Positions 1 to 64,000 of a stretch of 64,000 bases of DNA are shown one piece after another. Within the stretch, counting starts at the first letter, position 1; each line of letters starts with the position of its first letter. The translations under genes were made by a program, and so were the position numbers. The stretch lies in assembly GCA_963717445.1 (NCBI GenBank), contig OY970334.1, positions 3,987,704 to 4,051,703 on the forward strand, in the 5' to 3' direction. The notes under the pieces are model-generated. The model was not told the origin of the DNA. It did no database searches and saw only the letters and a list, made by a program, of their open reading frames with translations. This DNA comes from an uncultured Bacteroidota bacterium. GTDB taxonomy: Bacteria > Bacteroidota > Ignavibacteria > UBA10030 > UBA8401.

Positions 1-69
1 ATGCAGGAAGTGAAGTTGATTCTGGAGAACCCCTGGAAACTCGCCGTGTAATTTTCTCTGAAAAAATTC

Positions 70-98
70 TTGCTTTTTCGCCGGTTTTGACGTAAATT
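70..98 (+). promoter_or_regulatory. Putative sigma70 promoter for rplM-rpsI
   Basis: TTGCTT (70-75), 17-nt spacer, TAAATT (93-98) upstream of rplM. Confidence 0.45.
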
Positions 99-140
99 TA
101 AAAGCTGTATAAACTTGAATTTTGAACTGTGGAGGTTGTT

Positions 141-590
141 GTGGCTTTCGGAGATAAAAGCACATATTTTTTTAAACAGAGTGAAATCGAACAAAAGTGG
201 TACCTCGTTGATGCCCAAGGCCAAACTCTTGGGAGGGTTGCAACTCAGGTTGCAAAAGTCCTTCGGGGTAAACACAAACCGATCTTTACTCCAAACGTGG
301 ATACCGGTGATTTTGTCATCGTTGTTAATGCCGAGAAGATCAAAGTGACGGGGAAGCGGACAGATATGAAAGAGTATTTTCATTATACAGGATATCCGGG
401 AGGCGCAGTGTTTGAGAGCTTTAAGGATGTGCTGAAAAAAAATCCTCAAAGGGTGATAGAACATGCCGTCAAAGGGATGCTTCCGCACAATCGTTTGGGA
501 AAACGGATCTTTAAAAAATTAAAAGTCTACACCGGCACCGAACATCCGCACGCGGCTCAGAAGCCCGAAGCACTCGCGGTCAAAAGCTAA
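141..590 (+). CDS. rplM: 50S ribosomal protein L13
   Basis: [43 protein letters not shown] motifs. The ORF track starts at 129; GGAGG at 131-135 favours GTG at 141. Confidence 0.97.
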
Positions 591-624
591 ATACTCAATA
601 CCATTTTGATATCGAAGGACTAGA

Positions 625-1017
625 ATGCCTCAACACAATATCATCGCTGTCGGACGCCGCAAGACCTCGGTAGCTCGTGTGATTCTCAAAGCGGGTTCCG
701 GCACGATTGTCGTGAACAAACAGCCGTTCGAAAAATATTTTCCTCAGGAAATTTACCGAGCGGATATCGTAAAGCCGTTCAGCGTTACAGAGACTGCGGG
801 TAAATACGATGTCGCCGTGACCGTTGAGGGTGGGGGAGCCGCGGGACAAGCCGGTGCGATGCGACTTGGAATCGCGCGGGCGCTTCTCGAAGCGAGCGAT
901 GAATTCCGCACTTCGTTGCGCAGCCACACGCTGCTCACCCGCGACCCGCGAATGGTGGAGCGGAAAAAATACGGACAGAAAAAAGCCCGTAAACGATTTC
1001 AATTTTCAAAACGATAA
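625..1017 (+). CDS. rpsI: 30S ribosomal protein S9
   Basis: [10 protein letters not shown] and the C-terminal [27 protein letters not shown]. Confidence 0.98.
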
Positions 1018-1019
1018 GA

Positions 1020-1167
1020 GAAAGGCCGCGAACAGCGATGTGTTCGCCCTTTTCTGTTACGTTATATCAAGCATACTTTCCGACTTGTACGGAAGTGTCC
1101 CCCTTAGGGGGATCCCGGATGAGGATGACGAAAGTAGAAGACTAAAACTAAACATAGAAGGAATACC
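1020..1167 (+). promoter_or_regulatory. Structured rpsB leader / attenuator candidate
   Basis: Hairpin GCGAACA(1028-34)/TGTTCGC(1041-47) flanked by AAAGG/CCTTTT, in the rpsI-rpsB spacer. rpsB leaders are known S2 autoregulation sites in other bacteria. Confidence 0.35.
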
Positions 1168-1944
1168 ATGCCACGAGTAGAACTCGCCGATCTCCTCGGT
1201 GCGGGTGCCCACTTTGGACACCTCACCCGCCGATGGAATCCCAAGATGAAGCCATATATTTTTATGGAACGCAACGGGATTCACATTATCGACCTCAAAA
1301 AATCTCAGGAACTGCTCGAAGAAGCGTGTACCGCGATTGCGAATATCGCTGCTGAAGGAAAGAAAGTCCTTTTCGTAGGGACAAAAAAGCAGGCGAAGGA
1401 CGTTATTCTTGAAGAAGCAAAGCGCTGCAACCAGTATTACATCAGCGAGCGCTGGCTGGGTGGTGCGCTGACAAATTTCACCACGATCAGGAAGAGCGTG
1501 AAGCGTCTGACGAATATCGAGAAGATGGAATCAGACGGCACGTTCGACAAGATCACAAAGAAAGAAGGGCTTTTTCTCACGAGGGAAAAAGACAAACTGA
1601 GCAAAACGCTTTCCGGCGTTGTCGATATGACGCGGCTCCCCGGCGCTCTGTTCGTTGTCGACGTCAAAAAAGAATCGATCGCGGTGAAGGAAGCAAAACG
1701 GCTCGGAATTCCGGTGTTTGCTATCGTCGATACGAACTGTGATCCTGACGAAATTGACTATATCATCCCCGGGAACGATGATGCGTTGAAAACGGTGCAG
1801 GTGATCACACGTGCGTTTGCAAACGCGATTCTCGAAGGTTTGGAACGGGTGAAAGCTCATCAGCAGGAAGTACCCGAAGAACACGAAAAACAGGAAGAAG
1901 TTGTGACCAAGGAAGAGACGGCTAAGATTGAAGAGAAAGAGTAA
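1168..1944 (+). CDS. rpsB: 30S ribosomal protein S2
   Basis: [37 protein letters not shown] motifs. Confidence 0.98.
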
Positions 1945-1985
1945 CTCCATTTTTATTATTCATAGCAGAGAAAAGAAAACGCAGT

Positions 1986-2849
1986 ATGGCTATCACAAGT
2001 GAAACAGTAAAAAAATTACGCGAAAAAACCGGCGCCGGCATGATGGACTGCAAACGTGCGCTCGAAGCGACCAACGGCGACATGGAGAAAGCGATTGAAT
2101 TTCTCCGGAAGAAGGGGGCGGCGACTGCAGAGAAGCGCGCCGACCGCATTGCGAATCAAGGCATGATTGTGACAAAAGTGGCGAACGGCGGAACGCTCGG
2201 TGTCATCGTTGAAATCAACAGCGAGACTGATTTTGTGGCGCGGAGCCAGGACTTCATTCAATTCGCAAACGATGTGGCGTCAATTATTGAGCGGAAATTG
2301 CCAGCGTCAATCGCGGAGTTGCTTGCCCTTCAGTACACCGACAAACGAACGGTAGCGGACGCCCTATCGGACCTTGTCGGAAAAATCGGCGAGAAAATCG
2401 AAATCAAACGGTTTGATGTTGTTACTGCCAACGGCAGCGTGATTGAAGCGTACACCCACATGGGAAGTAAGATCGGCGTCCTTGTGGAGCTAGCAACCGG
2501 TTCGGGGTCCGACGAAGTAAAGACCATCGCCCGCGATGTTGCCATGCAGACCGCCGCCATGAATCCGAATGTCGTTTCCCGCGAGCACATCGACAAAAAA
2601 ATTATCGAACGCGAGCTCGATATTTACCGGCAACAGGCAAAGAACGAAGGGAAACCCGAGCAGGTTGTCGATCGCATAGCGACGGGGCGGCTCGAAAAAT
2701 ATTTCCAGGAAGTCGTTCTTCTGGAGCAAAGCTTCATCAAAGACGCGAGCAAAAGCATCAAAGAGGTTTTGCAGGAATCCTCCGGAAAGCTCAACGACAA
2801 ACTCACAGTGCGTCAGTTTAAACGGTATCAACTCGGCGAAGAAAAATAA
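1986..2849 (+). CDS. tsf: Elongation factor Ts
   Basis: LREKTGAGMMDCKRAL, EINSETDFVAR, LLEQSFIKD motifs. Confidence 0.98.
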   Translation: MAITSETVKKLREKTGAGMMDCKRALEATNGDMEKAIEFLRKKGAATAEKRADRIANQGMIVTKVANGGTLGVIVEINSETDFVARSQDFIQFANDVASIIERKLPASIAELLALQYTDKRTVADALSDLVGKIGEKIEIKRFDVVTANGSVIEAYTHMGSKIGVLVELATGSGSDEVKTIARDVAMQTAAMNPNVVSREHIDKKIIERELDIYRQQAKNEGKPEQVVDRIATGRLEKYFQEVVLLEQSFIKDASKSIKEVLQESSGKLNDKLTVRQFKRYQLGEEK

Positions 2850-2855
2850 TCGTTG

Positions 2856-2887
2856 AAAGAAAGGTCTCAACCGAGACCTTTCTTTTT
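2856..2887 (+). terminator. Intrinsic terminator after tsf
   Basis: AAAGAAAGGTCTC-AACC-GAGACCTTTCTTT followed by TT. Confidence 0.7.
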
Positions 2888-2903
2888 ATCCAAGAGGAGA
2901 GCT

Positions 2904-3638
2904 ATGCCGAAGCCAATATACAAGCGGATCATGCTGAAACTTAGCGGCGAGTCGCTTATGGGCGAAAAAGAGTACGGGATCGATTCGGACGTTATCGGGC
3001 GGTATGCCGAAGAGATTAAAAGCGTACAAGCACTCGGCGTGCAAATCGGTATCGTCATCGGTGGCGGGAATATTTACCGCGGCATTGAAAATTCGTCCGA
3101 CGGCATCGACAAAGTAACGGGCGACCATATGGGGATGCTCGCGACGGTGATCAACGCGCTTGCGCTTCAAAGCGCGCTCGAACGTCACGGGGTCTTTACA
3201 CGCTGCCAGACTGCAATCAACATGGAACGGATCGCTGAACCGTTCATTCGCCGCCGCGCGATCCGCCATCTGGAAAAGGGCCGCCTTGTGATCTTCGCCG
3301 CAGGAACCGGCAATCCATATTTTACCACGGATACCGCAGCCGTGCTTCGCGCCATTGAAATTGGGGCTGACGTTATCATCAAAGGAACACGAGTCGACGG
3401 CGTGTATGATTCCGACCCGGAAAAAAATCCCTCTGCAAAACATTTTCCGCATATTTCTTACCACGATGTGCTGCGAAAAGATTTGCGCGTTATGGACATG
3501 ACGGCAATAACCCTTTGCCAAGAAAATCATCTGCCGATCGCAATTTTTAATATGAATATTCCGTCCAACCTTCGGCGCCTGGTTCTCGGAGAAAAAGTAG
3601 GGACTGCGGTAAGCGACAACGCGGTTGCTTTGCACTAA
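2904..3638 (+). CDS. pyrH: UMP kinase
   Basis: [36 protein letters not shown]. Start taken at ATG 2904 (ORF track extends to 2853). Confidence 0.97.
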
Positions 3639-3664
3639 TCCAATCATAACCATTGGGTGAGACT

Positions 3665-4222
3665 ATGTTAAAGGAAATTTTAAAGGACGGCGAGACACGG
3701 ATGCACAAAGCCGTGGATGTTGTGCGTACAGAATTGACAAAAATAAGAACCGGTAAAGCGACGACAGCTCTTCTCGATGCAGTCAAAGTAGACTATTATG
3801 GGACGCCGACGCCGTTGAATCAAGTCGGAAGCGTGAGCGTGCCGGATGTTCATCTTATCACAATTACGCCATGGGACAAAGCGATGCTCGTGCATATTGA
3901 AAAAGCAATTCTCGCTTCAAACCTTGGGCTGAACCCGAGCACGGACGGAACTGTTGTGCGTGTGCCCATTCCCCCCCTCAACGAAGAACGCCGCAAAGAG
4001 CTTGTCAAGCTCGTCAAAAAATTCGGTGAGGAAGGGAAAGTCGCTATCCGCAACATTCGCCGCGATACGAACGAGCACTTGAAAAAGGCTGAAAAAGATG
4101 AACACTTTTCCGAGGATGAACGGAAACGGGGAGAACAGGAAACGCAGAAATACACCGACCATTATATCAAAGAAATCGAAAACCTTCTGGCTGTCAAGGA
4201 AAAAGAAATTATGGAAGTGTAG
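3665..4222 (+). CDS. frr: Ribosome recycling factor
   Basis: IRTGKA, VDYYGTPTPLNQV, PPLNEERRKELVK, VAIRNIRRD. Confidence 0.97.
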   Translation: MLKEILKDGETRMHKAVDVVRTELTKIRTGKATTALLDAVKVDYYGTPTPLNQVGSVSVPDVHLITITPWDKAMLVHIEKAILASNLGLNPSTDGTVVRVPIPPLNEERRKELVKLVKKFGEEGKVAIRNIRRDTNEHLKKAEKDEHFSEDERKRGEQETQKYTDHYIKEIENLLAVKEKEIMEV

Positions 4223-4245
4223 GCCGGATAAAGATTCTTCTACCG

Positions 4246-4274
4246 AAGCCTCATTCTTTCAGTGAGGCTTTTTT
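4246..4274 (+). terminator. Intrinsic terminator after frr
   Basis: AAGCCTCA-N9-TGAGGCTT followed by a T-run. Confidence 0.75.
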
Positions 4275-4291
4275 ATTTAACGGTCACCGGC

Positions 4292-4320
4292 TTGACAATG
4301 GTTCTTCTAAGCAGTATTCT
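4292..4320 (+). promoter_or_regulatory. Putative sigma70 promoter for the pspC operon
   Basis: TTGACA-N17-TATTCT. Confidence 0.6.
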
Positions 4321-4356
4321 TCCGAAGAATTGCTCGAAAAAAACCACGCTCGATCC

Positions 4357-4384
4357 TGTAACATTGTACAAGATCTCTCGTAAT
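4357..4384 (+). promoter_or_regulatory. Putative ECF-sigma promoter upstream of the pspC operon
   Basis: TGTAAC-N16-CGTAAT, resembling AAC...CGT ECF consensus. Confidence 0.45.
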
Positions 4385-4438
4385 ACTCTTTGGAGGCCGG
4401 AATTTTGAAGTCAGTTACGTTAGACGGCTGAGGTATTT

Positions 4439-5104
4439 ATGGAACCGAAACGGTTATTTAAGTCGAGGACAAACAAGGTCATTGCCGGTGTCTGCGGCGG
4501 CCTGGCAGAATATTTCGACGTTGACCCGGTGATCATGCGGGTCCTTTTCGTGCTGCTTGCTTTTTTTGGCGGCTCCGGGTTTATTCTCTACATCGCCTGC
4601 GCGATCATCATGCCGAAGGAGCTGTTCAATCTTGATGGCCCGGCCGCACCGGTACAATCGCGTTCGGCAAACGCACGGAAATTGTTCGGGATCGCCCTTA
4701 TTATTGGCGGCGCAATTGTCCTGTTCTCGAACCTTGGATTCTTTTCTTTTTTCCACGTGTGGGACGTGTCCTGGAGTTTGGTGTTTCCGGTCCTGCTCAT
4801 TTTGTTGGGAATGGCAATTATTTATTATCGGCAAGCCGAAGAAGCGCCTGCAACTGAACAGCCTGCAGATTTCCAGGCCGAGCAAACGCCGCCTCCTGTC
4901 GCGCACATTCGCACATTCAGGCGATCAAGGTCCGATAAAAAACTCGGAGGAGTGTGCGGTGGCCTGGCAAAATATTTTTCCATTGATTCCACGTTATTGA
5001 GATTGTTATATATTATTTTGTGCTTGGCCTCCTTCGGTGCGGGCGTTGTGCTCTATATAACGCTCGTGCTCCTTGTGCCATACGAAAGTCAGTCTAACTT
5101 ATAA
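4439..5104 (+). CDS. PspC-domain membrane protein with two PspC domains
   Basis: RLFKSRTNKVIAGVCGGLAEYF at the N-terminus and RRSRSDKKLGGVCGGLAKYF near the C-terminus, with transmembrane segments between. Confidence 0.85.
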   Translation: MEPKRLFKSRTNKVIAGVCGGLAEYFDVDPVIMRVLFVLLAFFGGSGFILYIACAIIMPKELFNLDGPAAPVQSRSANARKLFGIALIIGGAIVLFSNLGFFSFFHVWDVSWSLVFPVLLILLGMAIIYYRQAEEAPATEQPADFQAEQTPPPVAHIRTFRRSRSDKKLGGVCGGLAKYFSIDSTLLRLLYIILCLASFGAGVVLYITLVLLVPYESQSNL

Positions 5105-5127
5105 GTATCTATCGACAAGGTACACTC

Positions 5128-5637
5128 ATGGAACAGCACAATTTCAATCGGTTTCCCATTATAGGGTTAGTACTCGTCCTGTTGGGCGTTGCTTTCTTGT
5201 TGAATCAAATGAGCGTCATTCATATCGGTGGATGGGCGCTCGTGTGGCTCGGGCTTCTTGTCTACGGAGGCGCGGTGGTTATCCGTTCAATCGTCAGCAA
5301 CGACCGGAGCAAAGTGTTCTTTGGGACATTATGCTTCCTTAGCGGCATTTTATTTTTTTTGCGGAAAGGCGGCTTCATTCACGGCTCATTCTCAATTTAT
5401 TTTCCTGCGTTCATTATCATCGTAGGGCTGGCATTTTTCATGTTGTTCGTCTTCAACGCGAAAGATTGGCATTTGCTGATCCCGTCGATTATTTTTCTCG
5501 GTCTTGGCGCCGCACTGATGCTGACCCACCTTGGCTATTGGTACAGCAGAGACGTCTGGCGGTCCATCGCTTCCTACTGGCCGTTGATTCTGATTCTGAT
5601 CGGTGCGACGATGTTATTACGGAGACGGAAAACGTAA
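5128..5637 (+). CDS. LiaF/LiaI-like multi-TM envelope-stress membrane protein
   Basis: GLVLVLLGVAFLL...YWPLILILIG hydrophobic repeats; directly follows the pspC gene. Confidence 0.7.
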   Translation: MEQHNFNRFPIIGLVLVLLGVAFLLNQMSVIHIGGWALVWLGLLVYGGAVVIRSIVSNDRSKVFFGTLCFLSGILFFLRKGGFIHGSFSIYFPAFIIIVGLAFFMLFVFNAKDWHLLIPSIIFLGLGAALMLTHLGYWYSRDVWRSIASYWPLILILIGATMLLRRRKT

Positions 5638-5673
5638 TAGAAGTTTGGAAGGATGAGTGGAGGCGAAGGCTCC

Positions 5674-8475
5674 TCAGTGCGCCTCAAGCCAGTTGTTGCC
5701 GGTGCCGATTTCAACTTCAATAGGCACGTTAAGTTTCAACGCGTTCTTCATGTTGTCTTCGACAAGTCTTCTTACCGCGGTCTCTTCTTTTTTGACTACC
5801 TCGAACACTAATTCATCGTGAACCTGCAGAAGCATTTTACTCCGCAGGTTTTTCTTTTGCAGGCCGTCGTAAATTTTGATCATTGCAAGTTTGATCATGT
5901 CGGCGGCCGTTCCCTGGATCGGCATGTTGATCGCCTGGCGCTCGGCATTAGACCGCAGGTTTGCATTTTTGCTGTGAATGTCCGGCAGATAGCGGCGCCT
6001 GTCAAGGAGCGTTGTTACAAAACCGTCATTCCGAACTTTTGCGATGGTGTCGGCGATATACCTGTTGACTTTGGGAAACCGCTCGAAGTATTTTGCAATA
6101 ATTTCTTTCGCTTCGGCTTGACTGATTTCTAAGCGAGATGCTAAGCCGAACGCACCGATGCCGTACATAATTCCGAAATTTACTTCTTTTGCCTTACGAC
6201 GCATATCCCGTGTGACATCGTTTGCGGCAACTCCGAAAACTTTGGCGGCCGTCGTGGAGTGAATGTCCTCTCCCGACGCAAATGCCTCGAGTAATCCCTC
6301 ATCCCCGGAAATATGCGCCATGATGCGTAGCTCTATCTGAGAATAATCCGCCGACATGATCTCCATTTCTTTTCCTCCGGGAATGAACGCGCGGCGTATC
6401 TCCCTGCCGATTTCAGACCGGATCGGAATGTTCTGCAAATTCGGGTCGCTGCTCGAAAGCCTTCCGGTTGCCGCCACCGTTTGATTAAACGAGGTGTGGA
6501 CACGTCCCGTTGCCGCGTGAACAAGTTTCGGCAGCGCATCGACGTACGTAGACTTGAGCTTTGAAAGCTGGCGATAGTCGAGCATCCTCTCTACGATCGG
6601 ATGCTCCTTCCGTAACGTTTCGAGGACCGACACATCAGTCGAAAAACCGGTTTTCGTTTTACGAACGGTTGGCAATTTTAGCTTATCAAAAAGAATGACG
6701 GAAAGCTGCTGGGTGGAATTGATATTGAACTTCTCGCCGGCGTCGGCATAGATCTGCGCCACCAGGTTGTCGAGCTGCCTCTCGAGTTCTTTGGACATCC
6801 CGGAAAGGAAGTTGACGTCGATTTTTACCCCTGTGAATTCCATATCTGCAAGCACGCCGATGAGGGGAAATTCTACTTCGCTGCATAGCGACTTCATTCC
6901 CTGCGCCGCGAGCTTGTCATGCAGAATGTTCGTTAGCTGAAAAGTGACGTCGGCGTCTTCGGCCGAGTAATTTCCGACATTGATCATGGGGACATCCCGG
7001 ATATCTTTTTTCTCTTTTCCGGTACCGATCAGCTCGTCGAAGGAAACCATTTTATAGTTTAAGTACTCTTTCGCGAGAACGTCGAGATTGTGTTGGCCTT
7101 CAGAGCGGAGCACGTAACTGGCGACCATCGTGTCGAAACCCACGCCTTTTGTCCAGATGCCTTTTCGCGAAAAGACGAGCATATCATATTTTATGTTCTG
7201 CCCGTATTTTTTAATCTTCTCATTTTCAAAAACCGGCTTGATATCGGCGATAATTTTTTTCAAAGCGAATGATTTTTCCTTCGAGTTCTTCGGGTGGGTT
7301 TTTGCCGGCTCGAACAGGGTACCGTTACCGGAAGGTTCTTCGCGCTCAATTTCTACCGGTAGATAGTATGCTTTGTTTGCCCCGAAACAGAACGATATTC
7401 CGACGATTTGCGCCCGCAGTGCGTCGGTGGAAGTCGTCTCCGTGTCGAAAACAAACTCTTTTGCTTTTTTCAGCTCCGAAATCAGGCGTAAATATTTTGC
7501 GTCGGAATCGACGATGATGTACTCGTGCACGGAGGTTGTAATGTCGCGGAGATTGAGAATCTGCGGGTCAAAGCTGACATCGGCATCAGGCCTTGCTTCG
7601 TCCTCCTGTAATCGCCGGGCGAGGCTCCGGAATTCCAGTTTGGTGTATAATTGAAGTAGTGCGTGAATATTTTTTTCTGCTGATTTAAGCTTATGGAAAT
7701 CGATCACCACAGGGGCATGAATTTCAATCGTGACGAGCTTTTTTGATAACAAGGCCATTTCTTTGTGGGAGCGCAATTTTTCCTGCAATCCTTTTTGAGG
7801 AATTTCGTCGATATGAGTAAGAAGATTTTCAATCGTCCCATATTTTTTTATCAAGGGCTCGGCAGTTTTCGGTCCGACCCCGGCAACGCCCGGCACATTG
7901 TCCGACTGATCGCCGATTAACCCGAGGATTTCGATGACCTGTTCCGGCGGCACACCGAATTTTTCCATGACTCCCGTTTCATCGACAATCTCATCGTCAT
8001 TTCCACCTTTCCCCGGGCGATACAGTTTCACGCTGGGGGAGACGAGCTGCATGAAATCCTTATCGCTGGTGACAAGGAATGTTTCGACATTTTCCTTTTC
8101 GGCGCGTTTGGCAAGCGTACCGATCACATCGTCTGCTTCGAAGCCGGGGAGTTCTACGACAGGAACATTAAACGCCCGGACGACATCCTTTAGCGTATCC
8201 ATCATCGCAGACATATCTTCCGGCATTTTTTGGCGTGTCGCTTTGTATTCAGGATAGGCTTTGTGGCGGAAGGTAGGCTCGATGGTGTCAAAAACGACCG
8301 CGATATAATCCGGTTTTTTTTCGTCCAGGATTTTATTCAGGTAATTCACAAAACCGAAAATAGCGCTGGTATTCTCTCCTTTTGAATTGATCAGGGGGTT
8401 CCTGATAAAGGCGAAGTACGAGCGGTAGGCAAGGGCCATTCCGTCGAGAAGATACATCGTCGGCTTTTGTTTCAT
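5674..8475 (-). CDS. polA: DNA polymerase I
   Basis: YLLDGMALAYRSY (5'-3' exo), FDTETT (3'-5' exo), SADYSQIELR, KEVNFGIMYG, LLQVHDELV. True start MKQKP at 8475; the ORF-track extension to 8721 crosses an intergenic repeat. Confidence 0.98.
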   Translation of the reverse strand: MKQKPTMYLLDGMALAYRSYFAFIRNPLINSKGENTSAIFGFVNYLNKILDEKKPDYIAVVFDTIEPTFRHKAYPEYKATRQKMPEDMSAMMDTLKDVVRAFNVPVVELPGFEADDVIGTLAKRAEKENVETFLVTSDKDFMQLVSPSVKLYRPGKGGNDDEIVDETGVMEKFGVPPEQVIEILGLIGDQSDNVPGVAGVGPKTAEPLIKKYGTIENLLTHIDEIPQKGLQEKLRSHKEMALLSKKLVTIEIHAPVVIDFHKLKSAEKNIHALLQLYTKLEFRSLARRLQEDEARPDADVSFDPQILNLRDITTSVHEYIIVDSDAKYLRLISELKKAKEFVFDTETTSTDALRAQIVGISFCFGANKAYYLPVEIEREEPSGNGTLFEPAKTHPKNSKEKSFALKKIIADIKPVFENEKIKKYGQNIKYDMLVFSRKGIWTKGVGFDTMVASYVLRSEGQHNLDVLAKEYLNYKMVSFDELIGTGKEKKDIRDVPMINVGNYSAEDADVTFQLTNILHDKLAAQGMKSLCSEVEFPLIGVLADMEFTGVKIDVNFLSGMSKELERQLDNLVAQIYADAGEKFNINSTQQLSVILFDKLKLPTVRKTKTGFSTDVSVLETLRKEHPIVERMLDYRQLSKLKSTYVDALPKLVHAATGRVHTSFNQTVAATGRLSSSDPNLQNIPIRSEIGREIRRAFIPGGKEMEIMSADYSQIELRIMAHISGDEGLLEAFASGEDIHSTTAAKVFGVAANDVTRDMRRKAKEVNFGIMYGIGAFGLASRLEISQAEAKEIIAKYFERFPKVNRYIADTIAKVRNDGFVTTLLDRRRYLPDIHSKNANLRSNAERQAINMPIQGTAADMIKLAMIKIYDGLQKKNLRSKMLLQVHDELVFEVVKKEETAVRRLVEDNMKNALKLNVPIEVEIGTGNNWLEAH

Positions 8476-8561
8476 TGTGAAAGTCCGGCAAGAAGTTGGG
8501 TCGGAGAAAATATACCCAAAGAGAACTCCAATTGCAAAATGAGATATTTGAAAAATTGTTT

Positions 8562-8630
8562 CTCGCCAAGCCGCAAAGGCGCGAAGGTTTTGTTTTTGAA
8601 TGATTTTGCAACTTTGCGTCTTTGCGTGAG
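8562..8630. repeat. Imperfect intergenic palindrome (CGCAAAGGCGCGAAG...CTTTGCGTCTTTGCG type)
   Basis: Self-complementary arms between the divergent polA and DMT genes; a similar half-motif occurs at about 60845-60870. Confidence 0.6.
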
Positions 8631-8734
8631 CCGTACTTTTGGAATTATTCAGAAGTCTCAAAATAGTAATGTGGCAGAATTTTTGGAAAAGCCGGCGTCC
8701 TTCAGTATATTCTAAAGTCAAAAAACCAATACTG

Positions 8735-9595
8735 ATGATTTATTTTCTGATCTTCATCCAAGTTCTGCTCTCAAGCGGAACTCATCTTGTTGCAAAAGCG
8801 GTCGTGGCCGGCGTTGAGCCGATAGCGTTGACGTTTCTGCGAACTTGCGTTTCGGGTGTCGCGCTCGCTGCGATCTTTGTCATTAAAGAAAAAAGAATAA
8901 AAATCCTTAAGGAAGATTATTGGAAAATGCTATGGCTGTCATTTGTTGTTATTCCGATGAACCAATTCTTGTTCCTTTATGCGATCAAGTTCACTTCGGC
9001 GGCAAACGCTGCATTACTCTATGGAACCACGCCGGTGCTCGTCCTTGTGCTCTCGCATTTCATGCTTGGCGAGAAGTTGACAAAACAAAGGATCGCCGGG
9101 GTTCTGCTTGCTTTTTGCGGTGTCGTGATGATTATTTTTGAGCGCGGCATCAGTTTTTCTTCCGAGTACACGTATGGCAACATTATCATGTTTGTCGCGG
9201 TGATAGGATGGTCATTATACACGATTCAAGGGAAGCCGATGGTGGTTAAGTACGGTGCTTTTCACGTTGCTTCCCTCTCGATGATCGGCGGGATGGTGAT
9301 TTTTCTCCCCCTTGGAATTTATGGAGTGAGCCGGTTCGATATGTCAACGCTAACAGTTACTCGTTGGGAAGGAATCCTCTATCTTGGGCTTGGGACTTCC
9401 GTCGCATCGTACTTTCTATGGTATTATGCGATCGGAAAAATGGAAACGACAAAGGTCGCGATATTTGCAAATGCCCAGCCCGTCGTGACGAGCGTTCTAT
9501 CATATTACTTTCTTCACCAATCAATCACTAAACATTTTATCGCCGGAGGAATTCTCACCCTTTTTGGGGTAGTTCTTACAGAGTTGGGGGAATGA
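8735..9595 (+). CDS. DMT/EamA family transporter
   Basis: About 10 TM segments, two EamA repeats, SAANAALLYGTTP. Start taken at ATG 8735. Confidence 0.9.
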   Translation: MIYFLIFIQVLLSSGTHLVAKAVVAGVEPIALTFLRTCVSGVALAAIFVIKEKRIKILKEDYWKMLWLSFVVIPMNQFLFLYAIKFTSAANAALLYGTTPVLVLVLSHFMLGEKLTKQRIAGVLLAFCGVVMIIFERGISFSSEYTYGNIIMFVAVIGWSLYTIQGKPMVVKYGAFHVASLSMIGGMVIFLPLGIYGVSRFDMSTLTVTRWEGILYLGLGTSVASYFLWYYAIGKMETTKVAIFANAQPVVTSVLSYYFLHQSITKHFIAGGILTLFGVVLTELGE

Positions 9596-9598
9596 CGA

Positions 9599-9749
9599 GT
9601 AGTGTCCTAATTTGCCGGCCAAGTCATGGTGAGCGAAGTCTCACGAAGTGATGCCTTCTGCAGAACCATGACAAACAACTGAACGTCCTTCGACTTCGCT
9701 CAGGACGACTATTGAATATTTTCTTTCAAAAACCAAATTAGGACACTAC
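9599..9749. mobile_element. MITE-like element, 151 bp
   Basis: Perfect 16-bp terminal inverted repeats GTAGTGTCCTAATTTG (9599-9614) / CAAATTAGGACACTAC (9734-9749), flanked on both sides by CGA; no ORF. Confidence 0.7.
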
Positions 9750-9905
9750 CGAATGACCGAATGTATTTACGGGTCGACGTTTGGTTTACTTCTTTCCATG
9801 TTAACAATCACTTCCAGCGTTCCCTTCAAATTTTCCCTTGACTTTATTTCATTGATTAGTATATTCTATATAGATAGGGTTACTTTGCCATAATTTTGAG
9901 GAGTA

Positions 9906-12374
9906 ATGTCTAGACAGGCTAATTATTTACTATTCTTTTTCTTCACTATTTTTTCCCCATGGAATTCAAATTGGGCTGTACTAGAAGCCCAATCTCATGA
10001 GCCGGTAGTCCCAATTCAAGCTTCTATTCTAGCTTCAACATCGCCAGAATCAGCTGCCTTGCTACTTTCGGATTCCAAGGATACTGTTTCTTCAGCGTTG
10101 CCGATTGCCCGGAATAATCAAAAGATTGTTAAAAACGGTTCGGACTCGACCGCGAGCATTGCAACGGACACGGCAGATGAAGGGGATGGAGAGGTAATTG
10201 CCGTTCGCCTGGAATCAGCCAGGCAGCATTATCTTTCAGCGTTGCAGGCGCAGGCGATTCGCGATTCGGTTCTCTCTGCCGATGAATTTGAACAGGCAAT
10301 CGGAATCCTCAACGAGATTAGCTATTATCCCGACATCGAGAATAATCAAGAATACAACGACCTCAGCCGTAGCGTCGTAGAAGACTACGAAAAATATATT
10401 GCGAGCATTGATGAGCTTGGACCTGAGAGCTCTGTTTTTGCTTTGCGCGAAAAGCTAAACCTCGACATTGAGAATATTGATATCTCAAAAATCAAAATAC
10501 CGAATGTTCCCATTCCCGAAACGACAATTCCGATGAAAATGAACGACCTCGTTGAAAAGAACATTTTGTTTTTTATCGACAAAGGCCGGGAACATTTCGA
10601 GCGATGGCTCTATCTTTCGGGGAAATATTTTCCCGCTATTTCCCGGATTTTTACCCAAGAAGGCGTGCCGAAAGAAATGATGTATCTCGCTATGATGGAA
10701 AGCGGTTTGAATCCGTCGGCCAGGTCATGGGCGAAAGCCGTCGGAATGTGGCAATTCATGAAAGGGACAGGGGCATTATACGGCCTAAGAGGGAATTACT
10801 GGTATGATGAGAGGCGCGATTACGAAAAATCGACCCGCGCAGCAGCTCGTTATTTGAAGGACCTTCACGACGAATACAACGATTGGCAACTTGCCATCGC
10901 TGCATATAATTCAGGAGGCGGAAGAATAAATAGGGGAATTCGCAGAAGCCACGGGAGCGATTATTGGTCAATGCGCCGTTATTTGCCGCGTGAGACGAGA
11001 AATTACGTGCCTCAATATATCGCCGTTTCGCTGATGGCGATGAACCCGGAAGCATACGGATTCAAGAATGTGCCGCGGGCTGACAGCCTTTCGTACGAGT
11101 ATGTCACCGTCGATGATTGTGTCGATCTGGATGTTTTGGCGGATTGTGCCGGCACAACTGCAGAAACGCTGAGGGAATTGAATCCTGAATTAATCCAATG
11201 GTGCACTCCCCCAAATTACCGGGGCTATAAATTGAGGATTCCGGTAGGTTCGTCCAAGACATTTGCGAAGAAATACGCCCTCATTCCGGACGATCAAAAA
11301 CGTCAGTGGGCTGAACACAAAATACGCCGCGGAGATACTCCCGGCGGGATTGCGCGGAAGTATGGCGTCGCGACATCTGTCCTTCTTGAGGTCAATAAAC
11401 TCACAAGAAGGAGCAGGCTGAGAATCGGGAATTATCTTATTATTCCCATTTCGAAAAAGAGATTGCTTGCCGAGAATGCGCAGCCGGTTGAGCAGCAAGA
11501 ATCAGAGCCGGTTCAGAAGCCGAGTGCTGTTGCTCACCGATTTCATCGGCGGCAAACCGTTGTGCCCCCCGGTCGCGATAAGATAGCGTATGTGGTGAAA
11601 AAAGGGGAAACGCTCGGACACATCGCCGAATGGTTCGATGTAAGGGCCAGCGATTTGCGAAACTGGAACAATATCCCATACGGAAGATCCATTCAGATTG
11701 GCCAAACAGTGAATGTATGGGTCCCGTCAGAGAAATTGGGACAGTACACAAAAATTGCTGCAATGAGTTTCGATCAGAAGAACTCGCTTAAAACCCTGCC
11801 GTCGGCGAAGGTTCAAGCGAATATAGAGGGTGGGGACAAGGCGGACGAAAGCAATCATTGGGTCCAGCATATCGTGAAAAAGGGGGAAACGCTTGAGAAA
11901 ATTGCCAGCGACTACAATGTAGCCATTGCGGATTTAAAGAGCTGGAACAAAATACGCCGGAGCAAGATTTTCGCAGGCAAAACACTTGAGGTATATGTTG
12001 AATCGCCTGCAAGTCCTTCCATGGAAACCCCAACAATACAGAAGCCTGCGACGGTAAAAGTAGCGCCTATCAAAGAGAAGACCGTTCGACACAGGGTAAA
12101 GAAAGGAGAGACGCTTGAGAAGATCGCCGGCATCTATAATGTATCGATAGCAGATATCAAGAAATGGAACAGGCTTTCTACCTCCCGCGTCGTAACGGGA
12201 AAGAGACTTAAAATTCGACTCACCTCGGACAACGTCGACTATTATCGCGTTCGCTCCGGCGATACGTTGTGGGATATATCAAAAAAATTCGGCGTGTCGG
12301 TTGATGACATTCAGCGCTGGAATGACATGGCCGACAATATCCGGGTCGGTGATAAACTTATTATTTACCACTGA
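9906..12374 (+). CDS. LysM-repeat lytic transglycosylase (MltD-like)
   Basis: SLT motifs [26 protein letters not shown]; five clear LysM repeats plus one degenerate. Confidence 0.93.
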
Positions 12375-12554
12375 CACTGTTACGGTAGTATTGTTCTTTT
12401 GTTAATTTATAATTCCCTCCTTGCTTCTTTTTCAAGATGCATGTATATTCCTGCTAAGAAATACGTGCATCGAGCGCGTCTGTCCATCACCCGCAAAGTT
12501 CACCGTTTCCAGTAATTTCTTTACGAGAGATTCACCATCACCTTTTGATACTCC

Positions 12555-14816
12555 TTGCATACTTCATCCCATCGAAATATCATTGCTTCGATCCTCGTCT
12601 TGCCTCTTCTTTTGTTGTTTACAGATCGGAGTTCTTCTCAAACCGAGTCCGATCGTCCTGCATCTGTTCCCGTGTCGTTGAGAAAAGCCGCCGATGATGA
12701 TGCGACAAAATATACCTCCGTCGGCAACGTTCGCATGACCATCACGAATTTCGGAACCCTCGGTACGAATTTCAATAATTGGCCTGCCCAGCCTTCATGT
12801 GAATATCCTAAAGGGTCGAGGATTGAGAACCTTGCCTTAGGAGGGTTATGGATTGGCGGCATCATACGCCAAGTAGGTGTTCCGACTGTTTCAACGGCTT
12901 GTGCGGATGGAGGGAATCCGTTACTCCTGGGAGCCGGTTTTGAATTCACAACCGAACCGGGGTCGCAGATCACTCAGCGCTCTTCGTTGTCCGGCGATAC
13001 TTATTATAGCGTCAATGCAGTGAGTCATCAGGATTTTGTGATGGACTTTACGGACCGATACACGCGCGATCCGGAGACGGGTGATTCTATACCGAACCAT
13101 ACGCCGATTGGACTGACAGTTCACCTGGAATCATACGCATGGAACTTTCCCTTCTCAGACTTTTTCGTAATTCTAAATTACACTATAAAGAACATTGGTA
13201 CCGATACGATAGACGGAATGTACGTCGGGGTGCGGAATGAAGGTGTCGTGCGCAATATGAATCTCTCCGGCTATCAAGCGAGCTCCGCCTTTTTTAGCAG
13301 CGGCAAGGGCTACATTGACAGCTTGCGGTTGGCATATACGTTCGATGTCAATGGTCAGCCGTATGGTCCTCCGGCGAACAGTTATTTTGGATTTAAGCTG
13401 CTCGGCACGAATCCGTTCCCTCTCAAACGTGATTCAACAGGAGCTTTTGGCGCTTTTTCCTTGGACTCGCTTGGCGACCTCTATAAAGACACGTATTACA
13501 ACGGATGGAAATATAATAACACGAGTTCTGGAACTGAGGCATATTTTTACCCCGATGTCGACAATAATCCGGGCGATCCCCCGCGTGGAAAATATCAGAG
13601 AATGTCGACCATGGAGGCGAGGAACTATATTCAATCGCTTGGTACGCCGCAGGGGACTCCAGTATTATCGGATGGTGTCACTCCCGGAATTGCACCATCG
13701 AATACTGTTGATCTTCTTTCTGTCGGACCTTTTCCTTCCCTCGCTCCAGGAGACACTCTTAATGTAGTCTTTGCAGTCGTTTGCGCAAAAAAAAGCGGAA
13801 CCGCTCTGCCGAGTGAAGACTACGACCCCAAGATAGGTCCGACATTACGAAAAACCCTCTATACGAACGCCGGCTGGGCACAACAGTGCTACAATGGCGA
13901 AGACCTGAACGGCAACAACAGACTCGATCCCGGCGAAGACATTATCGGGGATGGAAAACTTCACCGCTATATTCTTCCTCAACCGCCGCGCCAACCGCGT
14001 GTGCGCGCCGTAGTAGAGAACCAGCAGGCGATTATCTATTGGGACAGGACACAGGCAGAAGAAAGTTTCGACCCGATCTCTAAACAATATGATTTTGAGG
14101 GATATAGGATTTACCGTTCCCCCGCCGGAGCGGACATCAAAGATCCTACAGATTTCATTCTCTCGATGGACCTCGTTGGCGACTTTGACCGCGCAGACGA
14201 TAATATCGGCTATAACACCGGGTTTGGCGCAATCAAGCTTACCACTCCCAAAATGTTTCCCGGGGATACGGTCCAATATTGGTATCGTTTTCCTCCAATA
14301 TCAGATAATATTACAAGCTTGAACGGTTGGCAGTATTTGTACGGAGTTTCGGCGTACAGCCAGCCTGACTCAGCGGAAGGATTGCCAAGCCTTGAAAGTG
14401 CGAAGGTCATTGTTCGGGTCATTCCTGGAACGCCGCCGACCTCGGACAAATCTGTAGCCATCGGCGTCTATCCAAACCCGTACTACGCAGGAGCATCGTG
14501 GGATGGTTCCGGGGAGCGCGATCGTAAAATTTATTTTTATAATCTGCCTGCACATGCCGACATTAAGATATACACATTGAGCGGAGATCTCGTTACCGAA
14601 ATCATCCATGATGCCTCAACGTACGACGGATCGGATATCAAGTGGTTTCAGAATTTTTCCGGACTCGGCGTTTCCCCTCAGTTCGCCGGTGGCGAACATG
14701 CATGGGACCTGATTTCCAAGTATGACCAGGCGATTGCGACGGGACTGTATCTTTTTACCGTGAAGGACCTCTCGACAGGAACAATAAAAAGAGGAAAATT
14801 TGTCGTGATAAAATGA
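12555..14816 (+). CDS. Secreted hypothetical protein with FN3-like region and FlgD/T9SS-type C-terminal Ig domain
   Basis: Signal peptide; DLNGNNRLDPGED Ca-binding-like loop; FEGYRIYRS; VYPNPY...KIYTLSGDLV...WDL...GLYLF...GKFVVIK. Confidence 0.75.
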   Translation: MHTSSHRNIIASILVLPLLLLFTDRSSSQTESDRPASVPVSLRKAADDDATKYTSVGNVRMTITNFGTLGTNFNNWPAQPSCEYPKGSRIENLALGGLWIGGIIRQVGVPTVSTACADGGNPLLLGAGFEFTTEPGSQITQRSSLSGDTYYSVNAVSHQDFVMDFTDRYTRDPETGDSIPNHTPIGLTVHLESYAWNFPFSDFFVILNYTIKNIGTDTIDGMYVGVRNEGVVRNMNLSGYQASSAFFSSGKGYIDSLRLAYTFDVNGQPYGPPANSYFGFKLLGTNPFPLKRDSTGAFGAFSLDSLGDLYKDTYYNGWKYNNTSSGTEAYFYPDVDNNPGDPPRGKYQRMSTMEARNYIQSLGTPQGTPVLSDGVTPGIAPSNTVDLLSVGPFPSLAPGDTLNVVFAVVCAKKSGTALPSEDYDPKIGPTLRKTLYTNAGWAQQCYNGEDLNGNNRLDPGEDIIGDGKLHRYILPQPPRQPRVRAVVENQQAIIYWDRTQAEESFDPISKQYDFEGYRIYRSPAGADIKDPTDFILSMDLVGDFDRADDNIGYNTGFGAIKLTTPKMFPGDTVQYWYRFPPISDNITSLNGWQYLYGVSAYSQPDSAEGLPSLESAKVIVRVIPGTPPTSDKSVAIGVYPNPYYAGASWDGSGERDRKIYFYNLPAHADIKIYTLSGDLVTEIIHDASTYDGSDIKWFQNFSGLGVSPQFAGGEHAWDLISKYDQAIATGLYLFTVKDLSTGTIKRGKFVVIK

Positions 14817-14820
14817 ATAT

Positions 14821-14853
14821 AGCCATCCGAAGGTTTCAAACCTTCGGATGGCT
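14821..14853. repeat. Perfect 33-bp palindrome (REP-like / terminator)
   Basis: AGCCATCCGAAGGTTT-C-AAACCTTCGGATGGCT; related hairpin CCTTTCCGAAGG-TAT-CCTTCGGAAAGG at 60732-60758. Confidence 0.75.
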
Positions 14854-14918
14854 GATGCTAAAAGAATTTAACTTCATTCAAATAATCTACTAATTTTCAG
14901 CAAGGAGAGGAGAGCATT

Positions 14919-17225
14919 ATGAAGAAAGTTCTACTTATTGTCTTGGTGACCGCCATATACATTGCCAGCGCTTTTGCGGGAGGTCAGTCGGTTAAGCACT
15001 CGTCCCGCCGTCATATCTCAAGTTTTCAATCTACTCCATATCCGCTTGTAACCATACATGACATACAGTTTGTGTCTCCCGATTCGCTGAAGATTGCCGA
15101 TTCCTTGGGATACAACACGGGAGCTCGATGGACATTGCAAACCTCACCATATAATAATGATACTGTTACGGTGGTTGTGCTTGTGACTGTACCTGCGAGA
15201 ATTATAAGCTACACCAACGACGGTCTGACGCTCGCTGTTGTCGACACAGGAGTCGGCGGCACTCAACCGTGGGGCGGCGTTCTTGTCCGGTATCCTAATA
15301 CAAACGACAGCACTGATTTCGACGCTGACGGTTACTATGATGTCGAGCAAGGGGATATCATAGAAATGACAGGCGTGATCGGAGAGTTCCCCCTAAGTCA
15401 GATGAACAGTCTCACACAATTTGCGCCGGTTCCGCATATCCCGGTTCAAATTCTTTCATCGGGCAACCCGGTGCCCCCTCCCGTCCATCTTACGATCAGT
15501 GATTTCAACCTCGGCCTAAATCCCGGTGGCAAAATCATATTCTCAATCGGTGAGCAATGGGAATCGCAGTACATTTATTTGACAAACGTGACGGTGGTGG
15601 GAAACGTGAACACGGCTCGCGGCACATTCTTTTTTACTGACGGCACAAATCAACTGTCGGACTACGACTGGTCGTATCATTTTACCTTGAGTCCGAGTGA
15701 TCAGGCTCAACCGACAACTCCGGCAGATACTAGCTACAAAGTTCCTCCGGCTGGAACCCAGATCGATACGATCAAGGGTTATGTCGCGACATCGTCGGGG
15801 GGAGAATCAGCGCGCGGCTATCGTATATGTCCAATGTGGCCCGGGGATATTGTGTATAATACAAAAGCTCCTCCAGGAATAGCCACAGAAAGGCGTTACC
15901 CTGTTGTCGTTGCCAAAGACAGCACGCCTCTCATCACTGTGAAGGCATACCAAGCGACCAATCCTTTGGCGACAACATATCCTCTCGATACGGTGCAATT
16001 ACTCTATAGTGTAAACAATGCGAGTTGGCAGGCTGTTGGTATGACGGCGCCCCAAGCAGCCGTAGACTCGAACTACCAGGCACGAATTCCGACTCAACCG
16101 GCTGGGACTGTTGTACGTTATTTCGCCAGAGTTATCGATAAAAACGCCGATACCTCGATTCTGGGGAATGGTGAAACTCTGACTCAGCACGACACATCAA
16201 GCGGGTTTTTCTTTTACAAGGTTCTCGATCGATCCACTCAATCCTTGTTATCCATTCATGACATTCAGTACACACCGTATGTAAACGGTCGCAGCCCGTA
16301 CGTTGGGGCAATAGATTCCACCGGAGGTATTGTCACGGCAGATACTGCAAGCTTGCTTTTGTCTCCGCTAAGCACAGGGGGAACAAACGCATGGTATATT
16401 CAGAGCACGAATCAGCCATTTAGCGGGCTGTGGGTAACCGGGCCGGATTCGTTACTAACGCCTCTTAAAAACGGTGACAGCGTTATTGTTGCGGGAGAGG
16501 TGACAGAAAGCGCTGACGTGACACAACTAGAGTTAGTGACCTCGGTTCGCATTATCTCTCACAATAATCCTTTGCCCGTCCCTGTAAAATTGCAAACTTC
16601 TTTATTCGGTCCTGCAGTGAGCAATGGAAATTTGGGTGCTGAACCGTATGAAGGAATGTTGGTCGAGTTCGATTCGTGCACGGTAGATCAGACCTATCCA
16701 ATTTTTGTCGATCCCACACTTTTTGAAGCCTCCAATAGCTCTGCTCCGATTCTTGTAAGGAGAGATGGCCGGAATACATATTCAAACGTTCCGGCTGATT
16801 CATCCGTTGGAGACATCATTCTGAGCACGGGTAACAAGATCGCAAAACTCACCGGCATTATCTATTATGACAACAACAATTACATGGTTGTGCCGAGGAC
16901 GAACGCCGATTATAGCGGAGTTGTGGTGACTTCAGTGGCAGAGCATTTGTCGATATTACCCGATCATTTTGAGATGGATCAAAATTATCCGAATCCATTC
17001 AACCCCTCAACGACAATTCGCTATTCGGTCCCGACTGCTGGTAAGGTGTTAATGAAAATATACAACGTACTCGGTCAGGAAGTTGCGACGCTCGTCAACA
17101 CCCAGCAATCGGCCGGCACATACAACGTCACATTTAATGCCTCGAGACTTGCCAGCGGAATGTATTTTTATAGAATCTCTTCCGGCAGTTTTGTGCAGGT
17201 TAAAAAAATGCTGCTGGTAAAATAA
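14919..17225 (+). CDS. Secreted protein with two OB-fold-like repeats and a Por/T9SS C-terminal sorting domain
   Basis: Internal repeat TIHDIQF / SIHDIQY; GDxIxxxGxxxE...TQ; EPYEGMLV; DQNYPNPFNPSTTIRY...LASGMYFYR...KKMLLVK. Confidence 0.8.
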   Translation: MKKVLLIVLVTAIYIASAFAGGQSVKHSSRRHISSFQSTPYPLVTIHDIQFVSPDSLKIADSLGYNTGARWTLQTSPYNNDTVTVVVLVTVPARIISYTNDGLTLAVVDTGVGGTQPWGGVLVRYPNTNDSTDFDADGYYDVEQGDIIEMTGVIGEFPLSQMNSLTQFAPVPHIPVQILSSGNPVPPPVHLTISDFNLGLNPGGKIIFSIGEQWESQYIYLTNVTVVGNVNTARGTFFFTDGTNQLSDYDWSYHFTLSPSDQAQPTTPADTSYKVPPAGTQIDTIKGYVATSSGGESARGYRICPMWPGDIVYNTKAPPGIATERRYPVVVAKDSTPLITVKAYQATNPLATTYPLDTVQLLYSVNNASWQAVGMTAPQAAVDSNYQARIPTQPAGTVVRYFARVIDKNADTSILGNGETLTQHDTSSGFFFYKVLDRSTQSLLSIHDIQYTPYVNGRSPYVGAIDSTGGIVTADTASLLLSPLSTGGTNAWYIQSTNQPFSGLWVTGPDSLLTPLKNGDSVIVAGEVTESADVTQLELVTSVRIISHNNPLPVPVKLQTSLFGPAVSNGNLGAEPYEGMLVEFDSCTVDQTYPIFVDPTLFEASNSSAPILVRRDGRNTYSNVPADSSVGDIILSTGNKIAKLTGIIYYDNNNYMVVPRTNADYSGVVVTSVAEHLSILPDHFEMDQNYPNPFNPSTTIRYSVPTAGKVLMKIYNVLGQEVATLVNTQQSAGTYNVTFNASRLASGMYFYRISSGSFVQVKKMLLVK

Positions 17226-17230
17226 GAACC

Positions 17231-17277
17231 GACCCCATCCTTTCCCTCCCCTGTAAGGGGAGAGTAGGGAGGGGTGG
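17231..17277. repeat. Intergenic palindrome (CCCTCCCC...GGGAGGGG type)
   Basis: CCCTCCCCTGTAAGGGGAGAGTAGGGAGGGG immediately after the 17225 stop. Confidence 0.5.
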
Positions 17278-17347
17278 CATTCCGTTAATTCACGATCTTC
17301 ACTGGGCGATATCATTGTAACAGGCCAGGTGGACGAAGAAAAAAGAA

Positions 17348-19145
17348 ATGAAACTCTATTTTTTCCACGCCATACTCTTCACGGCATTTGTCCTTTTGTT
17401 TGGAAGCTGCACCAAAGAATTCACTAACGAACCAAAGCCAAACGTTCCCCCTTCGACACGGCTATGGCTAACTCCGGATACCGTTCTTCTCGAGACCATA
17501 TCACGTCAGCATGTTTACTGGTATGGTGAGGACCCGGACGGCATGGTTGAGGGTTATCTTCTTGCTGTAGGGAATTTTAAACCACCTCCAAAGAGTATCC
17601 CTTCTCCCGACACGATGACGTATACGTGGGTTACGATCACCGATACTTTGATTGCGCTTCCGTTGCGTGCCATACGCGACACCTTCACGGTGGTCGTTCG
17701 GGCGGTTGATAACACATTCAAGCAGCCGGCGATATTGCCGGAGGGGGCGATCATCCGGATGATGCCGACACCGTACCTGGGATAAGGACACGAACGGCGT
17801 ATATGATGCAGGAGATGTTGCGCTGAGTAGTATTCAGCGCGCTGCGGACCCCAAGGGAGCCATCCTTCCTTTCCCCATTCGCAACACACCGCCAACGGTG
17901 CAATTTGCAGCTAATCCCGTGGACTCGTCGACAATACAACAGCCCGAAACTACATACACGGTTGCTACTTTTTCCTGGGTCGGGCATGATGCTGATGGCG
18001 ACAACACGATAGTCTCGTATCGCATTGCTTTGAATGACACGACTTCTCCGTCAAGCTGGATGACACTTAACAACAATGCGAAACTTGTAACAATAGCGGT
18101 TCCTCGATCAGTCAGCGATCCTGCTCCCGACAACGGGACGGTCAGTGCCTCCGTTTACACCGGAATATTTCCGGGGCTGCAATACCAGGGGACAATTTCC
18201 GGTCTGAAGCTGAATGCTCAAAATGTTTTGTACGTGCAGGATAAGGATGTTGCGGGGGAGTATAGCAAGGCCGCCCGCATGCCTTCTTCGTCGACTGGAT
18301 ATTGGTTTGTGAAAAAACCGAAAGGGAGAATGCTGGTTGTTAAGGATTACAATCAACCCGATTCAACCACTGCCCTGCAAGTGTATCATACAGTTTTTTC
18401 CGACCCGAGCATTGCCGGAGGCGCATTTGGGAATTTCGATGTCTTCAACGTCGGTTACGGTTTGTCATCATCCGATAAATTGAATCAGACACCGGATTCG
18501 ACGTATGGAAGTTTTGTCCCGGCGAATATCAATCCTGCCTTTATTCTCACTCTCCAGTTATACAGCCTTGTGTACTGGTTCAGCGACCTGTATCCGAGCT
18601 ACACACCGGCACAGATCGGATTATTTAATTTTACGCAACGCGGCGGGAAAGTAATTTTTTCGACAACGTTTCCTGAAAACATTTCTTTCCCGGATATCAG
18701 CGCGCTGAACGACTTTGCACCTATCGACAGCGTAACGACGGACCCCAATTCAACTTCAACTGTCCCCACGAACGCAGATAATCGCGTGCCGTTTGGCACG
18801 ATGCTTCAACCGTTTGATTCGACGAGCGGTTACCCGGCTCTAACGTTCGGACCGCGTCCAGCCGGCGGTGGGCAATTTGTCACCCCGTCTCCGAGTTGGC
18901 GCCGCATCTATAAGCGAATCGATGCTCAATATATCTATCAGATGGATTCTGTGTATACGGATAGTTCTTCGACTCCGCCGCAGTTGAAGAAAGAGCGGTT
19001 CTTGGGCTCTCCTCCAATCGCTGTGATCGACAATGCGAAAACGTTTGTTCTTGTCGCGGTACCTGTTCATTTGTTAAACGGAAATACCGCTGCTCTCACG
19101 GCGTTTTTCCGCAAAGTGATTGTTGACCAATTTGGACTCCAATGA
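17348..19145 (+). pseudogene. Lipoprotein split by a +1 frameshift (about 598 aa if repaired)
   Basis: Lipobox LLFGS-C. Removing one C from TACCTGG (17774-80) joins ORF 17348-17785 to ORF 17898-19145 through YWDKDTNGVYDAGD...FPIRNTPPTVQF. Confidence 0.75.
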
Positions 19146-19203
19146 TGTCAGCCTTCGCGAAACATACTCAATATCCGATCGGAAATTTTCTGTCTCCGTG
19201 GAA

Positions 19204-19275
19204 CTCTGTGCATCTCTGCGTGTCTCTGTGTAATGAAAACAGAATTCCACAGAGACACACGGGGATGGCGCAGAG
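19204..19275. repeat. Intergenic palindrome (CTCTGTG...CACAGAG type)
   Basis: TGTCTCTGTG (19221-30) / CACAGAGACA (19248-57) perfect arms with further outer pairing. Confidence 0.65.
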
Positions 19276-19351
19276 GGGCACGAAGAAGAATTCTGTAACC
19301 AGACTTTTCGGCGGCATGCCGAGTATCGCGCATAAAATGCTTCCTGCGGAA

Positions 19352-22186
19352 ATGTCGCTCCATCGAATGCGCAATTGCATTCCTCTCTCTTTTCTCCTCA
19401 TTCTTATATTTTCTCTCCCTCTCCTTGCCCAATCGACTGGTTCAATTGCGGGAAAGATTGTCGACTCAAAAACAGGCGAGGGATTGCCGAGCGTGAACGT
19501 GCTTGTGAAAGGAACGTATTATGGAGCCTCGAGCGATGTTGACGGGAAATTTACGATTGCAAAAGTCAATCCGGGCGTGTACGATGTTTCCATCACCCTA
19601 CTCGGTTATAAAGCCGTCGAGTATACGGGTATAAAGGTAGAAACAGGGAAGACTGTTTCTCTCGACGTCAAACTGGAGGAGACCGAACTGACGCTCGGTA
19701 AGGAAGTCGTTATCATCGGTGAGAAGCCGTTGTTCGACATCGAACAAACGTCGAGCTCTCGTACCGTAAGCAGCAATGATATTAAGGTGACAGCATTGCA
19801 GACGGTGCAGGACATCGTAGGACTTCAAACCGGTGTTGTACAGAGCGACAACCAGATCCATATACGCGGAAGCCGGGGATATGAAAATGCTTACCTTGTC
19901 GATGGAGTTCCGGTCCAGGATATTCTCGGCGGAACGGGATTTGGACTTCAAATCAGTCCGGATGCAATTCAGGACATGGAGGTAATTACCGGCGGATACA
20001 ACGCCGAATATGGTCAGGCCACTTCGGGAGTTATCAGCATCACAACAAAGGACGGATCGACAACGTACCACGGAGGCGTTTCATACAAAACCGATCGAAT
20101 CTGGGGGAATTCGCTCGCGAACTTCAACACCGATATTATGAGTGCTACTCTAGACGGTCCCGTTCCGTTTGCAGCGGCAGTGCTTCCAGGGCAAATGACC
20201 TTCTTCAGCACTTTCAATGGAAATGTCTCCGACGGCTACACGCGATGGGTGCAAGTGATAGGGAGCAATGGGACCCCTGTTGGATACGAATCGGTAGCAC
20301 CGCGTCAACTTATCTCGTCGATTTTCTACGGCTCGAGGTTCGCACCGCGGGATGCCAACGATTATTCGTGGACAGGGAAATTGACATGGAAACCTCAGGC
20401 AACCGAGAAACTCACCTATTCCTATAATGAGTCCGTTACAATTGACCAGAACTCCTCGACGATTCAAACGGCGCTGGAGTATCAAGAGCCGTCTCCGGGT
20501 TACCAATACGACTTTAAAAATATCTTAGATAGTGCAAATACGTTCACTCAAATCAATATCCAGCAGACGGTGTCATGGACCCACACCCTTAATCAAAAAG
20601 CCTTTTACGAGATCCGTCTGAGCCGATACACTGCTCACGTTCGCGGTGACGCCAACGGAAAAGATTATACACAATACAACGAACCAAAAGATATCGTGAC
20701 GTATCCAATTCAGTATTACAATCTGGGAAAAGACACTGTGGGCGTTATTCCCGGCGACGGATTTTATGACACCGGCGGACCGTTTGAATGGCGCGACCAT
20801 TATATCAGCGATTACAGTGTGAAGATGGATTTCACAAATAATTTCACGGAAAAGAACAAATTCAAAACGGGAATTGAATCTCATTTCCAAAACCTCCAAA
20901 TGATCGACATCACCGACCCGTGGATCAAACCGCTGGGCTTGAACAACGACATTTACAATGTCAGCCCGGCGTCGGGCGATCTGTACGCGCAGGACAACAT
21001 CATTATCCACGGTATGATCTTGAATTTCGGGTTACGGTTTGACTATTGGTTTCCAGGAAAATATGTCGACAACGCGGTCAACAATCCCAACGTTCCTCTA
21101 GCATCGGACGCTATCCGTCAACAATATATTGCAAGCACATTCTCATTTTTCGGGAGGCGGTGGAAAGGGCGTATCAGTCCGAGGCTGGGGATTTCTCATC
21201 CGGTGTCGGATAACCAGACGCTCTTTTTCTCGTACGGCCATTTTTCAAAATTGCCCCAGCCGACGTACGTCTATTCGGATCTTACGTCGAGCAGTGCTCA
21301 ATCGACCGAACAGACGATCGGGAACCCTAACCTGAATCCGGAGACAACGGTTGCATACGAACTCGGACTCCGTAATCAGATTACCGAGGATGATGTGTTG
21401 ACGGTGACCGCTTACTACAAGGATATTTTTGATTACATTACTGCGCGAACTGTCCAGGCAACGAGCGTTCGCTTTTCAAGCGGCACGTACACGACCTACA
21501 TCAATTCGGATTACGCGCGGACGCGAGGAGTTGAAATTGAGTATGATAAACGGATCTCGAATAACTTCAATTCTACGTTATCCGGTTCGTATTCCATTGC
21601 AACCGGAAAAAGCTCCGTCGCGAATGAAGCATTGTATGATCTCGTCACAAGCGGTGTTGAACCGACGATCAAAGAAAGCTATATGCCGTGGGATCGCCCG
21701 TTTCAAGCTTCGCTCAATCTCAACTATAAGGTTCCGAAAAACGAGCCTCTCTTCGGATTCGCTCCCGGAGTGCTCGATGATTATTCCATGTTTGTCCGGT
21801 TCTTTTACGAGTCGGGTATGCGCTACACGCCCCTCCTTCCAGCCGGTTATGATGATACAGGCCGGGAGCTTTACGTTACCGATTACAATAATATTGACGG
21901 TGCCGTCGGGCAAAATTGGTTCTACGTTAATCTCAATTTCGACAAGAATATCGAGTATGCAGGGTTGAATATGACGCTGAGTTTTGAAGTAGAAAATCTT
22001 TTCAATAATAAAAATTCTCAAATCATCAATGCAGTGACCGGCCGTGCTTATGAATATGGGGATAACACAACGGGAAACGATCCCCGGTATCCCGAGTTGC
22101 AGGGGCCGATCTCGCCGTATCCATACGATCCGTCAAGGTATCTCGCTCCGCGGACTGCCAAAGTCGGGTTCGGGATACAGTTTTAG
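19352..22186 (+). CDS. TonB-dependent receptor with N-terminal carboxypeptidase-regulatory-like domain
   Basis: TGSIAGKIVDSKTGEGLPSVNV; plug HIRGSR...YLVDGVP...GGYNAEYG; NPNLNPETTVAYELG; C-terminal Phe. Start uncertain (19337-19367). Confidence 0.9.
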   Translation: MSLHRMRNCIPLSFLLILIFSLPLLAQSTGSIAGKIVDSKTGEGLPSVNVLVKGTYYGASSDVDGKFTIAKVNPGVYDVSITLLGYKAVEYTGIKVETGKTVSLDVKLEETELTLGKEVVIIGEKPLFDIEQTSSSRTVSSNDIKVTALQTVQDIVGLQTGVVQSDNQIHIRGSRGYENAYLVDGVPVQDILGGTGFGLQISPDAIQDMEVITGGYNAEYGQATSGVISITTKDGSTTYHGGVSYKTDRIWGNSLANFNTDIMSATLDGPVPFAAAVLPGQMTFFSTFNGNVSDGYTRWVQVIGSNGTPVGYESVAPRQLISSIFYGSRFAPRDANDYSWTGKLTWKPQATEKLTYSYNESVTIDQNSSTIQTALEYQEPSPGYQYDFKNILDSANTFTQINIQQTVSWTHTLNQKAFYEIRLSRYTAHVRGDANGKDYTQYNEPKDIVTYPIQYYNLGKDTVGVIPGDGFYDTGGPFEWRDHYISDYSVKMDFTNNFTEKNKFKTGIESHFQNLQMIDITDPWIKPLGLNNDIYNVSPASGDLYAQDNIIIHGMILNFGLRFDYWFPGKYVDNAVNNPNVPLASDAIRQQYIASTFSFFGRRWKGRISPRLGISHPVSDNQTLFFSYGHFSKLPQPTYVYSDLTSSSAQSTEQTIGNPNLNPETTVAYELGLRNQITEDDVLTVTAYYKDIFDYITARTVQATSVRFSSGTYTTYINSDYARTRGVEIEYDKRISNNFNSTLSGSYSIATGKSSVANEALYDLVTSGVEPTIKESYMPWDRPFQASLNLNYKVPKNEPLFGFAPGVLDDYSMFVRFFYESGMRYTPLLPAGYDDTGRELYVTDYNNIDGAVGQNWFYVNLNFDKNIEYAGLNMTLSFEVENLFNNKNSQIINAVTGRAYEYGDNTTGNDPRYPELQGPISPYPYDPSRYLAPRTAKVGFGIQF

Positions 22187-22198
22187 GAAGAGGGAACA

Positions 22199-23290
22199 AC
22201 GATACATTTTCAGCGTCGAAAATATTTTTCTAAAATACCGGCACTCGCTGCGTTCCTGATCTTGCTTTCGGGTTCTGCCGTTGCCCAGCTTGTACCGAAT
22301 TTGGGCGGGCAACGCGTCGGGATCTCTGCATATCAATTTTTGAAGATCGGGGCCGACTCTCGCGGATCATCCATGGGAGAAGCATACGTTGCTGTGGTCA
22401 ACGACGTTTCGGCGTTATTCTGGAACCCCGGCGCATTGGTAAACTCTGAATCGAACCCCTCGATAGTTCGGGATACTTCTATGACCGCCGATCAGGTGTC
22501 CTACCATGGTCAAACAATGTTTTCCCACACAGAGTGGCTTGTCGGTGTGGAGCATGAATTCTTCGGAGCGAGCTATTTTCTCACAAACAGCGATGCCGTC
22601 GGCATTGCGGTCACGTCGCTCCATACCGATCCCATGAGTGTGACGACGGAATATCAACCGACAGGGACGGGCAATTATTTCACGTACGGCGATGTCGCAG
22701 TTGCGGGGACATATTCACGAAAAATGACCGATCAGTTTAGTTTCGGCGCAACGGTTCGATACGTTCGGGAAACAATCGACGTACTTCACATGGACGGCGT
22801 CCTGATCGATCTGGGCACGTTCTATTACTTGGGCATCGGCACTTCAAGATTTGCGGTCGTGGTGTCCAATTTCGGAGGGAACGTTCAGCCGTCAGGAAGT
22901 GTCACGAGGGTAGACGGAACGACGGTAAGCAATTTTCAATCGTTTTCCCCGCCGACAATGTTTCGGCTTGGATACGCCGTTGAGCCGTGGCTTGACGATC
23001 AAAACCGGCTGACAGTCTCGTTGCAACTCAACCACCCAAACGACAACGCTGAGAACATCTCTTTGGGAGCCGAGTACGCTTATGAAAGAATGTTCTTCGT
23101 CCGATTCGGTGCGAAGAGAACGATTGGTGAATCGCTTTTGGGTACCCCATCGTCATCGGCCGAGAATTACTCCGCTGGTGCGGGAGTGCTCATCCCTCTC
23201 GGAGTTACGACTGCTTCCCTTGATTATGCGTTCGCCAACTACGATGACCTGGGGATGGTTAACAGAATAACTGTTGCTATTACTTATTGA
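22199..23290 (+). CDS. PorV/PorQ-family outer-membrane protein
   Basis: FLKIGADSRGSSMGEAYVA...ALFWNP motif. The signal peptide extends upstream of TTG 22262 to an ACG at 22199. Confidence 0.8.
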   Translation, partial: TIHFQRRKYFSKIPALAAFLILLSGSAVAQLVPNLGGQRVGISAYQFLKIGADSRGSSMGEAYVAVVNDVSALFWNPGALVNSESNPSIVRDTSMTADQVSYHGQTMFSHTEWLVGVEHEFFGASYFLTNSDAVGIAVTSLHTDPMSVTTEYQPTGTGNYFTYGDVAVAGTYSRKMTDQFSFGATVRYVRETIDVLHMDGVLIDLGTFYYLGIGTSRFAVVVSNFGGNVQPSGSVTRVDGTTVSNFQSFSPPTMFRLGYAVEPWLDDQNRLTVSLQLNHPNDNAENISLGAEYAYERMFFVRFGAKRTIGESLLGTPSSSAENYSAGAGVLIPLGVTTASLDYAFANYDDLGMVNRITVAITY

Positions 23291-23294
23291 CATC

Positions 23295-24383
23295 ATGATG
23301 AAGTTCAAAGTTTCCGGTTTCATTCTTTGTCTGTTTATTGCAATGGGCGGTTGTCAATCGCCATACGACATCAACGATTTGCCGTCTGCGACTAATTTTC
23401 ATTTTTCCGGTGACACAACCTACATTCAAACAGGGTCGTGGGGAGGCTTCAACAAGCCTAATGGAATTCTCTATGGTAGAGACGAATTGTTTTACGTGAT
23501 GGATACCTATAACAATCGTATTGTTATGCTAAACCAGGCTGGGCTTGAATTGAGCGAACTGCATATTCTGCAACCTCTCGCGGCTGCTCAAGATACGCGG
23601 CTCGATTTGATCGTGGGTGCGTCGGCTATCGATCCCGTAATACAAGATACGATCGCAATCATTGTTCGCGTCAAACTTGCACCGGCTTTGGGAGTTCTTT
23701 CTCAGGCAGAAATTGACACTATTTGGAGGGAAAGCGCCAGACCTCAGAGAAAATTTGTCGGCGTGGGCATCATCCCGAACGACGAATATCTTGTAGCTCG
23801 CGACGGTCCTGATAACAGCAGCCCGGTTGACCCGGACGCGCGCGTTCTCCGGTTTCGGTACGTTCATGAAAATCAAACCGTGCGGCGCGACTCTTTTCTC
23901 ACAGTGCTGGGCGATTTGCAGACGGGTATAGGAAGCTCGATCACTTCGATTAATCATCCGACCGGTCTTGCAACATTTCCCGGGAAAGCAGATTTTGTGA
24001 TCATTCAAAAATCCGACGGAGTGCAGTACACGGCTTTATGGATGGTTTATTCCCAGACCGTCGATTTCGAAGGATGGCTTCCAAAGTTTGACCCTGCCAA
24101 CGGTCAAGGGAGTATTGATTTTATACTCCCGAATCGATTTTTGGAACCGGAAGGCGTTGCTATCGATCCATCCCGAAGCGATGTTTTTATTACCGACTCG
24201 CAACAGGACAGCGTCGTGCGGTTTAACTCTCGAGGTTTTTTTCAGACTTCGTCGTTTGGCGGCCGCTCTCCGCAAATTGTTCTGGGGCACCCGCACGGGA
24301 TTGCCGTTGCTCAAAGCATCCTTTATGTCTGCGACACCGACCACAATCGTATTGTTATCTACAGCCTATCGACGAGCTTCTGA
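23295..24383 (+). CDS. NHL-repeat beta-propeller lipoprotein
   Basis: Lipobox AMGG-C; FNKPNG, INHPTG, FLEPEG, LGHPHG repeats; DTxNxRI. Confidence 0.75.
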   Translation: MMKFKVSGFILCLFIAMGGCQSPYDINDLPSATNFHFSGDTTYIQTGSWGGFNKPNGILYGRDELFYVMDTYNNRIVMLNQAGLELSELHILQPLAAAQDTRLDLIVGASAIDPVIQDTIAIIVRVKLAPALGVLSQAEIDTIWRESARPQRKFVGVGIIPNDEYLVARDGPDNSSPVDPDARVLRFRYVHENQTVRRDSFLTVLGDLQTGIGSSITSINHPTGLATFPGKADFVIIQKSDGVQYTALWMVYSQTVDFEGWLPKFDPANGQGSIDFILPNRFLEPEGVAIDPSRSDVFITDSQQDSVVRFNSRGFFQTSSFGGRSPQIVLGHPHGIAVAQSILYVCDTDHNRIVIYSLSTSF

Positions 24384-24390
24384 GCTCGTC

Positions 24391-24999
24391 TTACCTCTGT
24401 GTATTGTTGTTGATCTGATACCGTTCCATTTCAAAAAGATTCTCAATCGTCGTATAATAATTTCCCCCCATCCTAGCAATCGGTTTCAAACCATGTTGGT
24501 TAATGGCTCCCGCGGAATACAATTCGTCCTTTATGTGAAATTGCACCACTTCTCCGATAATAATGTCCGCAGGCTCATTCCCCATTTCAATATGCCGGTA
24601 TAACATACACTCGAGATTCACCGGCGATTCTGCAATTCGCGGCGTACCGATGCTTTTGCTTGGAATAAGGGTGAGATTCGAATGCTCAATCTCAGGTGGA
24701 AAATCTGCCGATGAAATTTTTAGCGCTTGGAGAAATTTTTCGGTGACGATATTTACCACAAATTCCTTTGTGCGCAAAATATTCTCCGCTGTATGTTTCA
24801 TTGCCCCCTTTTTTCGTTCTGCCGAAATCATCACGAGGGGAGGCGAAGAGGTGATGGCATTAAAAAAGCTATAGGGAGCGGCATTCACGCTCTTGTGCTC
24901 GCTCAACGATGTAATGAACGCAATGGGGCGGGGCACGACAGCGCTGACGAGGAGGTTGTACGCTTCCCGTGGTGAGAGGTTTTTCGGGTCAAAAACCAT
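24391..24999 (-). CDS. Flavin reductase-like FMN-binding protein (DIM6/NTAB family)
   Basis: VVPRPIAFITS, NAAPYSFF, PRIAESPVNLEC, ARMGGNYY. Confidence 0.9.
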   Translation of the reverse strand: MVFDPKNLSPREAYNLLVSAVVPRPIAFITSLSEHKSVNAAPYSFFNAITSSPPLVMISAERKKGAMKHTAENILRTKEFVVNIVTEKFLQALKISSADFPPEIEHSNLTLIPSKSIGTPRIAESPVNLECMLYRHIEMGNEPADIIIGEVVQFHIKDELYSAGAINQHGLKPIARMGGNYYTTIENLFEMERYQINNNTQR

Positions 25000-25293
25000 G
25001 AGATTTTTCCTTCAGAAATGAATCAAATCGGCCGGTGCTTTGTGCGACCGGACGGTGATCGAATATTCGGTCGAACCGAGTGACGCAGGCATTCCACGCG
25101 AGCCCATCGTATCGCTCTCCACAAGGTAAAAAAAAAGTTGAGAGATTAAAAGAGGAAGTTTTTGTATATTTCGCAAGGCTTATGGACATGAACCGTATCA
25201 TCGTTGACCCCGCTTCAACCTTTATGATATCCTTTTACCGTCCTATCGCAATGTCTAACTCACGACCATCGATATTTCCCAGAATAGTGCATT

Positions 25294-27003
25294 ATGAAAA
25301 AAGAATATACGCTGTACACCGTTCCGGACATCACGTCCGTTCAAGATATGATTGTCAAATCTGCGGCAAAGTTCGGCGACAAAATTGCGCTTGAAGACCT
25401 CAAAGAAACACCGATTCCAAAAGTCACTTACCGTTCGCTTCTTAAAGATATCCTGAAATTTGGAGTTGCTCTGCAGAACCTCGGCTTGAAAGAACGGAGT
25501 CATATTGCCGTCATTGGAGAGAACCGTGTCCAGTGGGGTATCGCATACCTTACAGCAATGTGTTTTAACCAAGTGGTTGTTCCGATAGATAGAAACTTGC
25601 CGATCAACGAAGTATTGAACATTATCCACGAAGCGGACGTTGCTGCAATTATTTTTTCAGAGACGTTTGATTCCGTGCTCCGGGAGCGAAGGGCGTCGTT
25701 AAAAAAACTCAAACAATATATCGGCATGGATTTACCGGCGGCGAAAGAAGGGTTTTATTCGATGAGGGAGCTCATCGAATCGAACACCGGTTGCCGCATA
25801 GAAGATCTACCGAAAATTATTCCGGGCGAGGAAGCGGAAATTATTTTCACGTCCGGGTCGCTGGGACGTGCCAAAGGTGTGATGCTCAGTCAGAAGAACA
25901 TTGCCTCGAACCTCGTTGCCATGGTAAGGATGTTTTTCATCTCTCCTGAAGATAGATTCCTCTCGGTGCTTCCGATGCACCATACGTATGAGTGCACGTG
26001 CGGTTTTCTGTGTCCTCTCTACATGGGCGCATCGGCACACTACGCGCGCTCTTTAAAGACGGTCGTCGAAGATCTGCAATCGGTAAAGGCAACGATGCTC
26101 TTGGGCGTTCCGCTCCTGTTCGACAAAATGTTCAAACGAATTTACAGAACTATCCACGAAAAGAAAATTACGGCGATCATAATTCCTCCGTTGATCAAAG
26201 TAAGCGATCTTGCAGAGCGGGTTGGATGGAAAAGTTTTAAGAAGATCGTTTTTAAGGAGATCCATAGCCGATTCGGGGGTTCGATACGCTGTTTTGTTGC
26301 CGGTGGAGCTGCGCAGGACCCCATTGTAGCAAAAGGCTTGCGTGAGTTCGGTTTCAATTTTGTTCAAGGGTACGGACTTACCGAAGCGTCCCCGCTTCTG
26401 GCGTTGAACCGGCTGGATATGTTCAAAGACGATGCCGCCGGTTTGCCGCTCGCCTCCGTGGAATTGATCATTCATCAGCCTGACGGGGAGGGGGTTGGTG
26501 AAGTGTGGGCGAAGGGAGAAAACATTATGATAGGTTATTACAAGAATGACTCGGCGACAAAGGATGCATTTGAAGACAGTTGGTTCAAAACCGGGGATTT
26601 GGGTCGGATCGACGAGGACGGATTCCTCCATATTTGCGGAAGGAAGAAAAATGTCATCATCTCGAAGAGCGGGAAGAATGTTTTTCCCGAAGAGATTGAA
26701 GACGTTCTCAATCGCAGCCCGTTTGTGCTGGAGTCTTACGTGTACGGTGAAGAGGACGCGAAACTGAATGAAATTATTGCAGCGCAAATTGTTGTGGACG
26801 CCGAAGCGTTCATCGAGCTTTCAGAATTGAAGGGGGTCAAGATTACGCCCGAGCTGCTTCACGAAGTCATTGCCGGCGAAGTGAAGAAAACAAATTTGGA
26901 GCTGCCGGGCTACAAGCAGATAAAGAAATTTAAGATCCGCGACCAGGAATTTGAGAAAACGACAACACAAAAGATAAAGCGGTACCTTGTCGGGAAAAAT
27001 TAA
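25294..27003 (+). CDS. Long-chain fatty acid-CoA ligase (AMP-binding)
   Basis: IIFTSGSLGRAKG, LPMHHTYE, QGYGLTE, WFKTGDLG, GRKKNVI. Confidence 0.92.
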   Translation: MKKEYTLYTVPDITSVQDMIVKSAAKFGDKIALEDLKETPIPKVTYRSLLKDILKFGVALQNLGLKERSHIAVIGENRVQWGIAYLTAMCFNQVVVPIDRNLPINEVLNIIHEADVAAIIFSETFDSVLRERRASLKKLKQYIGMDLPAAKEGFYSMRELIESNTGCRIEDLPKIIPGEEAEIIFTSGSLGRAKGVMLSQKNIASNLVAMVRMFFISPEDRFLSVLPMHHTYECTCGFLCPLYMGASAHYARSLKTVVEDLQSVKATMLLGVPLLFDKMFKRIYRTIHEKKITAIIIPPLIKVSDLAERVGWKSFKKIVFKEIHSRFGGSIRCFVAGGAAQDPIVAKGLREFGFNFVQGYGLTEASPLLALNRLDMFKDDAAGLPLASVELIIHQPDGEGVGEVWAKGENIMIGYYKNDSATKDAFEDSWFKTGDLGRIDEDGFLHICGRKKNVIISKSGKNVFPEEIEDVLNRSPFVLESYVYGEEDAKLNEIIAAQIVVDAEAFIELSELKGVKITPELLHEVIAGEVKKTNLELPGYKQIKKFKIRDQEFEKTTTQKIKRYLVGKN

Positions 27004-27054
27004 GCTGCAATGAAATGAAGCAGGGTGGATATTTGAAAGAGTCAAGACAAAGGG

Positions 27055-28089
27055 CTAAAAACGAACTGCAAAATCTATTCCTCCACCGCCGGCATTGATC
27101 GCCGGTTCAAGGCTAAGCTCGACCGCTTTCCGGTCATCGGGTCTTCCGGAATAGAGTTCAGAGGAATTGGAGCTTGCGGCTATGCTTCCAAAAGAATATC
27201 CTAAGGCAACGCCAAGCGGCAAATCACTGTACCAATGCATTCCCTTGCTGACGAGGCTTTCTCCTACAGCGCCCAATGCAACGTAACTTATCGGCCGCAG
27301 CCACGTCTCCTCCGGAAAATTTTCATTCAACACCGTGAGCGACGCGGCTGCTGTAGCGATGTGTCCCGACGGAAAAGAATAATATTTCGGCTGATTGTGC
27401 TGATAAGCGAAAAGACTCGGGAAGGGGCGTACAGCTCCTCGTTGGCTCGTCGCAGCTATCGGGCTTTCCCTTCCTGAAATGTGCTTCAGCGCTTGAACGA
27501 CCGCTCCTGTTGCAAGGATCGCTTCTGTCATTTGGCTGGCTGTGCGAAGTGCGCGCGAGTCCCCTAATATAAATCCGTAAACCGCGTAGGTTCCGATGAA
27601 ACCGAATTCATATCTTCCATCCCCCGCATCGACAAAATCGCTGTTCCAAGTCCGGAGCTGCGGAGACCTTCTGGCATAAATGCTCATGTCATGATATGTG
27701 CTATTGTCGACAATATACAGAGCACCGGTTAAGCCGACTATCCCTCCAATCGTCGGAAGGCTTGTGCTGCTAAAAGTATTCTTGGCGAACAATACCCAAT
27801 CGCTTGGGAGTTTTGTGAACATGGTGTACCATTTCAAAGGAGAGTTTTCTTCAGCGCTTACAGGTCCATCTTCCTGGGGTGAATGTTCATAATACTCCAG
27901 GACCTCAGTGGAAAATTCTTCTTCATGCACGAGGCTATTGAGTCCGGCGGCGTTAGCCGTATCAATTCCGTACAATTCGTTGTCTGAATTTTGCAGCGGA
28001 TTCCCTAAGGAAAGTGTACCGGTGAACGACGCAATTGTCAACGAGGCCATAAGCAACCTTCGGACAAATGAATAGGCGCTTCCGTGCAT
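27055..28089 (-). CDS. PAP2-family phosphatase-like protein (paralogue 1)
   Basis: KHISGRESP, FPSGH, HWYSD motifs; signal peptide. Confidence 0.8.
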   Translation of the reverse strand: MHGSAYSFVRRLLMASLTIASFTGTLSLGNPLQNSDNELYGIDTANAAGLNSLVHEEEFSTEVLEYYEHSPQEDGPVSAEENSPLKWYTMFTKLPSDWVLFAKNTFSSTSLPTIGGIVGLTGALYIVDNSTYHDMSIYARRSPQLRTWNSDFVDAGDGRYEFGFIGTYAVYGFILGDSRALRTASQMTEAILATGAVVQALKHISGRESPIAATSQRGAVRPFPSLFAYQHNQPKYYSFPSGHIATAAASLTVLNENFPEETWLRPISYVALGAVGESLVSKGMHWYSDLPLGVALGYSFGSIAASSNSSELYSGRPDDRKAVELSLEPAINAGGGGIDFAVRF

Positions 28090-28100
28090 TGATCTTCTCC

Positions 28101-29072
28101 TTAATGTAAATTGAGGCTCATCGTAATACCTGCACCGTCCGGCATGAGGGTCGGTTGAACGGTCAACGAGTGAGAATCATCATTTCCGAAATGTGCCACA
28201 TCATATCCAACCGGGTGTGCTGCAATCATACCGAAGGTATAACCAAGAGCTAAGCCGAGCGGATAATCGCTGTACCAATGAATTCCGATATTCACCATGC
28301 TCACACCGATAGCCGCAACAATGGTATAGCCGACAGGCCGAATCCAGGTCATCTCCGGATAATTCTCTGCAATGACAACGACAGTTGAGATCGACGTGCA
28401 AAGATGGCCGGTAGGAAATGCGTCAAAATTAGGTGTGTTTTTCGCGTAAGTAAATTGATTCGGGAAAAATCGCCACATACCGGTGGGAGCTGTCGCAGTG
28501 TACGGACTTTCTCTGCCTGTCACATGCTTTATGAGCTGGACAACCGCTCCTCCTGCAAGAAGCGCCTGGACAGTTTCGCTGGCAGTCCTCAACGAGCGAT
28601 TGTCGTCAACAGCCAGGCCGTACACCGCATAGGCTGCAGCGAGACCTAGCTGGGCGTCGCCCTGCCCAACATCGGTAAAAAAGCCGCTCCAATAATCGAG
28701 CGTTGAAGAATTTTTTGTCCATAGCTTTTGAGTTTGGTACGTTGGATGATCGACGGCCATAAGAACGCCAGTCATCGCGGCAATCACTGAATATTGCACA
28801 ATTTTGTCGTTGCGAAACGTTATATCATAATACTTTACCCAATCGCCAGGGACATTTGTCACCATCGCGTACCACAGAGGCCTTCCCTCAGGGTTTTGAG
28901 GGAATGGTTGAAGGGAGTTCGTGGTATCGGAGTGCGAAGATGTGCTATCGGAATTTTCAACGGGAATTCTGGAAGGTTGACCAGCCGACGAAATCGAAAA
29001 TAGAATAGCCGAAGATATAGCCATCGCCGTCGTGTATAAGGAGAAACTCGACCTGGATCCTTTTTCTGTCAA
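28101..29072 (-). CDS. PAP2-family phosphatase-like protein (paralogue 2)
   Basis: KHVTGRESP, FPTGH, HWYSD motifs. Confidence 0.8.
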   Translation of the reverse strand: MTEKGSRSSFSLYTTAMAISSAILFSISSAGQPSRIPVENSDSTSSHSDTTNSLQPFPQNPEGRPLWYAMVTNVPGDWVKYYDITFRNDKIVQYSVIAAMTGVLMAVDHPTYQTQKLWTKNSSTLDYWSGFFTDVGQGDAQLGLAAAYAVYGLAVDDNRSLRTASETVQALLAGGAVVQLIKHVTGRESPYTATAPTGMWRFFPNQFTYAKNTPNFDAFPTGHLCTSISTVVVIAENYPEMTWIRPVGYTIVAAIGVSMVNIGIHWYSDYPLGLALGYTFGMIAAHPVGYDVAHFGNDDSHSLTVQPTLMPDGAGITMSLNLH

Positions 29073-29276
29073 CGTGAAATGAACCGTTTATTTTCTTTGC
29101 AAATAGCGGAGGGTGGCTTTGTATATACGTGCTAATGATACAAAAAAGGAATTTAGTACACAACATTTAATGGCGGAGGGTAGTGGTTCAACAAGAAGGG
29201 TAAAAATACCAAAGGCGGCAGAATATTGCCGCCCTTAGTGTGTAAACCTTGAAATATAAAGCTTAAGACCTAAAAC

Positions 29277-30215
29277 TTATACCGTCACTTGCCGGCAATT
29301 GATTTTTTCAATCTGCAATTTCAGGTCACGTAAATCCTGTAGCATTTCGGGACGCCGGATTCTCAGTTGGATCCCTTCGGGCTGGAATCCGTCAAAATCC
29401 GGTACGTTCTCAAAGTGGAAGTTGAAAGATGACGGCGGATCATCCTTGTCTTCAACTTCGACCGTCAATGTGGTGTTCGCTCCTTTTCTCAGAACTTCAA
29501 CTTCAACCTTGTCTCCTGCATCAACGTCTTCCAGGGCATCGGACAAGTCGCGCAGATCTTCGACCGGGTTTTTGTTGACTTTCGTTATCACATCGCCCGC
29601 TTTAAATCCCGCTTTTGCACCGGCGCTCTTCTTTTCCACTTCTTCGACCAATAGGCCTCTTCCATGCGGGGCGCCAAAATACTCGCCGAGTTGTTCATTC
29701 AATTCCGAGAGTTGAAGGCCCCACGTCCTCGATGCCCCGAAGATCCCCATGTGCGGAAACATCGGTGGAGCAAAAGAGAATCCTTCGCTGTGATTGCTTC
29801 GATGAGATTTTCCGACTGAAATAGTGAGGGACTTTTTTTCGTTGTTCCGAATTACTACAATCGAAGTTCTTGTGCCTGGTTTAGATTTCTGAACTGCGCG
29901 CAACAGGTCGTCGGCATCGTCAATAGTTTTATTGTTGAATTCAACGATAACGTCTCCTTCCTTCACACCGGCAGAATCTGCGGGACTGTCGTCGACGACG
30001 TCGCTCACGTAAGCGCCTTGGTCGTCCTTAAGGCCTTTTTTCTTTTCGAGTTTCGATGTAATATCCTGAATCGCAACGCCAAGCCATCCTCCTCTTTCAT
30101 GGGTGTTGAAAGTGACGACTTGTACATTTCCGTTTTTCTCTCCAGCGGTTGTGCGTGTGCTAAAGAAAGCGGCAGTGCACAACAATAACGCAAGTGTGAG
30201 TATCGTTGTTTTCAT
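29277..30215 (-). CDS. Secreted tandem-PDZ protein with no protease domain
   Basis: GWLGV...DDSPADSAGVKEGDVI and GLLVEEV...AGAKAGFKAGDVI; start MKTTIL at 30215 after AAGGAG. Confidence 0.85.
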   Translation of the reverse strand: MKTTILTLALLLCTAAFFSTRTTAGEKNGNVQVVTFNTHERGGWLGVAIQDITSKLEKKKGLKDDQGAYVSDVVDDSPADSAGVKEGDVIVEFNNKTIDDADDLLRAVQKSKPGTRTSIVVIRNNEKKSLTISVGKSHRSNHSEGFSFAPPMFPHMGIFGASRTWGLQLSELNEQLGEYFGAPHGRGLLVEEVEKKSAGAKAGFKAGDVITKVNKNPVEDLRDLSDALEDVDAGDKVEVEVLRKGANTTLTVEVEDKDDPPSSFNFHFENVPDFDGFQPEGIQLRIRRPEMLQDLRDLKLQIEKINCRQVTV

Positions 30216-30276
30216 GATACGCTCCTTATGAAATTTGTAATATGAAAAATTTGCATGGCCCATCGTTCAAAGTATA

Positions 30277-30303
30277 TAGACGATGGAACGTTCGGTTTGT
30301 TCC
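30277..30303 (-). promoter_or_regulatory. Putative ECF (sigmaE-like) promoter for the PDZ gene
   Basis: Minus strand GGAAC-N16-CGTCTA. Confidence 0.55.
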
Positions 30304-30418
30304 CGTTGGAATATTCACAATTCGCAAATTCGGATTCATTGTTCGGGCTTGTCAAAAAAACAAAAGGCCGACAATACGCCGGCCTTTGCAGAATGTTTGA
30401 TTCTAATCTTTTTGTTCA

Positions 30419-31528
30419 CTAATCCCCGAAGCAGACTCCCAGATCACGTCCGGTCAAAATCGTATCACAGTCGGTGGGAACAGTTTTCATGCGGTGCGTT
30501 GCCTCGGCAAGGGGGACGTATCGGACTGTGGGGGGGTCGAGCGCCACCATGACCCCCGATTTTCCTTCTTCCAATGCCCGCACTGCCGCGGCGCCGAAAC
30601 GGAGTGACAGCAGCCTATCGAATGTCGTCGGAGTTCCGCCGCGCAGTAAGTGCCCGAGCACGACGACACGCGTTTCTTTTCCGGTCAGTTCCTGAATTTG
30701 ATGAGCGACAGTTTCGCCTATTCCACCCAGCCGCTCCGCCCGCCCAAGTTCTTTTCCAATGACTGAAGTTTTGCCTCCAACAGGTTTTGCCCCTTCGGCG
30801 ACGACAACGATTGAAAAATAACGGTGCTCTCTATCGCGGTCCTTAACTTTTTCGGCCACCTTGGCAATATCATAAGGGATTTCCGGAATTAAGATCACAT
30901 CGGCTGTTCCCGAGACTCCGCTGTTCAGCGCAATCCATCCGGCGTAACGTCCCATGACTTCGACGACCATTACCCGTTGATGCGCTTGTGCCGTGGAATG
31001 AAGCCTGTCGATGCATTCTGTGGCGAATGAAACTGCCGTGTCAAATCCAAACGTGATCACAGTTTTGTCAAGGTCGTTGTCGATTGTTTTCGGGACGCCG
31101 ATGACGCGCAACCCCTTTTTTTCAAATTCATTGGCGATAGTAAGCGAGCCGTCGCCGCCTACTGCAATCAGGGCGTCGATTTTATTTTTCTTGAACGCCC
31201 TCATAATTTCATCCGAACGGTCTTTTTCAAACCATGTACCGTCTTTTCTTTGTGTCGGATATTTGAGAGGATTTCCTTTATTTGTCGTTCCTAAAATAGT
31301 GCCGCCAAGATTCGTAATTCCGCGAACTCTATCGTGCGTCAGCCGAATCACGCCTCCTTCTGGATACCGTTCGGGAAGAAACAATCCGTTATAGCCGTCG
31401 CGGATACCGTACACTTCCCAGCCGCGCTTCTCCGCGGAAACGGCGACGGCACGAATAACGGCGTTAAGCCCGGGTGCGTCGCCGCCGCCGGTATTGATTG
31501 CGATCCGTTTGATCCTAGTTTTGCTCAT
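30419..31528 (-). CDS. pfkA: 6-phosphofructokinase, PfkA family (GGDGS plus PKTIDND type)
   Basis: GGGDAPGLNA, GGTILGT, GGDGS, GVPKTIDND, EVMGR, LGHLLRGG. Confidence 0.93.
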   Translation of the reverse strand: MSKTRIKRIAINTGGGDAPGLNAVIRAVAVSAEKRGWEVYGIRDGYNGLFLPERYPEGGVIRLTHDRVRGITNLGGTILGTTNKGNPLKYPTQRKDGTWFEKDRSDEIMRAFKKNKIDALIAVGGDGSLTIANEFEKKGLRVIGVPKTIDNDLDKTVITFGFDTAVSFATECIDRLHSTAQAHQRVMVVEVMGRYAGWIALNSGVSGTADVILIPEIPYDIAKVAEKVKDRDREHRYFSIVVVAEGAKPVGGKTSVIGKELGRAERLGGIGETVAHQIQELTGKETRVVVLGHLLRGGTPTTFDRLLSLRFGAAAVRALEEGKSGVMVALDPPTVRYVPLAEATHRMKTVPTDCDTILTGRDLGVCFGD

Positions 31529-31938
31529 GATGCATTCTCCGGGGAAAAATAAGTCTTGTTCCTGCCATAGTTCTATTTACTTCGCTTTAGTCTTCGTAAG
31601 CTTTTACCGATTGCTGACTCGTGAGAATGTAGAAATAGGTTCCTGCAATTGCAACGATAAACATGAGACCGCTGGATAATGGTGCGTTGTAGAATTGTGG
31701 AACGGATTTCTATTCGTTCGGACATTTTTGTGACAGTAGGAACGCTCGAAAGGCCGTTCCAGCGGCAACATGCCGCCGCTGATCCCATTCAACCTTGAAT
31801 TTCTTTCCCACTTTCTTTACATTCTTCCACCACGTTTTCAAGCGAAAGAGATGATATTCATTGTTGATGACGATGTTGCTTCGATTACTTCTGCGTGATT
31901 TTTCTTTCACACCAAACAGAAACCGGATGGATTTAATC

Positions 31939-32865
31939 ATGAGAAAAGCTTTACCGATTATTGTTGTTTGCTGCCTCCTCATCGTTTCATCGTGCGGGAA
32001 AAAGGAAGAACAAACGCATACGAAAGTAATCGGGGTAACGTTGCTTACCCGGGGGCATGTGTTTTACAAAGACCTTGAAGAGGGGCTTCGCACCGAAGCC
32101 GCCAAGGATAATTACGAGTTGATCGTTACCGCAGCTGAATTCGATCTCGGGAAACAAATTGCTCAGATTGAAGATTTTGTCGCGCGCAAGGTTGACGCTA
32201 TTATTGTATGTCCCGTCGACTCAAAGGGTGTCGGCAGCGGCATTAAAAAGGCGAATGACGCGAACATACCGGTGTTTACCGCGGACATCGCAGCATTCGA
32301 GGGAAATGTTGTGAGTCATATCGCTTCAGATAACGAGCTTGGGGGGAGACGAGCGGGAGAGTATCTTGCCAAGCTTCTGGACGGCAAAGGAAAAGTGGCG
32401 ATCATCGACCAGCCGATCCTCACCTCGGTGCTTGACCGCGTCGCAGGGTTTAAGAGTGCGATTGAAAAATTTCCCGACATTAAAATTGTTGCCGATGTGA
32501 ACGGCGACGGTGTTCGCGACAGGTCGCTGCAGGCTGCCTCCGATATTTTACAAGCTCACCCGGATTTGGGAGGGATATTCGGCATCAACGACGAGTCTGC
32601 GTTGGGGGCACTCGACGCCGTTGAGGAATTTAAGCGGATGAACGTTATGATCGTCGGTTATGATGCGACGCCGCCGGCGGTGGATGCGATCCTTAAGGAT
32701 TCTCCGCTGAAAGCCGACGTGATCCAATATCCGAAGAAGATCGGTGCGGCAACGATTGCTGCCATAAAAGATTACTTTTCAGGAGTCGATGTTCAAAAGC
32801 GTTATGCCGTTGAAGTCGGCATCGTCGATAAAGAAGCTCTGCAGAAGTCAACCTCTCCGGAATGA
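31939..32865 (+). CDS. Sugar ABC substrate-binding lipoprotein (RbsB-like)
   Basis: Lipobox VSS-C; DAIIVCPVD, HIASDN, IFGINDESALGA, VGYD. Confidence 0.88.
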   Translation: MRKALPIIVVCCLLIVSSCGKKEEQTHTKVIGVTLLTRGHVFYKDLEEGLRTEAAKDNYELIVTAAEFDLGKQIAQIEDFVARKVDAIIVCPVDSKGVGSGIKKANDANIPVFTADIAAFEGNVVSHIASDNELGGRRAGEYLAKLLDGKGKVAIIDQPILTSVLDRVAGFKSAIEKFPDIKIVADVNGDGVRDRSLQAASDILQAHPDLGGIFGINDESALGALDAVEEFKRMNVMIVGYDATPPAVDAILKDSPLKADVIQYPKKIGAATIAAIKDYFSGVDVQKRYAVEVGIVDKEALQKSTSPE

Positions 32866-33752
32866 TGGCCACACTCTTGCGTTTGAACGGTATCTCCAAA
32901 CAGTATCCCGGCGTTCGGGCATTAGACGGCGTTGCACTTGAGTTAAACGCCGGAGAAGTTCACTGTCTAGTCGGTGAAAACGGTGCCGGCAAATCGACGC
33001 TTATGAAAATTCTCTCCGGCGCGCTTTCTAAAAACAGCGGAGACATTTTGATCGACGGAGAGAAGGCGGAAATTCAATCGCCGTCCGATGCGTTGAAGTG
33101 CGGGATAGGAATCATTTATCAAGACTTCAAACTTGTTCCGGAATTATCGGTCGCCGAAAATATCTTTCTCGGCAAAGAGCCGACACGAACCTCGATCCCG
33201 TTCATCGACTATGCAGCGATGCATGCGCATGCGCGGACTCAATTGGCACAGCTCGGTGAAGAACTCGTCACGACCGTTCCGGTCCGCACCCTGAGTGTTG
33301 CCCAGCAGCAAGTAGTTGAAATTGCCAAGGCGATCTCTCAAAAGGTGCGCATACTCGCGCTCGATGAACCTTCGGCGGCGCTAACAGAACGGGAGCTTCT
33401 CAACCTCTTTGCCATCATACGGCGATTGACATCGGAAGGTGTCGGTGTCATCTACATCTCGCATCGATTAGAGGAAATTTTCGAAATCGGGGACCGCGTG
33501 ACGGTATTGCGCGACGGAAAGGTTGTGAACACCTGTCGCGTTGCGGATGCCGATAGAAAAAGCCTCATCCGATGGATGGTCGGACGCGAGTTAGAGGACG
33601 AGTATCCGAATCTCGAGATGGCACGGGGTGAGGAGGTTTTTCGGGCTGAGGACATCAATGCAGGTTTCCTTCGCGGCATAAATTTTTCGTTGCACCGCGG
33701 AGAAATCCTCGGCTTGGAGCTGTTCTTATCGGCGTGCTGCGCAACGGATTAA
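32862..33752 (+). pseudogene. Sugar ABC ATP-binding protein (RbsA-like), C-terminally truncated
   Basis: GENGAGKST, LSVAQQQ, LALDEP in NBD1; homology stops at GEILGL, at the start of the second NBD. Confidence 0.85.
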
Positions 33753-33844
33753 ACCTTCTCGATGTTAATTCGTAAGTGCAACAAGTGGTCGTCGGTTTTG
33801 TTATTTTGATCACGGTAATGATGGATCAAGCAAGAAAGAAATAA
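33713..33844 (+). pseudogene. 3' remnant of a sugar ABC permease (RbsC-like)
   Basis: Translates LGAVLIGVLRNGLNLLDVNS*VQQVVVGFVILITVMMDQARKK*, with an internal TAA at 33773. Confidence 0.8.
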
Positions 33845-33877
33845 CATTCACGAGGACAGAAATCTGAAAACTTCCCC

Positions 33878-34649
33878 TATCCTGATTCTGAAAGGCCCGG
33901 GATATAAAGAAGGATTCATGATGTAAAATCTATTGGACGTGATGAAACAAATGTGGCTTGACCATTCATGGTCAGGCTACGAGAGTCGAAATCAAATGTA
34001 ATGATGCCCTTTAGGGCATTAAAAAGGGGGGAATATGTCTCAAACGTATTACAAGCTTTGGATCCATCTTATTTGGAGCACAAAGGATCGTCAGCCTATC
34101 ATGCAAAAAGAATTCAGGTGGAAGATTTTCAACCATATTAACCAAAAAGCGAAAGAGGAAGGTTATCATCTTGATGCAATTAATGGCGCTGCTGACCACG
34201 TTCATTGTTTGATGTCAATCCGGCCCAAATATTCGATTAGCGAGATTGTTAACAAACTCAAAGGTGAATCGTCTCATTGGATCAACCATGAAGGAATCAT
34301 ACCGACGCGGTTTGTATGGCAGGGAGGGTTTGCGGCCTTTTCGGTAAGTGAATCTCAGCTTGGCAAAGTTCGAGCATATATCCATAATCAGGAAAGGCAT
34401 CATCAAAGAATGCCTTTCGAAGTTGAGGTGAAGAAATTCTTGAAACTATATCATGCAATATCGGAAAGGGCATGAATGCCCTTTCTATCTTGACTGCATC
34501 ACCGTATCCCGACCCTGAAGGGCCCGGATACGAATTAGAATTGCCGGTGTAAAATTTGTCGAAGGAGATAAAACAAATATTGCCTGACCATTCATGGCCA
34601 GGCTACGAGAGTCGAAATCAAATGTAATGATGCCCTTCAGGGCATTAAA
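33878..34649. repeat. Two ~145-bp direct-repeat blocks of REP-like palindromes flanking tnpA
   Basis: 33956-34023 matches 34582-34649 at 65/68 nt; looser similarity extends to 33878 / 34505. Perfect hairpin GAAAGGGCAT-GA-ATGCCCTTTC at 34464-34485. Confidence 0.8.
34035..34475 (+). CDS. tnpA: IS200/IS605-family Y1 (HuH) transposase
   Basis: HLIWSTKDR, DHVH (HuH), KGESS, WQGGFAAFSVS, YIHNQERHH. Confidence 0.9.
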   Translation: MSQTYYKLWIHLIWSTKDRQPIMQKEFRWKIFNHINQKAKEEGYHLDAINGAADHVHCLMSIRPKYSISEIVNKLKGESSHWINHEGIIPTRFVWQGGFAAFSVSESQLGKVRAYIHNQERHHQRMPFEVEVKKFLKLYHAISERA

Positions 34650-34698
34650 CGTATAGGGAATCTTGGTTTTGCAAAATTCCCATAATAAAGGAGCCGCT

Positions 34699-37600
34699 AT
34701 GAAGAACTTTCTCTCTTGTATTGCCGTTATGATTTTCCCGTTCGTACTCATATCACAGACTAACGTCGATAAAGTTACGAGTGCACTCGACTCAATGTCG
34801 ACTTTCTCAGTGAACGATTGGAAAATGAGTCCCGACCTCAAGAACGGAGAGATCAAAGGAGATCCCACACAACATGGGTTTGACGATTCACAATGGCAAA
34901 CGTTAAAAATCGCTCAGTCGGTGTATCCCGATTCGTGCTGGTTGCGGAGAGAAATAGTCCTCCCTGAATATATTTTAGGGAAAAGGGTCGGGGGAACGAT
35001 ACGGCTCCTCGTTTCGGTCGACGATTACGGATACATGTGGATCAACGGAGAGAGTAGGGGATATTTTCCATGGGATGGAACTTTTGTCTTGACGAATGAT
35101 GCCAAGCCGGGCGAAAGATTTCTTATTGCGATCCGGGCCATTAATACCGGAGGCGCACTCAGGCTTTTGCGCGCGGACCTTGAGACGGCAAGCACCGATA
35201 CAATTCGACAGATGATAAAAGATTTCTCATTAAGTCTCCGCGTTGGACAGACACTGTTGAGCTTCGACACGAAGCAATCAACAGCGTACGGTAATAACGT
35301 TCAGGATTTTGGGATTGATAAATCAACAATCGACAAGGGAGAGAAGAACAAGCTCAACGAGTTGCTTCAGGAGCAGGCAGCCCGTCTTGATCTTGATGCG
35401 CTCCGCTCAGCCATGATGGAAAAGTTTGTGGCATCGTTGAATGACGTTCGTTCGGCATTGAAGCCGGTCGCCGAATTTGCAAAACGATTTACGCTCTCTT
35501 TCGACGCGAACGCGCATATCGACGCCGCATGGCTCTGGCGCGACAAAGAGACGGTTGAAGTTTGCAAGAACACGTTTACTTCTGTCCTGAATATGATGGA
35601 CGCCCGGCCTGATTTCTCCTACACACAAAGTGCGGCGGTGTACTACGATTGGATGGAACAAAAATATCCCGATGTGTTCAAGAGGATTAAACAGCGCGTG
35701 AGAGACGGAAGGTGGGAAGTTGTCGGTGGAATGTGGATTGAGCCGGACTGCAATTTGCCGAGCGGCGAATCGTGGATGCATCAGTTACTCATCTCAAAAA
35801 AATATTTCCAGAAGGAGCTGGGAGTCGACGTAAAGATCGGATGGAATCCCGATTCGTTCGGCTATAACTGGAATATGCCGGAGTTTTATCAAAACGCCGG
35901 CATCGACGCTTTTATCACGCAGAAGCTCGGGTGGAACGATACGAACATTTTCCCCTATCGTGTCTTTTGGTGGGAAGGGCCTGACGGTTCGCGCATTCTG
36001 ACCTATTTTCCGTACGACTATGTCAACGAAATCTCCAACCCTTTTCAGCTCGCGAATTGGATGCGGCAGTTTGAAGCGAACACCGGTTTTACAAGGATGA
36101 TGGTCCTTTTCGGTGTAGGAGATCATGGCGGCGGCCCGACAATTGAAATGTTAGACCGCATCGAACATCTGAAGCATCTCGATATTTACCCGAACGTAGA
36201 GTACTGCACGGCGACTCAGTATCTTGATTGGCTGAAGAAACAAGACCCGGCTGAGATTCCCACATGGAAAGACGAGCTCTACCTCGAGTATCACCGTGGC
36301 ACGTACACCACTCAAGCAAAAATGAAACAATTTAACCGCCAAAATGAAGAGCTGTTGACGAATGCCGAAAAATTCTCAACGTTGGCAACATTATACGGAA
36401 ACGTGTACGATCAGCAGCAACTCGATAATGCCTGGAAAGACGTTCTCTTTAATCAATTCCATGATATCCTTCCCGGTTCAGGTATTAGAGAAAACTATAT
36501 CGATGCGACGGAAAAGCACAAAGATGCTGAAAAAAGCGGTTCGTTTGTACTGCAGAAGTCCCTTGCAACCATTGCATCGACCGTCGGCACTTCAAGACTA
36601 ACGAAGGGAACGCCGGTTATAGTGTTCAACCCGTTGTCGTGGGAGCGAACGGATGTTGCAACAGTAAAGCTGCCGGAAGGGGACACGAGTCAATATGCTG
36701 TTTTTGAAACGAACGGTAAGGAAATTCCATCACAGATTGTCGAGAAAGGATTGCTGGAGAGAAACGTAATTTTTATCGCTCAGAATGTTCCTTCTTTCGG
36801 CTTCGAAACGTTCGAGCTGCGGAAACAAAAAGCAACGGCAGGGACAATGACTCCCGACAATTCCTCGCTTACGATTGAAAACGAATATTTTCGCGTCAAG
36901 GTCGGTCGCGACTCCGGCTGGGTGGAAAGCATTGTGAATAAGGTCACCGGACAAGAATTTTTGGACGGCAATGGCAACAAACTGCAACTCCTTGAAGATA
37001 AACCGAAGCGATGGGATGCATGGAATCTCGGCCTGACGGGGAAAGAATATCCGCTAACGCTTCGCCGAATAGACGTTGTCGAGCATGGCCCGGTACGCAC
37101 CGTGATTCGCGTTGTACATGATTGTCTCGGTCCGAGTTTCCGGCGCGATTATCCGACGCCCGATTTTCCCAGCTCATTCTTCACGCAAGATATTATTCTC
37201 TACCACGGAATTTACAGAGTAGATTTCAAAACCGATGTGGATTGGTGGGAAGAACATACGATGCTTAAAGTAGCGTTTCCCGTCACGGTAAGGGATTCCG
37301 TTGCTACGTATGAAATTCCTTACGGTTCAATCCGGCGTTCGACGCTGATGCGCAACAACTGGGAAAGGGCGAGAGTTGAGGTTCCGGCAGAACGCTGGGC
37401 GGACATGTCGGAAGACAGGTTCGGCGTGAGTTTGTTGAACAAGTCGAAATATGGTTATGACATCAAGGGGAATACGATGCGGTTATCTCTGCTCCGTTCT
37501 CCGTTGTGGCCGGACCCCACCGCCGACCGCGGGAAGCATTCCATTGAGTACAGCTTGTATCCCCATCCCGGAACATGGAAAGAGGCAAACACAGAAGCAG

Positions 37601-37932
37601 CCGGTTATGAGTTCAACTATCCTCTGATCGTCGTGACGACGGGTGTGCATAAAGGAAGACTTCCTACATCAGGATCACTCGTGCAGCTCAACCCTGCAAA
37701 CCTTGTTCTCACCGTGCTAAAAAAAGCAGAGGATTCCGATGCATGGATTGTTCAGTGGTATGAAACACAAGGAGAAGATGCGCAAGCCGTATTGTGGCTG
37801 CCTCGAGTTCCGAAGAAAGTCGTGAAGTCAAACTTCATGGAAGAAGATGGCGCGCCTGTCGAGTTTGACGGGAACACCGTGAGAGTGAAAACGAAAAAGA
37901 ATTCTGTGATGACATTGAAAGTGACGTTCTAA
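34699..37932 (+). CDS. Secreted GH38 alpha-mannosidase
   Basis: AHIDAAWLW, GWNPDSFG, GVGDHGGG, ELYLEYHRGTY, NQFHDILPGS; signal peptide. Confidence 0.92.
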   Translation: MKNFLSCIAVMIFPFVLISQTNVDKVTSALDSMSTFSVNDWKMSPDLKNGEIKGDPTQHGFDDSQWQTLKIAQSVYPDSCWLRREIVLPEYILGKRVGGTIRLLVSVDDYGYMWINGESRGYFPWDGTFVLTNDAKPGERFLIAIRAINTGGALRLLRADLETASTDTIRQMIKDFSLSLRVGQTLLSFDTKQSTAYGNNVQDFGIDKSTIDKGEKNKLNELLQEQAARLDLDALRSAMMEKFVASLNDVRSALKPVAEFAKRFTLSFDANAHIDAAWLWRDKETVEVCKNTFTSVLNMMDARPDFSYTQSAAVYYDWMEQKYPDVFKRIKQRVRDGRWEVVGGMWIEPDCNLPSGESWMHQLLISKKYFQKELGVDVKIGWNPDSFGYNWNMPEFYQNAGIDAFITQKLGWNDTNIFPYRVFWWEGPDGSRILTYFPYDYVNEISNPFQLANWMRQFEANTGFTRMMVLFGVGDHGGGPTIEMLDRIEHLKHLDIYPNVEYCTATQYLDWLKKQDPAEIPTWKDELYLEYHRGTYTTQAKMKQFNRQNEELLTNAEKFSTLATLYGNVYDQQQLDNAWKDVLFNQFHDILPGSGIRENYIDATEKHKDAEKSGSFVLQKSLATIASTVGTSRLTKGTPVIVFNPLSWERTDVATVKLPEGDTSQYAVFETNGKEIPSQIVEKGLLERNVIFIAQNVPSFGFETFELRKQKATAGTMTPDNSSLTIENEYFRVKVGRDSGWVESIVNKVTGQEFLDGNGNKLQLLEDKPKRWDAWNLGLTGKEYPLTLRRIDVVEHGPVRTVIRVVHDCLGPSFRRDYPTPDFPSSFFTQDIILYHGIYRVDFKTDVDWWEEHTMLKVAFPVTVRDSVATYEIPYGSIRRSTLMRNNWERARVEVPAERWADMSEDRFGVSLLNKSKYGYDIKGNTMRLSLLRSPLWPDPTADRGKHSIEYSLYPHPGTWKEANTEAAGYEFNYPLIVVTTGVHKGRLPTSGSLVQLNPANLVLTVLKKAEDSDAWIVQWYETQGEDAQAVLWLPRVPKKVVKSNFMEEDGAPVEFDGNTVRVKTKKNSVMTLKVTF

Positions 37933-38100
37933 CATAGTGTTCCCGCAAATTGTCTGAACAATGCTCGTGCAAAGTGCAATAAAAAATTGTTATGAGCGAA
38001 CACAACGCATTTGCGAGAGATCGTTTCTTAAACCCTGAGATCAATTAGAAGCTATCTCAAAAACGCTTGATTATGTCCTTCTGAAGGAATACTGACAGAT

Positions 38101-38156
38101 CATTGTCATTCTGAACCCCGTCGCTTTTCAGACGGGGTGAAGAATCCATGACAATG
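38101..38156. repeat. Intergenic palindrome (GTCATTCTGAA...GAAGAATC type)
   Basis: CATTGTCAT/ATGACAATG outer arms and ACCCCGTC/GACGGGGT inner arms. Confidence 0.6.
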
Positions 38157-38259
38157 ACATACCTTGACTCTACTAGGCTTCCATGTCATGGATGCTCCGC
38201 TCAGCATGACATTTACGGCTGCTTTCTGCATGAAAACCATTTTTGAGATGGCTTCTAGT

Positions 38260-39093
38260 ATGAAGATCACCGATATCCATGGATCGGTTGAATTGCGGAA
38301 CGGGGTGAAGATGCCGTATTTCGGCCTGGGAGTATTTCAGACGGCGGACGGTGCAGAGGTCATCCGGGCTGTTCACGATGCTTTACGAGCACAGTACCGT
38401 CATATTGATACAGCTTCTCTATACAGAAACGAAAAGGGAGTAGGCAAGGCAATTGCGGAGTGCGGAATTCCCCGTAACGAGATTTTCGTGACCAGCAAAG
38501 TCTGGAATTCCGACCAGAGTTATGAAAGCACGCTTCGTGCCTTTGATAAGAGTCTTAGGCTGTTGCAGTTCGACTATCTCGACTTATACCTAGTGCATTG
38601 GCCGGTAAAGGGAAAATACATCGAGACATGGAAAGCGCTTGAAAAACTTTATCAGCAAAAAGTCGTCCGCGCAATTGGTGTGAGCAATTTTCTCACTCAT
38701 CATCTTGAAGACTTGCTTAACCACTGCCGCGAAAGTCCGATGGTCAATCAAATGGAGTTCCATCCGTATCTTGTCCAGCAAGACTTGATTGATTATTGCA
38801 GCGAAAGAAATATTCAATATGAAGCGTGGAGCCCGTTGATGCAAGGGAAAATTCTCGGCGTAGCCGAGATGAAACCTATTGCGGCAAAATATAAGAAGGA
38901 TGTTGCGCAACTTGTGCTTCGGTGGAATCTGCAGAAAGGCGTCATCACGATTCCTAAATCAGTGCACAAGGAACGTATTGTTTCAAATGCACAAATTTTC
39001 GATTTCGAAATTACTCCTGCCGACATAAAGGCTATTGATAGCCTTGACCGGCATGAACGGGTTGGCGCCGATCCGGACACGTTTGATTTTTAA
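38260..39093 (+). CDS. Aldo/keto reductase
   Basis: GLGVFQ, IDTASLY, FVTSKVWN, DLYLVHWP, IGVSNF, IPKS. Start probably ATG 38260. Confidence 0.93.
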   Translation: MKITDIHGSVELRNGVKMPYFGLGVFQTADGAEVIRAVHDALRAQYRHIDTASLYRNEKGVGKAIAECGIPRNEIFVTSKVWNSDQSYESTLRAFDKSLRLLQFDYLDLYLVHWPVKGKYIETWKALEKLYQQKVVRAIGVSNFLTHHLEDLLNHCRESPMVNQMEFHPYLVQQDLIDYCSERNIQYEAWSPLMQGKILGVAEMKPIAAKYKKDVAQLVLRWNLQKGVITIPKSVHKERIVSNAQIFDFEITPADIKAIDSLDRHERVGADPDTFDF

Positions 39094-39289
39094 GAATAGC
39101 GCATCGTTGCAAAACGAATCCAACTCTACCTGTGTTGGAATTAAGCAAAGCATTGTCTGCCTAAATTACATTTTTTGATACACATCAACTTTGCAGGATC
39201 GTCCCGGCTCGAAATGGCCACTATCCAAAAATTTCCTGCAGCGAGGTTAATTTTTCTCTATTTAATCAAAGCTTTATTCTAACCGGGTT

Positions 39290-39330
39290 GGGGTCGTAGC
39301 TCAGTTTGGTTAGAGCGCCTGCCTGTCACG
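39290..39330 (+). repeat. attL: displaced 5' fragment of tRNA-Asp
   Basis: GGGGTCGTAGCTCAGTTTGGTTAGAGCGCCTGCCTGTCACG, identity ending one base past the anticodon loop. Confidence 0.92.
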
Positions 39331-39392
39331 GTCGTGCCGAGGCTTCAAATTTCTTAGCATTCCTAAGCATTCTTGCAAATTTTCCCTTCAAG

Positions 39393-39416
39393 CGTCTAAC
39401 TTTTCTTCTAACACTT
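39393..39416 (+). repeat. Candidate integrase arm-type sites, left end
   Basis: CGTCTAACTTTT plus CTTCTAACACTT in tandem; the same 12-mer occurs twice at 57041-57064. Confidence 0.65.
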
Positions 39417-39479
39417 TCCCTAAAAAGAAGCTTCGCCAATCTTTCACCGAAAAACCATAAACATTAATTCGGAGGAAAT

Positions 39480-40484
39480 ATGGGAAGCCTTATTCGTCAC
39501 AAGTCAGGGGTCTACTACAGTATCACATCCTTAAACGGCAAGAGAGTCTGGCGATCCTTGCGTACAAAAAACCGCATGGAGGCGTACAAGAAATATCTTT
39601 CCGAGATCAAACCTGAAGTCAAGAAACCGAAGTCGCTCTCATTAACCGATGCCCAAGACCAATACTTGGACTATGTGAAAACTAACTTCTCGCCGAAAAC
39701 GGTTAGCATTTATCAAAACGTCTTTAAACTCTTCGATAGCTTTATTGGCGAAATGGATTTGCATGATATATCGACCCGCGATGTAGACATGTACAAGGCC
39801 AGCCGGATAAAAGATGTTTCAGCCAATACAGTCAATCATGACTTGCGAAGCCTGAAAGCATTCTTCAACCGTTTACTTGTTTGGAAGATGATCGAATCAA
39901 ACCCATGTAATGGAATAAAGACGATCAGAGTCGTCGATACGATCAGGCCATATCTTTCCAAAGAGGATCTCACAAAATTGCTCGCGTACACCAAGGGGAC
40001 TCAATTGCATGACATTATTTTGTTGGCTGCAATGACGGGTTTGAGGAGGGGAGAACTGCTTGGTCTGGCATGGGAGGATGTGGATTTGAAGCAAGGGACG
40101 CTTTTAGTCCATAGCACAATCGGCCACACAACGAAAGGGGGAAAGATCAGGCTCATTCCGATGAATTCAGCAGTCAGGGAGTTATTTGAGAGATTGCCGA
40201 AAAACGAGGGACCGATTTTTATAGGGGAGCGGGGAGGATGGAAGAAGGGAGATTTTGTTGGCAGGAGTTTCAAGAAGGCCATACGGGGTTGTGGATTGGA
40301 TCCGAAGCTTCATTTTCACTCACTCCGGCACACCTTTGCAAGCTTGCTTGTAAAAGAGGGAGTATCGCTTTATCATGTGCAGAGGCTCTTAGGGCATTCA
40401 TCCTCACGTGTCACGGAAATCTATGCACATCTGGGGACGACTGAGTTAAGCGGCTCGGTAGAAAAATTGGCAATGGCAGGCTAA
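39480..40484 (+). CDS. Tyrosine recombinase / integrase 1
   Basis: GLRRGE, TKGGK, HSLRH, LGH, EIY catalytic set intact; short N-terminal arm-binding-like region; GGAGG RBS. Confidence 0.93.
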   Translation: MGSLIRHKSGVYYSITSLNGKRVWRSLRTKNRMEAYKKYLSEIKPEVKKPKSLSLTDAQDQYLDYVKTNFSPKTVSIYQNVFKLFDSFIGEMDLHDISTRDVDMYKASRIKDVSANTVNHDLRSLKAFFNRLLVWKMIESNPCNGIKTIRVVDTIRPYLSKEDLTKLLAYTKGTQLHDIILLAAMTGLRRGELLGLAWEDVDLKQGTLLVHSTIGHTTKGGKIRLIPMNSAVRELFERLPKNEGPIFIGERGGWKKGDFVGRSFKKAIRGCGLDPKLHFHSLRHTFASLLVKEGVSLYHVQRLLGHSSSRVTEIYAHLGTTELSGSVEKLAMAG

Positions 40485-40613
40485 TTCGCTATTCTAAAAG
40501 CCCATATTTTCATTGTGAAATGGTATGTAACATGAAATAACATATCGTTTGCCATTCATACATATTTTGCTATATTTGTTACATATCAATTTTCTCAATA
40601 TTATCACATACAT

Positions 40614-41690
40614 ATGAAATTCAATTCTGATCAACCGTTTGAATTACCCCTTCTTCCACCGGCCTTAAACTTCAAGCATGAGGAATTTTTTGATATTCTA
40701 ATGAAGACGAGAACCGAGTTAGGCGAGTTAAACGGATATTCGTACACGCTTCCCAATCCAATATTGCTGCTTTCTCCCGCCGTACTCAAGGAGTCTGTTG
40801 CAAGTTCGAATATCGAAAATATCAACACAACGATGGAGGAGGCTTTACAAGCTCAACTCTTTCCAGATGCAGAACAGAAAAAGCCCGATAAAGAAGTGCT
40901 CCGGTACAGAGACGCCATCCAGTGGGGGTTTGAAAACCTCAAGAAAATCCCGATCTCGACTCGGTTGATTCTTGGGATTGAAAAAAAACTGATGCCGGAT
41001 AGAATAGAAGGATACAGGAGGACTCAGAATAAAATTACAAACGTCACGACAGGGAAAGCTCTCTATACTCCACCGACCGCTAACGAACTTCCCAGGCTGT
41101 TAGGCAACTGGGAGAATTTTGTCAATGCTGAAGACGATAACATCGACCCGCTTGTTAAATGTGCAATCGCTCACTACCAATTTGAAGCAATCCACCCATT
41201 TAGCGATGGCAATGGTCGAACGGGGAGAATCCTAATAGTATTGTTTCTAATTCAGCGGAAGCTTCTCTCATTGCCGATTCTCTATGTCAGCGGATACATC
41301 AACAAAAACCGAAACGAGTACTATCGGCTTTTGCGCGAAGTAAGCACAGAAGGAAAATGGCATGAGTGGATTCTCTTTATGCTAAAAGGCTACCACCTGC
41401 AAGCAAAAGGGACAAAGGAAGTCATTCTCCGGATTACAGAAATGCTTGAAGAAATGAAGGTGCTTCTCCGGACAAAGCACAGAAAAATCTATTCATCGGA
41501 CTTAGCAGAAGCGTTGTTTGCATATCCGATTGTTACGCCAATTAACCTTGGCAAAAGGTTAGACGTGAACTACCGAACGGCAAGCCGTTACCTTGTGGAA
41601 CTTGAGAAGGGGAAGGTTCTTAGTGAAAGTTACATTGGGAAGTATCATCTCTATTCAAACAAGCGATTGTTGAAAATGCTCAGATCGTAA
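40614..41690 (+). CDS. Fic-domain protein with inhibitory motif and C-terminal HTH
   Basis: HPFSDGNGRTGR; N-terminal SSNIEN matches (S/T)xxxE(G/N); VNYRTASRYLVEL helix-turn-helix. Confidence 0.92.
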   Translation: MKFNSDQPFELPLLPPALNFKHEEFFDILMKTRTELGELNGYSYTLPNPILLLSPAVLKESVASSNIENINTTMEEALQAQLFPDAEQKKPDKEVLRYRDAIQWGFENLKKIPISTRLILGIEKKLMPDRIEGYRRTQNKITNVTTGKALYTPPTANELPRLLGNWENFVNAEDDNIDPLVKCAIAHYQFEAIHPFSDGNGRTGRILIVLFLIQRKLLSLPILYVSGYINKNRNEYYRLLREVSTEGKWHEWILFMLKGYHLQAKGTKEVILRITEMLEEMKVLLRTKHRKIYSSDLAEALFAYPIVTPINLGKRLDVNYRTASRYLVELEKGKVLSESYIGKYHLYSNKRLLKMLRS

Positions 41691-41793
41691 AGTGTGTTTT
41701 GTATTGGGCGCATTACGATTACTGCAATACGCTGGAGTTAAAGAAGCTTCTATAATTATTGTATAACTATGGCACATATAATTTAATTTGCCA

Positions 41794-41880
41794 TCTTCTT
41801 CACGGGTAACGGAAATCTATGCTCATCTTGGAACTACGGAATTGAGCGGTTCGGTAGAAAAATTGGCGATGGCAGGATGA
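41794..41880 (+). pseudogene. Second, synonymously recoded copy of the last 28 codons of integrase 1
   Basis: Encodes SSSRVTEIYAHLGTTELSGSVEKLAMAG*, identical to 40398-40484 in protein, with 15 nt differences. Confidence 0.9.
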
Positions 41881-41910
41881 CGCTTTTATATCTCATGCAG
41901 AGGCACAGCA

Positions 41911-42123
41911 ATGAATATCAGGATTAGGATCGAGAAACTTGAATTGCCCAGGCGAAAATTGCGAGAGGAAGAAGCACGGCTGGAAGAAGAAGCAAGAAAA
42001 GCAGGATTTAGTCTCGATGAATATAAAGAAATCAAAAAACAAATTGCCGCATTGTCCCCTGAGGAGCTAATAGAACTGGCGGGGATGACACTCACGAAAG
42101 AACTTGAATCCGAGAACGAGTGA
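41911..42123 (+). CDS. Small hypothetical coiled-coil protein
   Basis: GAGG RBS; N-terminus MNIRIRIEKLE resembles the ORFs at 55124 and 55462. Confidence 0.6.
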   Translation: MNIRIRIEKLELPRRKLREEEARLEEEARKAGFSLDEYKEIKKQIAALSPEELIELAGMTLTKELESENE

Positions 42124-42169
42124 GTGAATATTTACATTTACCAAGATTCCGGAGGACGCCAGTGGCAAA

Positions 42170-42226
42170 TTTTCGTTTGCCTACGCTCTTTCGGTGACCT
42201 TGAGCGACTTGTTAGGGCGCCACGTT
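42170..42226 (-). other. Truncated integron attC site (left half only)
   Basis: Minus strand AACGTGGCGCCCTAAC-AAGTCGCTCAAGG directly after the ATPase stop; no matching GTTRRRY arm seen. Confidence 0.65.
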
Positions 42227-42431
42227 AGAAAGCCTTACCTTGAGTGATATTTAAGCCGTCCCGGTAGATCATCGGAATTTTATAGCTAATGCCGAATTCC
42301 TCAAGAAAGCCTATGTCCACAAGGAGTCTAATCTTGGTTCGTAACTCCTCGTCTTGGGATTGACCTGCCCCCCAAAAACCGATCCACTCTGAAGTTAGAA
42401 AATTTTATATTGTGGATCAACGGAGGCAGCA

Positions 42432-42710
42432 ATGAGCAGAAAAAAGCATACAGCGGAGGAGATCATCAACAAACTGCGAGAAGCAGAGGTCTTGCAGGCT
42501 AAGGGGATGTCGATCGAGGAAGTGATGCGACAGCTTGGAATAAGCGATGCAACGTATTACAAGTGGCGGAGGGAGTATGGAGGCCTACGGGTTGATCAGG
42601 CAAAGCGATTGAAGGAGCTAGAACAGGAGAACAGCCGATTGCGGAGGGTCGTGGCGGATCTGACGATTGATAACTCGATCTTGAAGGAAGCCTCACGGGG
42701 AAACTTTTAA
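42432..42710 (+). CDS. IS3 transposase OrfA
   Basis: HTH region (ISDATYYKWRREYGG) and leucine zipper LKELEQENSRLRRVVADL. Confidence 0.93.
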   Translation: MSRKKHTAEEIINKLREAEVLQAKGMSIEEVMRQLGISDATYYKWRREYGGLRVDQAKRLKELEQENSRLRRVVADLTIDNSILKEASRGNF

Positions 42711-42754
42711 GCCCGGTCAAACGGCGCCGGGCAGCGGAAGAGATCCAGGAAGAA

Positions 42755-43552
42755 ATGATCGTATCAGAGCGACGAGTATGCCGTGTATTGGGACAAGCAC
42801 GATCAACGCAGCGACAAGAGCACAGAGCCAGCGAAGAAGAAGAACGCCTTACACAGCGCATCACAGAGCTGGCATGTCAATATGGGCGTTATGGCTATCG
42901 TCGGGTAACCTTGTTACTGAGGACTGAAGGATGGCGTGTGAACCACAAGCGAGTCGAACGGATATGGCGTCAGGAAGGCCTGAAAGTGCCCAAAAGGCAG
43001 CGCAAGCGACGACGTCTATGGCTCAATGATGGATCCTATATCCGACTGAGACCAGAACACAAGGATCACGTCTGGAGTTATGATTTTGTTGCAGACAGAA
43101 CGAGTAATGGAAAACCGTTAAGGATGCTCAACGTGATCGACGAGTACACCAGAGAATGCCTGGCGATCAGGATTGACCGGAAGCTTACCTCGAACGATGT
43201 TGTGGAGGCTTTAGCAGAATTATTTGTGACGAGGGGAACCCCGGCACATATCCGCTCGGACAATGGACCGGAGTTTATTGCAGAGGCAGTACGAACATGG
43301 CTTCAACGGCTCGGTGTGGATCCACTCTTTATCGAACCGGGAAGTCCTTGGGAGAACGGATACATCGAATCATTCAACGGAAAGTTAAGAGACGAGTTGC
43401 TTAATGGAGAGATCTTTGATACAATTACGGAGGCAAAGGTTGTGACGGAACGATGGAGGAACTACTACAACAAAATCAGACCACACAGTTCGTTAGGCTA
43501 CAAACCACCGGCACCGGAAACATTTTATTCACTTCAGGTTGCCAATGCCTGA
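42755..43552 (+). CDS. IS3 transposase OrfB (DDE)
   Basis: WSYDF, RSDNGPEF, PWENGYIESFNGKLRDE, RPHSSLGY. Confidence 0.95.
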   Translation: MIVSERRVCRVLGQARSTQRQEHRASEEEERLTQRITELACQYGRYGYRRVTLLLRTEGWRVNHKRVERIWRQEGLKVPKRQRKRRRLWLNDGSYIRLRPEHKDHVWSYDFVADRTSNGKPLRMLNVIDEYTRECLAIRIDRKLTSNDVVEALAELFVTRGTPAHIRSDNGPEFIAEAVRTWLQRLGVDPLFIEPGSPWENGYIESFNGKLRDELLNGEIFDTITEAKVVTERWRNYYNKIRPHSSLGYKPPAPETFYSLQVANA

Positions 43553-44969
43553 AAAAATTAACTAACTTAACATTGGCACATAAACTGGGGGCAGGTCACG
43601 ATAGAGTAGCGGAATCATATTCAGATTTTTTGTCGCGGAAGGCTTGAATGAGATATGCGCTCTCGCCTGCTTCCGCAAGAAGAGTGTCTTCGACACGTTC
43701 TTGGCTTAGCGAGGTTAGTCCTCTCTTAATCGAGTCAGCCTGAAAGATTGACTCACCCACTTTCAGGGCGCGTGGATCGCGTTCTTCTTTGCGAATTTGA
43801 ATGTCTCGAGCTTTCTTAAGTAGATCGATTAAATTGCGAGGGGGCTTGACACCGTTACCATCACGAATTCGGGATAAGATCCAGGTCCACGTCAAAGGTT
43901 TTTTTTCTCCAACGTCGATTTGTTCAGGGAAGAAAAATGCGAAGATTTCTTTCTTAGTTCTTCCGCCAAGGTTTGCCTCATTGATGACTTTCGAGTTATT
44001 CATTATTCGACGCATCAAAAGGTCGAAGAGGTCCTCGTCGTTCCAAGTCACGGCTATTCTTCGGGCATTTACGTGGGTGAGGTTTACGAAGCCGCCTTCT
44101 ATTATTTTTCTAAACAAATCGTTCCTCACAAACAGCTTAAGGCGGATGTTCTCGAATTCGAGCAAATCGAGGTATGTTCTGAATAACGCACGAAGAGCTG
44201 GTTTTTCAGTATTTGGGAATCCTTGGAATGCTTCATCAAGTCTATCAATTACGACCCATGCTTTTAGTTCAATCTGAGCAAGAACTTGATTGAGAAGGAG
44301 AAATGCTTCATAATGGTCAACGACAGGATGCGGTGAGTCACGGGGAGGAGCCTCTTCTCCAAACTCTACTTTTGGTACCAGGATAGGCATTCCTTGTGGA
44401 CTAATCGTCATTTTTAATTCGACGGACTTTGGAGTGATTAATCTCTGAACAACATTAACCAATTTGGAGAAAACGGTGTTGGGTGTATCATCAACTGTGC
44501 GTAAATCAATTTTCTTGAGAAGATCGTCCAACTCGATCATTTCGTCAGAGTAAGATCCTTCATAAACCTGTAGAATCCAATTGCCAACAAGTGAGATGAT
44601 GTAAGCTTTCCAGATTGTCAAGTATTGCCCTTCATCAAGAACTTTCGTTTGTGCAAGGCGTTGGAAAACTGGATTGCCCGAAGGATTGAATCCGGTGATT
44701 ATCTCGGTGTCTTCAAGAGAGGCGATTGATCTGTATGTGCTTTGGAGGATTTTATAGAGTGACGTTTTACCGGTTCCTTTGTCGCCGGCTATAATGTCGC
44801 CTTTGTCTCCAATTAAAGAGCGAAAGGTATCGGTTTCCACGAAGTACTCTTGGAGGCCAGTGTCAAATTCAGCGACTGAACTTCCGAGGTTCAGGTCCTT
44901 CAGTATTTCTAATGGTGTCATTTTGATCTCCTCGTTCTAATGCATTATGTGTTGTGACGAAACGTGGCG

Positions 44970-45035
44970 ACCTAACGAACCCGAGCTAAACTGCAGCGAC
45001 GGCTGGTTCCCTTCGCTTTAGAGACTCATTAGCCC
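44970..45035 (-). other. Integron attC site (degenerate, ~66 bp)
   Basis: Minus strand GGGCTAATGAG...TTTAGCTCGGGTTCGTTAGGTC, ending in a perfect GTTRRRY; shares CGACGGCTGG with the attC at 45750. Confidence 0.65.
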
Positions 45036-45039
45036 GTGC

Positions 45040-45717
45040 TCAGATTGTTGCTTTAATAACGCGTTTTCGTTCTTCCTCAAGCGACGCTATCTGGTCCGCG
45101 CTGAATGGCTCGTACATTTTTACATCTTGATGAGTGATTAGGTTCTCCACAAGCCAGTGTCCAGCGGAAGTTATATTTTTGTGTATCTTCAACTCCCATT
45201 TCATTTCTGTTGTAGTGCCACTCGCTGTTGTCTTTCTTGTTTGAAGGCAGGTCATTATGCTGCCAACAGCAGTGCTAAGATAATCATATAGATCGGGCCC
45301 AAGAAATATGGAGGCGAGAAAAAGATTTTGGCGAGTTTCAAGAACTTTGTGCCAAAATCTATTGATTTCGTCCTTTGGAGTCGCCGTTGTCCACGACCAA
45401 CAATCTTGGTATTCGAAATAGAGCCCATAGACGGAATGATAGTGCGCAAGTTTTTTAGCGGCTGATTGTTTGGCAATTTCAAGCCTGAATCTGCTTCTCA
45501 ACTCTTCATCGCGGAAAGCTACATCGAGCTTGCGAGAAAAGGATTCAACTGATTTCTTCGATATTTCGTCCGCAATGCCTTCGACTCTTCTGAGAAAGTA
45601 ACGCAGGATAAGCCAAACGGCAATTCCTAAGGTAGTGAGAAGTAGCCCAATTGATGGCGCAAACATGCGAGCGACTTCTCGGACAGTTTTTAAGTAAAGG
45701 TCAATTTCTGTCGGCAT
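45040..45717 (-). CDS. Cassette-borne hypothetical membrane protein
   Basis: One N-terminal TM helix, GAGGAG RBS, bounded by attC sites. Confidence 0.7.
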   Translation of the reverse strand: MPTEIDLYLKTVREVARMFAPSIGLLLTTLGIAVWLILRYFLRRVEGIADEISKKSVESFSRKLDVAFRDEELRSRFRLEIAKQSAAKKLAHYHSVYGLYFEYQDCWSWTTATPKDEINRFWHKVLETRQNLFLASIFLGPDLYDYLSTAVGSIMTCLQTRKTTASGTTTEMKWELKIHKNITSAGHWLVENLITHQDVKMYEPFSADQIASLEEERKRVIKATI

Positions 45718-45749
45718 CTTGTTATTGACTCCTCAATAGTTGGTCTGCG

Positions 45750-45899
45750 CCCTAACGACCGGAGCTGAGCTGCGGCGGCGAACAGCCGCCAGGTAGTTCG
45801 TTGCGTGGATGTTCCACTCAGTTGTTCCTAAGACCGTCCAACACCGAGCGGCAAAATCGTCGACGGCTGGGTTCCGTCAGCTTGAGCGGCTGTTTAGGG
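45750..45899 (-). other. Integron attC site (~150 bp)
   Basis: Minus strand GCCCTAAACAGCCGCTCAAGCTGACGG...CCGCCGCAGCTCAGCTCCGGTCGTTAGGGC; outer arms GCGCCCTAA/TTAGGGCGC. Confidence 0.85.
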
Positions 45900-45916
45900 C
45901 GCAGCACGAATATGAG

Positions 45917-46615
45917 CTATTTGAATTCATATGGCTCTTCCGTTAGATGCGCTTCATTTTGTTTGCAATAAATGATACCAATATCACTCAGTAAGAATTG
46001 CATAGTCTTTGGATCCATTGCAACAAGTCCGCGTGATGCGAGCTCACGGATAGCGATGATGAACTCTGGATATTCAGGATTGAATGCTCCAATTGTGAAA
46101 GTCCATCGTTTTGAGAAGTCATCAAAGGCTTTTTGGTATTTCCAGAGAGTGGAAAGAATTTTATTTATAATTTTGGACAGATTTGCAGGCAAAGGTGCTA
46201 CTCCAAGCGGTAGAACTACGTCAGGTGCAGGTGCTGGCGTCGGAAAGGTTGCTTGACCTTGTTTAGATCTAAACTTCCACTGTCCAAATGAAATCTCTTC
46301 AAGGTTTTTAATATATTCCGCCAGATGTTGCAGTGCCGCTGACAGGTGCTTCCGAAACATGAGGACTAAAAACACAACAACGAATGGCCAAGCATATGCG
46401 ATGAGAAGGTCTTTGATCGTGATCCAACTATCAGGCAATTGTATTTGTTGGGTTGTGTTCGTACACTCTCGCGGGACTTGAATCGTTATCGTGTTTACAT
46501 TCTGAGGCTGTAAAGAAGTACCCTTGGTTTTAACAATAGCACTGTCCTTTTTAACAGTTCGAAGCACTTTTTTCACGCTCGTGGAAGGACAATTTGTTTG
46601 TTGGTCTGACGTCAT
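45917..46615 (-). CDS. Cassette-borne hypothetical membrane protein
   Basis: Central TM (YAWPFVVVFLVLMF), proline-rich linker, helical C-terminal domain; GAGGAGG RBS. Confidence 0.7.
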   Translation of the reverse strand: MTSDQQTNCPSTSVKKVLRTVKKDSAIVKTKGTSLQPQNVNTITIQVPRECTNTTQQIQLPDSWITIKDLLIAYAWPFVVVFLVLMFRKHLSAALQHLAEYIKNLEEISFGQWKFRSKQGQATFPTPAPAPDVVLPLGVAPLPANLSKIINKILSTLWKYQKAFDDFSKRWTFTIGAFNPEYPEFIIAIRELASRGLVAMDPKTMQFLLSDIGIIYCKQNEAHLTEEPYEFK

Positions 46616-46673
46616 TTGCTGTTCCTCCTCGTGTGAAAATATTCAGAGTTTTTGAGTTAAGTAGATGTGAAAT

Positions 46674-46705
46674 GTGCTGCGCCCTAACTAAGATTAGATT
46701 GTATG
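46674..46705 (-). other. First cassette junction / attI-like site
   Basis: Minus strand AATCTAATCTTA-GTTAGGGCGCAGCAC; no attC hairpin upstream of the GTT. Confidence 0.45.
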
Positions 46706-47024
46706 TAGCAATAACACGTTGCCTTTTAGTATGAATGATAGACTTCTCCCCACAGGATAATGTAAGAATCGTGGGAGTATGCGGTAGGTTTAAGATTGCC
46801 CCCGCTCTATCTCTGGTACAAAACTACACGATTTTGTAAGCAAACGCAACCTTATCCAACATTTGATTGAATTGCATATCCGCGATTTTTCCTCTATCTT
46901 TTCGTAGATTTCTTGAGGCGGAGACCTTATTTGAATCCATTCCCTTCGAATCAATTGACGAAATCCCATAATTCAAGGCATTCAAAAGTAAACAGACCGG
47001 TTCTTTTCTTATCAACATACAATC

Positions 47025-50000
47025 GTGAAAAATAAGAGTGCGATGAAACAGGTTGTCATCGAAAACCCGATTCTAAATTCCCCATTCAAGGAGCCGGCCC
47101 GCCATTTCCGATTCTCGGACGAAGGTATCACTAACGAGATTGTTGAAGGTCGCAGGATTAGTTCCTACTTCATCCCGATAGCCAAACCCCGAAAAAAAGG
47201 CGGGAATCAACTTACCTTCGATACTGAATGGACTGAAGATCGCATTGAAGAGAACAAGTTCATCAATCAAGTGCGAGAGCGGGTTGCACAATGGAGAAAT
47301 CAAGGGTATCCGTCTTCGAGCATTACCAAGACCACAAAGCAATTGCTTGAATATTGGCAACACGAGGATCGTACTCGGAAACTCTTCTTCTGTCAAATTG
47401 AAGCTGTAGAGACTGCCATCTATCTAACCGAGGTAGCCAAAAAATACGGTGATACCTGGATCGACAATAAGATTCATGCCGCCAATCTCGAAGCGAATCC
47501 GTTGCTCTACAGGGTCGCCTTTAAGATGGCTACCGGTTCCGGCAAAACTGTTGTCATGGCCATGATCATTGCATGGCAAGCGCTCAACAAGATTGCGAAC
47601 TCTCAGGACTCGCTTTTTTCCGATTCGTTCTTGATTGTCACACCGGGCATTACAATTCGTGATCGACTGCGCGTGCTGCTACCGAACGATCCGCAAAATT
47701 ACTACAAAGCGATGGACATAGTTCCGCCGGATTTGCTTGAGGAACTTGGTAAAGCTAAAATCATCATTACAAACTTTCATGCGTTTGGGCGGCGAGAAAA
47801 AGTTGCTGCTGGCAAACTTACAAAGAGCATTCTGAGTAAAGGTGACACATCCGTTTTTACTGAGACGCCCGACCAAATGGTCCGACGTGTCTGTCGAGAG
47901 CTTGGCAGCAAAAAAAACATCGTTGTAATCAACGATGAAGCACATCACTGCTACAGACGAAAAGCAGACGGTGAGGAAGAAATGCTTAAAGGTGATGAAC
48001 GCAAGGAAGCCGAGAAGCGTGAAGAGGAAGCGAGGATTTGGATTTCAGGACTTGAGGCTGTCAAAGCGAAACTTGGCCTCAAGGTTGTCTACGATCTTTC
48101 GGCTACTCCGTTCTTTTTGCGTGGATCAGGTTACCCAGAAGGGACGTTGTTCCCCTGGGTGGTATCAGATTTCTCGTTGATCGATGCAATAGAGTGCGGT
48201 ATCGTCAAGGTTCCTCGTGTCCCGGTTTCTGATGATTCGATGGTGGGGGATCAACCAACGTACCGCGATCTTTGGCTTCGCATCCGAGAACATTTGCCCA
48301 AAAAGGGACGTAAAACTCAGGCGCTTGAGGGAGAGCCCAATCTCCCAGTGGAACTCGAAGGTGCACTCCAGAGCCTATATCTCAACTACGAGAAGTACTA
48401 CAGAAAGTGGGAGCAAAACACTGAGGCTCGTTCACGTGGCCTTACCCCTCCGGTCTTCATCGTAGTCTGCAACAACACCAACGTTTCAAAGATGGTGTAC
48501 GACTATATTGCCGGATGGGAAAAAGAACTCCAAGACGAAGAAAGGATTGTAGTTCCTGGTAAACTCTCCCTCTTCAATAACGAAGAAAATGGAAAATGGA
48601 GTGCAAGACCGAACACGATCCTTGTGGACAGCCAGCAATTGGAATCGGGGGAAGCGATGAGTGATGATTTCAAGAAAATTGCTGCTGCCGAGATAGAAGA
48701 GTTCAAAGCAGAGTATCGCCTTCGTTTTCCAGGCCGGGACGTTGACATCCTAACGGACGAAGATCTACTTCGTGAGGTCATGAACACGGTGGGCAAACTT
48801 GGTAAACTTGGTGAGCAGATCAAATGCGTGGTAAGCGTGTCGATGCTAACCGAAGGGTGGGATGCAAATACTGTCACCCACATCCTTGGTGTGCGTGCCT
48901 TCGGTACACAACTGTTATGTGAACAGGTTGTCGGGAGAGGACTGCGCCGCATGAGCTATGCTGCAAATGAAAAGGGACACTTCATGCCCGAATACGCTGA
49001 GGTATATGGCGTACCGTTCTCCTTCATTCCCTCGGCAGGATCGGCTGTCGATCCAAGGCCCGGCCCAATGCCAACAAGAGTTCGTGCGCTTGAAGACCGA
49101 GTGGCCTGCGAGATTACGTTCCCTCGTCTTACTGGTTACCGATATGAACTGCCCGCTGAAAAACTTACGGCAAAGTTTACAGATGCTTCTCGAATGGCAT
49201 TATCAACTGCTGACATCCCAACCAAGACGGAGAATGCACCAATCGTTGGAGAAACGAGTATTCACACTCTCGACAAACTGAAACTGCGACGTGAGCAGGA
49301 AGTGATATTCCTGCTTTCTAAGTTTGTCTTAGAACGCTACTTGCGGGATGCTGATGACAATACAAAGCCGTGGCTATTCCCCCAACTGCTCCGCATCGCG
49401 AGAGATTGGCGCAACCAATGTGTTACGCTAAAAGACAACACCTTTGTTCAGCTGCTATTGCTCATCGAGTTCGCTAACCAAGCTGCTCAAAAAATCTATC
49501 ATGCAATTGTCAACGCAGATGAAGGCGGGAAGCGACTGATGCCGATTCTGCGACCATTCGATACTATCGGTTCCACTCGTTATGTTGACTTCGATACAAC
49601 TCGTTCCACGTATCGAACTCGTGAGGACCGGTGCCATGTGAACGATGTTGTTCTGCACAGTGGGTGGGAGGGGAAGATGGCGCAGACGCTTGAGGACATG
49701 GAAGATGTTTTCTGCTACGTTAAGAACCAGAATCTCGGGTTCACGATTCCATACACATTGGATTCCGAGGAGCACAACTACGTCCCCGACTTCATCGTGA
49801 AAGTAAATGATGGTCATGGGAAAGAAGACCTATTGAACCTTGTTATTGAGGTAACCGGTGAGAAGAAGAAGGACAAACAGGTGAAGGTATCAACTGCAAA
49901 GACACTTTGGATTCCTGCAGTGAATAATCACAGCGGTTTTGGACGATGGGACTTCTTGGAGATTGAAGATCCCTGGGATGCAGCTCATTCAATCATTGAC

Positions 50001-50258
50001 TTCCTGAGACAGAGAGGTGATTCACAAGCTATCATACAGAAAACCTCCGATGTATCGGGGGGTGAGGCATGTATCCGTAATACAAGGATTGCTGTATGGA
50101 CGATCATCAGCCTAATTAAGCTCGGATCTTCAGACGCTGACATAATCAAAGCATATCCTTCCCTGGATATGGTTGATCTTCAATCTGCTCGGTTTTACTT
50201 TGACCGGCACACTGATGAAATTGAGCAATCAATCAAGCAGCACGAGGAGGCAGATTAG
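47025..50258 (+). CDS. res: Type III restriction endonuclease Res (BPTD_3080-like) with C-terminal DUF433 fusion
   Basis: MATGSGKT, NDEAHH, SATP, MLTEGWD, QVVGRGLRR, PDF...IEVTG; then in frame SGGEACIRNTRIAVWTII...IIKAYPSL (DUF433-like). Confidence 0.88.
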   Translation: MKNKSAMKQVVIENPILNSPFKEPARHFRFSDEGITNEIVEGRRISSYFIPIAKPRKKGGNQLTFDTEWTEDRIEENKFINQVRERVAQWRNQGYPSSSITKTTKQLLEYWQHEDRTRKLFFCQIEAVETAIYLTEVAKKYGDTWIDNKIHAANLEANPLLYRVAFKMATGSGKTVVMAMIIAWQALNKIANSQDSLFSDSFLIVTPGITIRDRLRVLLPNDPQNYYKAMDIVPPDLLEELGKAKIIITNFHAFGRREKVAAGKLTKSILSKGDTSVFTETPDQMVRRVCRELGSKKNIVVINDEAHHCYRRKADGEEEMLKGDERKEAEKREEEARIWISGLEAVKAKLGLKVVYDLSATPFFLRGSGYPEGTLFPWVVSDFSLIDAIECGIVKVPRVPVSDDSMVGDQPTYRDLWLRIREHLPKKGRKTQALEGEPNLPVELEGALQSLYLNYEKYYRKWEQNTEARSRGLTPPVFIVVCNNTNVSKMVYDYIAGWEKELQDEERIVVPGKLSLFNNEENGKWSARPNTILVDSQQLESGEAMSDDFKKIAAAEIEEFKAEYRLRFPGRDVDILTDEDLLREVMNTVGKLGKLGEQIKCVVSVSMLTEGWDANTVTHILGVRAFGTQLLCEQVVGRGLRRMSYAANEKGHFMPEYAEVYGVPFSFIPSAGSAVDPRPGPMPTRVRALEDRVACEITFPRLTGYRYELPAEKLTAKFTDASRMALSTADIPTKTENAPIVGETSIHTLDKLKLRREQEVIFLLSKFVLERYLRDADDNTKPWLFPQLLRIARDWRNQCVTLKDNTFVQLLLLIEFANQAAQKIYHAIVNADEGGKRLMPILRPFDTIGSTRYVDFDTTRSTYRTREDRCHVNDVVLHSGWEGKMAQTLEDMEDVFCYVKNQNLGFTIPYTLDSEEHNYVPDFIVKVNDGHGKEDLLNLVIEVTGEKKKDKQVKVSTAKTLWIPAVNNHSGFGRWDFLEIEDPWDAAHSIIDFLRQRGDSQAIIQKTSDVSGGEACIRNTRIAVWTIISLIKLGSSDADIIKAYPSLDMVDLQSARFYFDRHTDEIEQSIKQHEEAD

Positions 50259-50594
50259 TTGGCCAAACTATACACCAATGAGAATTTCCCTCAGCCTTCA
50301 GTTGATGAACTTCGCAGATTAGGATATGACGTACTCACTTCGCATGAGGCTGGAAACTCAAATCAGCGAATCCCGGACCCCGATGTTCTTAATTATGCAA
50401 CTGAAAAAGAAAGAGTACTAATTACCTTCAACCGGAAACACTTCATAGCTTTGCACAAATCAAATGGTGTGCACTCCGGTATCGTAGTATGCACCGTGGA
50501 CAACGATTTCGTGGCGTTGGCGCAAAGGATAGACGTGGAACTTAAACAGAACGGTAACCCTGCTGGTATGCTGATCAAAGTCAACAGGCATTGA
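50259..50594 (+). CDS. DUF5615 PIN-like protein (putative toxin)
   Basis: LYTNENFP...LRRLGYDV...DPDVLNYA...RVLITFNRKHF...HSGI; TTG start right after the res stop, GAGGAGG RBS. Confidence 0.85.
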   Translation: MAKLYTNENFPQPSVDELRRLGYDVLTSHEAGNSNQRIPDPDVLNYATEKERVLITFNRKHFIALHKSNGVHSGIVVCTVDNDFVALAQRIDVELKQNGNPAGMLIKVNRH

Positions 50595-50618
50595 AGGTCT
50601 CGTCAATAGGACAAACCG

Positions 50619-53420
50619 ATGGCAAAACAAAAAAAGAAAAAAAGGGATGCGAAGATCGTCTACTCAACCCCCGTAGAGCACATGAAGCATCGTGACAAAA
50701 GGGTGAACATTCCCACAGAAGAGTTGCGGGACTTCGTAGCTGAAGATGAGAAGGCGCCCCAAAAGATGTTGTACCCCCGTGATCCGTCGCTCGACCCACA
50801 GCTGGTGTGGAAGGGAAAAGACGAGCAGGACTCAAAGCCTTTAGAAGTTCCCATTGTGCCTATCTACATTCAGGAGAAAATTCACCCTCAGGCGATTGTT
50901 GAGGATTTAAGGGCTCAAGCTCGAAAGGAAAAACCAGAAGATCAGGTTGGTTTATTTGATGACTTCAACGGCATTAACTTCGAGGAAATGATCGATTTCT
51001 ACCAACACGAGCAAAATTGGACAAATCGTGCGATTCTCGGTGACTCACTACTTGTTATGACCTCTCTCTCCGAAAAGGAAGGGCTGAAAGGAAAAGTACA
51101 GAGCATTTACTTTGATCCACCGTACGGTATTAAGTTTGGTTCCAACTGGCAGGTGTCCACCAGGCGGAAAGATGTAAAGGACGGTAAAGTGGAGGACACA
51201 ACGCGGCAACCAGAACAAATCAAAGCATTTCGTGACACATGGGAGAACCACATACACTCTTACCTTGCGTATCTTCGGGATAGACTCGTCGTCTGTCGAG
51301 ATTTGTTGACGGAAAGCGGAAGCCTCTTCGTTCAGATCGGAGAGGAAAACGTGCATCTTGTCAGATCAGTTCTTGACGAAGTGTTTGGGGCCGAGAATTT
51401 CTGCAGTCAAATTGCTTTTAGAACTGCAACAAGCCAGCCAACCACTTTGATTTCATGTGTCTACGATTTTGTTCTTTGGTATGGCAAAGTCAAAAGAGAT
51501 GTAAAATACCGCACGCTAAATCGAGAACGCGAGTACTTTGAGAAAATATCGACCTTTGGCTGGATTGAATTGCAGAACGGACAAGAAAGAACTCTCTCTG
51601 CCAAAGAAAAGAGAGGCGAAATCGCATTACCAGAAGGGGGCAAGCTTTTTAAGGACGCAGATATTACACTCGTGCGTAAACCCGACAAACCATACCAACA
51701 TCCGAGATTCAAAGGGAAGGAATTTCCGCTTTCACTTCAGCTTCGATATGTAGATGGCATTGAGAGGCTTGTTGCAGACGATAGAGTCGTTGTTGTAAAT
51801 GATCGCCTTTGCGGAAAACGATATGAGAGTGACATCCCTTACGTGAAGTATAATTCTGTTTGGGACGATACTATGCAAGGGACTTTCGAGCTGACAAAAG
51901 ACCCAAAAAAATATGTAGTGCAAACAGCACCGAAGGTGATACAGCGTTGTCTTCTTATGACCACTGAACCCGGGGACCTTGTGCTTGATCCGACCTGCGG
52001 TAGTGGCACAACCGCATTTGTCGCCGAACAATGGGGACGGCGGTGGATTACCATTGATACGTCGCGGGTAGCTCTCGCGCTGGCTCGCACGCGTCTCATG
52101 GGAGCGAAATTCCCTTATTACCTTCTCTCAGACTCAGCGGATGGAGCCCAAAAAGAGGCAGAAATTACGGGTAAAATCCCCTCAAGCATAGTTCCAAAAA
52201 GAGAAAATGACATCAAAAAAGGGTTCGTGTATCGACGAATCCCTCACATCTCGCTCAAGTCTATTACAAACGACAGACAGATCGACGCTATTTATGCGAA
52301 GCGACAAGGGAATCTTGACGCAATTCGTGCCGAGTTAAACACGTCTCTCAAGCAGTCATGGGAGGACTGGCAAGTACCAGGAGAAGCAGACCAAACATGG
52401 CCACACAAGACTAAGCAATTCCACGCAGAGTGGTGGAAGCTGTACCGTGAACGGCGGAAAGAGATTGATGACCTTATAGCACGTCATTCTGATACCGAGT
52501 TGCTGTACGATCAGCCGTACGAGGACAATAAGCGCATTAGGGTGACCGGTCCGTTTACTGTCGAATCACTTTCCCCTCACCGGGTACTCTCAACCGCAGA
52601 CGATGATCGCGATGGAAAATTCTCTGAACAAGAAGCAATGCAGCAACAAGACTTCGTCTCGATGATCCTTGATAATCTCCGGAAAGCGGGTGTTCAGAAT
52701 ACAGTAAGAAAAGAGCGACTCAAATTTGATCGACTCGATTCGTTTGCGGGGGTCTGGCTCCATGGTTCGGGTGAGTATTCGGAGAATGGCAAGAGGAAGC
52801 GAGTAGTCATATCTATCGGTCCTGAACATGGAACGGTCGGACCACAACTCATCAAAGAAGCAGCTAAGGAGGCGGTATTGGGGGTTGGTTTTGACTTGCT
52901 CATTGTCTGTGGCTTTGCCTTCGATCCCCACGTTTCCGAAGAGGCGAAACGGTACGGCAAGCTCACTGTCCTCATCGCCCGAATGAATCCCGACCTTGCA
53001 ATGGGTGATGAACTGCTCAAGAAGACTGGAGCAGGCAACCTCTTCATGGTGTTCGGTGAGCCGGACATGGAAGTGAAAAAGCAAAAGGATGGTAAGATCA
53101 TCGTCACTATCAAAGGTCTTGATGTCTACGATCCAACCACAGGTCAGATCCGCTCAAGTACTACAGACGACATTGCATGCTGGTTCATCGATACGAACTA
53201 CAACGGCGAGAGCTTCTTCGTGCGTCATGCTTACTTCACTGGTGCGGATGAGCCATACGAAAAACTCAAGCGAGCCCTCCGAGCCGAGATCGACGAGGCC
53301 GCATGGTCTGCCCTCTACTCCACCAAGAGCCGTCCCTTTGATACACCGATCACAGGAAAGATTGCCGTGAAGGTAATAAATCACTTCGGTGATGAGGTGT
53401 TGAAGGTCTATGATTTGTAA
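50619..53420 (+). CDS. mod: Type III DNA methyltransferase Mod (beta-class motif order)
   Basis: YFDPPY (motif IV), a variable central region, then VLDPTCGSGTT (motif I). Confidence 0.9.
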   Translation: MAKQKKKKRDAKIVYSTPVEHMKHRDKRVNIPTEELRDFVAEDEKAPQKMLYPRDPSLDPQLVWKGKDEQDSKPLEVPIVPIYIQEKIHPQAIVEDLRAQARKEKPEDQVGLFDDFNGINFEEMIDFYQHEQNWTNRAILGDSLLVMTSLSEKEGLKGKVQSIYFDPPYGIKFGSNWQVSTRRKDVKDGKVEDTTRQPEQIKAFRDTWENHIHSYLAYLRDRLVVCRDLLTESGSLFVQIGEENVHLVRSVLDEVFGAENFCSQIAFRTATSQPTTLISCVYDFVLWYGKVKRDVKYRTLNREREYFEKISTFGWIELQNGQERTLSAKEKRGEIALPEGGKLFKDADITLVRKPDKPYQHPRFKGKEFPLSLQLRYVDGIERLVADDRVVVVNDRLCGKRYESDIPYVKYNSVWDDTMQGTFELTKDPKKYVVQTAPKVIQRCLLMTTEPGDLVLDPTCGSGTTAFVAEQWGRRWITIDTSRVALALARTRLMGAKFPYYLLSDSADGAQKEAEITGKIPSSIVPKRENDIKKGFVYRRIPHISLKSITNDRQIDAIYAKRQGNLDAIRAELNTSLKQSWEDWQVPGEADQTWPHKTKQFHAEWWKLYRERRKEIDDLIARHSDTELLYDQPYEDNKRIRVTGPFTVESLSPHRVLSTADDDRDGKFSEQEAMQQQDFVSMILDNLRKAGVQNTVRKERLKFDRLDSFAGVWLHGSGEYSENGKRKRVVISIGPEHGTVGPQLIKEAAKEAVLGVGFDLLIVCGFAFDPHVSEEAKRYGKLTVLIARMNPDLAMGDELLKKTGAGNLFMVFGEPDMEVKKQKDGKIIVTIKGLDVYDPTTGQIRSSTTDDIACWFIDTNYNGESFFVRHAYFTGADEPYEKLKRALRAEIDEAAWSALYSTKSRPFDTPITGKIAVKVINHFGDEVLKVYDL

Positions 53421-53514
53421 AGGAAATTTTTTTTATGCACATGCCAACTTGAAATCTGATGCAAGCTGTGACCCATTAATAATTTTTCCCTAACGTTCAG
53501 ATATTGCCCAAGCG

Positions 53515-54645
53515 ATGAGGCGAGAGTCGATTAAAACGACCATCTTGAAAACGCCGCCAAGAATCTCTCGATTCAATTACTGGAACTTCCTCGACATCAA
53601 TCCACTCCTCCGCCAAAAATTTTACGAAAGGGATTATGATCTAACTGAATTCCGTTGGATGTTTGACAAGAACCTCTCTCAGCGGTATAAGGAGTCTTAT
53701 GAATCGGGAAACACCGAGGCACTCTTTGAATATGCTGAAATCAATCGCTTCTTCCTTCATCAACAGTGGGTTCGAGATAAGCTACAACTATGGCTGTTGA
53801 GGCCAGACAGAAATGTCAAAAAATGGATAAACCGTTTGCTATTCGGTGACAAGTCTGGAAGGCGGAATGAGACCAATCCGGCCGGTCTTCAGAGAATTGT
53901 GGAACGGGACAAGAGAATTTTCATTGATATGATCCGTCTTAGGCAAAAAGGCTATCCGCTAACCGGCTCGTCTTCCTCGAAGAAAGTAGTAGATACTCAA
54001 TCACGTTCGATTTTCTCAAAGCTCGCAAAAAAATATAATGTTGGCGAAGAATCAATTAGAGATGTATATAAGTACTATAATAAATTCTACAAGGAACAAG
54101 CCAAACTTATCGACAAGGAAACCGACCGTGCACTAAGGAGAATGATAAATAAGTTCTATGGAAGATTTCCTTTCAATCGTTATAAATACACTCCCAGATT
54201 TATACTGAGAGATTCCCTTCAAAAACAAACGAAGAAAATAAAACGGACTAAAAGCGAGATTTATCTGGAATGTCGGAGGCTATTGAAAATCTACAAGGAT
54301 CCGAGACTGTCGAAGGCACAAATAGAATACAATTTTGAGACATCAATACTTCAAAATGATTTTCATCGTTGGTGGCGAGGTACGATCAGCCGTTACTACC
54401 CCTGGGGGTTCACTGAAGAAGGATTTATTCGGTTTCTGCGAGACTGCAAAATTATACTCGAAGGTAACAGATACTTTCTCCCATACCAATGGGCTATTCA
54501 GAACCTCGTTGAAGTGATATACCGGATGTCTTCTAACCCCACTGAGGAAGAATTCATCAATGAATTGGAGGATATGAATATTAATGGCTTTTTTGATGTA
54601 ATGGGCTTGTTGCCGAAAGTCAACAAGATGAGATTGGGTCGATGA
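53515..54645 (+). CDS. Hypothetical basic protein with a possible HTH
   Basis: Long AT-rich ORF; IFSKLAKKYNVGEESIRDVY is HTH-like. Confidence 0.6.
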   Translation: MRRESIKTTILKTPPRISRFNYWNFLDINPLLRQKFYERDYDLTEFRWMFDKNLSQRYKESYESGNTEALFEYAEINRFFLHQQWVRDKLQLWLLRPDRNVKKWINRLLFGDKSGRRNETNPAGLQRIVERDKRIFIDMIRLRQKGYPLTGSSSSKKVVDTQSRSIFSKLAKKYNVGEESIRDVYKYYNKFYKEQAKLIDKETDRALRRMINKFYGRFPFNRYKYTPRFILRDSLQKQTKKIKRTKSEIYLECRRLLKIYKDPRLSKAQIEYNFETSILQNDFHRWWRGTISRYYPWGFTEEGFIRFLRDCKIILEGNRYFLPYQWAIQNLVEVIYRMSSNPTEEEFINELEDMNINGFFDVMGLLPKVNKMRLGR

Positions 54646-54694
54646 ACGCCATGAATTAAACCCAATGCGAAGTTCGTAATAAATGTTTAGGATT

Positions 54695-54765
54695 AGAGGT
54701 CAGCCTTCGGTATATCCGGACTTTCGCTCTAACAAAACCGTGTTGACGCTCGAAGGCTGACATCT
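54695..54765. repeat. 15-bp inverted repeat upstream of the small-gene operon
   Basis: AGAGGTCAGCCTTCG (54695-54709) / CGAAGGCTGACATCT (54751-54765), 14/15 match. Confidence 0.7.
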
Positions 54766-54860
54766 TTGAGTCCAAAGTCATCACGGTTTTTGTTTTTTAA
54801 GGCAATGATAAGGCGTCTCAAATAGATCAAATAAATGGTCTTAGAAAGCTGTAACCACTA

Positions 54861-55115
54861 ATGGAAGAACCCCTTAGCAAGAACGCAAATAAAGATGGTC
54901 AAGAGAGCAAAAATCTGCGACCGATTAGGATCCGGTCCGTTAAAGATGCTCGTCGGCTGCTGGCAAGAATCCTAAGGCAATTACAATTGGGTGAAATTTC
55001 GGAGTCGAAAGCAAAGACAATCTCTTATGTTGCAAATAGCTATGCGAAGTTGTTTGAGGTCTCTGAACTGGAAGAACGGGTCGCAGAACTCGAAAAGAGA
55101 ACGACGGCAAAATAG
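54861..55115 (+). CDS. Small helical protein resembling the C-terminal region of DUF5681-type terminase-small-subunit-like proteins
   Basis: IRSVKDARRLLARILRQLQLGEISESKAKTISYVANSYAKLFEVSELEERVAELE pattern, recognised by eye. Confidence 0.55.
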   Translation: MEEPLSKNANKDGQESKNLRPIRIRSVKDARRLLARILRQLQLGEISESKAKTISYVANSYAKLFEVSELEERVAELEKRTTAK

Positions 55116-55123
55116 ATCGATAA

Positions 55124-55465
55124 ATGGTTATGAGGATTGAAGAAAGAATTCGGAGGTTAGAACAAAAGCTTGGATTAGACAAAAGCATCGAGACAGACGT
55201 GGTAACTCTCTTATATGGGTGTGATGAATCACATGGACCTCAATTGGAAGCTGAAGGATGCGTAAGGGAGGGGGATTCGTGGGTGCGGTACGTAGAACCA
55301 AGTGAGAAATGGGCGAAAAGGCAAGAAGCGAAGGGACGTCGCATAAGGACCAGAATTATGTATCGAATTAATACTCCGAGCACCGAAACAGAGGACATCG
55401 TCGAAAAGGCCCAAACCAAGAAATTAAGTTCCTTAGTTAAAAATCGTTCAGCGGTTGCAGGATGA
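55124..55465 (+). CDS. Small hypothetical protein
   Basis: Operonic; N-terminal RIEERIRRLE; ATGA overlap with the next gene. Confidence 0.65.
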   Translation: MVMRIEERIRRLEQKLGLDKSIETDVVTLLYGCDESHGPQLEAEGCVREGDSWVRYVEPSEKWAKRQEAKGRRIRTRIMYRINTPSTETEDIVEKAQTKKLSSLVKNRSAVAG

Positions 55466-55722
55466 GTCTCAAGATACGAATCAAAGATTTGGAAAAAAAG
55501 AAGAACCCAACGGATCAAGGCCCAAAAAGTCACGTCATCATCTTCACTCCAGGTGTTGATAACGTTGATGCGCTGGTTGCCGAATATCGAAAAAAAGATA
55601 GCGAAAGCTTCCTCTTTGTCATCCCGCGATTCATGCGAAGGACAGAATTATCCGATATGAGTGCTCAAAGCGGAAATAATAACGATTCGAAACAGAATGG
55701 ATCCCAGTTAGGACGACCGTGA
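55462..55722 (+). CDS. Small hypothetical protein
   Basis: N-terminal MSLKIRIKDLE; GTGA overlap with integrase 2. Confidence 0.65.
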   Translation: MSLKIRIKDLEKKKNPTDQGPKSHVIIFTPGVDNVDALVAEYRKKDSESFLFVIPRFMRRTELSDMSAQSGNNNDSKQNGSQLGRP

Positions 55723-56975
55723 ATCCGAGTTTTTTGATACCGGAAGACATATTGTTGGAACCTCGGCTCCTCCAAGTGTACTGTTACTTGTTGAGGATGG
55801 TTTGTAATGAGCCGACGAAAATTCGTAAAGACGGGGTTATGGTGGAATTGAGGAGGCTGGAAGTAGCAATTTTAGGAAGAGACATCTCCCACGATCTTGC
55901 TTTACCGATGAGTGACATCGAACCGCTTTTGAACAAATTGGTCGAGGTAGAGCGAATCATAGTTGACAGAAAGGACGACCTTATGAAAATACGATTCATG
56001 AAATTGCTCTTCCCGCGGTCGAGTGATAGTTCAAACGATGAAAGCCTCCGGGGGGATGTCAGCGACTATTGGCTCGACGATTTCAAAACCGACTACCAGG
56101 AATATGTACAGACGAACCTTTCCCAAAAGTCACTTGATAATGCAAAAAGAGTGATGAAATTATTCTGCAATTTCGTTGGGAAAAAGAAGTTGGGCTACAT
56201 CAGGTCATCAGATGCGGAGGACTTCAAACAAATGCGCAAGAATCAAAAATCTCGCGTTTCAGATGCTACTATCAACATGGATATTAGAACCCTTAAGGCC
56301 GCATTCCAATTCGCAGTGGATGTAGGGAAACTTCATGAAAATCCATTCCGAGCTGTAAAGCAAATTCGATGTCCGCGAAAGCAAATGGCAACTTTCAGTC
56401 ATACAGAGTTTAAGCATTTGACTGGTCATATCAAAGAGCCCTGGCTGCTGGACATAGTCAGATTTGACGTGAATACTGGACTCCGACGAGGAGAAATTGT
56501 AAACCTACGTTGGAAGGATGTTGATCTGGCGAACAAACGCATGTTGATTCAATCATCAGCAGAGTACCAAGTGAAGCATGGAAAGTTTCGCCAAGTCCCT
56601 CTCAATAAGGCAGCATTGGGAATAGTCAAAAGACAAAGTAAGGAAACTGAGTGGGTGTTCTCTGACAGCAATGGGTATAAGTTTGTCGATGAATTTGTTT
56701 CGAAGAAATTCAAAGGGTATGTGAGGCTCTGCAAGCTTTCGGAGGAATTACATTTTCATTCTCTTCGGGCAACGTTTGCAACTTGGGCAATTGCGGCGGG
56801 AATGTCGATCTATGCTGTGAAGGCGATCTTGGGCCATGCGTCAGTGAAGACATCGGAAACCTATGCTTCATACGAAATGGACGCACTTCAGAAGGAAGTC
56901 GAAAAGATTGTTTTGGTCGAAGAAGCAGAGGAATTCAAAGCACCGCTGAAGCTTGTAGGCAAAAAACGATCTTAG
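55719..56975 (+). CDS. Tyrosine recombinase 2 with ~110-aa N-terminal winged-helix-like extension
   Basis: GLRRGE, VKHGK, HSLRA, LGH, ETY intact; core region resembles integrase 1. Confidence 0.9.
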   Translation: MNPSFLIPEDILLEPRLLQVYCYLLRMVCNEPTKIRKDGVMVELRRLEVAILGRDISHDLALPMSDIEPLLNKLVEVERIIVDRKDDLMKIRFMKLLFPRSSDSSNDESLRGDVSDYWLDDFKTDYQEYVQTNLSQKSLDNAKRVMKLFCNFVGKKKLGYIRSSDAEDFKQMRKNQKSRVSDATINMDIRTLKAAFQFAVDVGKLHENPFRAVKQIRCPRKQMATFSHTEFKHLTGHIKEPWLLDIVRFDVNTGLRRGEIVNLRWKDVDLANKRMLIQSSAEYQVKHGKFRQVPLNKAALGIVKRQSKETEWVFSDSNGYKFVDEFVSKKFKGYVRLCKLSEELHFHSLRATFATWAIAAGMSIYAVKAILGHASVKTSETYASYEMDALQKEVEKIVLVEEAEEFKAPLKLVGKKRS

Positions 56976-56991
56976 GAGTACAAAAATGCTA

Positions 56992-57020
56992 TTGCAGAAC
57001 GCAAACAATTTTCTTATATT
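56992..57020 (+). promoter_or_regulatory. Element-encoded putative promoter for tRNA-Asp
   Basis: TTGCAG-N17-TATATT inside the element, about 115 nt upstream of the tRNA. Confidence 0.5.
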
Positions 57021-57040
57021 GATTTCGAAGACTTGGGAAG

Positions 57041-57064
57041 CTTCTAACACTTCTTCTAACACTT
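57041..57064 (+). repeat. Candidate integrase arm-type sites, right end
   Basis: CTTCTAACACTT twice in perfect tandem. Confidence 0.7.
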
Positions 57065-57135
57065 TTTCACGTTGGAGGAGAGAAGAAAAACGCTGAATGG
57101 TGTCGGAAATGCTGAAAAGTCTAAGAAATATGCAC

Positions 57136-57210
57136 GGGGTCGTAGCTCAGTTTGGTTAGAGCGCCTGCCTGTCACGCAGGAAGTCGCGAGTTCGAGTCTC
57201 GTCGGCCCCG
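57136..57210 (+). tRNA. trnD: tRNA-Asp (GTC)
   Basis: Acceptor stem GGGGTCG/CGGCCCC, anticodon stem CCTGC/GCAGG with GTC, T-arm GCGAG-TTCGAGT-CTCGT; CCA not encoded. Confidence 0.97.
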
Positions 57211-57536
57211 CAGAAAATGGAAATACAGTGCGGCTAATGTTGGTCGCCCGCCATCTTTCAGGCGGGTCGGCCCCGCAGAAAATGGAAATACAGTGCGGCT
57301 AATGTTGGTCGCCCGCCATCTTTCAGGCGGGTCGGCCCCGCAGAAAATGGAAATACAGTGCGGCTAATGTTGGTCGCCCGCCATCTTTCAGGCGGGTCGG
57401 CCCCGCACAAAATGGAAATGGAGTGCGGCTATTCTCGCTCGCCCGCCATCTTTCAGGCGGGTCGGCCCCGCACAAAATGGGAATGCCTCGCGGCTATTCT
57501 CGCTTGCCCTCCATCTTTCAAAGGGGTCGGACCCGC
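57201..57536 (+). repeat. 65-bp tandem repeat, five copies plus a partial, each starting with the last 10 nt of tRNA-Asp
   Basis: Units start at 57201, 57266, 57331 (identical), 57396, 57461 (progressively diverged), 57526 (partial). Confidence 0.95.
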
Positions 57537-58038
57537 TAGGGCTTATCAGCAAGATCGAAAAATTTTGCCCCGCCCGTAAGAAAATCATTGGAATGGTTGC
57601 CCGCTGCGTCCGACATCCGGAGACTCTTATGTTCCTCTCGAAATCAATATCAGAATGCGAGATTCAATTGGTCCATTTCAAACCGAGCTGACCGGCATAA
57701 GCGGCAAAACTTCACTCACAAATGATTGCATTCTCGCGATGTCTCAATTCGAACAAAGAATTTTCCAATCCTCTTAGCGGAAACTCTTGCAAAAATCTCG
57801 CCATTACATTTGAAGTTTTATCCTGGAATGTGCATAACCAAAATGACAAACGCCCGAAATGAGCATCAGAAGGCGCTGCCGCTTAAACCATATCTTAACA
57901 TCTTTTGTCTAATGTCTTTCTACAATATCTGACAAACGCATGGAATTATCACTTGAAAACTCGCAAAAGGGAACAAACAATTCTCCATTATCAGATTATT
58001 ATAATAGACATCGAATCGCCGCTAATCATCTTTCTGTA

Positions 58039-59412
58039 ATGAATGTCATTGAATCAAAGGGTAGAATCAAACGATTGCTTTTACTTGTTACCATCTTTGT
58101 ACTTATACCCGTTTGCGCCTTTTCCCAAAATGATTATAGATCCGATTCAAACCAATTTTTCACACTCGAACAATGCATTCAGTATGCGTTTCAACACCAG
58201 CCTGCTCTGAATCAGGCCCTGGTTCAGACTTCCATCGTCAAGGCAACCATTGCAATAAACCTTTCCGGCTGGTTCCCGCAATTGAATCTTTCCGGCAACG
58301 TGCTCCATTACAGTCAATTACCTACAACGCTTGTTCCGAACTCCGTACCGGGAGGAGCACCGGTTCCAACACACACCGGCGTTACCAACACTGCAATCCC
58401 CCAATTATCTGCTTCGCAGACAATATTTGAACCGCAGCTTTTCTATGCAGTAGCGAGCGCACCGTTGTACACCAAGCAGGCTGAGCAAATCACCGATAGC
58501 GTGAAAATATCCGTCGTCTCGTCTGTCAGTAAATCATTCTACGGTCTCTTACTTACGCTTGAAGAGATCGATGTGCTGAAAGAAGATACCGCACGCCTCG
58601 GCAGAAATATTACCGACGCATACCACCAGTATGTGGGAGGGATTGTCGATGAAACAGATTTTGAACAAGCAGTGATCACTCTCAATAATTCAAAGGCTCA
58701 ACTGAAGCAGCAGGTCGAGAACGTCGTGCCGGAATATGCCGCCTTGAAGCAGCTTATGGGATATCCGCCGGAAAAAAACTTTAGCGTATCGTTCGATACG
58801 GCGCAAATGATGAAGGAGATATATTCCGACACGACGAAGCAATTGCTGTACGAGAACCGGATAGAATATCAACAGCTTCAAACAGTAAAACAACTACAGC
58901 ATCAAGAAACCGTGTACAACGAACTTTCATTTCTTCCTTCTCTCTCCGTTTTTTATGATTATTATTATGAATACGAAAGTCCCACTTCTTCAAATCTTCT
59001 TAGAACCGCTTACCCGTACTCTTATTTTGGAGTGTCTCTGAATTTTCCGATATTTACAGGATTTGCCCGTGTTCAAAGCTTGCAGAGGTCGGAGCTTCAG
59101 GAGCAGATTGTGAATTGGGATGAGATCAATTTGAAATCGCAGATCTACACGGAGTACACGTCGGCGTTGGCCAACTATAAAAGCAACCTGTATAACTTGC
59201 GCTTGCTGGGAGATAATAAATCGCGGGCACAAGATGTTTACCGTGTCGTCTCGCTCCAGTACAACCAGGGAGTGGTTGCCTATCTCAATCTCCTTGTGGC
59301 CGAATCGAATCTCATCACTGCGGAGATAGGATATATCGACGCTCTCTTCCAGCTTTTGTCGAGCAAAATAGATTTGGAAAAAGCGATGGGTGAAATTCCT
59401 CCTCATTATTAA
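58039..59412 (+). CDS. TolC-family outer-membrane efflux protein
   Basis: TLEQCIQYAF, two efflux-repeat halves, YNQGVVAYLNLLVAE. Start uncertain (57940-58039). Confidence 0.88.
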   Translation: MNVIESKGRIKRLLLLVTIFVLIPVCAFSQNDYRSDSNQFFTLEQCIQYAFQHQPALNQALVQTSIVKATIAINLSGWFPQLNLSGNVLHYSQLPTTLVPNSVPGGAPVPTHTGVTNTAIPQLSASQTIFEPQLFYAVASAPLYTKQAEQITDSVKISVVSSVSKSFYGLLLTLEEIDVLKEDTARLGRNITDAYHQYVGGIVDETDFEQAVITLNNSKAQLKQQVENVVPEYAALKQLMGYPPEKNFSVSFDTAQMMKEIYSDTTKQLLYENRIEYQQLQTVKQLQHQETVYNELSFLPSLSVFYDYYYEYESPTSSNLLRTAYPYSYFGVSLNFPIFTGFARVQSLQRSELQEQIVNWDEINLKSQIYTEYTSALANYKSNLYNLRLLGDNKSRAQDVYRVVSLQYNQGVVAYLNLLVAESNLITAEIGYIDALFQLLSSKIDLEKAMGEIPPHY

Positions 59413-59433
59413 TGCACTTTAACGGATAGTATT

Positions 59434-60642
59434 ATGATTGTGAAAAGAACATTTCTTAGCATAGTATTCATCGGTTGCCTGATTCTTTGTTCATGCAAAC
59501 AACCGCAGCCGCCGCCTCCACCGCCCGTGCCGGTGGATTTGTTTGCCGTCAAGGCGCTGCCTGTTACGTATTACGACAGGTACACAGCGACAACGGTAGC
59601 ACTAAACCAAGTAAACCTGCTTCCCGAAGTGCAGGGCTATATTACCGGGATATTTTTTAAGGAGGGGAGCCACGTCAAGAAGGGACAGAAGTTATACGAT
59701 ATTGACAGGCGTATCTACGAAGACAACTACAATTCGGCTGCCGCCAATGTGAAAGTCGCGGAGGGGAATCTCAAGCTGGCCCGGCAGGATGCCAACCGCT
59801 ATCTCTATTTGAATAACAATAAAGCCGTTGCAAAGCAGATTTATGACCATGCGGCGATCGCGTTGGAAAATGCACAAAATTCATATCAGTCGGCAATAGA
59901 GGGTTTAAAAATTGCTAAGACGAATTTGGCGTACTCCATCATTACCGCTCCATTCGACGGAACGATAGGATTCAGCCAGGTGAAGCTCGGAGATTTGGTA
60001 ACGGTAGGCCAGACGGTCCTCATTACCATCTCTACCGATGACCCGATGGCGGTTGATTTCCTCATCAACGAAAAACAGTTGGCCTTTTTTGACAACCTTC
60101 AAAGAATCGGAAATCAATCGGTGGATTCACTGTTCACGCTCATATTGCCCAACAATGCTCTCTATTCATTTACAGGAACATTATCCGTCATCGACCGGGC
60201 AGTAGATCCTCAGACAGGTGCCGTCAGAATCAGACTTCTTTTTCCAAATCCGCAATATTCGCTGCGAGTAGGGATGAGTTGTGTTGTGCGGGTCCATAAT
60301 CAGGATTCGACCCCTCAGTTGGTGATACCGAATAAAGCCGTCGTTGAAGAGATGGGCGAGTATTTTGTCTACGTGGCGAAGGATACGATGATGAATACCG
60401 GTGACAGAGGCAGAGATCTCCCGGCGGCCGGAGGGACCCGTCTATTAGCATTCCAAAAGAAAGTTCACCTTGGAGCAATCCTTGGTCCCAATGTAATTAT
60501 AAAAGACGGAATTGAAGAGGGGGACATCATTGTCTCAGACGGAATACAATCATTACATAACGGCTCGTCCATAGCGCCTTCGGGGGACCGCTCGCCGGCA
60601 CAAACGGGAAAAGGGACCGGAAGCAGACAAAATTCGCAATAG
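59434..60642 (+). CDS. RND efflux membrane-fusion protein (lipoprotein)
   Basis: Lipobox LCS-C; PEVQGYI, ITAPFDGTIG, VDPQTG. Confidence 0.92.
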   Translation: MIVKRTFLSIVFIGCLILCSCKQPQPPPPPPVPVDLFAVKALPVTYYDRYTATTVALNQVNLLPEVQGYITGIFFKEGSHVKKGQKLYDIDRRIYEDNYNSAAANVKVAEGNLKLARQDANRYLYLNNNKAVAKQIYDHAAIALENAQNSYQSAIEGLKIAKTNLAYSIITAPFDGTIGFSQVKLGDLVTVGQTVLITISTDDPMAVDFLINEKQLAFFDNLQRIGNQSVDSLFTLILPNNALYSFTGTLSVIDRAVDPQTGAVRIRLLFPNPQYSLRVGMSCVVRVHNQDSTPQLVIPNKAVVEEMGEYFVYVAKDTMMNTGDRGRDLPAAGGTRLLAFQKKVHLGAILGPNVIIKDGIEEGDIIVSDGIQSLHNGSSIAPSGDRSPAQTGKGTGSRQNSQ

Positions 60643-60913
60643 ATTCTCGCGTGAACTACAATGAAATCCTTTCTGATTGTGCAACTCATATTACACAAGA
60701 CAGCAATGACGGCGCCACTCACGAAGTGATGCCTTTCCGAAGGTATCCTTCGGAAAGGAACCCATTGGGTCGGCAAAAGGCACTGAGGCGCTAAGAAGCG
60801 CAGCGATATATGGGCTTAACAAAAAGAAGTTTTTTAAAAATTTCCTTGGCGTCTTTGCGCTTTTGCGGCAAAATTTTTCATTCCAGCGTGGCATCACTGA
60901 GTAACAATAAATT

Positions 60914-63900
60914 ATGATTGCTAATATCTTTATCAAAAGACCGGTCACTGCTATCGTCATCTCGATCATATTAGTGATCACCGGCATCATTTGTATTTTT
61001 AACTCGCCCGTTGAGCAGTATCCTCAGATTACTCCCCCCGTCGTACAGGTCAACGGTCAATTTACAGGAGCGGATGCGCTGACGGTTGAACAAACCGTAG
61101 CCACGCCTATCGAACAACAAGTCAACGGTACTCCGGGCATGGAGTACATGCAGAGCAATAATACCAATAACGGCTTGATGTCCATGAACGTAACGTTCGG
61201 CATCGGAACCGATATCGATATTGCTACGCTTGATGTCCAAAACCGCGTCAGCATTGCCACGCCGTTATTACCCGCAGCGGTGAGCCGTCTTGGCCTCACC
61301 GTACGAGCGCTCAATCCCAGCTTGCTCATGATGGTTGCCGTCTACGCACCGCAAGGAACGCACGACATCACATTCCTCGACAATTATACGAACATCTTCG
61401 TGCAGGATGCGTTACTTCGTGTGCCCGGCGTAGGCAGCATCAGCAGATATACGGATGATTTCAGCATGCGAATCTGGATGGACCCGGAGAAAATGGCGAG
61501 TTACAATTTAACGCCTACCGATGTCATTTCCGCATTGAATGCTCAAAATGTACAGGTGGCCGCGGGTTCGGCAGGTGTACCGCCTCAACAAAAGACGCAG
61601 ACATTTGAATTAGGAATTCTTGTCAACGGACGCCTGAGCAAGGTTTCGGAGTTTGAAAACGTGATCGTTAAGACAAATCCGGCCACCGGGGAATTGGTAT
61701 ATCTCAAAGACGTGGCAAGGGTGGAGCTGGGCAAGTTCACTTTTTCGAGCAATTCATTTGTCGATGGGCACCGGGCTTCCTGCCTTCTTATTTACCAGGC
61801 ACCGGGGAGCAACGCACTTAAAACGGCAAACGGGGTTTATAACGTACTCGCTCAATTGAAAAAATCTTTTCCGACGGATGTTGACTACAGCGTACCGTTT
61901 GAATCAGTGACTGTCGTCAGAGTTTCCATGAGCGAAGTTGTCGTCACACTTCTTCTAGCGCTGGGCCTTGTCGCTCTCGTCGTCTATTTGTTCCTTCAAA
62001 ATCTGCGCACCACAATTATTCCCGTGCTTGCCATCCCCGTATCGATCTTGGGCACATTCTGCTTTTTCATCCCGCTGGGGTTTACGATTAACACGCTCAC
62101 GATGTTCGGCTTCGTGCTGGCGATCGGCATCGTGGTGGACGATGCTATTATTGTCGTGGAGGCGGTGCAGCATTATATGGATGAGCATCACCTGTCGGCG
62201 AAAGAGGCTACATACCAGGCCATGAAAGATATCTCGGCGCCCGTTGTGGCGATAGCGCTGATCCTTGCGGCAGTATTTGTTCCTGTGGGATTTATCCCCG
62301 GTATTGTAGGACGTTTGTACCAACAGTTCGCCATCACCATTGCAATCTCCGTCTTGCTTTCTGCTTTTATCGCTTTATCCTTAACACCGGCACTCTGCAG
62401 TCTTCTTCTTAAGCCGTCACAGAAAGATGCAAACCGCCGAGGAGCAGGCCGGTTATTCGCCGGGTTTAATAATTGGTTTGAGAAGCTGACGGATAAATAC
62501 TCCGATGGCGTCAAACGCAGCATCGCGAGGTCACGGTATGTTGTCGTTCTGCTTCTTTGTGTTTGTATCGGAGCGGTACTCTTATTTCAGAACAAGTCTA
62601 CAGGGTTCATACCTTCTGAAGATGACGGAAATCTTTATATAACGTTTCAATTACCTCCCGCATCTTCTACAGCCCAATCCGTCGCGGTGATGACCAAGCT
62701 GATGTCGGTCATAGCATCCACCCCCGGTGTAGGGCATTACGCGGCGTTGTCCGGCTTGAATGTTGTGACCAATGCAACGAATTCAAATTGCGGCACCATT
62801 TATTGCCAGCTCAAACCATGGGATGAACGTTCCGATTCACGCCAGCAAGTGCCGGGCATCATACATGTCATGCAGCAGCGCATAGCCGACGCCGGTCTTA
62901 CGAACGCCAATGTCCAGGTCATTCAGCCTTCACCAATTCCGGGTGTGGGGTCGGTGGTCGGTTTCAGTTTTCAGATAGAGCAGCGCAATACCAATGATGA
63001 TATTCACGCATTTGAAAAGGTTGTCAATAAATTTGTGGAAGAGGCAAACAAGAATCCGGCGATCTCCGGTGCATACAGTTTTTATTCTGCCCACACACCG
63101 AATTACAATCTTACAGTCGATCGGGAAAAATGTGAAAAGCTGGGAGTGAATATTGCGGACGTTTTTACAACAATCCAGGCATATATGGGGAGTATCTATG
63201 TCAACGATTTCACGACATACAACCGTACGTTTCATGTAGTCATACAGGCAGATACGATGTCCCGTGCGAACGTATCGAACATCGACAAATACTACGTTCG
63301 TAACCAAGCCGGGGCTATGGTCCCTCTCGGCACTCTGATTAGTTACCAGCCGACTGAAGCCGCACCGCTGATATCGCATTTTAATATTTTCCGCTCTGCC
63401 GAAATTGAGGGAACGTCTCCCAGCGGGTACAGCAGCACCGAAACGCTGGATGCCCTGAAAGATGTGGCGCAGAAGGTGTTGCCGGAGGGATATGCTTACG
63501 AATATTCAGGATTGAGCTACGAGGAAATCAAGGAAGGTTCAAAGACAATCTATATCTTCGTCTTCTCGATCACGTTCGTTTTTCTTTTTCTCGCAGCGCT
63601 CTACGAAAGCTGGTCGGTTCCTTTCTCAGTCTTGCTGGCAGTGCCGATCGGTGCTTTTGGAGCCATCCTTATGCTCACATTCCTCCCAAGCATTTCGGAC
63701 AATGTCTATGCGCAAATAGGACTTATTACGCTCATTGGACTTGCCGCGAAGAACGCGATTCTTATCGTGGAATTTGCCAAAGTGCGTGTCGACCGGGGAG
63801 AAGAGCTTATCCAATCTACCATGGAAGCAGTGCGGCTGCGCTTACGGCCAATTGTTATGACCTCCATGGCATTTATCCTTGGTGTTTTGCCGCTTGTTTT

Positions 63901-64000
63901 TGCGACGGGAGCCGGCGCAATCGCACGCAGAACGATAGGGTTTACCGTCCTCGGAGGCATGCTGGCAGCTACGTCGCTCGCTATTTTCATAGTCCCGGTA
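60914..64000 (+). CDS. RND efflux permease (AcrB/HAE1-like), truncated by the window edge
   Basis: Manually read from ATG 60914: MIANIFIKRPV, EQYPQITPP, GIVVDDAIIVVE, GLAAKNAILIVEF, RLRPIVMTS. Not in the ORF track because no stop falls inside the window. Confidence 0.92.
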   Translation, partial: MIANIFIKRPVTAIVISIILVITGIICIFNSPVEQYPQITPPVVQVNGQFTGADALTVEQTVATPIEQQVNGTPGMEYMQSNNTNNGLMSMNVTFGIGTDIDIATLDVQNRVSIATPLLPAAVSRLGLTVRALNPSLLMMVAVYAPQGTHDITFLDNYTNIFVQDALLRVPGVGSISRYTDDFSMRIWMDPEKMASYNLTPTDVISALNAQNVQVAAGSAGVPPQQKTQTFELGILVNGRLSKVSEFENVIVKTNPATGELVYLKDVARVELGKFTFSSNSFVDGHRASCLLIYQAPGSNALKTANGVYNVLAQLKKSFPTDVDYSVPFESVTVVRVSMSEVVVTLLLALGLVALVVYLFLQNLRTTIIPVLAIPVSILGTFCFFIPLGFTINTLTMFGFVLAIGIVVDDAIIVVEAVQHYMDEHHLSAKEATYQAMKDISAPVVAIALILAAVFVPVGFIPGIVGRLYQQFAITIAISVLLSAFIALSLTPALCSLLLKPSQKDANRRGAGRLFAGFNNWFEKLTDKYSDGVKRSIARSRYVVVLLLCVCIGAVLLFQNKSTGFIPSEDDGNLYITFQLPPASSTAQSVAVMTKLMSVIASTPGVGHYAALSGLNVVTNATNSNCGTIYCQLKPWDERSDSRQQVPGIIHVMQQRIADAGLTNANVQVIQPSPIPGVGSVVGFSFQIEQRNTNDDIHAFEKVVNKFVEEANKNPAISGAYSFYSAHTPNYNLTVDREKCEKLGVNIADVFTTIQAYMGSIYVNDFTTYNRTFHVVIQADTMSRANVSNIDKYYVRNQAGAMVPLGTLISYQPTEAAPLISHFNIFRSAEIEGTSPSGYSSTETLDALKDVAQKVLPEGYAYEYSGLSYEEIKEGSKTIYIFVFSITFVFLFLAALYESWSVPFSVLLAVPIGAFGAILMLTFLPSISDNVYAQIGLITLIGLAAKNAILIVEFAKVRVDRGEELIQSTMEAVRLRLRPIVMTSMAFILGVLPLVFATGAGAIARRTIGFTVLGGMLAATSLAIFIVPV

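Follow-up and report, generated by a model that had tools for sequence, protein, structure and literature searches.

The window is the whole 64,000-nt stretch of DNA that was analyzed, and it contains a genomic island of 17.8 kb (39290-57176). The integrase end of the island is the stretch 53515-56975, where four unannotated genes precede a tyrosine integrase gene. The features of the island are listed below.

39290..39330, + strand: attL, left boundary of the island, a displaced copy of tRNA-Asp nt 1-41 (exact repeat)
39403..39417, + strand: TTCTTCTAACACTTT motif copy in the island near attL (15-nt exact match to 57051-57065)
47025..53420, + strand: a type III Res-DUF433 fusion, a DUF5615 protein, and a type III Mod (Pfam ResIII, DUF433, DUF5615, N6_N4_Mtase)
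53515..54645, + strand: 376-aa basic all-helical protein, start ATG at 53515 or possibly TTG at 53545
54695..54790, no strand: two interleaved inverted repeats in the spacer (54646-54860) between the 376-aa and 84-aa genes (repeat search)
54861..55115, + strand: 84-aa protein, disordered basic N-terminus and helical hairpin
55124..55465, + strand: 113-aa product of the first "LE-motif" gene, with a RIEERIRRLEQKL helix at the N-terminus (homologues after the 84-aa gene)
55462..55722, + strand: 86-aa product of the second "LE-motif" gene, with an IRIKDLEKK helix at the N-terminus (4-nt overlap with the gene on either side)
55719..56975, + strand: tyrosine integrase, 418 aa, N-terminal extension of about 115 residues (PF00589 and phrog_1)
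57041..57064, + strand: CTTCTAACACTT in tandem, two copies, in the interval between integrase and tRNA (repeat search, family D10; kin copy at 39403-39417)
57136..57176, + strand: attR, first 41 nt of tRNA-Asp(GTC) (direct repeat)
57136..57211, + strand: intact tRNA-Asp(GTC) (ARAGORN; Rfam tRNA, 68.8 bits)

The integrase end had been described from the letters alone as a compact core of co-oriented, overlapping genes. The five plus-strand ORFs (376, 84, 113, 86, and 418 aa) are indeed present, with an ATGA junction between the 113-aa and 86-aa genes and a GTGA junction between the 86-aa and integrase genes. The three small basic genes are translationally coupled to the integrase gene, and the pI of all four core proteins is 9.0-9.9. 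All four unannotated core ORFs (376, 84, 113, and 86 aa) are real genes, because homologues or relatives were found for each of them.

The integrase matches PF00589 (Phage_integrase) with 105.8 bits (cut-off 27.1, E 2.7e-30) and phrog_1 with 5.7e-57. The catalytic set of tyrosine recombinases is R...H-x-x-R...H...Y, and the residues R256, H347-x-x-R350, H373, and Y382 were located. The 41-nt direct repeat at 39290-39330 and 57136-57176 is exact; two copies are present in the window (up to 3 mismatches allowed) against 0 expected, and the whole genome contains only these 2. The island thus has a direct repeat of part of a tRNA gene at both ends and an integrase inside, as a tRNA-integrated island does. 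It sits upstream of tRNA-Asp, whose 5' half it restores, and the distance from the integrase stop to the tRNA is 160 nt. Short CTTCTAACACTT repeats are found on both arms of the would-be attP. The CTTCTAACACTT tandem and the TTCTTCTAACACTTT copy at 39403..39417 are candidate arm-type sites, to which the integrase may bind. The island also contains a second integrase and an IS3 element and is therefore composite. In one of 12 same-genus genomes (L088), 800 nt separate the left-flank gene from an intact tRNA-Asp on one 2-kb contig, the right flank being unmatched; the left flank was matched without a nearby tRNA in 4 others of the 12.

The type III restriction-modification genes directly upstream of the core are cargo (PADLOC MTase_III 2.9e-284, REase_III 1.5e-08), and further cargo of the defence type comprises SoFic and PDC-M28C. 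In the Pfam scans of 14 island ORFs, families of capsid, tail, conjugation, relaxase, and primase proteins were all absent, as the sequence-only reading had stated. Its description of a compact integrative element with defence cargo is likewise borne out by the 41-bp att repeat, the intact tyrosine integrase, and the type III, SoFic, and PDC-M28C genes. The related locus L006 keeps the core with different cargo: an Eco57I-type methylase, AbiC, and a deaminase replace the type III genes. Tyrosine integrase beside a tRNA, a partial-tRNA direct repeat bounding the element, and changeable defence cargo next to a conserved core are shared with tRNA-integrating defence islands. Most described tRNA-integrating elements duplicate the 3' part of the tRNA, whereas here the 5' half is repeated, the island lies upstream, and the integrase reads towards the tRNA. 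The accessory genes here also differ: they are an unnamed trio, with no recognisable Xis/AlpA.

The first gene of the core had been labelled HTH-like. This label is not upheld, as the only match of the 376-aa protein (pI 9.9) was PRS2_N with E 0.038, below the cut-off. No Pfam, NCBIfam, PHROG, or PADLOC family and no replication domain was detectable in it, and its AF2 model (pLDDT 44) is unusable. Its family has only 4 clusters among 5.8 billion proteins, the protein's own included, which leaves 3 other relatives; an N-terminal RISRFNYW block is conserved among them. The gene occupies the slot where relatives have replication genes. The inverted repeat described in the spacer that follows was recovered as two pairs, 54695-54709/54751-54765 (15 nt, 93%) and 54734-54747/54777-54790 (14 nt, 93%), with a predicted RNA fold of -36.6 kcal/mol (z -1.94). 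The segment is single-copy in the genome and matches no Rfam family. The repeats are no conserved part of the element, because the segment is missing from five aligned related loci (L003-L007). The 70-aa and 95-aa ORFs kept upstream of the 84-aa gene in relatives are missing from the window.

The 84-aa protein contains the residue pattern that had been pointed out in it. The proposal drawn from that pattern, resemblance to a DUF5681-type small terminase, fails in profile and hhalign tests. DUF5681 (PF18932) gave no match to the protein at E<=1 and matched 0/144 family members at E<=0.01, and it had no match in the six-frame translation of the genome. The hhalign comparison of the 84-aa family with a small alignment of 3 same-phylum DUF5681 proteins returned a probability of 0.1% over 8 columns. 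The only trace of DUF5681 is a language-model neighbour at 0.78, a level graded as often chance. Both proteins are small, basic, and partly helical, but the G-N-P-x-G-R/K-P-K/R-G stretch of the three aligned DUF5681 proteins is absent from the 84-aa protein. The TerS fold consists of an N-terminal DNA-binding domain and an oligomerisation core. The 84-aa model is a bare two-helix hairpin, a shape that by itself could still be like a TerS core, and the fold-search rows listed include no terminase. No terminase family was found beside 84-aa homologues, either in the island ORFs or in 126 scanned neighbour proteins from 20 loci, which include part of the Chlorobiaceae singletons. By the profile comparisons, the 84-aa protein is not recognisable as a small terminase of the DUF5681 type. 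Of the two points on which the proposal had been staked, similarity to TerS was thus not found, and the location of homologues in mobile elements was. In a genome of the same family (L062), a DUF5681 gene lies directly before a 422-aa ORF that resembles a large terminase by eye, which fits the earlier view of DUF5681 as small-terminase-like.

The AF2 model of the 84-aa protein (pLDDT 86.3) is a two-helix hairpin with helices at 27-42 and 48-83, and the long second helix ends leucine-zipper-like (ELEERVAELEK). Foldseek returned no significant match in PDB or BFVD, and the fold searches yielded generic helical hairpins only; the best VIA Z was 7.9, to XseB. The C-terminal helix draws only coiled-coil chains (GCN4, HY5), none significant. 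The family comprises 13 close clusters and 356 distant representatives (E<=0.001); the 150 listed have a median length of 89 aa. The protein could be placed in no Pfam or PHROG family, and any one PHROG matched only 2/144 members. Six metagenome loci keep the gene at 75-80% identity; a 62-71% identical integrase was reached in 4 of them and tRNA-Asp in 1. The spread of the family is patchy, because matches were obtained from 29/401 genomes of the phylum (14/179 genera) and 26/401 of the class (24/175 genera). Homologues lie in mobile elements, with an integrase in 17/20 fetched contexts (BLAST clustering).

The two tiny genes are also shared with relatives. Homologues of the 113-aa protein (35-38% identity) directly follow the 84-aa gene in L004 and L007. 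Those of the 86-aa protein were found in L005/L006, L008, L042, and L092 (phmmer 3.4e-05), each just upstream of an integrase, and the integrases after the module in L005-L008 are 62-71% identical to that of the window. No LE protein (0/33) matched a PHROG at E<0.001. Across 39 loci, small ORFs opening with an [RK]-h-x-x-h-E helix come after the 84-aa homologue and often overlap it; the 113-aa and 86-aa genes of the window open in this way too. Such ORFs were counted when they started -40 to +250 nt from the stop of the homologue and had [RK][LIVM]xx[LIVM]E in the first 30 residues. This pattern was seen at 17/20 loci against 13/1290 other ORFs; the motif was defined after sight of these first 20 loci, 11 of which are from Chlorobiaceae, and at 19 later-fetched, held-out loci the rate is lower (12/19 against 4/188 other ORFs). 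A stricter first regular expression gave 15/20 and 8/19, and as many loci are kin, all these counts overstate independence.

The 84-aa gene and the two tiny genes form an undescribed three-gene module that is common to many small integrating elements of the phylum. The trio is found across the phylum in small integrase-bearing elements, where it forms the 3' end of replication operons that differ widely. A recognisable replication gene was found within 2 genes upstream in 13/20 loci, with Pfam run on cluster representatives and 8 non-Chlorobiaceae loci. The preceding operons include DUF6371/CHC2 primase, AAA_25 or DnaB helicase, Prim-Pol/VapE, and Rep_O. A 6.2-kb element bounded by a 51-bp tRNA-Ser repeat (L059) still has the gene pair. 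In most lineages the trio is kilobases away from the integrase, and an HTH_17/AlpA gene is near the integrase.

In temperate phages and integrative elements, xis-int operons place small basic protein genes directly before the integrase. The window resembles them in that small basic proteins are encoded directly upstream of, and overlapping, the integrase gene, and in three further lineages a gene of the 86-aa type comes before an integrase. The trio differs in having no winged-helix or HTH_17 excisionase signature, and in most other lineages it is far from the integrase and accompanied by a separate HTH_17 gene. This arrangement argues against a general role as directionality factor. The pairing with unrelated replication proteins argues against an accessory specific to one replication protein, and a transfer or hijack function fits it equally well.

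The favoured reading is that the trio is a nucleic-acid-binding coiled-coil complex for the excision-replication cycle of the element. The hairpin protein and the LE-motif proteins would assemble through their helices into a small coiled-coil complex, which would bind nucleic acid through its basic tail, with a zinc-ribbon-like extension in one sub-family, and, once the element is induced, would act in the cycle of the element itself. In the lineage of the window, which has no AlpA/HTH_17 gene, the trio would most likely be an architectural or directionality factor made with the integrase, and the 376-aa protein may fill the slot of a replication initiator. The stretch 53515-56975 is thus read as the conserved backbone end of the 17.8-kb integrative island, with the trio as a proposed coiled-coil complex serving the element's own cycle (probability about 0.55). 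Weighing against this reading are the composite make-up of the island, of which no excised form was seen, and the lack of a detectable replication domain in the 376-aa protein.

A tentative alternative is a phage-satellite nature of the island and its relatives, which a helper phage would package and in which the hairpin and LE-motif proteins would constitute a hijack module. For example, a mimic of the TerS oligomerisation hairpin that has no DNA-binding domain could join or block the terminase of the helper. The SatelliteFinder paper describes PICI type C and gives PICI elements five core components: integrase, regulator (alpA, merR, or stl), primase-replicase, capsid-morphogenesis gene, and terS (PMC10085698). 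PICMI elements have mandatory int, alpA (PF05930/PF12728), and primase (DUF3987/DUF5906) and are integrated next to fis (PMC10803314). Like these satellites, the elements with the trio are small, integrase-bearing, free of structural genes, and loaded with defence cargo, and relatives have integrase, HTH_17/AlpA, and primase/helicase genes in the same order, a set that corresponds to PICI type C and PICMI as so described. The trio directly follows the replication genes, the position of packaging genes in PICIs, and it is portable across unrelated replication modules. The bounded elements measure only 6.2 and 9.9 kb, the distribution is patchy, and in L042 an HNH endonuclease gene directly precedes the 84-aa homologue. 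A phBC6A51-type homeodomain protein was ranked 4 in BFVD for the 84-aa model (E 0.18, not significant), and a putative satellite classified by SatelliteFinder is reported from a green sulfur bacterium in a 2026 preprint.

The island of the window differs from both satellite types. Among the PICI components it has the integrase; no alpA/merR/stl regulator was matched in the core genes, none of the scanned island ORFs gave a primase or replicase match (both Pfam and NCBIfam), and no capsid-morphogenesis gene or terS was matched in the island (Pfam and PHROG). Of the PICMI set it has the integrase only, and its site is tRNA-Asp, not the vicinity of fis. In one relative, L056, HTH_17 and Prim-Pol/VapE are present and DUF5906 scores 26.3 bits, short of the cut-off of 27.6. 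Against a satellite origin also stand the DUF5681, PHROG, and fold results above, a tblastn search with three diverse family members that found no relatives in 50,697 phage records, and three IMG/VR scans that gave 0, 1 marginal, and 0 loci. It is doubtful that the trio is the helper-exploitation module of new, widespread minimal satellites or hitchers in green sulfur bacteria and relatives, with the island as a reduced, defence-laden member. Under that reading, a domain-poor coiled-coil complex would redirect the packaging or assembly machinery of a helper with no homologue of terS, capsid, or AlpA.

It is unlikely that the core is an inert relic in a fixed island, with small ORFs decaying or recruited for host functions unrelated to mobility. 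The composite structure with a second integrase and IS3, the absence of the 70-aa and 95-aa ORFs, and the lack of an excision joint in the contigs examined would fit a relic, but such contigs cannot reveal rare excised forms. Moreover, the two att copies show no difference over 41 nt, the catalytic residues of the integrase are intact, and all four ORFs are uninterrupted and have conserved protein sequences in relatives.

Transport of the island by a conjugative helper, as an integrative mobilizable element with the inverted repeats as oriT and the 376-aa protein as an unrecognised relaxase or accessory protein, would suit repeats adjoining a gene of unassigned family, an island without its own transfer genes, and a weak MbeB_N match (E 0.034) in the 428-aa protein in the same slot of L006, but it is very improbable given no relaxase, coupling-protein, or T4SS family in the island or the 126 scanned neighbour proteins, repeats missing from the five aligned loci, and a 376-aa family of only 4 clusters beside a trio widespread without it.

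To our knowledge, most defence-carrying genomic islands have no known way of moving, and we know of no satellite or mobilizable island dissected in this phylum. How "hitcher" elements are transferred is described as enigmatic in a 2024 essay (PMC11389934). The present analysis singles out a concrete, portable three-gene module; it is combined with five or more unrelated replication systems and persists in a minimal element of 6 kb. Should the module control excision or replication, tyrosine-integrase elements would gain a new kind of accessory factor; should it control transfer, it would define a new hijacking strategy. Either way, the hairpin protein together with the LE-motif ORF is a marker for such islands and their defence cargo, useful where standard satellite and ICE finders detect only an integrase.

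Five co-oriented genes constitute the core of the element, and ORF calling recovered all of them on the forward strand, in agreement with the sequence-only reading. They are listed here with the features that surround them.

Features of the island and its core (window positions; the four ORFs without a family name by ORF reading)
39290-39330, exact repeat of the first 41 nt of the tRNA-Asp
39403-39417, further occurrence of the CTTCTAACACTT motif
39480-40484, second tyrosine integrase, 334 aa
47025-50594, type III Res with a C-terminal DUF433 fusion
53515-54645, + strand, 376-aa ORF
54695-54709/54751-54765, inverted repeat 1, in the spacer before the 84-aa gene
54734-54747/54777-54790, inverted repeat 2, in the same spacer
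54861-55115, + strand, 84-aa ORF
55124-55465, + strand, 113-aa ORF
55462-55722, + strand, 86-aa ORF
55719-56975, + strand, 418-aa tyrosine integrase (PF00589, 2.7e-30; phrog_1, 5.7e-57)
57041-57064, two tandem copies of the CTTCTAACACTT motif
57136-57211, tRNA-Asp(GTC), 160 nt past the integrase
57201-57536, 65-bp unit repeated 5.2 times, 3' of the tRNA-Asp

The gene overlaps described earlier were borne out, with ATGA at the junction of the 113-aa and 86-aa genes and GTGA at that of the 86-aa and integrase genes. Only 8 nt separate the stop codon of the 84-aa gene from the start of the 113-aa gene, and the three small genes are translationally coupled to the integrase. The catalytic residues of the integrase (R256, H347-x-x-R350, H373, and Y382) are all in place. 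The other four core proteins are basic (pI 9.0-9.9) and have no match at a meaningful E-value in Pfam, NCBIfam, PHROG, or PADLOC. A Csm2 match among them (PADLOC, E 0.005) was regarded as chance, and no other defence family was seen. PDB sequence searches with A1 and with A3, the 144-member alignment of the 84-aa family, gave no significant match, and a promoter and terminator scan gave no signal exceeding shuffles.

The 376-aa protein was found in just 3 other clusters. Its N-terminal RISRFNYW block is conserved, and the gene start is therefore placed near 53515-53545 rather than at a shorter call. Its AF2 model (pLDDT 44) was built on an alignment of 4 sequences, and ESM Atlas returned unnamed clusters with recognition below threshold. 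The inverted repeat claimed upstream of the 84-aa gene was revealed to be two interleaved repeats in a 215-nt spacer. This segment is single copy in the genome, folds as RNA modestly better than shuffles (z -1.94), and belongs to no Rfam family, the tRNA being the sole Rfam match. It is absent from five aligned related loci, in which conserved 70-aa and 95-aa ORFs occupy its place; judged from these alignments, conservation of the module does not extend to the inverted repeat.

The boundaries of the island are set at about 39290-57176 (17.8 kb) by the pair of 41-nt repeats at the tRNA-Asp and at 39290-39330. Allowing up to 3 mismatches, the window holds this att core just twice (0 expected), and the 4.2-Mb genome has no further copy. 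The island lies upstream of the tRNA-Asp, whose 5' half it restores. The CTTCTAACACTT motifs are situated on what would be both attP arms, and they are thus read as candidate arm-type integrase sites. A 2-kb contig from a genome of the same genus (L088) carries the left-flank aldo/keto-reductase gene together with an intact tRNA-Asp, and may show roughly how the site looks when empty. Each of the 65-bp units past the tRNA-Asp opens with the last 12 nt of the tRNA and contains a CCCGCC...GGCGGG hairpin. A repeated unit with a similar hairpin follows the tRNA-Asp of the metagenome locus L006 too (12788-12905). One explanation of these repeats would be recurrent recombination at the tRNA 3' end that left scars; another would be that terminators were duplicated.

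The cargo includes a type III Mod (PADLOC, 2.9e-284), the Res-DUF433 protein followed by a DUF5615 gene, a SoFic-type Fic protein (1.1e-108), an Sll1717/PDC-M28C ATPase, and an IS3 transposase. The DUF5615 gene begins on the base right after the stop codon of Res-DUF433, and the two domains look like a toxin-antitoxin-like pair with one half fused to Res. The second integrase starts 150 nt past attL and is 35% identical to the 418-aa integrase; because it is present while a third att copy is absent, the island looks composite. The reported absence of structural, transfer, and primase genes was confirmed by a scan of 14 island ORFs, among which no capsid, tail, terminase, relaxase, T4SS, or primase family was detected.

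The 84-aa protein has relatives in 13 other clusters at about 76% identity. Six metagenome loci encoding it were analyzed by tblastn and ORF reading.

Gene order at the six metagenome loci
L003: 376-aa homologue (73%), 84-aa gene
L004: 84-aa gene, 113-aa-type gene
L007: 84-aa gene, 113-aa-type gene, integrase
L005 and L006: 84-aa gene, 62-aa LE-motif ORF, 86-aa-type gene, integrase (70%)
L008: 84-aa gene, 86-aa-type gene, integrase

The L006 stretch extends as far as a tRNA-Asp, and its cargo is unlike that of the window: an Eco57I-type methylase, AbiC, a deaminase-HATPase protein, and a DprA-like protein. Family-less ORFs of 70-85 aa and 95 aa (L003, 1464-1721; L006, 9315-9818) are conserved 5' of the 84-aa gene in the relatives and have been lost from the window. 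L006 also contains a 134-aa ORF between the integrase and the tRNA-Asp (12130-12534), with no counterpart in the window. As a DUF5681 relative it was rejected, with no Pfam match and a weak hhalign result (probability 15%, E 0.0018, 37 columns).

About 18 kb around 20 homologues of the 84-aa gene was taken and ORFs were called. Behind the homologue come one or two short ORFs, in many cases with an overlap of 1-26 nt; their first residues form a helix of the K-R-V-E-K-L-E type (the LE motif). N-termini of the same type are found in the 113-aa (RIEERIRRLEQKL) and 86-aa (IRIKDLEKK) proteins of the window, and the C-terminus of the 84-aa protein itself takes the LE form (ELEERVAELEK). The first regular expression matched at 15 of the 20 loci, against 8/363 other called genes and 35/1345 six-frame ORFs, the motif being post hoc for this set, since it was written after these loci were viewed, and 11 of the 20 being related through Chlorobiaceae. 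At loci fetched later, it matched at 8/19 (the twentieth new locus yielded no ORF match) against 3/188. With a less elaborate pattern, [RK][LIVM]xx[LIVM]E among the first 30 residues, the scores were 17/20 against 13/1290, and 12/19 against 4/188 at the later loci. None of 33 LE proteins matched PHROG at E<0.001.

The trio of the hairpin gene and LE genes is conserved at the end of replication operons. A replication gene is recognisable no more than two genes upstream of the homologue at 13 of the 20 loci, and its type varies: DUF6371 with a CHC2 zinc finger, AAA_25 or DnaB helicase, Prim-Pol/VapE, or Phage_rep_O (Pfam families were assigned to cluster representatives and to 107 proteins from the eight non-Chlorobiaceae loci, with cluster membership by BLAST). 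An integrase is encoded in 17 of the 20 fetched stretches, with HTH_17/AlpA-type genes near it in several. Drawn as circles, all elements have one gene order: integrase, (regulator), replication, hairpin, LE, (cargo), and att; the sole difference of the window is that att comes after the integrase, not before it. Two elements have defined ends: L059 (8470-14678, 6.2 kb) is bounded by copies of the 51-bp 5' half of a tRNA-Ser, and L061 (1532-11528, 9.9 kb) by a duplicated 91-bp stretch at a tRNA-Phe 3' end. The 6.2-kb element retains the hairpin gene and one LE gene, which places the module in the minimal core and not in the cargo. L059 has the same unusual tRNA 5'-half arrangement as the window island. 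Among 126 neighbour proteins scanned, a set with some of the Chlorobiaceae singletons, phage structural or transfer families were limited to a single Phage_tail_S, encoded on the opposite strand of the 7-kb contig L055.

Homologues of the 84-aa protein occur in 3/55 genomes of the family, 26/401 genomes of the class (24/175 genera), and 29/401 genomes of the phylum (14/179 genera); the distribution is patchy and accessory. A single family, Chlorobiaceae, accounts for 18 of the phylum matches, and 17 of these 18 named loci are from green sulfur bacteria. The remaining one (L077), a Chlorobiaceae-type homologue 76% identical to the query, is on a contig labelled Chitinivibrionales, and represents either cross-phylum transfer or a binning error. 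In one sub-family (L102, L105, L106, L108, and the listed representative P0114), an N-terminal C...C...C-x-H zinc-ribbon-like extension replaces the basic tail; this pattern points to a probable nucleic-acid binding function.

The 84-aa protein had been likened to DUF5681-type small terminases, and this likeness did not hold. It has no Pfam match at E<=1. A profile search of 1.84 billion representatives revealed 356 relatives at E<=0.001, nearly all of 62-135 aa. For A3, ten of the 150 relatives listed were left out for length or repeats (P0057, P0059, P0061, P0068, P0094, P0095, P0104, P0114, P0122, and P0130), and the remaining 140 were aligned with the window protein and 3 close relatives. 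None of the 144 members matches DUF5681, no Pfam family is common to more than one of them, and two match one PHROG of unknown function. Alignment of A3 with three DUF5681 proteins of the phylum by hhalign gave a probability of 0.1%. A six-frame genome search for DUF5681 gave no match, and a search of genome contigs with A2 found no relative. Among 8000 candidates, none was a fused long form of the family at E<=0.001, a result of little weight. DUF5681 itself is present in 4/401 genomes of the phylum; in L062 it lies directly 5' of a 422-aa ORF that, judged by eye, looks like a large terminase, which fits the sequence-only view of DUF5681.

In the AF2 model of the 84-aa protein (pLDDT 86.3), a disordered, basic N-terminal tail precedes two helices (27-42 and 48-83) that form a hairpin. 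At E<=0.001, neither the 341 PDB rows from Foldseek nor BFVD contained a match. In a wide VIA-align search of 48,161 chains, 579 reached Z>=5, all generic hairpins, and the best score (XseB, Z 7.9) falls inside the stated noise range of the tool for helical models. ESM Atlas placed 30 unnamed clusters at the top (0.94-0.95). The sole traces pointing to terminases are its DUF5681 cluster at 0.78, a level described as "often chance", and a phBC6A51-type homeodomain protein in BFVD at a non-significant E of 0.18. For a bare hairpin, a likeness to the oligomerisation core of TerS may be compatible with the model. The Pfam, hhalign, and six-frame searches are all against the DUF5681 reading, and the terminase label should be dropped.

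In the monomer model, the C-terminal half of the second helix protrudes unpaired. This half is proposed to pair with the LE proteins at their N-terminal helices; the resulting small coiled-coil complex might touch nucleic acid via the basic tail. The integrase gene directly adjoins the 86-aa-type gene in the lineage of the window, as well as in the related loci L042 and L092, where an AlpA-type gene is absent throughout, and thus an architectural or directionality-factor role is favoured. The whole reading, in which the trio would be such a factor in an excision-replication cycle, has a probability of roughly 0.55. Against this role, most lineages have the trio at a distance from the integrase and possess an HTH_17 gene of their own; moreover, a transfer or hijack function would explain no less well that the trio is combined with replication systems unrelated to each other.

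The proposal that the element is a phage satellite is doubtful. The int, AlpA, and primase layout of the relatives corresponds to PICI type C as named in the SatelliteFinder paper (PMC10085698), which cautions that elements of this type may be mobile elements of another kind, and it includes int/alpA/prim, the mandatory set of PICMI (PMC10803314). A 2026 preprint (bioRxiv 10.64898/2026.09.26.754401) mentions a green sulfur bacterium with a putative satellite, so classified by SatelliteFinder, and this could bear on the proposal. However, the window is without AlpA, primase, and terS. No family member was found by tblastn with three diverse members in the 50,697 phage records of INPHARED, and IMG/VR scans with A2, A6, and A7, a method that finds pattern-level relatives only, gave 0, 1 marginal (35% over 34 residues), and 0 loci. 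For this island itself, a satellite nature is a minor possibility and lacks support.

There is a slight chance that the island is an inert relic, a reading weakened by att copies that are identical and by ORFs that are intact and conserved. Assembled contigs over 39000-57600 (three DNA runs of one study, one possibly the source), in which rare forms are invisible, contain no 39289-57136 joint and no circle junction. A mobilizable element with the inverted repeat as oriT is very improbable, given that the repeat is missing from the relatives aligned and that no relaxase was found among the 14 island ORFs scanned.

The element is of an ordinary kind, a tRNA-integrated defence island. Two of its features are less ordinary: att lies at the 5' half of the tRNA, and the element carries a module of three genes that has no name and is widespread in the phylum. 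This module, for which the architectural or directionality-factor role is preferred, is the part of the element worth follow-up.

Follow-up and report, generated by a model that had tools for sequence, protein, structure and literature searches.

A tyrosine recombinase with a predicted initiator-type winged-helix head in a two-recombinase tRNA-Asp island of an uncultured Bacteroidota bacterium

Background

In the lambda model, an arm-binding integrase and its arm repeats explain integration, and excision normally needs Xis. The N-terminal domain largely sets the choice between integration and excision by tyrosine integrases. The arm-binding integrases of tRNA-targeted islands and phages (the lambda Int/Xis type) are associated with a tRNA target and its displaced fragment, a crossover in the anticodon loop, arm-type tandem repeats, and core-binding and catalytic domains. 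Displacement of the 5' fragment of the tRNA is known but rare, being recorded for 159 of the 3919 islands of Islander (PMC4383910).

Two catalytically intact tyrosine recombinases are retained by Tn554 (TnpA, TnpB, TnpC), the SEs (IntA, Tfp, IntB, Srap), the GInts and the RITs. Their recombinases lie in one operon at one end of the element together with accessory genes, and in Tn554 and the SEs both are required (PMC10214605, PMC3414803). Pipolins with IntSXT and IntP2 (10.1101/2024.05.22.595293) are tRNA-inserted defence islands with two integrases; one is thought to be secondary, and the second integrase has its own excisionase. Winged helices are tied to excision by tyrosine integrases through the recombination directionality factors (Xis, RdfS; PMC11963761). 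These factors are small, free, DNA-binding proteins. An N-terminal winged helix-turn-helix (wHTH) with a hairpin insert is also found in the DnaD-like or replisome-organiser initiators of phages (PHROG 2514, 7498 and 186; bearers of Phg_2220_C and DnaB_2).

The locus described here lies in a 64,000-nucleotide stretch (the window; GCA_963717445.1, contig OY970334.1, positions 3,987,704 to 4,051,703) of an uncultured Bacteroidota bacterium. It has the features listed above for the lambda Int/Xis type, with a probable crossover in the anticodon loop, but differs in having a second intact recombinase (int2) at its other end, a winged helix at the N-terminus of that recombinase and no conserved Xis that could be seen. 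Unlike in Tn554, SEs, GInts and RITs, the two recombinase genes are 15 kb apart at opposite ends, share no accessory gene, would flank attP in a circle, include one arm-type N-terminus and target the 5' half of a tRNA. In contrast to pipolins, there is no piPolB, and the second pipolin integrase has no initiator-type head. The int2 wHTH also differs from the directionality factors: it is a member of the initiator family, forms part of a recombinase and carries an acidic recognition helix. Compared with the DnaD-like initiators, int2 keeps the N-terminal domain only, its first strand is shortened, its recognition helix is acidic, a recombinase is fused to it and no exact iteron-like repeats are seen nearby. 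The initiators and int2 have in common a wHTH with the same hairpin insert, and a dimer of the head is predicted through the first helices. As an integrase system with a second enzyme built in, the island recalls Tn554, the SEs and the pipolins, but it is a member of none of them: its recombinase genes do not adjoin each other, accessory genes and piPolB are missing, and the head derives from an initiator.

From sequence and structure models, int2 is very probably a wHTH-headed recombinase and the element a two-recombinase tRNA-targeting island. Both tRNA islands and multi-recombinase elements are known. The initiator-type head on a recombinase and the pairing of recombinases at opposite ends are apparently new, and the family of two-integrase islands in uncultured Bacteroidota is apparently undescribed. 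No description of a fusion between a wHTH initiator and a recombinase was found in the literature searched, which covered few subscription papers. The available sections of Smyshlyaev et al. (PMC8138268) describe no subgroup like int2.

Results and discussion

The island and its ends

The first 41 nt of tRNA-Asp recur at attL (Table 1) and nowhere else in the genome. This delimits a defence island of 17.9 kb, which takes the place of the 5' half of the tRNA gene and has integrase 1 at attL and int2 at attR. The tRNA gene and its displaced end fragment are in the correct order by the Islander definition, with an integrase inside. The CTAAC-N7-CTAAC tandem occurs once at each island end and once more in the 4.2-Mb genome, before tRNA-Lys. 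Rfam matched the tRNA alone. Inverted core repeats around the anticodon loop were sought by eye, and the right half of attP is too degenerate for assignment to either recombinase. The contigs searched, which come from one study, hold no attP or attB joint; contigs drop rare forms, so this has no bearing on excision. A tandem of two single-integrase islands in the window was rejected, as there is no internal att copy.

Table 1. Features of the island in window coordinates, with the basis of each assignment.
Feature	Position	Strand	Basis
attL core, 5' 41 nt of tRNA-Asp, ending just past the anticodon loop	39290..39330	+	sequence
attL arm-type tandem direct repeat, CTAAC-N7-CTAAC	39393..39416	+	sequence
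Integrase 1, 334 aa, short arm-binding-type N-terminus	39480..40484	+	N-terminus read from sequence; no Pfam arm-domain match
Cargo: SoFic-like Fic protein, present too in the tRNA-Asp elements of G004, G006 and G007	40614..41690	+	
Type III restriction-modification cargo: Res fused to DUF433, DUF5615, Mod	47025..53420	+	Pfam
Three small genes upstream of int2, not shared with the other complete elements	54861..55722	+	
wHTH-headed tyrosine recombinase (int2), 418 aa	55719..56975	+	ORF call, Pfam, catalytic residues
int2 head (aa 1-99): winged helix carrying a beta-hairpin insert, with an acidic recognition helix; homodimer predicted	55719..56015	+	models, profile comparisons
int2 flexible linker, about aa 100-114	56016..56060	+	pLDDT under 50 in model
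int2 core-binding and catalytic domains (R256 K286 H347 R350 H373 Y382)	56073..56918	+	Pfam, alignment
Element-borne promoter-like motif TTGC-N19-TATATT	56992..57020	+	inferred; 16 nt downstream of int2
attR arm-type tandem direct repeat, 2 x 12 bp, CTAAC-N7-CTAAC	57041..57064	+	sequence
Intact tRNA-Asp(GTC), sole one in genome; first 41 nt form the attR core	57136..57211	+	sequence

The motif between int2 and the tRNA is found within 250 nt upstream of 7 of 48 tRNAs, compared with 0.24% of random windows, and it is also present at the host tRNA-Asp sites of relatives. Since the motif is enriched upstream of tRNAs, the island probably supplies the promoter of the restored, single tRNA-Asp. It is also placed so that it could drive int1, across attP in a circle. 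A generic sigma-70 scan did not pick up the attR motif (8 of 12 matches).

The position of int2 16 nt upstream of a motif that probably drives the sole tRNA-Asp would suit a regulator or guard. Such a protein would occupy the att cores or the attR promoter, limit excision or superinfection by related islands, or tune tRNA-Asp transcription, and the remnant and arm left behind at tRNA-Lys in G000 fit this role as well. However, no full-length member, even at an identity of about 25%, has lost any of the six catalytic residues, and this speaks for strand cleavage. A mainly regulatory int2 is considered quite improbable.

Several further repeats occur near tRNA-Asp. The 3' end of the gene begins a set of 65-bp tandem repeats (57201-57525; three near-perfect, two decayed), and relatives have other repeats at this place. 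Upstream of tRNA-Asp, L025 and L037 have degenerate arm-like repeats and the promoter motif without an adjacent recombinase, which may have been left by islands since lost. In L036 and L039, short repeats upstream of tRNA-Asp or attL contain additional 15-nt copies of the 5' end of tRNA-Asp.

The island cargo consists of a SoFic-like protein, an ATPase interrupted by an insertion sequence and type III restriction-modification. After the Fic gene, the final 28 codons of integrase 1 occur once more (41794-41876; 84% nucleotide and 100% amino-acid identity), which resembles a scar of cargo capture at the 3' end of the integrase gene. An IS3-like element with two ORFs (about 42361-43595) seems to truncate the ATPase gene (43596-44921) at its end; it is also present in the G015 island at 76-81% identity. 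The type III Res gene (47025-50594) ends in DUF433 and is followed by a DUF5615 gene, so that a toxin-antitoxin-like pair is fused into the restriction operon. The three small genes upstream of int2 gave no informative Pfam or PHROG match. A perfect 11-bp inverted repeat (54699-54709 and 54751-54761) without an Rfam match precedes their operon. The small ORFs 41911-42123, 55124-55465 and 55462-55722 have a similar opening motif, I-R-I or I-E-E-R-I with L-E a few residues on; neither of the two that were scanned matched a family. At 33892-34649, a 146-aa ORF that looks like a possible IS200-type transposase lies between two 132-nt repeats.

The int2 gene and its translation

The int2 ORF begins with a GTG codon. 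Pfam places SAM-like core-binding domains at residues about 125-217 and Phage_integrase at residues 242-384 (E 2.7e-30), and gives no match for residues 1-114. An earlier sequence-only reading of this DNA had called the gene a tyrosine recombinase with an intact R-K-H-R-H-Y set. All six residues are indeed present, and the same set occurs in every full-length relative; by this set and its core-binding domain, int2 is a member of the tyrosine recombinase superfamily. The same reading took the N-terminal extension to stand in place of the arm-type region of integrase 1, and the two proteins align only from int2 residue 119, with 35% identity there. The three-strand/one-helix arm-binding domain of the IntTn916, CTnDOT, SXT and P2 groups is missing, and the model has a winged helix instead. 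Within a small taxon sample, the int2 core groups with the arm-type integrases of the host (100/99) as opposed to the XerC/D-like and integron-like rows.

The start of int2 overlaps the stop of the upstream gene (GTGA), and AGGA lies 6 nt upstream of the start. Therefore, the translational coupling to the small-gene operon that had been proposed is plausible in this copy, but it is not conserved, since relatives with 80% identity sit about 230 bp behind a different, unrelated gene.

A translation start near residue 110, named beforehand as the finding that would undo the fusion, is rejected. There is no in-frame ATG, GTG or TTG between residues 97 and 144, and the equivalent Met is used as a shared start in 16 relatives. 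The dN/dS of codons 2-100 is about 0.09-0.12 and that of the core is 0.08-0.11 (two unsaturated comparisons), so by codon comparison residues 1-99 are under purifying selection. These three results indicate that the N-terminus is really translated. The single origin on the tree (see below) likewise counts against an extension that is untranslated or a functionless chance fusion. A lineage represented in two samples (L024:178-1470) could be cited for that view, as it has an in-frame TAG in the linker between head and core and may be a natural split or read-through form; the view itself is now largely refuted and has a negligible chance of being correct.

Fold and origin of the head

AlphaFold2 predicts the head as a helix, a beta-hairpin, a strand, a helix-turn-helix and a wing (pLDDT 90), followed by a disordered linker. 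The winged helix proposed for residues 1-110 is thus borne out by structure prediction and Foldseek. The top six matches among viral models (BFVD) are replisome-organiser or DnaD-domain proteins, with E down to 1e-6 and TM of 0.73-0.79. An O protein, that of ECP1, ranks 33rd (E 0.019, TM 0.63). Atlas structure matches over residues 1-99 have TM of 0.81-0.87 and are proteins of 184-295 aa, some of which carry DnaB_2 or Phg_2220_C. PHROG 2514 is matched by 11 of 16 wHTH recombinase members (best E 1.6e-4), and PHROG 678, used as a test for the lambda O type, by one of 16 (E 0.047). The profile of the head family recovers four full initiators in the class and family of the host, and its alignment with the initiator profile is strong (hhalign 98%, E 4e-14).

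Other searches of the head were less specific. Foldseek against the PDB had no match with E under 0.001, the matches from VIA-align were generic wHTH structures with tied scores (Z 7-9), and sequence searches against Pfam and the PDB returned weak generic wHTH matches. By Atlas features, the nearest clusters were unnamed ones (0.93) and an HTH cluster (0.92); this is taken as a lead only. The head profile did not match two lambda-O-like proteins from sister islands significantly, in an alignment of two rows.

From these profile matches, the head is homologous to the N-termini of the phage DnaD-like or replisome-organiser initiators (PHROG 2514), and lambda O is much more distant. The sequence and model comparisons would place the head and lambda O in the same superfamily, with lambda O not the nearest family. 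The sequence-only reading had derived the head from O-type initiators; as far as phage replication initiators in general are concerned this was correct, since the fold, PHROG 2514 and the profile matches all point there, but the donor is of the DnaD-like type. The C-terminal helicase-recruiting domain of those initiators is absent, and residues 119-400 of int2 are recombinase domains.

The recognition helix has a mean net charge of -1.4 in the wHTH recombinases (15 negative and one zero, n=16). In the initiators, of which there are only four, it has a mean charge of +2.5 (+2 to +3) and a basic S-T-x-R motif. Since this basic face is lost from the recognition helix, the head may not bind DNA and a DNA-binding label is doubtful. 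The earlier idea of a different DNA-binding head stands as far as the head is different, but is doubtful as to binding. The hairpin insert of the int2 family is basic (+2 on average), so DNA binding through another surface of the head is possible.

A homodimer of the head is predicted through residues 2-30 and 59-61, with a score of 0.53 compared with 0.00 for the best control; the runs have a contact agreement of at least 93% and a pLDDT of at least 84. Among reference cases, 20 of 30 solved pairs attained the mark for a homodimer, as did one of 23 single chains, and the pass of the head may reflect likeness to solved wHTH dimers. We infer from the models that the head is a dimerisation module more than a sequence reader.

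Distribution and history of the recombinase pair

The islands have a common layout: the tRNA 5' fragment and an arm repeat come first, the arm-type integrase, the cargo and the wHTH recombinase follow, and a second arm repeat and the whole tRNA close the element. The search for the same architecture next to tRNA-Asp in relatives, which had been suggested as a check, was positive. Contiguous brackets of 10 to 80 kb were found at tRNA-Asp (G000, G006, G007), tRNA-Lys (G007) and tRNA-Val (G015), and brackets split over contigs at tRNA-Asp (G004, G041) and tRNA-Lys (G006). Metagenomic relatives likewise end just before tRNA-Asp or, in L021, just before a tRNA-Val piece that is followed by an arm-type integrase. 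The tRNA-Lys copy in G006 is broken by an in-frame stop. Among 400 genomes drawn from the phylum, matches occurred in G032 and in one initiator only, and not in the rest searched. The head profile missed a true member (G015); therefore, the member counts are lower bounds. The family is small and, among the genomes searched, confined to uncultured hosts.

On the core tree, the wHTH recombinases (17) group as a single clade (95/91), and so do the ten partner integrases (96/86). Both clades fall among the arm-type integrases of the host; therefore, a single domain swap is proposed. The int2 type would have arisen once, from an integrase core that lost its arm-binding domain and gained a DnaD-like initiator winged helix. 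Within the host family, a wHTH recombinase is present in the same genome for eight of the ten partner-clade integrases, and the other two are in fragmented assemblies. The identities of int2 and integrase 1 co-vary over seven elements (Spearman 0.61, Mantel p 0.011), a correlation that is confounded by host relatedness; the presumed G041 pair is incongruent. The pairing is not universal, as G032 has a wHTH recombinase but no partner-clade integrase and G088 is rearranged.

In all-against-all BLAST, five complete elements share two genes only, the two recombinases. As nothing else is common to them, no conserved Xis is seen among these elements, although a small fast-evolving Xis could escape BLAST. 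A phage-satellite test found no primase or replicase, packaging or capsid-redirecting genes common to the five.

The shared gene content bears on whether int2 is a Xer-like resolvase that separates dimers of the circle if this replicates after excision, or whether its head links recombination with replication. Homology of the head to replication initiators would fit such a function, and simple recombinases without arm domains are mostly resolvases (PMC8138268). In G088, moreover, the wHTH gene comes directly after a 920-aa protein resembling a primase-helicase by sequence motif; there the two recombinase genes are convergent and the wHTH gene does not adjoin a tRNA. However, no replication gene is common to the five complete elements, the C-terminal domain of the initiators is absent and the DNA-reading helix is changed. 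A search for exact repeats in 53.4-57.1 kb found none that is iteron-like, as no 9-mer occurs in three or more copies. Replication-linked recombination, one of the roles raised in the sequence-only reading, thus gains little support, and the resolvase and replication functions together are judged clearly unlikely.

int2 could instead be a self-sufficient integrase and excisionase that shares attP with integrase 1 and provides a second route or target, with the head reading a separate accessory site. The bracket would then be a chimera of two elements at one tRNA that were afterwards co-inherited. int2 has a lambda-like position pointing at the att site, a complete catalytic set and a faster divergence than integrase 1. 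A solo copy in G032, which has no partner-clade integrase, lies beside a tRNA-Lys piece with its own repeats. Against two independent enzymes, no complete element has a third att copy inside it, the arm repeat is the same at both ends, the two genes have long co-occurred over three tRNA targets, and the recognition helix is acidic. This explanation is considered fairly unlikely.

Proposed role of int2

The favoured reading, with a probability of roughly 0.4, is that int2 is a partner recombinase that acts with integrase 1 at the island att sites and stands in for an excisionase. It is preferred because no conserved Xis is seen, whereas almost all checkable elements have an intact second recombinase at their other end. 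Of the roles raised in the sequence-only reading, excision is thus the likeliest. Against it stand the exceptions to the pairing (G032 and G088) and several broken copies (in G006, L024 and G000). Integrase 1 would bind the arm repeats and integrate the circle with a crossover in the anticodon loop. int2 would act at the same cores, either by itself or together with integrase 1 as a mixed tetramer. Its head would dimerise, bridge attL and attR without arm-site geometry and favour attL x attR synapsis, and int2 would thereby turn the reaction towards excision, for which elements of the lambda type have a separate Xis.

A broader proposal is more tentative and may well be wrong. It holds that these islands are a new element class in which two obligatory recombinases flank attP, an initiator-derived dimerisation head replaces Xis, the arm-binding integrase performs integration, and int2 or a mixed tetramer performs excision. 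If true, tyrosine recombinases would have a means of fixing direction of which the literature searched gives no account. The clade is a natural test of whether a second enzyme, rather than Xis, can set direction, and the test material is defined as two genes and two 200-bp ends. These islands carry defence systems and probably supply the promoter region of an essential single-copy tRNA gene.

Other integrase loci

In G000 (C1 23067-23553), the 115 C-terminal residues of a wHTH recombinase of the tRNA-Lys type remain before tRNA-Lys along with the arm repeat, and a different single-integrase island comes directly after it. Two sister 7-kb islands in G000 (C1 23554-30819 and 512526-520178) duplicate a whole tRNA (Lys and Thr, respectively) and have one integrase each. 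They share a 452-aa protein at 91% identity and a free-standing 134-aa protein that appears to resemble the lambda O N-terminus. Another two-integrase arrangement of this host family is seen beside tRNA-Glu in L138, L139 and L140 (G023, G016 and G041), where the pairs consist of convergent arm-type integrases. Two of these pairs adjoin genes that are terminase-small-like and HNH-like by sequence motif.
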